Source: Rhizaria sp. SCN 62-66 (taxonomy: Eukaryota). From it: a DNA stretch of 40,635 nucleotides. The position numbers and the translations under genes are program-made. The notes below the pieces were generated by a model. That model was not told the DNA's origin and ran no database searches. It worked only from the letters and a program-made list of their open reading frames with translations. This document shows positions 1 to 40,635 of this stretch, one piece after another. Within the stretch, counting starts at the first letter, position 1. Each line of letters starts with the position of its first letter. Location of the stretch: NCBI GenBank assembly GCA_001724265.1, contig MEDY01000287.1, forward strand, positions 1 through 40,635, in the 5' to 3' direction.

Positions 1-78
<78 letters not shown>
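1..78. repeat. (TG)39 microsatellite, truncated by the window start, probably inside an intron of the truA-like gene
   Basis: Perfect TG dinucleotide run at 1-78, followed by T-rich sequence ending in TTTAG at 133. Confidence 0.97.
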
Positions 79-82
<4 letters not shown>

Positions 83-133
83 ATATCTCACTCACGTTTA
101 TGTTTATTTGATTATTTTACTGTCTTGATTTAG
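1..133 (+). other. 3' part of a spliceosomal intron (acceptor AG at 132-133)
   Basis: T-rich tract ...tgtcttgatttag, immediately followed in the ORF frame by PNPIRTLDY, which resembles the TruA 'sPvRTl' motif and lies upstream of the ATG at 163. Confidence 0.7.
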
Positions 134-1275
134 CGCCGAACCCGATCCGGACGCTGGACTACATGTCTTTCCACTGGGAGCCCTCACTGGCGGAGCAGCT
201 CACTGGCGTTCCAACAGTCTTTCCCGACGATCCAGACTCGCGCGACGGGCTCTCACTGCACGTGCCCAGTCTGCAACACACCGCAACTGATCGCTACAAC
301 ACCGCGAGTCCCGCGAGTGTCACGAGTACTCTCGACAGCAACACGGCTGCTGCGAGTGCGAGTTGCGACGGGGACGCGTACGGTGCGCACGCAGTGTGGG
401 CTGTGACGAGCGCCCGCGAGCGCACTGCGCGCGAGGCCGCTGTGGCCGATTTCGCCGCTAACCAGGCCCGCGTGCGCGCGGTGGCGGACGCGCTGGACAA
501 GGGGCCTTTTGTGCTACGCGGTGCTTTCGACGACGACAAGCTGGAGCACGACGAGCTCGGCCTCGAAGACCAAGAAGAACGGAAAGAACCGGGCGAATCC
601 GGGCTAGAGCGTGTTTCGGCCGCTGATGCTGCGCCGAAAGCACCGACAAGTGCGTCACAGGTTAGCGGCGAGCGAACTGACCCCGAGGCGCATTATACGC
701 GCATCGAAGCCGCGCACGCCGCGGCCGCTGCGAACATTGATATGAGTCCAGTCACACTTCCGCCGCGCGTGCCAATTAGCCTCACTCTTAACCAGAACCG
801 CGACGACGCTGGCATCATCAGCGGCATTGTGCAACAAGCGAAGTGTGGCAAGAGCGGCAATAACAAAGGCAACGCTGCAAAGGCACCGGCACTGAAGCTG
901 CGCCATCCATCTTTCGTGTCGATGCTCGGCGACACGCGCGCGCTCACTTCGCCCCCCGCCCCGGCTCTCGCCCCGGCCCCCAGCGCGGCGGCCTCCGGCG
1001 CGGCGCTGCCGGTGCCGCTGGCGGGTCGCGGGCGCGTGCTCGTGATCACGGTCATGGCACGCGCGTTTCTGCACTCGCAGGTCCGAATTCTCGTCGGTTT
1101 CCTCGTCGCCGTGGCGCAACGCCGAATCGCAGCGGCGGATGTAGAGCGCATTCTTGCCGCCAAAGACAGGAGGGCGAATCCGGCTAAGACGGCGCCGCCG
1201 GAGGGACTGTTCTTGGCGCAGGTCTATTACCCGCCCGGGGAGAAGGAACACAGTGAGTGGCTGCGCTGGAAGTGA
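134..1275 (+). CDS. truA: tRNA pseudouridine synthase TruA/PUSL1-like, terminal exon (N-terminal part with the catalytic Asp lies upstream of the window)
   Basis: PNPIRTLDY at the exon start. C-terminal VITVMARAFLHSQVRILVG...ILAAKDR...TAPPEGLFLAQVYY matches the TruA FLxxQVRxxVG and APPxGLxL motifs. About 270 aa of low-complexity insert lies between them. Stop TGA 1273-1275. Confidence 0.88.
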
Positions 1276-1639
1276 GAAGTTAAGCCGCGTAGCAATAGGT
1301 ATCCCAGTGAAGTCATTCTATATATGGACGTATATGTACAATAACGTACTGTATTTTCGACCCTGAACTGTAACAAGTATTAAACCATAGTAAAGCTCTA
1401 CACGCGTGAGCAAAGATCGCACGTGCCAGCGTGCCGGCCCGCGACAGCACGAGACCGGCCGTGGTGGACATTGCAAGGGGCGCTAGGCGTCAGGGTTGCA
1501 TGTGCGCGGGGCGAGGACTGCGATGTTCCTGGTGCTAGTGGGGCGCGAAGGCTGACGAGGGGAGTTGATCCGCGTTGCTATCACGTCTTTTATCTTAACG
1601 AGCTGTACAAGCAGCCGCGACTCAACGAGCTGCAAATAT

Positions 1640-3130
1640 TCAAACAATCATGGACGTTATAATCTGGCGTCCTTTCGAGACTCGAGGATCATACACGAAT
1701 CGCAAACGAGCCAGACCCATTATTGCACCGAAACGGATAAATAACATCCAGCCCACGAGATGAAAAGTACGGCCTGAGAAAGGGTTATAAAGTGTCCCGT
1801 TAAACATTGACATAAAACTCGTCTCGAGATCGCAAACACGAGTGCGCGCATCGGTGTGCGAAACGGATGTTGTGACATTTTTGACTAGTAGGAGTGTCAC
1901 ACGCAGGTTGACGACTGGTGACGCCACGATCGCGCTCTCGTCTTTGCGCACGCCGCTATCGCACACGCCTCGCACCAACATCGAGGTTTTCAAGGATCTC
2001 TGCGATTACAGGCTGGCAAGCTGCGCGCTCAGCCGCAGTTTTGCACTTCAACATCTCCGCAAACACCTCAAGGACCATCGGCGAGGTTAGACGGTATTCC
2101 CGCCGCGACCAGACTGCCGGGACCGCGGAATTCTTAGAGCTGATCGAGCAAAACGTGACAAGGCGGTTTGTGTCCAAATGGATAGGTGCGCCATTGACAG
2201 TCATGATAATGTATCAATCCATATCAGGACCGCACCTGCGGACCAGTCGTTCCACCCCCTGTAATTGTTGCGCACCCACGTGAGAATACATGTCCACAAA
2301 AAGCTTGGTGTCAAAGTAATGTTCAAACCCATCTCCAGTGACCTTGACAGAATGTACGTTGTTACTCTGTAACTTCCACATCAGTGCCTGCACGTGGCCA
2401 TTTGCTTTCGAATAGTACTCAGTTCCTGCATCAGTAAAGTTATCATGCTCATCTTGCGTGTAGCAGTCTCCAGGCTCGCAACCAGCGTCACGAAGCATGA
2501 TTGGCAGGGCCTCCCGAACCTCCTTTTCACTCATCAATGAAGTGGAAATTACATGCAGTATTCTTACGGTTCAGATAAGCCTCAGCATATTTCTTCGGAT
2601 TAGGACTCGTAGCCATAACGTGAAACGAATGGCGCTCAGTGCGAAAAGCCGTGGTCTGGGTGGGGCCCTCATGGGGGGTCATAGAGATAGAGTGTGTTAA
2701 CATCGTAGAGATATGATTCGAACAAAGATGTCCGACGTCACCGAAACAAATATGGCACCACCATCGGGTAACAGCACGAGAGCTTTCTCCTTATCACTCC
2801 AGTGGCAGACCACGGTGACCTCCTTTTCTTTCGCGGCGAGTAACACCAGGTGGTTGAACGACACAGACTTCCCAATGCCAGCAGCCCCAACCAGGATCAT
2901 CGCACGGTCATTCATTTCCGGCATCTGATCAAACTCCGAAGGAAAAATTCCAGCCGCGCGGTTCCTATTGTCCTTGAACTCGGCCATGATGTGATCGTAC
3001 AGAGGGAGCTACAGCTTGCGGATAACAAGGGATTTCCATTCCGAACTGTGTATTATCGTGGTGTCGTGTCCACTCAGTGCCAGCAGCCGGAACATCTGGC
3101 GCATTGACCAGCGGCGCCGACTGTATCCTG
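1640..3130 (-). pseudogene. Decayed Crinkler/RHS(CR)-like P-loop NTPase + restriction-endonuclease-fold gene (boundaries approximate)
   Basis: Minus-strand fragments in the expected order across several frames: LVIRKL*LPLYDHI (TAG at 3009-3011), Walker A MILVGAAGIGKS (GAAGIGKS 2865-2888), Walker-B-like NTLYLYDP (~2676-2698), HVMATSPNPKKY (SPNPKKY 2587-2607), LMSEKEV, YRLTSPMVLE (~2070-2096), GTLYNPFSGRTFHLVG (~1752-1799). Frameshifts separate them, and GC is visibly lower than in the flanking genes. Confidence 0.5.
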
Positions 3131-3739
3131 ACTAGAGAATGATATCGATGACAATTATGAATTCACTTACAACTCTGACTCAACGCAAAAATGGAGAATA
3201 TCATTTCGAATATTTTTTCTTGTCTGGCAAGTCTCTTGGATTTGGTTGTGAGAAATACATTAATCACGCTTGCGCAAATTTAACGACCAAGATTACTCAG
3301 GCGTTCAACTTACCCGGCGGTTTCCCTGTATTTATGTTAAGCTTATCGTGTTATATCTCAAGCAAGCCTGACACTTTACCCTATTTATTCGAAATACAAC
3401 AAGTCTTAGTCTTACCATAACTGAGAGTATTTGATTCGTGAGAGCATTTGAAAACAGTTGATTGCCTATGTATTGTAAGTTGCGGCGTACGCATGTAGCA
3501 CGCGCGACGACTGAGATTATTGTGATACTAATACTTCAAACAGGATCATAAATAATACATATATTTTTTTGTTTGCGATTATTGTTATTGATGATACTGC
3601 CGACCACTTATTACTAATAAAATTACTACTGAACGAACAAAGGTCGTCTCGATGATACAAACGAGAGTACGACCCACTACGACGTGTGTTTCCACCACTA
3701 CTAACAGCTTTTGACTTTGACTGACCGCTGGACACGTGT

Positions 3740-6700
3740 TTAGTCGGAGTCGGAGTCCGAGTCGGAGCCCTTCTTGTCCTTGCCCTTGCCGAAAAGCTTA
3801 GCCTTCTCTTCCTTACGCGTCTTGGCCTCGAGTTCATCCCAGTCAAGCGCGTCCTCATCGTCCTCGTCTGCCTCCTCGGAGTCGGAGCCGGACTCTGAGC
3901 CCGACTCGTCGTCCGAGGTGAAGTCGTCGCTCTCGGAGCTCTCGCTGCCGCTTATCTCGTACTCGGACGCCGAGGCCGCGGACTCCGAGTCAGATCCAGA
4001 GCCACCGGACCCTGCATCCTCATCGTCGTCGTCGACGAGCGCGCTCCAGCCGCCGTCGTCGAAGAACCCGCGGACGTCCTTGAGAATTTCGGGCAAAACC
4101 TCAGCCCAGCGGATGTTGGCGGGGAACTCGTGGTAAAGCACGCCGACGCTCGATAGCCAGATCTTGATGGCCTCGAGATACTTGAGCGGCACCGAGGTGA
4201 GCATCTCGGGCGTGCGCGCGTAGTCCTTAAAGACGAGCACGATATCGAACTCACGCTGGTTGAAGTTGACGCGCTCCAGCGACGCCAGCTCGATCTCGGT
4301 CAGGCTCAGAACCAGCGGCTTCGGTCGGTTCTTAAGCGCGATGAGGAAGTTGGTCGTGGGGAAGAGATCGACGTTCTCCTTGCTGACGACACCCGTGAAC
4401 ATGAGCTTGCGGAACGGAGACTCAAACCGAAGGTCAATGCGCACATCGGCCTCCCACATCCGGTCGCATGCGGTCGCGAAGTCCATGAACCGCTGGTTCC
4501 AGTCCTTGCGGCGCTGCTCCTCCTCGCGCTCGGCACGCATCTCCTCCTCGTCGTCGTAGCGCGAGCTGGCCGTGCTCACGTCCTGCGCCGAGTCGACGAC
4601 CTTGTAGAAGAACTGCAAGAACGCAGACCGCTTGTTGTTGCTGGCGCCGATCTTGATGGCGTTCTTGAGCTCGATGTGCAGCACGACTTCCTCATCGCGG
4701 GCAGTTGCGCGCTGCACGAAGCAGCCCTTGATGTTCTCGTAGATGATGTCGACGTGCGCCGTCCCATCGCGGTCCTTGGTCATGTACCGGAAGCCGTTCT
4801 GGTGCGCTGTCAGCATGCCTGCGCTCTTGCGCGTGCCCGTGCCGGAGCCGATCGCTGGGTGGCACGCGACGTCGCGGAGGCGCACTGAGGCCTGCGCCAG
4901 CACGCGCAGAGGGGGCTGCTCAACGATCGCGCCCGCGCCCGACGCGGAGGCCTCGGCGTCCTTCTTGGCGGCGACGGCTTCCTTCCGCATCGTTTCAAGC
5001 ACTGTATGAACCTCAGCAAGCGCGGAGGGCGACTTAGTGCGGAACGAAACCTCCTTGAGGAACGCGTGCTCGGGTCGGGACCCGGGCGGCAGCGACTCGA
5101 TCGAGCCCTTGGCGTCGGGGGTCTGGAAGGTGATCCGCAGCACGTAGTGCGCACCGACCTGCGAGTGGCGCACGGCCTTGATCAGCGAGACGTGGAACGG
5201 GACGAGCTGCCCGTTGATCGGCACCAGAACGGCCTTGTTCGGCCGGTCCACCGTCAGCCGGTTCGGGCGCGCCGCAGTGGGAATCTTGGTCGCATCGGCG
5301 TACGCGCGCACGCGGGCGGCCGCGGTGGCGCGGGCCTCGGCGGCAGACTCGTTGCCGTCGTGGTCGGCATACCGCAACAGCGCCTCGGACGCGCGCTGCT
5401 TGGCGAGCTCGCGCTGCCGGGTCTTGCGGTCCTCCTCCTCGCGCTGGCGCTCCTTGGCCTCGTCTTGGGCACGTGCCGCGCGCGAGCGGCGATCGTCGGA
5501 GCGGGCCGTTCCAGCGCCTTCGCCCTCGGCCTCGTCCTCGGCGCCGGAGCCGGCGTCGGAGCCCGACTCGTCGTCGTCCTTGCCGGCCTCGGGCATAGTG
5601 ACCGTGAGAGCGGTGAAGTCGCGCGGTGCGGCGTCGGTCAGACATTCGGGGCCCGCGGGAGCGGCGCCGGTGCCGCGGGGGCGGACGACGTAGGTGTCGG
5701 CCAGGAACACGGAGAAATCCTTACGCTTGCCGTCGTCGTTGTTCGTCTTGCCGGGCTTGAGCCCCGACAGCGCGATGGAGAGGTTGAGCGCCATGCCCTC
5801 TGCGAGCGTGACGGTGCTGGCCGCGGACAGCGGGAGCTGGGCCTCGCGGAACTCGAGTCCAATGCCAGCGCCGCACGTCTTGGTGAGCTTCTCGACCCAC
5901 TCCGGCCGCGCCGCGCGAACCGTGGCCTCGACGGCGTCGTGCACGTCCTTGGCCTTGCCGCCGGCAACCATCGCAGCGGCGCCGGCGCGGGAAGCGGCGA
6001 GGAGCAGGTCCCACGCGGACTCGTGCTCCTCGGTAGGACGGACAAACACCGAGCGGGACGCAAAGCCGCAGTAGGAGCGGTACCGCGCACCGACGGAGAG
6101 TGAGAGCGTGTCCCAGGTCGCCTTGGCGTCGCTGGGCTCGACGAAAGGCTTGGCGTCGAACGCGGCGCCCGACTGCAGCAGAGGAGTCAGCGCGAGCTCG
6201 ACGTCCTCGGCGGCGATCCCGCGGTCCGCGGCACCCGGCACGGCCTCGGCGGCGTTGGACAGCGCCTGCTCGACGATCTGCGCCCACTTGGCGTGCGTCA
6301 GTGCCTTGCCCTCGGCGGCGGCGCGCGCGACACGCGGGTATCCGACCTTGTGCAGAGCCAGCGCAGACAGCGCCGAGGCGTGGCGCATCGACTCGAGCGC
6401 GGCCGCGTCCTTGATCTGCAGCGCGAGAGCTGTGCCGGCCATGACGTCGACCTGCGGCAGCCGCGAGTCTTCGAAGAGCGTCTTGCGGGCACGACCGGCG
6501 TACTGGCCCTCGGGCTTGTCCTTGGAGAGCACGCCGACGCGGGTGAGCCCGGCGGCCTTGATCAGCGCCAGAGTGGCCTCGGCGTCGGCCTCGGGCGCCC
6601 CCTTGGCCTTCTCGTGCAGCTTCAGCTTCATCGTGTTGCTGGGGTCCGCGGTGCCGGCTGAGGAGAAGAAAGCCATGCGCTTCGCAGTGCAGAAGACGTG

Positions 6701-6952
6701 GAGCGTGCGGTCGGACAGAGTGAAGAGCAGGATGATGTCCGAGACCAGGTAGCCGAACAGGTGGACCTGGAGCGAGCCCGAACGCGTGTACACAATGCCC
6801 TCGGGCGCCGTGCCTGTGACGAGTGCGAGGGACGTCGCGGCGCCCGTGCCGTCGTCGCCCGCGCCCCAGGGCTTGCCGCCCTTCTCCATGGAGGAGAAGA
6901 AGTGCGCCAGGCGAGACCAGAACGTCGCGCTTTCAAGAGAGGGCGATGCCAT
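3740..6952 (-). CDS. SPT16: FACT complex subunit SPT16 (1070 aa, intronless)
   Basis: Peptidase-like N-domain (LQVHLFGYLVSD, SVGARYRSYC, GAGIGLEFRE), VLVPINGQLVPFHVSLIK, AHQNGFRY, DIIYENIK, LERVNF..REFDIVLVFKDY, FFDDGGWS, acidic tail with DWDELE. Confidence 0.97.
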   Translation of the reverse strand: MASPSLESATFWSRLAHFFSSMEKGGKPWGAGDDGTGAATSLALVTGTAPEGIVYTRSGSLQVHLFGYLVSDIILLFTLSDRTLHVFCTAKRMAFFSSAGTADPSNTMKLKLHEKAKGAPEADAEATLALIKAAGLTRVGVLSKDKPEGQYAGRARKTLFEDSRLPQVDVMAGTALALQIKDAAALESMRHASALSALALHKVGYPRVARAAAEGKALTHAKWAQIVEQALSNAAEAVPGAADRGIAAEDVELALTPLLQSGAAFDAKPFVEPSDAKATWDTLSLSVGARYRSYCGFASRSVFVRPTEEHESAWDLLLAASRAGAAAMVAGGKAKDVHDAVEATVRAARPEWVEKLTKTCGAGIGLEFREAQLPLSAASTVTLAEGMALNLSIALSGLKPGKTNNDDGKRKDFSVFLADTYVVRPRGTGAAPAGPECLTDAAPRDFTALTVTMPEAGKDDDESGSDAGSGAEDEAEGEGAGTARSDDRRSRAARAQDEAKERQREEEDRKTRQRELAKQRASEALLRYADHDGNESAAEARATAAARVRAYADATKIPTAARPNRLTVDRPNKAVLVPINGQLVPFHVSLIKAVRHSQVGAHYVLRITFQTPDAKGSIESLPPGSRPEHAFLKEVSFRTKSPSALAEVHTVLETMRKEAVAAKKDAEASASGAGAIVEQPPLRVLAQASVRLRDVACHPAIGSGTGTRKSAGMLTAHQNGFRYMTKDRDGTAHVDIIYENIKGCFVQRATARDEEVVLHIELKNAIKIGASNNKRSAFLQFFYKVVDSAQDVSTASSRYDDEEEMRAEREEEQRRKDWNQRFMDFATACDRMWEADVRIDLRFESPFRKLMFTGVVSKENVDLFPTTNFLIALKNRPKPLVLSLTEIELASLERVNFNQREFDIVLVFKDYARTPEMLTSVPLKYLEAIKIWLSSVGVLYHEFPANIRWAEVLPEILKDVRGFFDDGGWSALVDDDDEDAGSGGSGSDSESAASASEYEISGSESSESDDFTSDDESGSESGSDSEEADEDDEDALDWDELEAKTRKEEKAKLFGKGKDKKGSDSDSDSD

Positions 6953-7831
6953 GGACTATGTACAGCAAGATCAAATCAGTTAAGATAAGATAGAAGTTCA
7001 GAAGTGAGCATGAGAGTGAGATCTTGACGGGAAACAGAGAGTCGCTGGAAAGGGCGGTATCCGAGGAGGAGGATGATAAAGAACAGTCTCATTAACGAGG
7101 ATAGACGCATGAGATGCGCCAAATTAAAACAAAAATAAACCCAAAAGGAAGAATTATCGCCAAAGATCGCTATAATAATGGCAGAGGGCGCCGATATGAT
7201 CCACACATAAGACCTTCTAGCGAATCAAAAGATGGCGCGAGAAGAGCTCGACCGCGCTGCCGCCGCTCGTCAGACCGACCACAAATCAGAAATCGCATTT
7301 TTTCGGTCCAGATTGGGTTGCTCAGCCGGTTCATTCGAAGTTGGTGTTTGTTGCTCTTCAAAACGGCGGAATTCTCACTCCTTGTGCCGTGAGCTGTTTA
7401 CTTGAACTGAAATCCAGGTGTCACTTTGAACTGGCTACTCTATTTGCTTTTCATTTTTGAGTCGCGAGCGGCCTTCATGTCAGTGCCCCTCTGCTTCGGC
7501 CGAGCTTCAAGCCAGGGCCCTCCCAAGCTGGACTCGACACGACGGACGCTGCACTGCGCTGCTCCTGATTTCTGTGGATTCACCGAGCCCACATAACGAC
7601 TTTGTGCGCGCATACAACGCAATGCCGCGCCTTATTTCCCTGGACTGGCGATGGCAGCGCCCTAACACCAAAGATTCACTCTCTAACTCTCCCGTTTCCC
7701 CTCTATAACTTGCCCCTGTTCAGCCATTTCCTCCCCAAGCAAGCCCCAAACTCTCCCCGAAAGTGACGCCGAGCGCTCCGTCTTCTCCTCTTCTCCGCGC
7801 AGTGCCGCGTCAGTGTCTCTAAGCAGCATCG

Positions 7832-10800
7832 ATGCAGCGCCCCATCAACCTCCGGGGCTGCGCCTTCCCCCCCGCTGCCACCGGGCCTCCAAATCCGTCT
7901 CCTGCACAGCAACAGCAACAGCAACAGCACCAGCAACAGCACCAACAGCAGCAGCAACAACAGCAGCAGATGATGTCGGCGCAGGACGTATTTGCGCGCG
8001 TGCAACAGAACTACAGCGGCATCCGCATTGACGCCGGGGACGACGACGACGGCGACGATGACTATTTCGCTCAGCAGTCTAACATCAACACCTTTGCCAA
8101 CGTCAACATCGACGACTCACATTATACAGCAGCCGCGTCATCAGTGTCATCCGCCGCGTCGTCAGTCTCCCCAGCCGCGTCCTCCGCGTCGGCCTCAGTG
8201 TCGTCGCGCGGCCACACTCGCGCCAGCGCCGACGTTAACGCCGCCGACGCCTCCCGCACGGATCCCGCGAGCAAAGCGATCGTGGGGGCCGTGAATTCAG
8301 CGAGAGAACCTGAGAGTGCGCGCGATGTTCCAGAGAGCGCGCGCAGTGCGACTGCGAATGGGAATGCAGTAAGTGCACCGCCGGAGAGCGCGCTCAGTGC
8401 GGCCGAGTGGGTTCGCCACTCCGCGCTCTTACTCCGCGCCTGCGCCGCGGTGCACGTGTCCGACCTCTACTCCAGCGCCCGCGCCGCCGTGGCCGCCGCG
8501 TCAGACGGGCCCGCCGCCGCCGTGCTGGCAGAGGCGGCGCGCAGCGGCGGCACGGCGCGGTTTCAGGCGCCCACGCTGGGGCCCGCCACGCTCGCCACGG
8601 CGCTGCGCGACCGCAGTGACCGTGAGCGCAGACGCAAGATGAGCAAGAGTAGTAACGAGAGCCAGAGTCAGGGTAAGAACGGACAGAGCGGTAATAGCAA
8701 TGGCACTGATGGCAAAGACACTGATGGCAAAGACGCTGACGCTGAGGCTGAGGCTGATGCTGATGCTGAAGAAGCCAAGGCAGAGGCAGAGACAAAGTCA
8801 GAGTCAGACAGCGTGCGCAGTGTGATAGACTATGACGCCCTCGCGATCTGCGCCGGCGCCAGCGACAACGCCGCCGCCGCCGCGACCGGCGCCGTCACTG
8901 CTCAGGCATCCCCGTTGACCTCGCTGGCATGGTTCGCACGGTCCCTCGACTGCGCCGCCATCGCCGCTGCGACCGTAGGCACCGCGAGCTCCCCCACGAG
9001 TACCCCCACGTGTTCCGTCACGAGTTCTGCCACAAGTACCCCCATGAGTACTGGCGGCGCGTACAGCGAGTGGGTCGCAGGCGCCTCGCCGGCCCCGCGC
9101 CGCTCCCCGTGGCTGGCCCAGTTCGCGGACGCCGGCGTCATCGCCCACGCGCTGCTCTGCGCCGACTACGCCGTTGCGGCTGTTGACAACCGCGCGGGCG
9201 AGCTTTGCAACTCCTATGCACCGGTTTTGACTGTGCCGCTGCGGCCGCGCGAGCTCGCTTTCACTATGCTCCCAAACGCGCACTCGCACGCACAGTGTTC
9301 ACAGATACAGTCTCCGGCGCAGTCTTCACAGTCGCTGTCCCAGTGCTCTCGGCCCGGTAATATTGCGGGACGCAACCATCTCAGTGTGCGCAAGGTTGTC
9401 GCAGCGCTCACGCCGACCGACCTGCTCACGGCTGCCGCCACAGTCGGCGCCGGCACTGGCGCTGGCACTGGCAGCTCTCGGAACGACTCTAGCCCGGCGG
9501 CTCGCAGCAGCAGCAGTTCTAGTTGCGATGCCGACGACTCTGAGGCCGCCGCCGCGGCTGCCGCCGCCGCCGCTGCTACGCTTGCTGCCGCGACCGCCGC
9601 TGCGACCGAAGATGCTGCCGAATGCGCCCGCCTGCGCCGACTCTTCCACAGCGCACGCCTCTCCCGCGCCCACGGTCGCTTCGTGCTTCCGTTCCTCGCC
9701 CTCGATCCCCCGCCTCCCCATAGTAACTCCAACGCAGCCGCCGCATCTCACCTGCCGCCGCGGCTGCTTGCACGGTCGGGCACCGTTTCCCGCACGGCCG
9801 AGGCGGCCTATAATAAATTCGCGACCGAGATCACCGGCGCCCCACGGAGGCTGCTCGCGGCGCTGGCCTCTGCCGCGGCCTCCGCGGCCGCAGGCGCCGC
9901 AGCGGCAGCCACGGGCAGTGCGATCGCTGCCGGGAGCTCGTATAGCAGCGCGAACAGTCCCCCCGCATCTACTATGGTGAATGCCACGACTGTGGGTAGC
10001 AACATCGCGACGACTGCTGCCGTTGTGCCTGGCTCTGGCTCCGGCTCCGGCTCTGCCTCTGTCGCTGGCTCTGTGTCAGGCTCGGCCGGCGCAAGCACCA
10101 CGGAGGCGGAGACGGCCGCCAGCGGTCAAACCCAGTCGTCAGCGCCGGCCTCTGCAGCGCTCACACCGGCTACGCTCACCCCCGCGCACTCGGCCTCTCT
10201 AGCATCCGCCTCCTCCGCCTCAGCACCAGCCTCGGCGGCGTCGGCGTCGCTGCCTCGGTCGAGCTCGAGCGCGAGCTTCAACGCAAGCTCAAGCGTCAAC
10301 TCGAGTAGCAGCTCTGGCTCTTTCAACGCTAACTCAAGCTCAAGCTCAAGCTCAAGCTCTGCCTCCGTCTCTAACTCTGGCTCCATTGGTACGATTGTTG
10401 TCGCAGACTCCAACTCCGCGGACTCATCGATGCCGTCCTCCGCCGGCGGCTCCTGGAGCGACGGCTCCGCCCTCCAGAGCGCCGACCTCGCTTTGCTGCT
10501 CCGGCTCGGCGTGACCACCGTGGCCGACCTGCTCGTCGAGGCTGAGGGCAAGAAATACCTCGGGCTCCGCGTGACGACGTCGGAGAAGGCCGAGCCGCGC
10601 TACCGCGACCACCCCGCGCTCGCCCTGCTGGCGCTGCCGTTCCCAGGGTGCGAGTTCTTTGCGCAGTACCGCCGCGCGCAGCATGTGGCGCGCGCGCTGG
10701 TGTTTTCCTGGTCGGACGGCGTGGCGGCCTATGACGCGCGGCCCGCGATCCGCTTGCTCGCGCCCCTCAGCATCAACAGCAACAGCAACAGCAACAACAG

Positions 10801-11093
10801 CAACAGCAGCGTTATGAATAACTACAATAACAGTAACAATCCTTGCGGCTCAGAGCCTGGCGCTACCACTGGCATTGTCGCGGCGCCTGTTGCGACCAAC
10901 ACAGGGAATGCGACGGCGAATACTGTGAATTTAAGTGCGAGTACGAGTGCACTGAATGCGAGTCCTCGTGAGTTGCGCGTGGTCGTCCGCGGCGGCGCCG
11001 TGGCCGGTCAGGGGTACTGGGAGGAGTCAACTGAGGCCGACCCCGCCACCGCTGCCATTCCAAACATCACCACGTCAACTACAACAACGACGA

Positions 11094-11127
<34 letters not shown>

Positions 11128-12584
11128 ATCGGCAGCAGGGTCAGTGAGTGCGAGCGCGACCGTGGGCACCACGTGTACCGCCACGTGTACCTCTATAAAC
11201 AGCCGGAACACGTGGTCGTGCGCGCCTTTCCGCCGCGCCGCGCTGACTCGCTGGGCGCACTACACCGAGTGGGACATCTCCACTCTGCTGCGGCGCTACC
11301 TCGCGGTCACGCTCGCCGCCGCCACAGCCCCCGTCCCGGTCCCCGCGTCCAACTCCAACAGCAACAACAACAACAACAGCTCCAACAGCTCCAACAGTCA
11401 CAGCCACTACTCCGCTGCCACTGCTGGCTCCATGCCAGGCTCTTTCTCTGGCCCTGGCACTGGCGCAGGCGCTGGCCTCGTGGCCGCGACCGTGGGCGCC
11501 AGCGCTGGGCCGTGGGCCGCGGGCGGCGTGCTCGTCCACTGCATCAGCGGCTGGGACAGGACGCCACTCTTCGTCTCGCTGCTGCGGCTCGTCTTCTGGG
11601 CCGAGCGCCGCGCGCACCGCTCTCTCACGCCGGCGCAGGCGCTGTATACAACCATCGCGCTCGACTGGGCGCTGGCGGGGCACAAACTCCCCTCGCGGCT
11701 CGCCAAGCAAGAGGACATCATGGTGTTCGCATTCAACGTGCTCGCGGACGTGGCCGCGGACGACGGCTGCGGCGCGCGGTGCCTCTTGACCGGCGGCTGC
11801 AGCGCGCTTTCTCCGAGCAACCCCGCTCATAGTAGCGTGGCGGGGAGTGAGGACTGGGTGGAGGCAGTGATGCCGAGGTGCGTGTGCGACAGTCTTGTCG
11901 TCACGCCGGTGCACTTCAAGCGCAGGAGCCTCCGTCGCAGCAACAACAGCAGTGACATGACCGGCAACCGCGACGCGTGCAGCAGTAAGAGCCGCGCGAG
12001 TCAGAGCGCGATTGGTAGCAACGACGACGAGGACGAATGCAAGAGCAACAACAACGGTTTCGCCAAGAGCTCTCTCGACAATGACAATAGCAATGCTAGG
12101 ATTAATCCCCATGCCGGGACTGGGACTGCCCCTGACGGCCGCGATGTCGACGCCGATAGTGAAAGTGATGTGGACAATGAGGTCGACAGCGCTGGCGGTG
12201 CCGCATCCTCGGGCCCCGCTTTGACTCTCCAGGCCGAGGTTGAGCTGTATCTGCAACAAGCTCGCATGCCCCCCCGCGCCTTCAGTCCAAATCACAGTCA
12301 AAACCACGGTCACAGTTCCAGTGTGCACAGTCACCATGGTCACACTACCGGTCACGGCCACAGTCAACATCAGCCTCAGGCACAGTCGCTTCAGTTCGCG
12401 CACCCGCACAGCGAGTGCTGCGGCGAGCTCTCCCCTCGCGACGCCGTGATGCTGCTCCACCGCGGCTGCACACGCACTCCCTGCCTCTGCCACTGCGCAC
12501 ACTCCCCTGCCGCACAGTCTCACTTGCATTCGCACGCGCAGTTGCACTCTCAACTGCACTCGCACGTTGTTGCACTCGCTCCCT

Positions 12585-12615
<31 letters not shown>

Positions 12616-14998
12616 TGTGTCGGCCGAACTGGCGTCCTCGCCGCTGATCATGGGCCGTCCCGGCACCAGCCTCGTCAACGTCAGCGGCGCCGCCGCCAGT
12701 GCGCGCGCTCTTGGCCCTCTGTCAGGCTCGCTCACCTGCAATCCAACGGGCTCATCGCCGATGTCGCCGATGACTGACAGGCGCGCGGCGGTGTCGTTGG
12801 CGCGCAACACGCCCCCGCTAGCGCTGCCGCTGGCGTATCAACAGCATCAACAACAGCAGGGGCGGACGTCGCTGGTCGCCGGCGGGGGCCTGCCACCGCC
12901 GCCTCTGCTTCAGTCGAATCAGCCTCAGTATAGTCAGTCCCACTCTCAGTCATCTCCCGGCGGTAGTGTCCCGATCGCAGCCGGCTCCCCCACCGTCGTG
13001 TCCCTCCCCGCCGCCGCCGCCGCGGTTTTGGGACCTGATGAGCAGCAACATCAGGTCCGTGGTCGCAGCGACTCCGCCTCCTCGAGCTCCTCCTGGGCCT
13101 CCGCCACCACCGACCTATACACGGGCGGCTCGAGCTCCAACAACAACGGTGGTGGCGGCGCTGCCGTCTCTGGTTCAGCGGCGGTCGCGATCCCGATCCC
13201 TCCGTCGCTGTCGGTCGCCCCCGCGCTCGCCGCCGCGCTCGCGTCCCCGCCCGGCAGCGGCGCCGGGAACGCGCGGAACGCACGGGACGCACGGGACGCG
13301 GGACTCACCGGTACCGCCACAGGGACCGCCGCGACGAGCGAGGCGAGTGACGGCGAGTCGCCGCACCTGCAGCCGCGCTTTTCGTGGGTCTCTGTGGAGC
13401 GCGACCGCTCGGGCTCTATCAGTCTGTTCCCCGCACACGCTGTCCATAGCAACAACACGGGGGCGGCTGGGGCGGCGGCGGGACACATGGGGATACACGT
13501 GGGGGGCACGGGTTCGCCCGCGCTGGGGGGACCCTCGCACTCGCCCGTCTCTGCCCACGGTCACTCGCACTCCCCGGGCGCCTCGGGGTTCCTCGTTGGT
13601 CGTCTCGTCGGCAGCCTCGGCAGCAGTGGCGGCGGCGGCGGCAGTGCTGGTGGGGCTCTGATGACGGCGCGCCCGCCCCTGCCCCCGCCCGGCTCCAGCT
13701 ACGGCGCCAGCGGCGGCAACGCCAGCGGCGGCAACGGAGGCTCGTCCGCTGGCCGCCGGGGTAGCCTGCGACTCTCTGCGGCAGGCTCCCCGTCAGTCTT
13801 CGCCGTCACCGCCGCCGCCGCTGCCGCCGCTGCCGCCGCAAACGCCACTTCGACGGCTGCAGCTCATAGTCCCGCTCTGTACGGGGTCAACAACAACAAC
13901 AACAACAACAACAGCTGTAGCAACGCTTACCAGGCCGAGTCCCCGACGACGGCTGCGGTGCCTTCGTTCGCGCTGTGCGAGTCTCCTCCGCAGCAGTTGC
14001 CGCCGCCCTTTCCCGCCTCCGCCTACCCCTCCAACTCCAGCTCTGGCTTTGGCGCGAACAGCGGCAGCGGCGGCAGCTTTGGGCTCGGTTTGGGGCTCTC
14101 TCGGGGGTCGATCTACGGGCCCGCGGGGCCTGCGGCGCTGCTCTACAGCAACAGCAGCAGCAACAACAGCTCCGACCCGCTGTCCTCAACGTCTGCGAGC
14201 GTTAACGGCGGCTGCTGCGGCGCCTGCTGCCGCTGTCTCATCTCCGCTTCGCCGCAGCTCTCAAATAACACCGCAACTACGACTGCGAGCTCGCTCTCAC
14301 TGGCGCTCACCGGCTCAAACATCACTGCCAGTAGCGGCGTTCATGGCGGCGCTTATGGCGGCGCGAAGCTCGGCAGCTGCGAACGGTGCGTGTGTCCTTG
14401 TCTGCGCGCGCGCCTCGAAGCCTACGTGCGCCGCCGCCGCGCGCTCCGCCGCCGCCGCCACCGCCTGCTGGCGGTGCGCGCGCTCTTCCTCCTCGCCTAC
14501 CGCGGCCTCCGCGCGCCGCCCCAGTCCTCGCACACCGGCGGCTCTGGCGCCAGTGCGGCGGCGGCGGCTGCGTGTGGCGGGGTGGCGGCGCTCGGGCCAG
14601 GGGTGATCGAGCCTGCCGCGACCAACGCGGACGTACTGGCCACGCCGGTGGGGCCGGCGCCCGCGGCGGAGGAGACCCACGTGGCGCCCGCGCTGTGGGC
14701 GCTGCTGCACCCGCCGCTGCCCCCGCCCGCGACCGCCGCCGTCGGAGCACAGTCGCGAGCGCAGGCGCAGTCGCGGGTTGGTAAAGAGGAGCGGGCACCT
14801 TCGATGTTAACGCAGCAGCTGATGCGGCAAACGCGCATGCAGCAGGTACAGACCGCGGCCCCCGTCACAGCGCAGCCGCAGACAGCGCAGCCTGCTATGC
14901 AACAACAGCAGCAGCAGCAGCAGTCAGCGGTGGAGGTTGCGGCTGCGCTGCAGCCAGCCAAGCCGACCAGGGCACGGTCCGGGTGGAGCTTCTGGTGA
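7832..14998 (+). CDS. MTMR14: Myotubularin-related protein 14 (Jumpy/EDTP)-like phosphoinositide 3-phosphatase, 2388 aa, with large low-complexity insertions
   Basis: Catalytic VLVHCISGWDRTPLFVSLLRL, plus MTMR14 blocks RAHGRFVLP, ARSGTVS, DLLVE..KKYLGLRVTTSEK, LPFPGCEFF, DWALAGHKL and EDIMVFAFNVL. The start codon is the ORF-track ATG and is not independently verified. Confidence 0.9.
7907..7969 (+). repeat. Coding CAG/CAA polyglutamine tract (Q7-H-Q3-H-Q9)
   Basis: Read directly from the sequence, in frame with the MTMR14-like ORF. Confidence 0.95.
11096..11125 (+). repeat. Coding (ACG)10 poly-Thr microsatellite
   Basis: Perfect ACG run within an MTMR14 insert. Confidence 0.93.
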
Positions 14999-15275
14999 AG
15001 CGTGTATTTTGCGCGCTGATGAATTAATACTATTGTTTTCCGAACGTTTATATATTGCCATTTCTATACACAGCTTTCTAGTTCGACCTTGCTCATCTTC
15101 CGTGAGACCAACGCTATTTTCTCTTTCCGCAAGAGTCTCCTTCTAGTTGAGGCAGGCGAACGACCGCGTCGTCATCCGTTCGAGAATGGCACATTGGAAA
15201 GTTCCATCCTGAGCGATTTCGTCGTCATAATACTGTATAGCGCAACCTGCTGAAAGATAATGCACGCTTTTCTTT

Positions 15276-15302
15276 TATAAATTTCTTCTGTTTCTCATTC
15301 AA
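15276..15302 (+). promoter_or_regulatory. Possible core promoter of dre2: TATAAA (15276-15281) and initiator-like TCATTCAA (15295-15302)
   Basis: Lies 60-85 nt upstream of the ATG at 15361. The same 8-mer TCATTCAA occurs on the minus strand upstream of the miaA-like gene (27464-27471). These are short motifs and could be chance. Confidence 0.25.
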
Positions 15303-15360
15303 CCCACTTTCCGTGTAATATCTGGCTCCGGGTTTTCCCTCCCTCAAAGACCGGTTCTTA

Positions 15361-16097
15361 ATGTCTGCCCTCGTTATTGAGTCTAACCACCTTGGTACGT
15401 ACCCGTTACTTTAGCAAACGCAACTCCCTCATGCCTCCTGGAGCACAATTTCTAACCTGTTGCACTGTTAATTTTCTCTGTCGTCGTCACAGAGGCCCTC
15501 AAGGCTGCTGCTGACGAGTCCGCCTCGTCCCTCACCCTGAAGCTCAACACTGCGTCTGAGCTCACCCCCGACGTCACCAAGGAGGCCCTCCGCGTCCTCG
15601 CCAGCGGCGCGCAGCTCACCGCGACCGTGGGCATCCCGAGTCCGGCCCTGAAGCGCGCTCTGCTCTTCGGCGGCTTCACCGGCGTCGCTGTTGACGGCAC
15701 CACGGCCACCGGCGCCAAGCCCGAGTTTAAGATCGGCACTTCCGCGCCTGTCAAGGTCGCCGAGCCCGCCGCGGGCACCGCCGCGTGGTCGCTCACGGGC
15801 GACGCGGCCGCCGGGCTCGTCGACGAGGACGCGCTGCTCGCCAAGGACGCCTCTGCGCCCGCCAAGCCCGTCTACGACTGTGGGTCCGACGTCGGCGGCG
15901 TCCGCAAGGCCTGCAAGGACTGCTCCTGCGGGCTTGCCGAGGAGCTCGAGGGCAACGCGCAGGCGGCCGCCGGCGGCGAGCGCAAGTCGGGCTGCGGCAG
16001 CTGCTCGCTGGGTGATGCTTTTCGCTGCGCGAACTGCCCTTCGCTCGGTCTGCCGGCCTGGAAGGAGGACAGCCAGACCGTCAAGCTCCAGCTCTGA
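15361..16097 (+). CDS. DRE2: Anamorsin / Dre2 (CIAPIN1), cytosolic Fe-S assembly factor; join(15361..15394,15493..16097), 212 aa
   Basis: C-terminal Cys motifs CX10CX2CXC (CGSDVGGVRKACKDCSC) and CX2CX7CX2C (CGSCSLGDAFRCANC), LVDEDALL linker, GLPAWK. Splicing gives the continuous frame MSALVIESNHLE-ALKAAADE. Confidence 0.93.
15395..15492 (+). other. 98-nt spliceosomal intron in dre2
   Basis: Donor GTACGT at 15395, branch-like CTAAC at 15452-15456, acceptor CAG ending 15492. Removal joins the ATG exon in frame. Confidence 0.85.
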
Positions 16098-16680
16098 GCG
16101 GCATACCCCCCGTTAAAGCTGCTCAAAACCCGGTTGTAGCTGCTGTTCCCAACTGTTCTTGCTTCCCGGTGACTGGCGGTAAGGCCACTTAACCGGAATC
16201 CGCTGCCCGCCTGCGTGCGCACTGTTTTCGTTCATCTTGTTTATGAACGGAGCAACATCGCCCGCGCAAAACGCGCACTGTGTGTTGCGCGCTATCATTG
16301 TGATCTCCCTTTTCTCTCTTTATCTCTGTGATACGAAGTAATAAGTAATACATCCCTTAGACTTAAGAACGAGAGAGTATTCACATTAAGGTATTTCATT
16401 GTATTTCCTTGATCTGCAGTCGTACTAAGTTCAGTAAACGACCAAAGTGGCGCAAAAGCCGACGAAACAAAACATCCCGATTCATTCATCAATAAAACAC
16501 ACGGACACGAGAAAAGAGTCCACATCGTATCAGCTTGATATTAAAGATCATAACACGTCACCACCATTTTACAGTCCCATAATTAATTTAACCTCAAAAA
16601 GAAAACAAAACAAAATCACAACAACAACAACAACAAAAAACAACACCCGAACACAACGGCACCGAACACAACGGCATACT

Positions 16681-19600
16681 TTACCAGCCGAGCGCCGCAA
16701 ACGCGTCCCCGTCCTTCTGCGCCGCCGCCGCCTCGTCAGAAGCAGCAGCAGCAGTGGCGGCGGCGGCGGCGGCAGCGGTGGTGGGCGCAGCGGCCGCGGG
16801 GGCCGGAGCCGGCGTGTCCTGGACCTCAAGCCCCAGCGACAGCAGGTCGATCTGGGGCTCTCCGGCCGCAGCTGCGGGCGCGAAGCCGTTGTTGGCCGTC
16901 GTCGCCGTCACCGCGGGGCCGCCGTGGCCGTGGCCGTGGGGGCGCGAGGGCCGCGCGGGCACGGCGGGGGCCTGGGCCTGCGACGGAAGCTGCGACTGCG
17001 GCTGTGCGGCGGCGGAGAGCACTGTGGAGCGCTGCGCGTGGTGCGTCTGCGCAGCGATAGCCGCGGGGGGCGCGAGCGAGAACGACACCGCGCCACTGCC
17101 CACAATCGCACCGTTGTTGGCACTGTTGTTGTAGCTGTTCGCGTTGACGGACGCGGCGCCGAGCGCGGCGGCGAGCTGCGCCTGGATGGGCGGCGGCAGC
17201 GTCAGCCACACGCGCGCGCAGTGCCAGCCCGCCAGCGCGGCCCCCGCGTTGCCCCCGCCGCGCGCGGCCGACGTGGCAGCGGCGGCAGCGGCGGCGGCGG
17301 GCGGGGAGCCCGCGGGGGGCTGAGCACTCGAGACCGGCGCTGTGACGGTGAACTCGGTCGGCAGCGGGACGATCGCAGCCAGCGACCGCGCGCGCTCGCG
17401 CTTGTGGACCTGCGCGCGGATCTCCACCACGGCCGCCGGCAGCGGCAGCGGGCGCACGACCACGCGCGCGAGCGGCGTCCACGGCAGCGAGAGCGAGGAC
17501 AGCTCGCACCAGTGCTGCAGCCGCACCCACAGCGCGGAGACCGCGGCGGCGTCCACCTTGACCGCGCCGGGCGCCAACAGGACCACCGCCGATCTACTGC
17601 CGCCGTCCGGAGCGGTGCTGGCGGCGTCGGCGGCCGCGGCGAGGGCGGCGCGCGCGAGCGAGGCGGCGCGGGCGATGGCGACTGCGCGCCAAAGCAACTC
17701 GGCGTCGCCGGCGTCGACTGGGTAGCCGCCGTCGTCGGCCCAGACCGGCGCGCGCGGCGCGAGCGGGAGCTGCGCGACGGGCGGCGACGAGAGCCGGCGC
17801 ATCCACGCCAGAAGCGGCGCGGGCAGCGCGGCCGGGTTCCGCAGCGACGCCAGCGGGGCCAGCGCGCCACCCTGGGGGCCGCGCACCGGCGTGGGCTGCC
17901 CGCGAACGGGCCGGAGACCGGGCACGAACGCGCCCGTGGTCAGTGATAGCGCCTGCTGCTTAACGCCGTCAGTGACGTTGTTGCGGTAGTAGCGCTTGGC
18001 CGCGGTGAAAGCGTTCATCGCAATGCCGGAGACCTTGGCGAAGCGTGAGGGCCCGCGCGAGGCTGTGTCATACTCGTCCGCGTCCTCGTCATATCCAGCG
18101 GCGGCGGCGGCGGCAGAGGCGTTGCCGTTGGCGCCCGCGCTGCCGCCACCGTTAACGGAGTTGCCGGCGGCGCCGCTGTGGGCCGCGGCATCGCCGAAGT
18201 CGTCGAAGTCGTCGTCCTGGGGCGCCACGAGCGCACCAGTCACTGAGAGAGACTGCGCAGGCGCCGCGGGGGCCGCAGCGGCCGCAGAAGCGGCAGCGGC
18301 GGCGGTAGACACAGAGACAGACGCGGAGCTAGAAGCATTCGACGAACTAGACGACGACGAAGAGGAAGAGGAGGACGAGTTCTTGAAGTTGCTGAACGCA
18401 CGCATGAACGAGTTACCGATGCCACCCTTGCTGCTGTTAGTCGTAGCGGTGGGCTGGGGGCTCACGGCGTCGTCCTGCGGCGTCGGCTGCGCAGCGGGCA
18501 CCGCAAGGCCGGGCCCGCCGACCGCGGCCGGAGACACCACAGCGAGGTCCGGCGCCGCGCCCGCGCCGAGCACGCCCTCCCAGCCGGGGCCCGCGGTGCG
18601 GCGCAGCGGCGCGCACACGGCGGCCATCCAGGGCGCGTCGTCCTCGGCCAGCAGGATCGTTTCGCGGTGCATCGCGGCCGAGCCGGCGTACTGCACGGCG
18701 ATGCGGTCGCCGTTGGCCGACAGCGCGCGCTGCAGCGCCGCTGACAGATGCGCGGGCAGGCGCGACGGGTTGCGCTGGCCGTGCGCGAGCGCGAGCTGGC
18801 ACAACACGGCGCGCGCCGTCGCGTCGCGGGCCCAGTGCCCGTCCCATTGCGCCGTCGTCTCGGCCGGAGAGCCCGCGGCGGCGCGGCTGGCGGCGACCGA
18901 GGCGGCGGCCGTGGCGTCGACGGCGAGGGCGAGGAGCGCGTCGAGCGGCGTGGCCGACAAACCGAGCGCCTGGAAGGCCTGCGCGAGACCGGCCTTCGCG
19001 GCGACGAAGAGCGCGATGTTGGTGCGGTCGAGGCAGTCGACGCAGTTGACGCGGACGACGCCGCGCTGCCATAGTGGGCGGGCGGGGGCCGAGGCCGCGG
19101 GCCCGCTAGGGGGCTCGGGAGCGCCCGCCATGGCGCGGGAGCAGGCCGCGAGCATGGGGTCCGCCGCGGAGCCCATGGGGGCGGAGACGCCGACCTCTGC
19201 GACGAGAGGGGTTAAGAGGCGGCGCAGCTCGCTCACCACGGTCGGCGACGGCAGCAGGCGGCTGCGAGGGCCGACCGCACCGCCGGCATTGTTGGTACTG
19301 CCGTCGGTGAGGGCGGCGGCGCTGGAGCCGCTGCTGCCGACGCCGGCGATGGGCGGGGGCGACAGCGGCGACGCGAGCGCGCCGACCGCGGGCGACGCAG
19401 AGGGCGAGTTTGTGTTAGACCCACCCACGCCAGAGCCGGAGCCCTCGGGGATGTTGGCAGTACTACTGCCCGACATGCTGACGGACGACTGCGAGCCCAC
19501 GAGGTTGCCGTTATCGGCGGGGCGGCTAGTCTTATTGTGGTCCTTGGCGCCGCGCCTCGAGAGGAAGTCGTACCCGTGGTACGCCACGGTCGAGCCCAAG

Positions 19601-22600
19601 TACGACTGTGCGGTCGGCACGGCGGCGGCCGGCGCACCCGCCGCGGCGCCCAGCAGCACGGCCGCGAAGGGCGACGGCGCGGGCCGGGTCACGACCTCGG
19701 CCAGGTCCACGGGCCGCGTGTACGCGGGTTTGTCGTGGAGGAACAGCGGCGGCACGGCGGCCTTGGTCGCGAGCACCGTCGGCGCCGGCAGAGCCTCGGC
19801 GGCGGCGGCCGCCGCGGCGGCCTCGGCGGCGGCGGCTTCTTTCTCTTTCTCGCGCTCCTTGCTGTCCTTGCCGGTCAGCCGCGCGCGCAGCGAGCTCAGG
19901 AACCTGCCCCCACCGCCGCCGCTGCTACTGCTAGAGCTGCTGGAGCTGGAGCTCGGCACAGGGGCGTTGCTGGAGCTCGCGGGCGGGCTGCCGAGCGGCG
20001 AGAGCAGAGACTGCTGCTGCTGGAGCTCGTCCTCAGCGTCCTGGGGGTCAAAACGGTCGCTGGCCGAGGGAAACACCGTCACGGCTACGGGCCCGCCCAG
20101 CGCGATCGACGGCACCGCCTTGCCACTCGCGCTCGCGCTCGCACTCGCATTACCAGCAGTGGCGGCGGGGGCGGCGACGAGGGCGGCAGCGGGGGCGGGG
20201 GCGTCCTGGTAGGGCAGGTTGTCCTCCGGCATCAGCGTGAGACACATCGCGCCGTCGCGCCCCGCGTCCTCACTATGGGGCGCGGCGAGCCCGAAGGCCA
20301 CGGCGGCGACACACAGCGCGGTGCAGCCGGCGTTAACTAGCGCGGCCACCGCGCCGCCCTCGGCCGCCGCGCCCGCGGGGACGGGCAGCCCGAGGCCGGC
20401 GCACAGCCACGCCACGGGCGCCCAGCAGCCACCGACGCTCCCACTCGCACCCGCAGCAGCAGCAGCAGCAGTAGCAGCCGCGTTGACGGCGGCGGATGCG
20501 GGCGTGCTGAGGACGAGCGTGCGCGCGAGCGGCGCGGACCGCGCGAGCGCGCCGGCAATCATGGCGTCGATCGCGGCGCACGACGGCGCGGCATCGGGCG
20601 GGGCCGTGGCGCTGGCGAGGTGGAGCAGCGCGAGCCGCTGCGCGCACGGACACAGCACGGCGGCGTCGGGCGAGGGCGCGGCCAGCGCGCAGCCGTGGGC
20701 GCCGCAGCCGGCGGGCGTGGCCGCACTGCGCGGGCGCGCCGCCGCGGCGGTCGTCGCGGCACTCAACGCGGCGGCCAGCGAGCGGTAGATGAGTCCGCGC
20801 AAGAACAGCGGGGCGAGTGCGCTCACTTCGTCCCCCGTCACGGCGACTCCGGAGCCCGATGCCACGCCGGGCGCAGCCGACACAGCCGTCGCCGATACCA
20901 CCGCCGTCGTCGCCGACACGCTGCAGCGCGCGGCGGCGCGGGCGGCGGCACGCGTGACCGCGCGCGCCGTAAGTTCCGCGTTGACGGCGCGCGCGACGGA
21001 CGCGAACGCGGGGCCCAGCAGCGTGTCGCGAGGCGTGCCCGACTCGCGCTGCTTGATGAGGTTGATCGCGTGCACGCGCCCGCCCGGGAACGCGCGGGTC
21101 AACCGCGCGAAGTGCGCGACCGCGGTGCGGGCCAGCGAGGCCGGGCTGAGCGCGTTGGGCGCGATCTTGACCTCGGGGGCCATCTTGAGCGCCGAGCCCT
21201 GGCGCCAGAAGAACGGGATCGAGCCGCGGAGCAGCGTGAAGCTGGCCCAGCGCCAGCGCGCGCGGCTGCGGGACGCCGGGGCCAGCAGCACGACCTCGGT
21301 CTCGACCTCGTTGGCGACTGAGCCCGGCCCGCCGCAGAGCGCGTCCCGCAGCGCGCGGCACGGCTGGTCGCCGCGGGGGCCCGCGCCGCACTCGCTGCCG
21401 CAGACGACGCAGTCACCGGCGACTGAGCACGCCGCGGCGTCGGCGTCGGGGTTCGCCGCCACGTCCGCGCCCAGCAGCCCGCCGTCGGCGCCCGCGCCGT
21501 CCTCGGGAGTCGCGACGTTCGCGCCCGTGTTGTTAGAGTCGGCGGCGCCGGGGCCCGTGTAGCCCTTGATGGCGCGCGCCATGCGCTGCGCGGCCGCGGG
21601 CGTGGGCGCGTGAGCGTCGCGCTCCGACGCCGCGGCCGAGGGCGGGGACGCCGCAGTGGCGCCGCGCCGCAGGTACCGCGTGCCCGCGAACGCGCGCGAC
21701 CGGCGCGACAGCACGACGAGCATCGCGGCGGGGCTCGAGCGGTCGCCCTCGTGCAGCCGCATGGCGCACGCAAAGCCGCAGACGGCGGCGGGCACCGTGG
21801 CCAGCGCCCACCGTTGCGCCGCCTCGCGCAGCGCCGCGGACCGCGGGGAGGCCGCGAGGGGCGAGGACAGCGTAGCCAGCGGCAGCAGAGCGCGCGCGAC
21901 CTCGTCCGCCGCAACGTCGGGGAACGGGGCCGCGCCGAGCGCCACGCCCAGCGCGGCCAAGGCGGTGGCGGAGCGCGCGGGGGCCGGGCGGACGAACGCG
22001 GCCTCGAACGGGAGCGGGATGGACACAGCGTGGTCGGGCCGCGACAGCGCCGCCACGACGCTCGAGGGCATCGAGGGCGCAACGGTGGGCGCGCCGGCCT
22101 CGACCGCGGCGGCGGCGGCGGCGGCGGCGTTGACGTGCGCGGCGGCGACCGAGGCCGCAACGGCGTCGGCCCACAGGCGGTGCGCGTGGGCGTTCCACGC
22201 GTACCGGCCCGACGACGCGGCGACGGCGACGGCGCGGTCGGCCGCGGGCGCCGCCGCGGCCACGGCCTGGGTCTGCAGTGTGTGCGTGAGGTCGGCCGTG
22301 AACGACGTGTACACCGAGTGCGCGTAGGACGACGCCGAGTCCGACCGGAGAGCGGACAACGCGCGGTCTGAGGCGTCTAAGTGGTAAGTGATGTCGCCGA
22401 CATCTGGGAACAGCGACACGGGCGGCGGCGGCGGGGGCGCGGCGCCGCTGCCGCTACTGCTGCTGCCGCCGCCGCTGCCACTGCCGCTGGCAAACTGCTG
22501 GTGCGCCTGCAGCAGCGTGCGCTCATACTGCGGGTGCGGGACTGGCACGAAGACAGTCTTGTCGACGCGCAGCACCGGCGCGAGCGGCAGCGCCATGATG

Positions 22601-23349
22601 GGCGACGCGGAGTCGATGTGGCGCACGGACGAGGCGTGGGCCAGCGCGGCGCCGGCGGGCATGACGGCAACCTGCGAGACGTGCGTGGCGAGCACGAGCG
22701 TGGGGCGCGGCAGCGTGAGGAGGCCGAGCAGGGCGCGCGCGCGGAGCTCGCGCTCGAGCGGCGCCGCGACAGCCGCGATGGCGGACCGCACGCGCGCGCG
22801 CACGGACGCGAGCGTCGGGTAGCGCGTCGCCACGGGGCTCGCGTTCACCGCGCTACTGAGGTGCACGTGGCCAACGCTGTTGTCGGCGGCGGCGGTGGCA
22901 GCGGAGGAGGAGGAAGACGTGTTGGGAAACGCGAGGCCGTCGATGCGGACGCGAATCTCACCGGGGAGCGTGCGGTTGAGGATGAGCAGCGTGTAGCCGG
23001 CGGCCGTGACGGCGGGGCCCTCGTCGGTACCAAACTTCTCGCGGTCCTTGTCCTGCGACGAAGACGACGAGGACGAGGAGGAGGACGGCGACGCAGACGC
23101 GGCAGCAGCGGCGGCCTCGGGCCCGTTGCTGGGGGCGAGCGGCTCGGTGCGCGCGAGGGCGAGGAAGAGAAACGGTTTCGTCTCCCACAAATACACAACG
23201 TCGCACGACGTCTGTGCGTCGACGGACCACTCGTGCGCGATGGTGGCCTCGACGTCGGGCTCGTTGGCGTTGAGGTCCAGCACACGGCGCAGGAGGGCGC
23301 CCTCGGTCAGGGCGTCATAGGGGAATAGCGGTTCCGTCGAGGAGCTCAT
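16681..23349 (-). CDS. FIG4: FIG4/Sac3-like PI(3,5)P2 5-phosphatase (Sac domain), 2222 aa, with large low-complexity insertions
   Basis: SRRSRAFAGTRYLRRG, GSVANEVETE, RGSIPFFWRQ, INLIKQRE, catalytic QRGVVRVNCVDCLDRTN (CX5RT), GDRIAVQYAGS and KRYYRNNVTD..KQ. The last two and NLxKxRE are FIG4-type features. Confidence 0.87.
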   Translation of the reverse strand: MSSSTEPLFPYDALTEGALLRRVLDLNANEPDVEATIAHEWSVDAQTSCDVVYLWETKPFLFLALARTEPLAPSNGPEAAAAAASASPSSSSSSSSSSQDKDREKFGTDEGPAVTAAGYTLLILNRTLPGEIRVRIDGLAFPNTSSSSSAATAAADNSVGHVHLSSAVNASPVATRYPTLASVRARVRSAIAAVAAPLERELRARALLGLLTLPRPTLVLATHVSQVAVMPAGAALAHASSVRHIDSASPIMALPLAPVLRVDKTVFVPVPHPQYERTLLQAHQQFASGSGSGGGSSSSGSGAAPPPPPPVSLFPDVGDITYHLDASDRALSALRSDSASSYAHSVYTSFTADLTHTLQTQAVAAAAPAADRAVAVAASSGRYAWNAHAHRLWADAVAASVAAAHVNAAAAAAAAVEAGAPTVAPSMPSSVVAALSRPDHAVSIPLPFEAAFVRPAPARSATALAALGVALGAAPFPDVAADEVARALLPLATLSSPLAASPRSAALREAAQRWALATVPAAVCGFACAMRLHEGDRSSPAAMLVVLSRRSRAFAGTRYLRRGATAASPPSAAASERDAHAPTPAAAQRMARAIKGYTGPGAADSNNTGANVATPEDGAGADGGLLGADVAANPDADAAACSVAGDCVVCGSECGAGPRGDQPCRALRDALCGGPGSVANEVETEVVLLAPASRSRARWRWASFTLLRGSIPFFWRQGSALKMAPEVKIAPNALSPASLARTAVAHFARLTRAFPGGRVHAINLIKQRESGTPRDTLLGPAFASVARAVNAELTARAVTRAAARAAARCSVSATTAVVSATAVSAAPGVASGSGVAVTGDEVSALAPLFLRGLIYRSLAAALSAATTAAAARPRSAATPAGCGAHGCALAAPSPDAAVLCPCAQRLALLHLASATAPPDAAPSCAAIDAMIAGALARSAPLARTLVLSTPASAAVNAAATAAAAAAGASGSVGGCWAPVAWLCAGLGLPVPAGAAAEGGAVAALVNAGCTALCVAAVAFGLAAPHSEDAGRDGAMCLTLMPEDNLPYQDAPAPAAALVAAPAATAGNASASASASGKAVPSIALGGPVAVTVFPSASDRFDPQDAEDELQQQQSLLSPLGSPPASSSNAPVPSSSSSSSSSSSGGGGGRFLSSLRARLTGKDSKEREKEKEAAAAEAAAAAAAAEALPAPTVLATKAAVPPLFLHDKPAYTRPVDLAEVVTRPAPSPFAAVLLGAAAGAPAAAVPTAQSYLGSTVAYHGYDFLSRRGAKDHNKTSRPADNGNLVGSQSSVSMSGSSTANIPEGSGSGVGGSNTNSPSASPAVGALASPLSPPPIAGVGSSGSSAAALTDGSTNNAGGAVGPRSRLLPSPTVVSELRRLLTPLVAEVGVSAPMGSAADPMLAACSRAMAGAPEPPSGPAASAPARPLWQRGVVRVNCVDCLDRTNIALFVAAKAGLAQAFQALGLSATPLDALLALAVDATAAASVAASRAAAGSPAETTAQWDGHWARDATARAVLCQLALAHGQRNPSRLPAHLSAALQRALSANGDRIAVQYAGSAAMHRETILLAEDDAPWMAAVCAPLRRTAGPGWEGVLGAGAAPDLAVVSPAAVGGPGLAVPAAQPTPQDDAVSPQPTATTNSSKGGIGNSFMRAFSNFKNSSSSSSSSSSSSSNASSSASVSVSTAAAAASAAAAAPAAPAQSLSVTGALVAPQDDDFDDFGDAAAHSGAAGNSVNGGGSAGANGNASAAAAAAGYDEDADEYDTASRGPSRFAKVSGIAMNAFTAAKRYYRNNVTDGVKQQALSLTTGAFVPGLRPVRGQPTPVRGPQGGALAPLASLRNPAALPAPLLAWMRRLSSPPVAQLPLAPRAPVWADDGGYPVDAGDAELLWRAVAIARAASLARAALAAAADAASTAPDGGSRSAVVLLAPGAVKVDAAAVSALWVRLQHWCELSSLSLPWTPLARVVVRPLPLPAAVVEIRAQVHKRERARSLAAIVPLPTEFTVTAPVSSAQPPAGSPPAAAAAAAATSAARGGGNAGAALAGWHCARVWLTLPPPIQAQLAAALGAASVNANSYNNSANNGAIVGSGAVSFSLAPPAAIAAQTHHAQRSTVLSAAAQPQSQLPSQAQAPAVPARPSRPHGHGHGGPAVTATTANNGFAPAAAAGEPQIDLLSLGLEVQDTPAPAPAAAAPTTAAAAAAATAAAASDEAAAAQKDGDAFAALGW

Positions 23350-24342
23350 TGGTTGACGAACGACTGGCTAGGAAGGTGTGAAGAAACCCCTTCTCAAGCG
23401 CAGTAGTGCGGTTTCGTCTATTTGTCAAAAGGAAGGTGTGAGGAAACAAAGATTTGTGAGCTACAAGGAAACGCCGTGCCGAGCACCCTCCACGAGTAAA
23501 CTTTCACATAAGATTTAGCAGCAAAATCTCCGACAGCACGTTGCCGGATTTTCAAGTCAAATGACCGTAATCATTTGATATTGGGTTAATGTTTAAACAG
23601 CTCAGCAAATGCGTTCACACGCCTCCTGTTGTTGGTTTCATAAACTCAATTGGCCCGATCCGGCTCCGCTCGCAGCGACGCTCGTGGCACTAGCAACTTG
23701 CCCCAGGTAAATGAAATGAGGCTATTAGACGAATATGAGGACTGTATAGTGTGTTTGGCAGCATATTCGTTATTTCTTGTTATTAGTTTTGAAGTTGCTT
23801 GTTTTTACGCTCTGTGACGTCTTGATTTGATCTCTGTACAGCCTCCGATGTAATTACTTGTCGCAGATTGAACACGTGCAGAGTACACATTCCAAGGTAT
23901 TAGACGCACCATGTCTCTGTATTGGGATATTTTTCTTTGGTATATTGTATAGCAGTGCTTTTACTTGATGTGCACGACTGTTGTTTTCATATCTTGTTGT
24001 TATGTTTGTCTGCCACTCTGCGTTTCACATGTGTGTTAGCGAAGAATGCGACGTGTAAAGTAACACGAACAAGCACCTCTGGAGCTTAGTCGATGCAAAT
24101 AGATACAGTGTTAACCGTGCATGAATAAACATCATTATGATAATAAGACAACAGCTATTCATTGTCTTATGTGAATGTTTAGTACAGTTTCAACCAGACT
24201 TTACGTATTATGATAGATGAACAAGGTTATCTTTGTATTACTCCTAAGAGAGATACCACTAATATAAACGTGTAAAACCACTAAATAAACCTTATATATA
24301 AATTTGCGCCGAACCTCGCAGATATTGCTGTTCCGCACCAGC

Positions 24343-24967
24343 TCAAATCACCTGCTTCTCATTCGCATCCACAGCCTTAGCAGCAGAGGACTCGGTTGCA
24401 GACGCAGTTGCAGCGGTAGCAGCGTCAGCGTCCGCACCTGCCTCTTCAGCAGCGTCCCCGCGCGCGGCAGCCCTGCGCGCCTTCTTGCGGTGCAGTTTTG
24501 ACTCGTTATGCGCACGCAGACTCGCCTCAGTGAGCAGCTCCCGATCACACAACTCACACCGCACCTTCACAGACCGACGAGCCGCTCCGCTCCCCTCTCC
24601 TGCTGCGGCTGCGGTGGTGAGGAGAGCGCGGGGCACGACGAGATGGCGGCGCAATACAGGGGGCAATGAGGCCAACGCGGCGGTGACGGCTGCGCCGGTC
24701 AGGCAGCCACCGTCATCGTCTTCGTTACCAGTCTCGATGTTGCCGCTGTTGCTGCTGTTGTTGCCGGTGTTGGCGGCTGCGGTAGCGGCTGAAGGGTCTG
24801 AGAGGGTGACTGTGACGTCGTCTAGTGCCGTCGTCGCAGTTGCAGCTAATGCTGTTGTCGGTGTTTGGATGCGAGGACGCTTGACGACAGCAGAAGCATC
24901 GGCGTCGCCGACGTCAGCAACAGCAACAGACTCTGCCATTGTCACAGTCGCAGCCTGACGTTGCTGC

Positions 24968-24998
<31 letters not shown>

Positions 24999-27297
24999 GC
25001 TGCAGTCGTGGTGGTGCTGACGCGAGAAACATCGACACCAGAGCCACAGCAGGGTCGCGAACAGTCGAGTCCCACCGAGATTGCGACTGCAACTGGGACT
25101 CAGTCTTATCATCTGATTGCGACTGCGACTGGGACTTAGCTGCAGCCTCAGCAGCCTCAGCGGGCGTCTCAAACAGCTTCACAGTCGTCTTATCCACACC
25201 CGCCACAGAGCTTACACTCATGCTAGAGTGTGCACGATCATTACCACTGCCAGTGCGCCTGCCCACGGTCTGAGACTGTGTCCTTGACTGTGAATGGGAC
25301 TGCGGTTGCGCCGCTGTCGTTGGAGCAGGCTTGTCAACGTCGGAGGAATCGATCCTGACCGCAAGCAACGGCCACTCATCTATCGCTCCACTCGCTCTCT
25401 CGCCGGCAGTCGCACTCGCGGCGTCCCTCGCACTCGCCCGTGCGCGGTCACTGACACTCTCGCTGGCGCTCTCATTGACACTGTCTGCCGCTGCCGCGTT
25501 AGAGTGTGTGTCGGCCAGCGCCAGCGCCAGCATCCGCGCGAGCGCAAGCGGGCCCTTGCCAGTGAGCGTCCTGCGCAAGCGTGCGCGGATTGCCTTGGTC
25601 TGCACCGCGGCGTACGCGGTGGTGGCCTGCTCAAGCACGCGCGCGCACGAGACGGCGCACGAAAACAGCTCCGCGTCCGCATCCGTGCTCACTGTGTCGC
25701 TCGTAGTGGGAGCACTGCCATTTGCAGTCGCATGCGCGTTCACTCTCGCGATATCGCTGGCGTCAGAAGAAGCGGTCGTATTAGGAGAAGCGAGGAATGC
25801 GCGTGCCAGCGTATCACAACGCTCTGACCGCCCCTCCTGTTCCATCGCAGCGGCCCACCAGCCCTGTGACGCTGTATCTTTAGCTCTCGCTGCATCGCCG
25901 CCAGTATCGTCAATACTACGCACCGTGCCAGCGAGCGCGCGCTTGTGGAGCCACGGGAGAAACTCCTTCAGTCCGATGGCCTGAGCAGCGCCGACCGTGG
26001 GATCGATCGCCGCCGCGAGCGCCGCCACAGCCGCGGGGCCACCGTGCAGACGCGCATCGCCGTTGTCGCCACTGGCGCTGCCGGTGCTGCTCTTGTTGCT
26101 CTCGTTGCGAGTGTTGCTGAGGGCAGAGGGGGCGAGCAAAGCGGCCGCCGCGAGGACCTCCGTCAACGCACCGTCACGCGTTGCCCTGCCGCGATCAGTG
26201 CCCATATTCTCTGTTGTCGCTGTCGCTGGCACGTGCGCGCTTGGAGCTGTAGCTTTGTCCGCCGCGGCGGTGGCGGCTGCGGCTGCGGCGGTGGCGGGGC
26301 GTCCGGCGAGCATGGCGGCGACGCGGGCGCGCGCTCGGCGACGCAGAGCGGGCGCGTCGGCTGACAGCCACAACAGCAGCGGACGGTAGCCGCGGCGCAG
26401 GCGGCCGTCGTCGAAGCCGCCGTAGCGCGAGAGCAGCGCGGACGCGGTGCCCTCGTCATCAACGTTGTCATCGTCGTCATCGTCATCGTCGTCGTCGTTG
26501 TCGTCGTCGTCATCATTGGTGGCCTCAGCCGTCGCCGTCGCTGTCGTCATCGTTGTTGTTGTTTCAGGCGCAGAAGCGTCCCCCGTATTTGCATGAGCGC
26601 TGGCAGAGGGGACCGTGAGCGGGATGTTGTTCGCGAAGCAGTGCGCGGCAAAGGCAGAGTGCAAGCGGACACCGCGCGAGGCCTCGGACACGGTCTCGAG
26701 TGCGCGGCGCAGTTTGCGGCTGTTGCGCGGGGGAACCTGTGCGGCACGCGCGGGGTCGAGCGTACGCAATTCAGTGAGCAACTCGTCAACCGCGCGCGGA
26801 CGCAGGAACGCCGCGTATGCCGCCGCGTCGAAGGGCAGCTTGTTCTGGCGCGACGAGTCGTTTAGCTGTTGGTCAGCAGAATTATTATCGCGTGTGTAGG
26901 CCAAGTGTGCGAGGTAGGACTCGAAGAGCAGGCCCTGAATCCAGTAAAATGTGCCGCCACAGACAATAGGCAGCTTGCCACGCGCAGTCACGTCAGCGAT
27001 GCACGCGTCGGCAGCGCGGATGAAGGACAGGACGTCGTAGGCGCCGTCGGTGGGCTCGCACGAGACGAGGTGATGTGGTGCGCGCGCCAGCTCTGCGGGG
27101 CTCGGCTTCGCGGAGAGCTGGTCCAGGCCGCGGTAGACCTGCATCGAGTCCGCAGAAATGACTTCGCCGTTAAGCGCCTCGGCCAGCTCGAGCGCCAGAC
27201 GCGTCTTGCCAGTCGCGGTCGATCCAGTAATCACCACCAGCGGCACATTGCCAGCTGGCTTAGGACTGCAGTTGTTGTCGCGCGCAACATCCGTCAT
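24343..27297 (-). CDS. TRIT1: tRNA dimethylallyltransferase (MiaA/Mod5/TRIT1) with C-terminal zinc finger, ~984 aa, with insertions
   Basis: P-loop ITGSTATGKT, GEVISADSMQVYRGLD, PHHLV, LPIVCGGTFYWI, RKLRRALE, QAIGLKEF, and C-terminal CELCDR...HNESKLHRKK finger. First ATG is at 27295-27297 (the ORF track starts at a GTG). Confidence 0.92.
24960..25003 (-). repeat. Coding CAA/CAG polyglutamine tract in the TRIT1-like insert
   Basis: (TGT)n/(TGC)n run on the + strand, encoding a Q run on the - strand. Confidence 0.9.
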
Positions 27298-27986
27298 TGC
27301 GGAAATCAAAAGCACCACAAATAATTAAAAAAATCGACAAGCCAATCAAGATAATTCGCACTTCGTCTCTTGATCAACACATCTTAGTAACAACAGAAAT
27401 AGCAATCTCACCACAAACACCAAACATAGCGTCGCTCTGGCACGGTTCGTGAAAAATCGATGTTTGAATGAATTAGTGGTGGTGGCGAGCGCCAAGAGGT
27501 GGGAAGTGGTCTCCCACTCGACGACGAACAAATGTTCGAGAATTAGCCACAAAGACGTGCATAGAATGTGCCATTGTTGATGCAAATCAACACTGATAGC
27601 TCTCTTATGCTTTCAATTTTAATTTCAGTCATGGGCGCGCGCGGCTTATTTGTCTTCTGGAGGTTGTGCTGATTAGCTCGTCCTTGACGAGCGACGAAAA
27701 GTCTGCCGACCCAAAACTGGATTCAGCTACGCGGCCATTTCTGCCCCTAGAAGTCGGGATTGTCTCGTCTATTAATTAGTTTAGTCTTTCCACTTTAAGT
27801 TTCAAGCTATTTGGTCGAGAATTGTCGTCTTGGTCGCGTACATTCCTCTTTGACAAACTCTAACCGCCACTTTTTTCGGCGGGAAGGTCCCGTCACCTCT
27901 CATGCACCCCCCTTGGCTCACCTTTGCCCCCTCTTTTCACCCCCTGACCCCCCTATTTGCTTTTTTATTACACCCTCAGCTTAAAA

Positions 27987-28571
27987 ATGGCTCGCACCAA
28001 GCACACCGCGCACAAGGGTCAGGGTGGCAAGTACCCCCGCAAGGCCGCCCTCGGCACCAAGGCCGCCCGCAAGACCGCCCCGTCCCAGTCTGGCGTCAAG
28101 AAGGCCCACCGCTACCGCCCCGGTACCGTCGCGCTCCGCCAGATCAAGTCGCTCCAGCGCTCCACCGAGCTTCTCATCCGCAAGCTCCCCTTCCAGCGCC
28201 TCGTCCGTGAGGTCGCCAACCAGTTCAAGAACGACCTCCGCTTCCAGTCGACCGCCATCATGGCGCTCCAGGAGGCCGCCGAGGCCTACCTCGTCTCGCT
28301 CTTCGAGGACACCAACCTTCTCTGCCTCCACGCCAAGCGTGTCACCATCGTACGTCGCTCTCCTGCCTCCGTACCCCTTATCATCCCGCTTTATTTCAAC
28401 TCTCCGCTGCTCTCCCCCGCTTTTCACTCGACTTCACCTCCGGTCGCTCACTTTTGAACCCTCTTTTCGATCTTCGCCTTGGTCCCCTGTCCCTTACACG
28501 CACCTCCTTACATTTCACAGCAACCCCGTGACATGATCCTTGCCCGCCGTATCCGTGGCGACCGCAACTAA
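27987..28571 (+). CDS. H3: Divergent histone H3; join(27987..28349,28521..28571), 137 aa including Met
   Basis: ARTK...[68 protein letters not shown]. After splicing the C-terminus is [16 protein letters not shown]. Confidence 0.96.
28350..28520 (+). other. 171-nt spliceosomal intron in H3
   Basis: Donor GTACGT directly after ...GTC ACC ATC, pyrimidine-rich body, acceptor TTTCACAG. Removal restores the H3 C-terminal helix, and retention gives an in-frame TGA. Confidence 0.92.
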
Positions 28572-28690
28572 GTGTCATGCGCCATGTGTACGCAAAACTT
28601 CTCTTGATGATTGGCTGTTTCCCCACCACCACAAACACCACGAACGCTCAGACGTAAGTGATGACATCATCGACACTGTTGGCATCGTTG

Positions 28691-28714
28691 CTCTCTCTCT
28701 CTCTCTCTCTCTCT
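28691..28714. repeat. (CT)12 microsatellite downstream of H3
   Basis: Read directly from the sequence. Confidence 0.95.
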
Positions 28715-29661
28715 TTGTGTCAGTGTGTGAATCTGTGTGTGTTTTCCCCTCCAGCGGTAAAGTTGGACTGGCCGCGAAGGATGCCCCCCTATAACAGACG
28801 CGCAACAGTATACCGCCTTCCTCCCTCTTTCTCTCTCGCAGACTCTGCTAGTGTGTAAGTGGCAGGTGGCAGCTTAACTAAAAACGCGCACGGGATGATA
28901 AAGACTGTCGTACGCGCAAAATCGTACGCGAACTAATAACAAACGACAAAATCAATACAAATATACACTAATAACAGCAACATAGCAATTAAATTCTCTT
29001 CAAATTAATTTATCCAAATGAACCGAGCATATTCTGTCCGAATCGGTGCCGACGCCTACGATATTTACGTATTAAAATGCTGTGTGTATGATGTAGAAGC
29101 ATTTCGTGGGAGCCAAAAAAGACTACGTAGATACTTGATTACTGATAGATTAGATAGAGCAAAGCTGCGAGCTGGCAGAGGGGCGATCACCACGGAACAA
29201 AGATTCACTTACAGTCGATCCATCCACATACAGCACTTACATGGGGGAACCACCGGGAGATTATAGATTAGAGAGTTTTCGTTCTTGATTTGTGACGTCA
29301 AGGGAAACTGAAATGGAATATAACTGAGAGACTAGAGGAAAAAAATAAACGCCGAAGACATATAAAAGCACAAAAAGATGTAATCACACAATGTGATCCG
29401 TTTTCCCAGATTTTGCGTTTGCTGAACTGACGCTCTTAGACATCGATCGACTACAATAAAACGAGTCGTATTCTTCTTATTCTTAATAGGATTGCTATGA
29501 GTAGCATGACATGCGTGCGACGATATAGTTATAAAACGCTTTTCACATTCACGTGTTGTTATATTTCGTGCCGCTTCGGTACGCTTTCGCTTTCGCTTTC
29601 ACTATTCGCTGTGCGGTACATTACGCGTTTTGCCCCGCTTTGCTACGACTTTGCGAAGACG

Positions 29662-30633
29662 TTAGACGTTGACGTCGAAGAGCACGGTGAGGAGGACGCC
29701 CGCGACATACGACAGCGCGGCCGCGAACGACCCCAGCCCGGCGATGACGAGGCCAGAACGCCACCAGTCGTCGCCGAGCTCGACGAGGCGCGCCTTGAGG
29801 ACGCCGAGGACGAAGAGAGTGAGGACGGTGAGGATGATGGACATGTTCATCTGCGCTGACGCGGAGACCCACTCGAGGCCCGGGATGAAGGTCAGAAAAA
29901 ACGGCAGCAGCGGGATGGAGCCGAAGACTGAGAAGGACACGCCGGTGACGACGCCGCTCTTCCACGGCTCCTCGTCCGGGTCCGGCGGCAGCAGCCGCAG
30001 CTCTTCGACCATCATGACGTCGAGGAAAGCTTCGGGGTACTTAGCGAGGATGGTCCAGATGCGACGCGAGTCCTCGGGAGAGATGCCGCGCTGTACGTAG
30101 AGCTCGATCATCTCCTCGACCTCCTGCTCCATCGACACGTGCATCTCCCAGGCTTCACGCTTGCGCTCGGAGTGGTAATTCTCGATCTCGGCCTGCTCGG
30201 ACAGCATGTCGCCGATGCCCATGCCGACGGCGTCCGACACGAGGTGGCAGATGCCGACGATGACGATAACGATCGGCGCGAGGTTGGCGCCCGCGACCGA
30301 GGTGACGGTGGCGAACGTCGTGATGATGCCGTCGACGCCGCCGTAGACCAGCGCCTTGAGGTACGGACCGGCGGCGTTGCCGTGGGCCTCTATCTGGCCG
30401 CCCGCCTGGCGCTGCGCCGCGTGGTACGCCAGACTGGCCTCAATGTCGCCGGCCTTAAAGGCCTCGCGCGCAGACTTGGCGACAATGGGCGCAGTTGTGG
30501 AGGACGAGGGAGACTTGGAGGAGTTGGAGTTGACGACGCCCATTTCGGTCTCGGACGAGGCCTGGAAGCCGCCGGAGGCGCCGCTCATCAGAGGCGTCGT
30601 CTCCCGCGACGGAGAGGAATCTAAGTGAGACAT
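29662..30633 (-). CDS. VIT1: Vacuolar iron/manganese transporter, VIT1/CCC1 family (323 aa)
   Basis: YLKALVYGGVDGIITTF, DAVGMGIGDMLS, Glu-rich metal-binding loop ERKREAWE..EVEEMIELY..MMVEEL, SFSVFGSIPLLPF, LFVLGVLKA; five hydrophobic helices. Confidence 0.94.
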   Translation of the reverse strand: MSHLDSSPSRETTPLMSGASGGFQASSETEMGVVNSNSSKSPSSSTTAPIVAKSAREAFKAGDIEASLAYHAAQRQAGGQIEAHGNAAGPYLKALVYGGVDGIITTFATVTSVAGANLAPIVIVIVGICHLVSDAVGMGIGDMLSEQAEIENYHSERKREAWEMHVSMEQEVEEMIELYVQRGISPEDSRRIWTILAKYPEAFLDVMMVEELRLLPPDPDEEPWKSGVVTGVSFSVFGSIPLLPFFLTFIPGLEWVSASAQMNMSIILTVLTLFVLGVLKARLVELGDDWWRSGLVIAGLGSFAAALSYVAGVLLTVLFDVNV

Positions 30634-31426
30634 CAGCGTTGCGTGAGGGCCCCGCTGGTGGATCTGACTGTGAGAGGAGACAGATCAGCGCGCAAGAGCA
30701 GATGGCGAGAGACAGAGAGTGCAGAGAGAGAGAGAGAAGAAGTGACGATTGTGCGAAGCGTGAGAAGGGAGATTAACGGCGATAAAAGTGTGCACGTGCA
30801 AATATTAGTGTGTGTTTTTAGCGAAAAAAGAGTGTGACAGTGACGCCGACCATTGGTGGAAGGCGTGCACTGAGAAGCAGCGATGCGCGCTTCTGCAAAG
30901 GGTGATCTGAGAATGACGTGAGCGAAGTCCGTCCGGAGTATGTACGATGCGATATCATGCTTGAATGCATAGAAACCACACACACGATCTGAAGACTTAA
31001 AGTTCTACAGCATGAATTGCTTTTCTCCCCTTTGATGCTTATACTGAAGCCAGAAAGTGAGGCCAGAATATTTGTGGTCCGAAGTAGTGGCCTGACTCCT
31101 GGTTCCCGGCACAAATTGGAGCAAAAGTCGTCGTGAAAGGCGCCAATAGACGCACAATTAAGCATTAATGGCGGAAAACTCGTTAAATTTCTTGGATCCA
31201 AGTCAGATTCTCCGACTGTCGCTTTGCTCTTGCACGCAGAACAGAACCACGTGGTCGACCCCAAGCAGACTGCAAACGCGCCCATCGCCTAATGGCTTAC
31301 GGTGAAACCGCGAATCTTCGCATTAACTCCGCGTATATTATCAAAACGCATACAAGTATTGATTTATTCAATCGGAATCACTATCAATATGATTCATAAA
31401 ATTTCGAATGAATTGTAGCAATTTTC

Positions 31427-31690
31427 ATGTCAGAAACCTCAAAGATAATTCTTGAAGCTCGGCCGTCAAGAAAAGCAACGCTTGTTCATCTCAGCGGCGA
31501 AGCAAAGTCTTGGGGAAGTTACCGATTTGAACAAGGTCGCTTCAAATGGTATGTGCCCGGATGAATCGCTGTGGGGACGGACAGGAGCGATCGTTGAAGT
31601 CGGATTTTCGAGTGAATATCTTTGCTTATCCCGTGATCTGATTTAGTGTCATCCGACTTCGTGTGTTTTCCTGTTTGGTTCGAGTTCGTG
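31427..31690 (+). pseudogene. Possible decayed Uma2-like / PD-(D/E)XK endonuclease fragment
   Basis: The frame from ATG 31427 reads MSETSKIILEARPS...SWGSYRFEQGRFKWYVP. Removing one C at 31556-31558 continues into PDESLWGRTGAIVEVGFSSEYLCLSRDLI*, which resembles the PD..S....vEVg.S....L..D nuclease pattern. Confidence 0.35.
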
Positions 31691-32014
31691 ATGCACGTCG
31701 ACGGATGATATCCCCGAGAATACTTCATCCGAAGCGACTGACAACCACAACCCCGACTATGCTCAAGAATCATCGCATATACCCGCTTCAATTGATTCAG
31801 ATAGCGATGCAGTTCTCTGTCTTTGTATAATCGATTTATTGTGCCATGAAAATTCACTTTTCTTTACTTAACGCCTCTTTTGTCTCCGTAAAGCCCTTGA
31901 TCTTCGCTCACAACCACTCGTGCCACGTTCTTGCCTCGCTCTGCCCTCGCCTCCCACTCGCTCGCAGAACTGGCCTGCTAGATCCCGCTCCGTTGATCCC
32001 CCGCGACAGCCCCC

Positions 32015-35000
32015 ATGCAGTCCCCCAGTACCCCCTGGGACGCTGACGGGCCTGCCGTCGACTTCGGCAAGGCCCCATCTGGCGCGCAGTTCAACGCCGC
32101 CGCCGTCGGGTCCGCCTCGCGCCGCGACGCTGCGAGCGGCACGTACCAGGACGCCGTGCGCGCCGCCGTGGCCTCCCTCTTTACGCAGCTTGCCGAGGGC
32201 ACGCCCCCCGCGGTGTCCCCGCGCCGCGTGCTGGCGCACCTGACCCGTCTGGGCCTGCTGGAAGACGATCCGCGCGCGCGGCACACCATGACAGCCCTCC
32301 GCGCCGCGCAGGCCCCCCTGACTCAAGACGCCCTGCTCGCCGTCGTGCGGACCGACTTCACCGTGCTCAAGCTGCTCGTCGGCGACGTTGCCGTGGCCGA
32401 CTTCCCCGCCTTCACGCGCCGCGTCGAAGCGCTCTTCCACTGGGCCGCGCGCGACGCCAGCGGTAACGTCGCGACGTATATCCCCCAACTGGCCAAAGTC
32501 GACCCTGAACAGTGGGGGCTCGCCGTGTGCACGGTCGACGGCCAGCGCGCGCGCTTTGGCGACGCCGCGACGTACTTTTGCGTGCAGTCCTGCTCCAAGC
32601 CCGTCACGTACATGGCCGTGGCGGAGGAGCGCGGCGGCCGCGAGCTGCATCGGTTCGTCGGCCGCGAGCCCTCGGGCCGCGGGTTCAACGAGCGCGTGCT
32701 CCTGCCCGGCGGCAAGCCGCACAACCCGATGATCAACTCCGGCGCGATCATGACGATGTCGCTGTTCGAGCCCGCGCGCGACGAGTCGGCGCGCTTCGAC
32801 GCGCTCCTCGCCCTGTGGTCGCGCCTCGCGGGCGGCGTGCACCGGATCACCTTCGACAACGCGACGTACCTTTCGGAGCGCGCCACGGCGGACCGCAACT
32901 TCTCGCTGGCGTACATGATGCGCGAGGAGGGTGCGTTTGCCGACGGCAGCAAGATGAAAGAAGCGCTGCAGCTCTACTTCATGGCGTGCTCCATCGAGGC
33001 CACGTGCGAAGTTATGGCCTTGGTCGCGGCGACGCTGGCCAACGGCGGCGTGCATCCTCTGACCGGCGACCGGATCTTTTCCCCGCCCGTTGTCCAGGCC
33101 TGTCTGTCGCTGCTGCTCAGCTGCGGCATGTATGACGCCTCCGGTGAGCACGCCTTCAAGGTCGGCTTCCCGTCCAAGTCCGGCGTCTCGGGCGTCCTCA
33201 TGACCATCGTGCCCGGGCGCCTCGGCTTTGCGTCCTGGGCGCCGCGCCTCGACCGGCTCGGCAACAGCGTTCGCGGCAGCCGCTTCTGCCGCGCGTTTAG
33301 CGAGCGCTTCGACTTCCAGCGCTTCCGTAGGCTCACCTGGCCGCGGCCCGTCATGAGCGCCGTCGCCCTCGCAAACGGCACCACAACCGCCAGCGGGTCC
33401 TCGTTAGTGTACGCCGGCTCCGCTGCCAGTCAATCCTCTTCCTCGGCTTCCGCCGCGGCCGCCGCGATTGGCGGCGTGACCGCCGTGGCGGCGCTGGTCG
33501 GCGCGCTGCACAGTCACGGTCACCACGGCCACGGTCGCGGTCACGGGTATAGGCTGCACGGGTCCGGAGCGGCAGTGCGCCGCAGTCGCCGCCGCATCAC
33601 GACTGCTGCTTCTGCTGCGACCAAAACCGGCGCTGGCGGCGTTGCGCTGCCGCCGCGCCGGGGCAGCGCGTCGTCGAGTGCCGGGGACTGCGCCGGCCCT
33701 GGCTCCGACCCCTGCTCTGACGACGTCGACGATGACGGGTGCGACGACACGACTAACGCGGACACCAACGCCGTTGACGTTACCGCGTGCGCCGCTATCG
33801 CCGCGGCCAACGGCAACGGCAACGTGGAGAGCTGCGACGAAGACGACGACGACGACGATGACGAGGCGGGTGTTGCGTGCGCGGCCGAGCTCGAGGCCCG
33901 CGCGCGCACCGCCGCCGAGGAGGCGTCGCTGCTGTTGTGGACGGGCGCGGCCGACAACGACGCGCTGCTCATCCGCCTCGCCGCTGCGCGCGGCGCGCGC
34001 GTGGACGCCGCCGACTACGACGGACGCACCGCCCTGCACCGCGCCGCCGCCGCAGGCCACGCCGGCGCCGCCGAGGAGCTGCTGCGGCTGGGCGGCGCCG
34101 CGGCGGCCGCGCGGGACGCCCGGGGCGAGACGCCTGCCGACGCCGCGCGCCGCCGCGGGTTCGTGGCGCTCGCGCAGAGGCTCGATGAGGCCGCCGCCGA
34201 GGCGGCCGCGGAGGCGTCCGCGAGCAACAGTAACGCCAACGCTAACAACAACAACACGACAAGTACCTCAGAACCCGTGACCGCGAGTTCAAGTGCGGCT
34301 GTGAGCGCGAGTGCAATAAATGCGATGAAGGCGATGAGCTGCCACCCCGCCGACGCCGCCTGCGCTGCGGTCACGTTGGCTCCCGAAGAGGCCCTCGCCG
34401 CGCGGCTGCGACAGGCGCTCGACCAAGAAGGCTGCGGCGGCGTGCCGCTGGGCCGGCTGCTGCGCGTGCTTGCCCGCTCCGGCCTGGCCGCGGGCGGACT
34501 GCCGCAGCGCGTGCTCCGGGCCGCGCGCGCTGCGGGCGCCGTATGGGATGTCCCCGCCGCGGCCCCCACCCATAATGCGCCGGCGGGGGCGGCCGTCATC
34601 GCGGACGAGTGGCAGACACTGCTGTCGACGCCGGGCGGCGCGGAGGCGCTTGACCGGTGCGCGCTGTCGCCCGCTGCCATCGCCGCCGTCGTCGCCGTCG
34701 CGCCAGAAGGCATCGCCGCGCTGGCAGGGTCGGCCGCGGTGCCCGACTGGCCAGCCTTCGCGTCCACCACGGAGCGGCTCGTCGAAGCGGTCGACTTGCA
34801 GACGGAGCGCCACACCGCCGCGGCGGCCGCCGCGCGCGCGCACCGCGGCAGCGTTAGCACTAGCAACAACGACAGCAGCTGCGGCGGCAACAGCGCGGCG
34901 CACGTGCCGGTGGACGACGACGACGACGACGCGGCTGCGGCGGTGCACGGCTCTCCGCTCAACCTCGCGGCCACGCTCGACGGGCGCGCGCTGGGGAGCT

Positions 35001-38000
35001 CCGCATTCGGCCCGCTGCCCGCCGCCGCCGGCAGCCTCCTCGCCCCCGGGGCCGGCGCGAGAGGCGGCGGCCCGGGCGCGGTCGCGGTCGCGGCGCTGCG
35101 GCTGGGAGCGCTTGCGACGGGACACGCCGCGACACCGTTTTTGCCCACCGCGCGCGCCAGCGCCGTGGCCGCGGCGGCACTGGCCGCGCAAGACCTCACT
35201 CTGGCCACGTCTGGTGCGTCACAGACACTGGGCGGTGACGCGTCGCCGCTGCGTGCGCCCGCATTCATTCCCGCGCGCTCGCTCCTGCGCAGCGCCAGCA
35301 ACAGCAACTTCAACAGCAGCAATCTGAACAACACGCTTGCTGCTGCTGCTGCGAGCTCCAACTCCAACACTGCGACTGCTGATGTTGTTGTTGCCGGCAC
35401 CGAGATTGTCGACGGACTGAGCGAGAGCGACCGCGACGACGCCCCGCAGCGCCGGCGCAAGGGCTCGTTGTCTGCGCTGGCCGAGGTGACGCCGTTGGGC
35501 ACACACCAGGTCGCGTTTCGGCCGCCGCGCCGCACGCGCGCGCGCGCGACGGGGCGCGTAGGCAGGCTTGCGCGCATCCGCAGCCAGCGCCCCGGCGCCG
35601 ACGACGACGCTGGCGTGGACGGCGACGGGTTCGCTGGCGACGGCATCGCCGGTCGTGGGCCCGACGGCGACGGCGACGGCGACGACGATGATAATGACGA
35701 TGATGACGGCGAGGAGCACGGCTCCGTATCTGCGTCTGACTACGAAGACTATAGTGAGCCGATGCTGCCGCCGTCCGCCGCCGTCGCCGCGTCGGTCCCC
35801 GTGGCCGCGGACGCGCTCGCTGCCATCCCGGAGGCCTCGCCCACCGACAGCACAGCAGCCGCAGACTTCAACACGGCCGCTCTTGCCACTGCCACTGCCA
35901 CTGCAACCGCGACCGCGACTGGGAGTGCGACTGGGAGTGATGCGCCGCTGCTGCTGCTGCCTTTGCCCGGTGCGGCCGTGTCGCCCGTTGTTAGGCTCGC
36001 GGCCGCCGCGCCCGGGCCCACATCCGCCGCGGCCGCCGCCGCGCTCCACACCGAGGTTACTGCGCCGCTCACTCAGTCCCTCTCTGCGCACAAGGCCCAG
36101 CAGCACGGCGGCGACACCGACGCGCAGCTGGGCCTGGGCGTGAGCGTGGTGACCGTGAGCGGACAGCAGCTCACGGTCCCTCCGCGGCCACTGGGCGCCG
36201 GCGCCGCGCCGCGCGTGGCGGCCCCGCCGCGCTGGCCGCTGCGCAGCCTCTCGCTGCTGGCGCTCTATGTCTCCGCGGCGGAGCTGCTGGGCCCGCGCGC
36301 CGTGCACCGCCGCGTCGGCCGCGAGCCCTCCGGTCGCGGTGTGTTCGACCTGTGCCTCGACCACCGCATGCGCCCGCACAACCCGTTCCTCAGCACGGGC
36401 GGCATCGTCTGCTCGGCGCTGCTCTGTGGCGCGCTTGCGCTCGACCCGGCTGCCGCGCTGTCCGCCGCCTCGCCCTCCGCCGCGCACTTGCCGGGCGGCC
36501 CGGGGTTACGGCTGTCGGCGCGGTCAGTCGCGGCGCACGCGGCCGCACGCGTCGCCGCCTGCCAGGGCCCCGGCGCCAGCGCGCTCGCCGCGCTCCTCCG
36601 CTTGCCGCTCACCGACTCTGGCTCCTCTAACTCTGGCTTTTGTTTTGTGACTGCGGCTGCGGCGACTGCGGCGACGGCTGCGAGCTCAGCCCACAGCCTC
36701 GGCATCGTGCCCGCCGGCGCGACGACGCTGGGCGAAGTGCTGGCGCTGCGCGCGCTGTCACTGCTGCGCGTGGCGGCCGACGTGGACGCGCAGGCCGAGG
36801 GCGTTGCGCAGTGCGACGCTGCGGCCGCCAGCGCACGCGCGCCCCCGTGTTCCTGCGTGTCGGCCGAGTTCAGCCTCGAGCTCGAGTACGGCGCTGTCGC
36901 CGCGCCGCTGCTCTATGTGCTCGCACTGCTTCACGGAATGACCGCCGGCGCGATCCCCGCCGCGTTTTCCGCCGCCGCCGCCGCCTCCGCTGCGACAACA
37001 CCGACTGACGCCGCGAGTACGCATGCGTATGCGCAGGATCCTTCAGTGTGCGGTCCGCACAACCCGCGCGCGGCCGCCGGTGTGTCGCGCGAAGCCCTGG
37101 CCGCAATGCGCAGCGCGTCTGACCGCGACTACTGCCTGGCATTCATGGTCAAGGACGCGGGGTCGATGCCGCCGTCGGTGCGCGCGCACAGGGACGTGCG
37201 CAGTCTGCTGCTGCTCGTCCGCATTATCAGTGCTCTTGAGGCAGACACGGACTCGGGCGCGAACCTCGCCGCCACGCTCGCCAACGGAGGTATGTCGTTG
37301 AGAGCACCTCTCGCCTTAACATCGCTGTTGAATGTGTGTTAACGTTAACGGTCTGTATACTTTAATCTCATCAAATCTCATCAACTTCCATTTCCTTATC
37401 TCTTGTTTGTCGCTTTGCAGGCGTGAACCCCGTGACGCAGCTGCGCGTGGTGTCCGAGACGACAGTGCGGCCGACTCTGGCGCTCATGTCGTCCTGCGGC
37501 GCCGCCACTGCCTCCGGCGAGTTTGCCTTCCACGTCGGTCTCCCGGTCAAAACCTCTCTCCATGGCGCGCTCATCACCGTCTCCCCGGGCCTGTTCGGCG
37601 TATGCACCTACGCCCAGGACGGCAGTCTCTGCGAGTCCAACTCCAACGCCAACAGCAGCGGCGGCGACGACGACGGTGACGCTCACGGCAGCGGCGGCGG
37701 CGGCGGCAAGCCCAGCGGGCGTGCGGACACGAGCGCGGTGACCTCTCCCGCGGCCGCGCCGGGCATGCGCTTTAGCCACACGTTCGCGCGCACTTTCTCG
37801 CTGCACTGCTTCGCGCTGGCCGCGACGGCGCAGGGCCAGAGCGCCGTGCGCGACCCGCGCCGCGGCCGCGGCTATCGGCGCGGGCTCGTCCTGCGGCTGC
37901 TGCTGGCGGCCGGCCGCGGCGACCTCTTCGCTGTGCAGTCTGCGCTGGCCGCGCGGGTGAGCGTGGACGCGCACGATGACGCGGGCCGCTCCGCGCTGCA

Positions 38001-38301
38001 CGTGGCCGCCGAGAACGGCCGCTCTGCAGTCGTCGACGCGCTGCTCGCGTGGGGCGCCAACCCCGCCGTGCGCGACGACAGCGGGGAGACGCCTGCCGAC
38101 GCCACGGCGCGCGCGCTGCGGCAGGCCTCCGCTGCCACTGCAACCGCAGCCGCCGATGTGGCTGTGGAGAGCAGTGGCAGTAATAACGGCGCAGGACATG
38201 GCGGTGCGCGCGATACGCTGGCCAAGGCGCGCGAGCTTGTGCTGCGCCGTTTCCGTGATCTTGCGCACAAGACAGCCAGTGTCCCCGCGCGCAAAGCATA
38301 A
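32015..38301 (+). CDS. GLS: Glutaminase (GLS-type) with ankyrin repeats, tandemly duplicated; join(32015..37289,37421..38301), 2051 aa
   Basis: Unit 1: GLLEDDPR, VATYIPQLAKVDP, FCVQSCSKP, VGREPSG, PHNPMINSGAI, ERATADRNFSLAY, ATLANGG, SCGMYDASG, SKSGVSG, GNSVRG, then ankyrin DYDGRTALH. Unit 2 repeats these blocks in degenerate form and ends in ankyrin DDAGRSALHVAA..G. Confidence 0.92.
37290..37420 (+). other. 131-nt spliceosomal intron in the second glutaminase unit
   Basis: Donor GTATGT at 37290, pyrimidine tract, acceptor TTTGCAG ending 37420. Splicing yields ATLANGGVNPVT, matching unit 1 ATLANGGVHPLT. Confidence 0.92.
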
Positions 38302-39140
38302 GATAGATAAAACATGCGTTGATTGATGCGATTGCTCTACCCTTGCTGTTATACCGTGTCCTCACTCACACAAAGTGTTATCTCGGACAATCGTTGTCTT
38401 TCATTTTTTGAATATATTACAACACTGCTACTTATTTTGCCAAAGAAATTACTCATGCAAATACATTTATCTTGATAAGCTTCCTCTTAAAACTTACACA
38501 TGCATGATCTTACGTACGCTTCGTCATGGTCACGCGTACTGATACCGGTTTGCCGCTCCCGAGAATACCAGTGGACATCGCAAAGTATGCAAAAGTAGGA
38601 AATATAAGCCGATTTTTTATTGGTTGAAATCGTCACTGTCAAACGTGAGAAGCAACTGCATGAGTCATGGACATAACCTTGGGGATCAATCAACCGGCAA
38701 GGCGAGCGTCACAGACCAACACAAATGCAATTCACGATGTAGCTTAAACATTATAAGTTGTGTTTGCTTTTAAAGAAACGACTTGTTGATTCACAAGCAA
38801 AATATGAACGCATTAGTGACACTGGCCGTGTCAAGATGCGATCATACGGATAAAAAACAAAAGAGAGTATTATGCATACAGCTTGTCCTCCATGTCAAGT
38901 TGCGATCTTATGCGAGCAAGCGCTAAAGAGATCATAACCAGGCATATTCAACACAGAGCTGCACTAAGATGCATCATAACCAAGCCAAAATACGTCACCA
39001 AGTGGGCGCAAAGCTAGTTTGTGAGCAAGCGTAGAAAACACCACGCCAGTGTGTGAAAGAAACGAAAAAGGGTGAGATAAACAAAGCTAAATGCGAAACG
39101 TTGCAACAACGCGCACTAGTTGTGTTCAAAGAGTTTTTAA

Positions 39141-40635
39141 TTAGAAGCCGACAACCTGGGCAATCAGCGTATCAGGGTACTTGCGACGGATGAGCTTGGA
39201 GCTCTCAGCGTAGCAGAAGTAGACAATCCAGGCGACAAACGGCACAGCCCAGACGTGGCCGGGGATAGTGCCAAAGCCGAATCCCTCAGAGTTGATGGTG
39301 GGGATAAAGATGAGGCAGAACATGATGATGAGCTCGATTACAACGCCGCCGAGAAGGTTCGTATTGTCGAGGAAGCCGTTTTGCCAGAAGGGCGTGAGGC
39401 GCGTCTTGCAGAAGAAGATGTTGCTGAACTGCGACAGAATGAGCGTCATCCAGTATGCGACCTGCGCGTCGGCCAAAACGTCGAGCTGGGCCTGGTCGTT
39501 GAGCAAGCGGCCCGCATCGGAAATCATATCGGGCGCGCCTTCGCGCCAGTACGTCGTCGCACTGTTCCACAGCCAGGAGATGGGGATGTCGTGGTAGATA
39601 AAGACTAGGAAGTAGGAGGTAAAGCACGCGATCATAACAAGAAAGCCCATAGTGAGGTACGAGTACCCCATTAGACGCCCCGTCACCAGGCGGTCACGAT
39701 TGACGTCGCGCGGCGGCACGTTCATGACGTCTGCCTCGGGTGGCTGGTACGCCAGCGCGACTGAGGGCGCCAGCTCCGTGCCGCAGTCAATTGCGAGCAC
39801 GGCCATTGACCCCAGCGCGAGCGGGATGCCGAAGAGTACGCGCGCGAGCGTCGGTACAACTTCGGCGGTCGAGTGCGTCAGAGTGTACGCAACGGCCTTG
39901 GCAAGGTTGGAGAAGAGCAGGCGGCCCTCCTTAATGCCCGCGACGATCGCGGCGAAGTCGTCGTCGAGCAGGATAATGTCGGCGGCCTCGCGCGCGACGT
40001 CTGAGCCGGAGATGCCCATGGCGACGCCGATGTTGGCCTTCTTGAGCGCGGGCGAGTCGTTGACGCCGTCGCCGGTTACGCAGACGACGTGCTTGAGGCG
40101 TTGCATGTGCTCGACAATCTGCAGCTTCTGCTGCGGCGTCGTGCGCGCAAACACGATCTCGGGCCGCTGCAGGTTTACAGTCCACTGCTCCTCGGTCCAG
40201 TGGCGGATGTCCGTGCCCGTTGCGACCAGCGCCGTCTGCGGCACGACAACGACGTCAACGCCAGCGGCCTCGGGAACAGCGCTCGGAAACGCATCCTCGT
40301 CTTCGTTAACTGCATCGCTCGAAGCGGTACGCCCAACCAGCGGCGTCTTGGAAGCCACAGGTAACATGGCGGGCGCGCCGAACTTGCGGCTCTGCGCGGC
40401 AGCGTCGGGCCCGCCGGCGGCGGCCTCAGCGTCGACCTCGTCCTGCGTGCGCAGCGTGATGATGCCGACCTGGCGCGCGATGGCCTTGGCCGTGAGCGGG
40501 TGGTCGCCCGTCACCATCACCACGCGCACGCCCGCGGCGCGCACGGCGCGCACGGCCGCGGGCACCGTCGCCTTGGGCGGGTCCGCCAGCGAGAGCAGCC
40601 CGACGAAGGTGAAGCCCTCGGCCGGCAGCACGTGC
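39141..40635 (-). CDS. P-type ATPase, P2C (Na+/K+- / H+/K+-like) alpha subunit, C-terminal part (5' truncated by the window end)
   Basis: FVGLLSLADPPK, VVMVTGDHPLTAKAIARQVGII, EIVFARTTPQQKLQIVE, VTGDGVNDSPALKKANIGVAMGISGSDV, EGRLLFSNL.K..AYTLT, PPRD...DRLV, CKTR; all are P2C-typical. Confidence 0.93.
   Translation of the reverse strand, partial: HVLPAEGFTFVGLLSLADPPKATVPAAVRAVRAAGVRVVMVTGDHPLTAKAIARQVGIITLRTQDEVDAEAAAGGPDAAAQSRKFGAPAMLPVASKTPLVGRTASSDAVNEDEDAFPSAVPEAAGVDVVVVPQTALVATGTDIRHWTEEQWTVNLQRPEIVFARTTPQQKLQIVEHMQRLKHVVCVTGDGVNDSPALKKANIGVAMGISGSDVAREAADIILLDDDFAAIVAGIKEGRLLFSNLAKAVAYTLTHSTAEVVPTLARVLFGIPLALGSMAVLAIDCGTELAPSVALAYQPPEADVMNVPPRDVNRDRLVTGRLMGYSYLTMGFLVMIACFTSYFLVFIYHDIPISWLWNSATTYWREGAPDMISDAGRLLNDQAQLDVLADAQVAYWMTLILSQFSNIFFCKTRLTPFWQNGFLDNTNLLGGVVIELIIMFCLIFIPTINSEGFGFGTIPGHVWAVPFVAWIVYFCYAESSKLIRRKYPDTLIAQVVGF

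What the first reader, a model, noticed from the sequence alone, without database searches (positions are those of the whole stretch)
32015..38301. Single-chain glutaminase-pseudoglutaminase: active unit fused to an apparently dead duplicate
Seen: the whole [EF-hand-like helical domain - glutaminase - ankyrin] unit occurs twice (unit 1 ~32200-34190, unit 2 ~34380-38120). Unit 1 to unit 2: VADFPAFTRRVE to VPDWPAFASTTE; YIPQLA absent; QSCSK (S..K 32588-32599) to RSLSL (36245-36256); VGREPSGRG identical; PHNPMINSG to PHNPFLSTG; ERATADRN to MRSASDRD; SCGMYDASG to SCGAATASG; SKSGVSG to VKTSLHG. Known: glutaminases need the SxxK dyad plus those Tyr/Asn/Glu residues, and GLS is activated through dimer/tetramer assembly. 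Inference: unit 2 has lost the Lys, Tyr, Asn and Glu yet keeps structural motifs and an open frame, so it may be a retained pseudoenzyme forming an intramolecular pseudo-dimer, acting as an allosteric regulator or ligand sensor. I do not know of this architecture being described.
Basis: partly seen in the sequence, partly recalled or inferred. Interest (0 to 1): 0.72.

Follow-up and report, generated by a model that had tools for sequence, protein, structure and literature searches.

The report
Glutaminase fused to dead duplicate
A microbial eukaryote gene encodes one long protein with a working-looking glutaminase followed by a diverged copy that has lost its catalytic residues, an arrangement that is real but turns out to be common in protist sequence databases, although I found no paper describing it.

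Summary
One two-exon gene (32015-37289 + 37421-38301, 2051 aa) carries two [helical - glutaminase - ankyrin] units. Unit 1 matches human GLS at E 2e-99 with every key residue. Unit 2 is a true homologue (Pfam Glutaminase E 2.9e-14; BLASTP to unit 1 E 4e-14 and 4e-11). It keeps 32 of 48 family-invariant columns, but the SxxK Lys, both Asn, the Glu and all three Tyr are replaced. It also carries two low-complexity inserts of about 400 and 220 aa. The frame has 0 stops in 998 codons, against 6-21 in the other five frames, and GC3 is high throughout. Polymorphisms in the folded parts of unit 2 are 5 synonymous to 0 non-synonymous.

The architecture is not unique. Of 153 GLS-like database proteins examined, 64 are tandem. 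In 44 of those 64, one intact unit is paired with a unit lacking the SxxK Ser and/or Lys; named examples are Aphanomyces, Andalucia, Rhodelphis and Gymnodinium. The nearest relative, P0002, has the same tandem but its unit 2 keeps the eight alignable key residues, so the loss here is lineage-specific.

Four literature searches found no description. The proposed partner or regulator role is inference, because the complex prediction gave no answer. RNA contigs cover both units but show no spliced junction.

The parts
32015..37289 (+). Exon 1 of the tandem glutaminase gene (aa 1-1758 plus one base)
   Evidence: ORF with no stop. GC3 is 0.76-0.98 in this frame throughout. Unit-2 part: 0 stops in 998 codons against 6-21 in the other five frames.
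37290..37420 (+). Intron, 131 nt, GT..AG, AT-rich
   Evidence: Sequence; 39-47% GC. The spliced protein aligns to the glutaminase profile across the junction without a gap. No spliced RNA junction was seen, and one RNA-library contig (37304-37763) holds part of the intron.
37421..38301 (+). Exon 2 (aa 1759-2051 plus stop): C-terminal third of the unit 2 glutaminase fold, a linker, the ankyrin repeats and a tail
   Evidence: Pfam Glutaminase E 2.9e-14 and Ank families. GC3 is 0.87-0.93.
32144..32464 (+). Unit 1 N-terminal helical (EF-hand-like) domain, aa 44-150
   Evidence: Aligned to the N-terminal domain of human GLS chains. PF17959 EF-hand_14 E 8.4e-4, below the cut-off.
32462..33325 (+). 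Unit 1 glutaminase domain (aa 150-437), all key residues present; SxxK at 32588-32599
   Evidence: Pfam PF04960 E 1.8e-113, full length 1-286. Human GLS E 2e-99. Signature YSKNENYYSG.
33947..34180 (+). Unit 1 ankyrin repeats (aa 645-722)
   Evidence: Pfam Ank_5, Ank_4, Ank_2 and Ank.
34664..34813 (+). Unit 2 remnant of the helical domain (aa 884-933, includes VPDWPAFASTTE)
   Evidence: BLASTP to unit 1 E 0.001. Own-profile stretch with E 0.015.
34916..36136 (+). Insert 1: about 400 aa of low-complexity sequence between the lid remnant and the first strand of the unit 2 glutaminase fold
   Evidence: No Pfam family. P0002 has a long insert at the same place.
36137..36436 (+). Unit 2 glutaminase fold, part A (aa 1375-1474): RSLSL (36245-36256; Ser kept, Lys to Leu), GREPSGRG, PHNPFLSTG
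36437..37105 (+). Insert 2: about 220 aa, Ala/Ser-rich, inside the unit 2 glutaminase fold
   Evidence: Gap between profile stretches 1408-1474 and 1698-1823.
37106..37614 (+). Unit 2 glutaminase fold, part B (aa 1698-1823, interrupted by the intron): MRSASDRD, ATLANGG, SCGAATASG, VKTSLHG
   Evidence: Profile stretch E 8e-35. BLASTP to unit 1 E 4e-14.
37897..38100 (+). Unit 2 ankyrin repeats
   Evidence: Pfam Ank_2 E 4e-07 and Ank_4 E 7e-07. BLASTP to unit 1 ANK E 7e-08.

Best explanation
This is a nuclear gene of a GC-rich microbial eukaryote. It encodes one 2051-aa chain with two GLS-type [helical - glutaminase - ankyrin] units.

Shown: unit 1 has every residue of an active serine-lysine glutaminase. 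Unit 2 is an old duplicate that keeps the fold-defining motifs but has lost the general-base Lys, the essential Tyr and the substrate-contacting Asn, Glu, Asn and Tyr. It is swollen by two low-complexity inserts, yet its frame is kept open. The same tandem exists in the nearest database relative, whose unit 2 keeps the eight alignable key residues (the lid Tyr is not alignable), so catalysis was lost in this lineage.

Inferred: unit 2 is a retained pseudoenzyme that serves as an in-chain structural or allosteric partner of unit 1. It would take the place of the second subunit that GLS enzymes need, since GLS dimers are nearly inactive and activity arises on dimer-dimer contact. The protein would then have one active site per pseudo-dimer. 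It belongs to a widespread protist family of tandem glutaminases, for which I found no description in print, in which one unit is usually degenerate.
For: - Single chain: continuous ORF; GC3 highest in this frame all along; 0 stops in 998 codons against 6-21 in the other frames and 13.9 expected from composition. A separately assembled metagenome contig, L001, is collinear over 33384-38427 at 99.88%.
- Unit 1 intact: Pfam E 1.8e-113; GLS E 2e-99; signature YSKNENYYSG.
- Unit 2 homologous but dead: signature -SLSMDVATS. It keeps 32 of the 48 observed columns that are at least 90% conserved in 139 intact units, and the lost columns include all the catalytic ones.
- Roles of Lys289, Ser286, Tyr466 and Tyr249 come from passages of PMC10912226.
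- Constraint: polymorphisms against run contigs and L001 are 5 synonymous to 0 non-synonymous in the folded parts of unit 2, against 3 synonymous to 6 non-synonymous in linkers, inserts and tail.
- Family context: 64 of 153 proteins examined are tandem, and 44 of those 64 are intact plus SxxK-lost.
- Orthology: win_u1 with P0002_u1 has support 0.994, and win_u2 with P0002_u2 has 0.895.
- The dimer is nearly inactive and activation occurs at the dimer-dimer interface: passages of PMC13142944.
Against: - No evidence of any kind for a unit 1 - unit 2 contact, and no structure was modelled.
- The unit 2 branch is 2.8 times as long as the unit 1 branch (1.15 against 0.41), and it carries about 620 aa of inserts. 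That also fits relaxed constraint.
- The polymorphism sample is tiny: 14 sites, and 19 further differences were not shown.
- RNA contigs do not bridge the unit 1 / unit 2 boundary in the listed pieces. They show no spliced junction, and one contains intron sequence.
- 'Dead' is inferred from sequence, and the nucleophile Ser is still present.
- The key-residue list beyond Ser, Lys, Tyr249 and Tyr466 is recalled. Here it is supported only by invariance in intact units.
Confidence: 0.6

Rival explanations
1. Unit 2 is a decaying relic. After duplication it lost its function and now survives only as a tolerated spacer, or as a carrier of the second ankyrin module, with no specific partnership with unit 1.
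For: Long branch (1.15 against 0.41). About 620 aa of low-complexity inserts and loss of most of the helical domain. Neighbouring genes in the window are also long ORFs with few Pfam-matched stretches, so bloat may be tolerated genome-wide.
Against: The frame is open over 998 codons against 13.9 expected stops. Thirty-two of 48 invariant structural columns are kept. There are 5 synonymous and 0 non-synonymous polymorphisms in the folded parts. Degenerate units are retained in 44 of 64 tandem proteins from distant lineages, which argues for a selected role.
Confidence: 0.2
2. Unit 2 is a ligand sensor. It still binds glutamine or glutamate, or another small molecule, in the old pocket and passes that signal to unit 1.
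For: The nucleophile Ser is kept. Some other tandem proteins keep N, E, N and Y while losing only Ser and Lys, for example YHNNENYYA in P0008, P0014 and P0055 and YANNENYHS in the 600-660 aa group. Those units look like binding-competent pseudo-sites.
Against: In this window the pocket columns themselves are replaced: N to S, E to M, N to D, Y to V, Y to A. Glutamine binding in the old mode is therefore unlikely.
Confidence: 0.08
3. Unit 2 is still an enzyme, either a glutaminase with a non-canonical base or a hydrolase of another substrate that uses Ser1411.
For: Ser1411 is retained and the fold motifs are retained.
Against: Lys to Leu removes the base that deprotonates the Ser, and the Tyr466-equivalent is Ala (roles from PMC10912226 passages). 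Seven of the eight aligned key columns are changed.
Confidence: 0.05
4. The gene model is an artefact. Units 1 and 2 are separate genes or transcripts, or the protein stops at 37342 because the intron is not removed.
For: No RNA junction 37289/37421 was listed. An RNA-library contig starts inside the intron at 37304. No listed RNA contig bridges 34048-34521.
Against: There is no stop or AT-rich gap between the units. The profile alignment is seamless across the GT..AG splice. Exon 2 has coding GC3 and Pfam matches. Transcriptome-derived proteins of Rhodelphis, Palpitomonas and Gymnodinium carry the same tandem.
Confidence: 0.05

Closest known systems
Human GLS (KGA/GAC) and GLS2 mitochondrial glutaminases
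   Same: Unit 1 aligns from the N-terminal helical domain through the whole catalytic domain at E 2e-99. It has the same Ser-Lys dyad, lid Tyr and Tyr466-equivalent, and C-terminal ankyrin repeats as in KGA and GLS2.
   Different: The human enzymes have one unit per chain and assemble as homodimers, tetramers and filaments. Here a second, catalytically degenerate unit is in the same chain. Reading the alignment by eye, the unit 1 activation loop has Glu where GLS has Lys320. No mitochondrial presequence was assessed.
Database tandem glutaminases of protists, for example Aphanomyces invadans XP_008864740.1 'glutaminase A' (P0015), Andalucia godoyi ANDGO_01371 (P0008), Rhodelphis marinus (P0007), Gymnodinium smaydae (P0022), and unnamed P0002
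   Same: Two GLS-type units in one chain, with one intact unit and one degenerate unit. In P0002 both units are sister to the window's two units, and it has an insert at the same place in unit 2.
   Different: The window's unit 2 is among the most degenerate, with 7 of 8 aligned key columns changed, and the most inflated. P0002's unit 2 still reads -SKNENYYS. In some members, such as Aphanomyces, the dead unit comes first. None of these is closer than 57% identity to the window's protein.
Pseudoenzyme partners of active paralogues, such as PDX1.2 with PDX1 (abstract of PMC6829848 in the listing) and trypanosomatid AdoMetDC or deoxyhypusine synthase 'prozymes' (recalled, not checked here)
   Same: A catalytically dead paralogue is retained together with the active enzyme and is proposed to regulate or activate it.
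   Different: Those are separate polypeptides with shown biochemistry. Here the pair is fused in one chain and the partnership is inference only.

Membership tests
GLS-type glutaminase (Pfam PF04960), unit 1 | Full-length match to the family profile above the curated cut-off | tested here: met
   378.9 bits against a cut-off of 27, profile positions 1-286 of 286. Human GLS E 2e-99.
GLS-type glutaminase, unit 1 | Ser-x-x-Lys dyad, lid Tyr (GLS Tyr249) and Tyr466-equivalent | tested here: met
   S192, K195, Y155 and Y373, aligned to the human residues. Signature. Roles from PMC10912226 passages.
GLS-type glutaminase, unit 1 | Glutamine-hydrolysing activity | not testable with these tools
   Needs an enzyme assay.
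Eukaryotic GLS architecture (EF-hand-like N-domain + glutaminase + ANK), unit 1 | N-terminal helical domain and C-terminal ankyrin repeats | tested here: met
   Ank_5 and Ank_4 are above their cut-offs. The N-domain aligns to human GLS chains, but PF17959 scores only 20.1 bits against a cut-off of 23.7.
GLS-type glutaminase (as an enzyme), unit 2 | Homology to the family profile | tested here: met
   The exon-2 piece scores 53.4 bits against a cut-off of 27. Own-profile stretches have E 1e-15 and 8e-35. GLS2 and GLS chains match at E 2e-08.
GLS-type glutaminase (as an enzyme), unit 2 | Ser-x-x-Lys dyad | tested here: not met
   RSLSL: the Ser is kept and the Lys is Leu.
GLS-type glutaminase (as an enzyme), unit 2 | Tyr466-equivalent and the Asn, Glu, Asn and Tyr columns that are invariant in 139 intact units | tested here: not met
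   Y to A, N to S, E to M, N to D and Y to V.
Pseudoenzyme (retained inactive homologue), unit 2 | Retained under selection rather than decaying | tested here: inconclusive
   In favour: open frame, 32 of 48 invariant columns kept, 5 synonymous to 0 non-synonymous polymorphisms in folded parts. But the sample is small, and no sister species was available for dN/dS.
Pseudoenzyme, unit 2 | Lack of catalytic activity | not testable with these tools
   Sequence inference only.
Tandem glutaminase with one degenerate unit (database family, not named in print as far as searched) | Two glutaminase units in one chain, one with all key residues and one lacking the SxxK Ser and/or Lys | tested here: met
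   Window: YSKNENYYSG and -SLSMDVATS. The same pattern is found in 44 of 64 tandem proteins.
Tandem glutaminase with one degenerate unit | Unit-by-unit relatedness to another tandem protein | tested here: met
   u1 with P0002_u1 has support 0.994 and u2 with P0002_u2 has 0.895 (FastTree).

The most novel reading that the evidence does not exclude
Across distant eukaryotic lineages, tandem GLS-type glutaminases have repeatedly converted one unit into a pseudoenzyme. That unit acts as an obligatory in-chain activator ('prozyme') of the other. A hard-wired heterodimer would then replace the phosphate- and filament-driven homo-oligomer activation known from animal GLS. The window's protein would be an extreme case, in which the partner has lost the whole pocket yet keeps the segment homologous to the activation-loop region (GREPSGRG...PHNP).
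Probability: 0.3. Interest if true: 0.65.

Novelty: new variant of a known kind. Interest (0 to 1): 0.45.

Why it matters
GLS glutaminases are heavily studied drug targets, and their activity depends on how identical subunits assemble. A natural single-chain pair of one live and one dead subunit would be a ready-made tool for asking what the second subunit contributes: interface, activation loop or allostery. It would also add a case of a dead duplicate kept in the same chain as the active enzyme. For this window alone the finding is one more, unusually degenerate, member of that set.

Tried and rejected
- Complex prediction of the unit 1 core against the two exon-encoded pieces of the unit 2 fold: score 0.01 against a mark of 0.34, verdict 'no answer'. 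The alignment I supplied was not used, and unit 2 had to be given as two chains because of the intron. This is evidence neither for nor against binding.
- RNA support: one run search and one laying of four runs. All four are short contigs. They cover both units but no listed piece bridges 34048-34521 and no 37289/37421 junction was listed (3 joints were not shown). Many listed 'joints' sit in low-complexity repeats with 19-26-letter sides and are likely other organisms. Uncovered intergenic bins in X1 are not used as evidence.
- The small shares in wastewater and biofilm runs (X2-X4) are not used for habitat.
- Search for closer relatives for dN/dS: the metagenome scan gave only one contig at 99.88% DNA identity. 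Protein searches with the whole ORF and with the unit 2 region gave nothing closer than 57%.
- No whole genome is held for this window.
- Earlier-findings look-ups were empty.
- Pasquali et al. 2017 (JBC), which I recall as a survey of glutaminase architectures, is not held. It may bear on the novelty claim.
- I did not run structure prediction.
- I considered a prokaryotic origin and rejected it. The reasons are the intron, eukaryotic neighbours (SPT16, myotubularin-like, SacI) and the GLS-type N- and C-terminal domains.
Full report
**1. What is in the sequence**

The region 32015-38301 (+) is about 70-76% GC, flanked by DNA of 27-50% GC. A 1775-aa ORF runs from the ATG at 32015 to a stop at 37340-37342. 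At 37289/37290 there is a GTATGT donor and at 37418-37420 a CAG acceptor. The 131 nt between them are 39-47% GC.

Joining 37289 to 37421 keeps the frame and gives a 2051-aa protein. The join reads ...AATLANGG|VNPVTQLRVV..., which mirrors ...ATLANGGVHPLTGDRIF... in unit 1. A glutaminase profile aligns across the join without a gap (stretch 1698-1823, E 8e-35).

GC3 is the highest codon-position GC in this one frame in every 300-nt window of both exons (0.76-0.98). No other AT-rich intron-like stretch lies inside the gene.

In the unit 2 part of exon 1 the frame has 0 stops in 998 codons. The other five frames have 6-21, and base composition predicts 13.9. So high GC alone does not explain the open frame.

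A metagenome contig (L001, 5044 bp) is collinear with 33384-38427 at 99.88%. It may, however, come from the same or a related sample.

**2. The two units**

- **Unit 1.** It matches Pfam Glutaminase over the whole profile (E 1.8e-113), followed by ankyrin repeats at aa 645-722. From about aa 28-55 to aa 439 it aligns to human GLS chains at E about 2e-99, N-terminal helical domain included. PF17959 (EF-hand_14) is only sub-threshold.
- **Unit 2.** It is recognisable in pieces.
  - The last helix of the N-domain (VPDWPAFASTTE; E 0.001).
  - A block at aa 1375-1474 holding RSLSL, GREPSGRG and PHNPFLSTG (BLASTP to unit 1 E 4e-11; GLS2 and GLS E 2e-08).
  - A block at aa 1698-1823 (E 2e-05 and 4e-14; Pfam Glutaminase 53.4 bits for the exon-2 piece).
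  - Ankyrin repeats (Pfam E 4e-07; E 7e-08 to the unit 1 repeats).
  - Two low-complexity inserts, about 400 and 220 aa, lie between these blocks. No Pfam family was found in aa 726-1362, the stretch that contains insert 1.

**3. Is unit 2 catalytically dead?**

I built a profile from five intact units and read ten columns for every unit. Unit 1 reads Y S K N E N Y Y S G. Unit 2 reads - S L S M D V A T S.

Passages of PMC10912226 say three things. Lys289 deprotonates the nucleophile Ser286. A Tyr466 mutant binds glutamine but cannot hydrolyse it. Tyr249 is part of the lid lock. The alignment puts these residues on S192, K195, Y373 and Y155 of unit 1.

The other columns (two Asn, Glu, Tyr, Ser) I recall from the GLS and YbaS literature as substrate contacts.

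Unit 2 keeps 32 of the 48 observed columns that are at least 90% conserved in intact units. The kept ones are the Gly/Pro/structural positions: EPSG, P-N-P, A..G..P, SG, G.P.K. Among the replaced ones are all the catalytic columns.

By eye, GGNSAAHVPVDD (aa 957-968) may be the remnant of SGNVATYIPQLA, with Tyr replaced by His. This is weak.

The conclusion is that the fold is retained and the active site is gone. This is inference from sequence, and the Ser is still there.

**4. Is unit 2 retained or decaying?**

For retention:
- The open frame.
- The conserved structural columns.
- The pattern of 14 polymorphic sites downstream of the unit 1 catalytic domain, seen in run contigs and L001. There are 5 synonymous and 0 non-synonymous in the folded parts of unit 2 (aa 1440, 1444, 1705, 1739, 1982). 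There are 3 synonymous and 6 non-synonymous in linkers, inserts and tail. By my own Fisher calculation p is about 0.03.

Against retention:
- The sample is small. Nineteen further differences were not shown, and low-depth contig differences can be errors.
- The unit 2 branch is 2.8 times as long as the unit 1 branch.
- No sister species was found for a real dN/dS.

**5. How common is the architecture?**

A scan of 1.84 billion cluster representatives with unit 1 gave 7266 hits at E up to 0.001. I examined the best 150 plus the 3 long hits, 153 in all, with my profile.

- 64 of the 153 have two or more glutaminase units.
- Of those 64, 44 have one unit with all observed key residues plus one unit lacking the SxxK Ser and/or Lys. 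In 38 of the 44 the degenerate unit has at least three changed key columns.
- 13 have an intact unit and no SxxK loss. Only P0001, P0004 and P0002, and partially covered P0010, look intact in both units.
- 7 have no fully intact unit.
- The degenerate unit can come second (35 'ID') or first (9 'DI').

Named members:
- Aphanomyces invadans XP_008864740.1 'glutaminase A' (dead unit first).
- Andalucia godoyi ANDGO_01371 'putative glutaminase 3'.
- Rhodelphis marinus.
- Gymnodinium smaydae.
- 'Eukaryota sp. TZLM1-RC' KAL0219874.1.
- Palpitomonas bilix, a cluster in which both units are intact.

Caveats. 'Degenerate' rests on my own profile alignment. Metagenome proteins may be fragments. The 150 are the top scorers, which favours two-unit proteins, so the share is not a frequency among all glutaminases.

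**6. Nearest relative and history**

In a FastTree of 211 unit cores (9 of 220 units were dropped for under 55% coverage), the window's unit 1 is sister to P0002 unit 1 (support 0.994). Its unit 2 is sister to P0002 unit 2 (support 0.895).

P0002 is 1624 aa, unnamed and AT-rich, with Asn-rich inserts. It has the same order of parts and a long insert at the same place in unit 2. Its unit 2 reads -SKNENYYS. The tandem therefore predates the split, and the loss of the catalytic residues is specific to the window's lineage.

Most strongly degenerate units fall in one loosely supported clade (0.48-0.89). I do not use this to count origins, because long-branch attraction is likely.

**7. Mechanism**

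Shown: one chain, one intact site and one degenerate homologous unit under at least some constraint.

Inference: unit 2 supplies in cis the partner surface that a second subunit supplies in GLS, giving a hard-wired pseudo-dimer with one active site. A regulatory role is possible. A glutamine-sensing role is unlikely here, because the pocket columns are replaced.

It is suggestive, but no more, that the best-kept stretch of unit 2 (GREPSGRG...PHNP) is homologous to the GLS segment that carries the activation loop. I read this homology from the alignments. The complex prediction gave no answer.

**8. RNA**

Two runs of one study hold about 54-55% of the sampled words: a poly-A metatranscriptome labelled activated sludge, and a run of unknown kind.

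Contigs of the RNA run lie on unit 1, the inter-unit region, unit 2 and exon 2. None of the listed pieces bridges the units, none shows the splice, and one (37304-37763) contains intron sequence. That could be pre-mRNA or DNA carry-over. Transcription as one spliced mRNA is therefore not shown.

**9. Literature**

None of my searches returned a paper on a GLS-type pseudo- or tandem glutaminase.
- 'glutaminase' + 'pseudoenzyme' gave 22 papers. The 15 listed, seen as titles and abstract openings, were all on other enzymes.
- 'two glutaminase domains' gave 1 paper, on GFAT.
- 'glutaminase' + 'tandem duplication' + 'catalytically inactive' + 'ankyrin' gave 1 unrelated paper.
- Six phrases such as 'tandem glutaminase' and 'pseudoglutaminase' gave 0 papers.

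The 2026 review PMC13142944 has no occurrence of 'pseudo'. Pasquali et al. 2017, which I recall as surveying glutaminase architectures, could not be read.

**10. Verdict**

The 'dead duplicate in one chain' reading is well supported by sequence, and the partner or regulator role is untested. The architecture is not new to databases, but I found it nowhere in print. The window's gene is an unusually degenerate and inflated member of the set. Interest is moderate.

Noticed in passing
P0031, P0033, P0040, P0049, P0052, P0058, P0062, P0075, P0111 (database proteins): A separate group of compact tandem glutaminases, mostly 600-660 aa and without matches to the N-terminal helical part of the profile. 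Their second unit reads YANNENYHS: Ser to Ala and Lys to Asn, but the pocket Asn, Glu, Asn and Tyr are kept. That looks like a binding-competent dead site. Their taxon is unknown.
   Followed up: no
window 32660-32730 (unit 1 activation-loop region, aa 216-238): Read by eye from the alignment, unit 1 has Glu where human GLS has Lys320. PMC10912226 passages describe that residue as the phosphate-contacting one. Unit 1 also lacks the Arg317/Glu325 pair, so phosphate activation may not apply to this enzyme.
   Followed up: no
window 163-31285 and 39141-40634: The neighbours are ordinary eukaryotic housekeeping genes. They are a pseudouridine synthase (163-1275 +), SPT16/FACT (3740-6952 -), a myotubularin-like protein of 2388 aa (7832-14998 +), a SacI-domain protein of 2222 aa (16681-23349 -), tRNA isopentenyltransferase (24343-27318 -), a VIT1 iron transporter (29662-30633 -) and a P-type cation ATPase (39141-40634 -, runs off the window). 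Several are very long ORFs with only short Pfam-matched stretches.
   Followed up: partly
window 33610-33890, 35858-36138, 37544-37824: Contig depth in all laid runs jumps at these stretches (up to 91-255). Many 'joints' with sides of about 20 letters start or end there. These are simple GAC/GCC-type coding repeats (poly-Asp, poly-Ala) shared with other organisms, not rearrangements.
   Followed up: partly
window 32740-32884: One contig in each of X1 and X5 differs from the window at 17-18 sites in about 150 nt. Of the 18 sites, 14 are synonymous. This suggests a second, related strain or species with a conserved unit 1 in the same study.
   Followed up: partly
P0003 (2252 aa): Another GC-rich, Ala-rich tandem glutaminase without ankyrin repeats. 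Its unit 2 has lost the Ser and Lys (GTIR in place of SxxK) and reads HGRDQTLGA. It lies in a different clade from the window's protein, so it looks like an independent example of the same outcome.
   Followed up: partly
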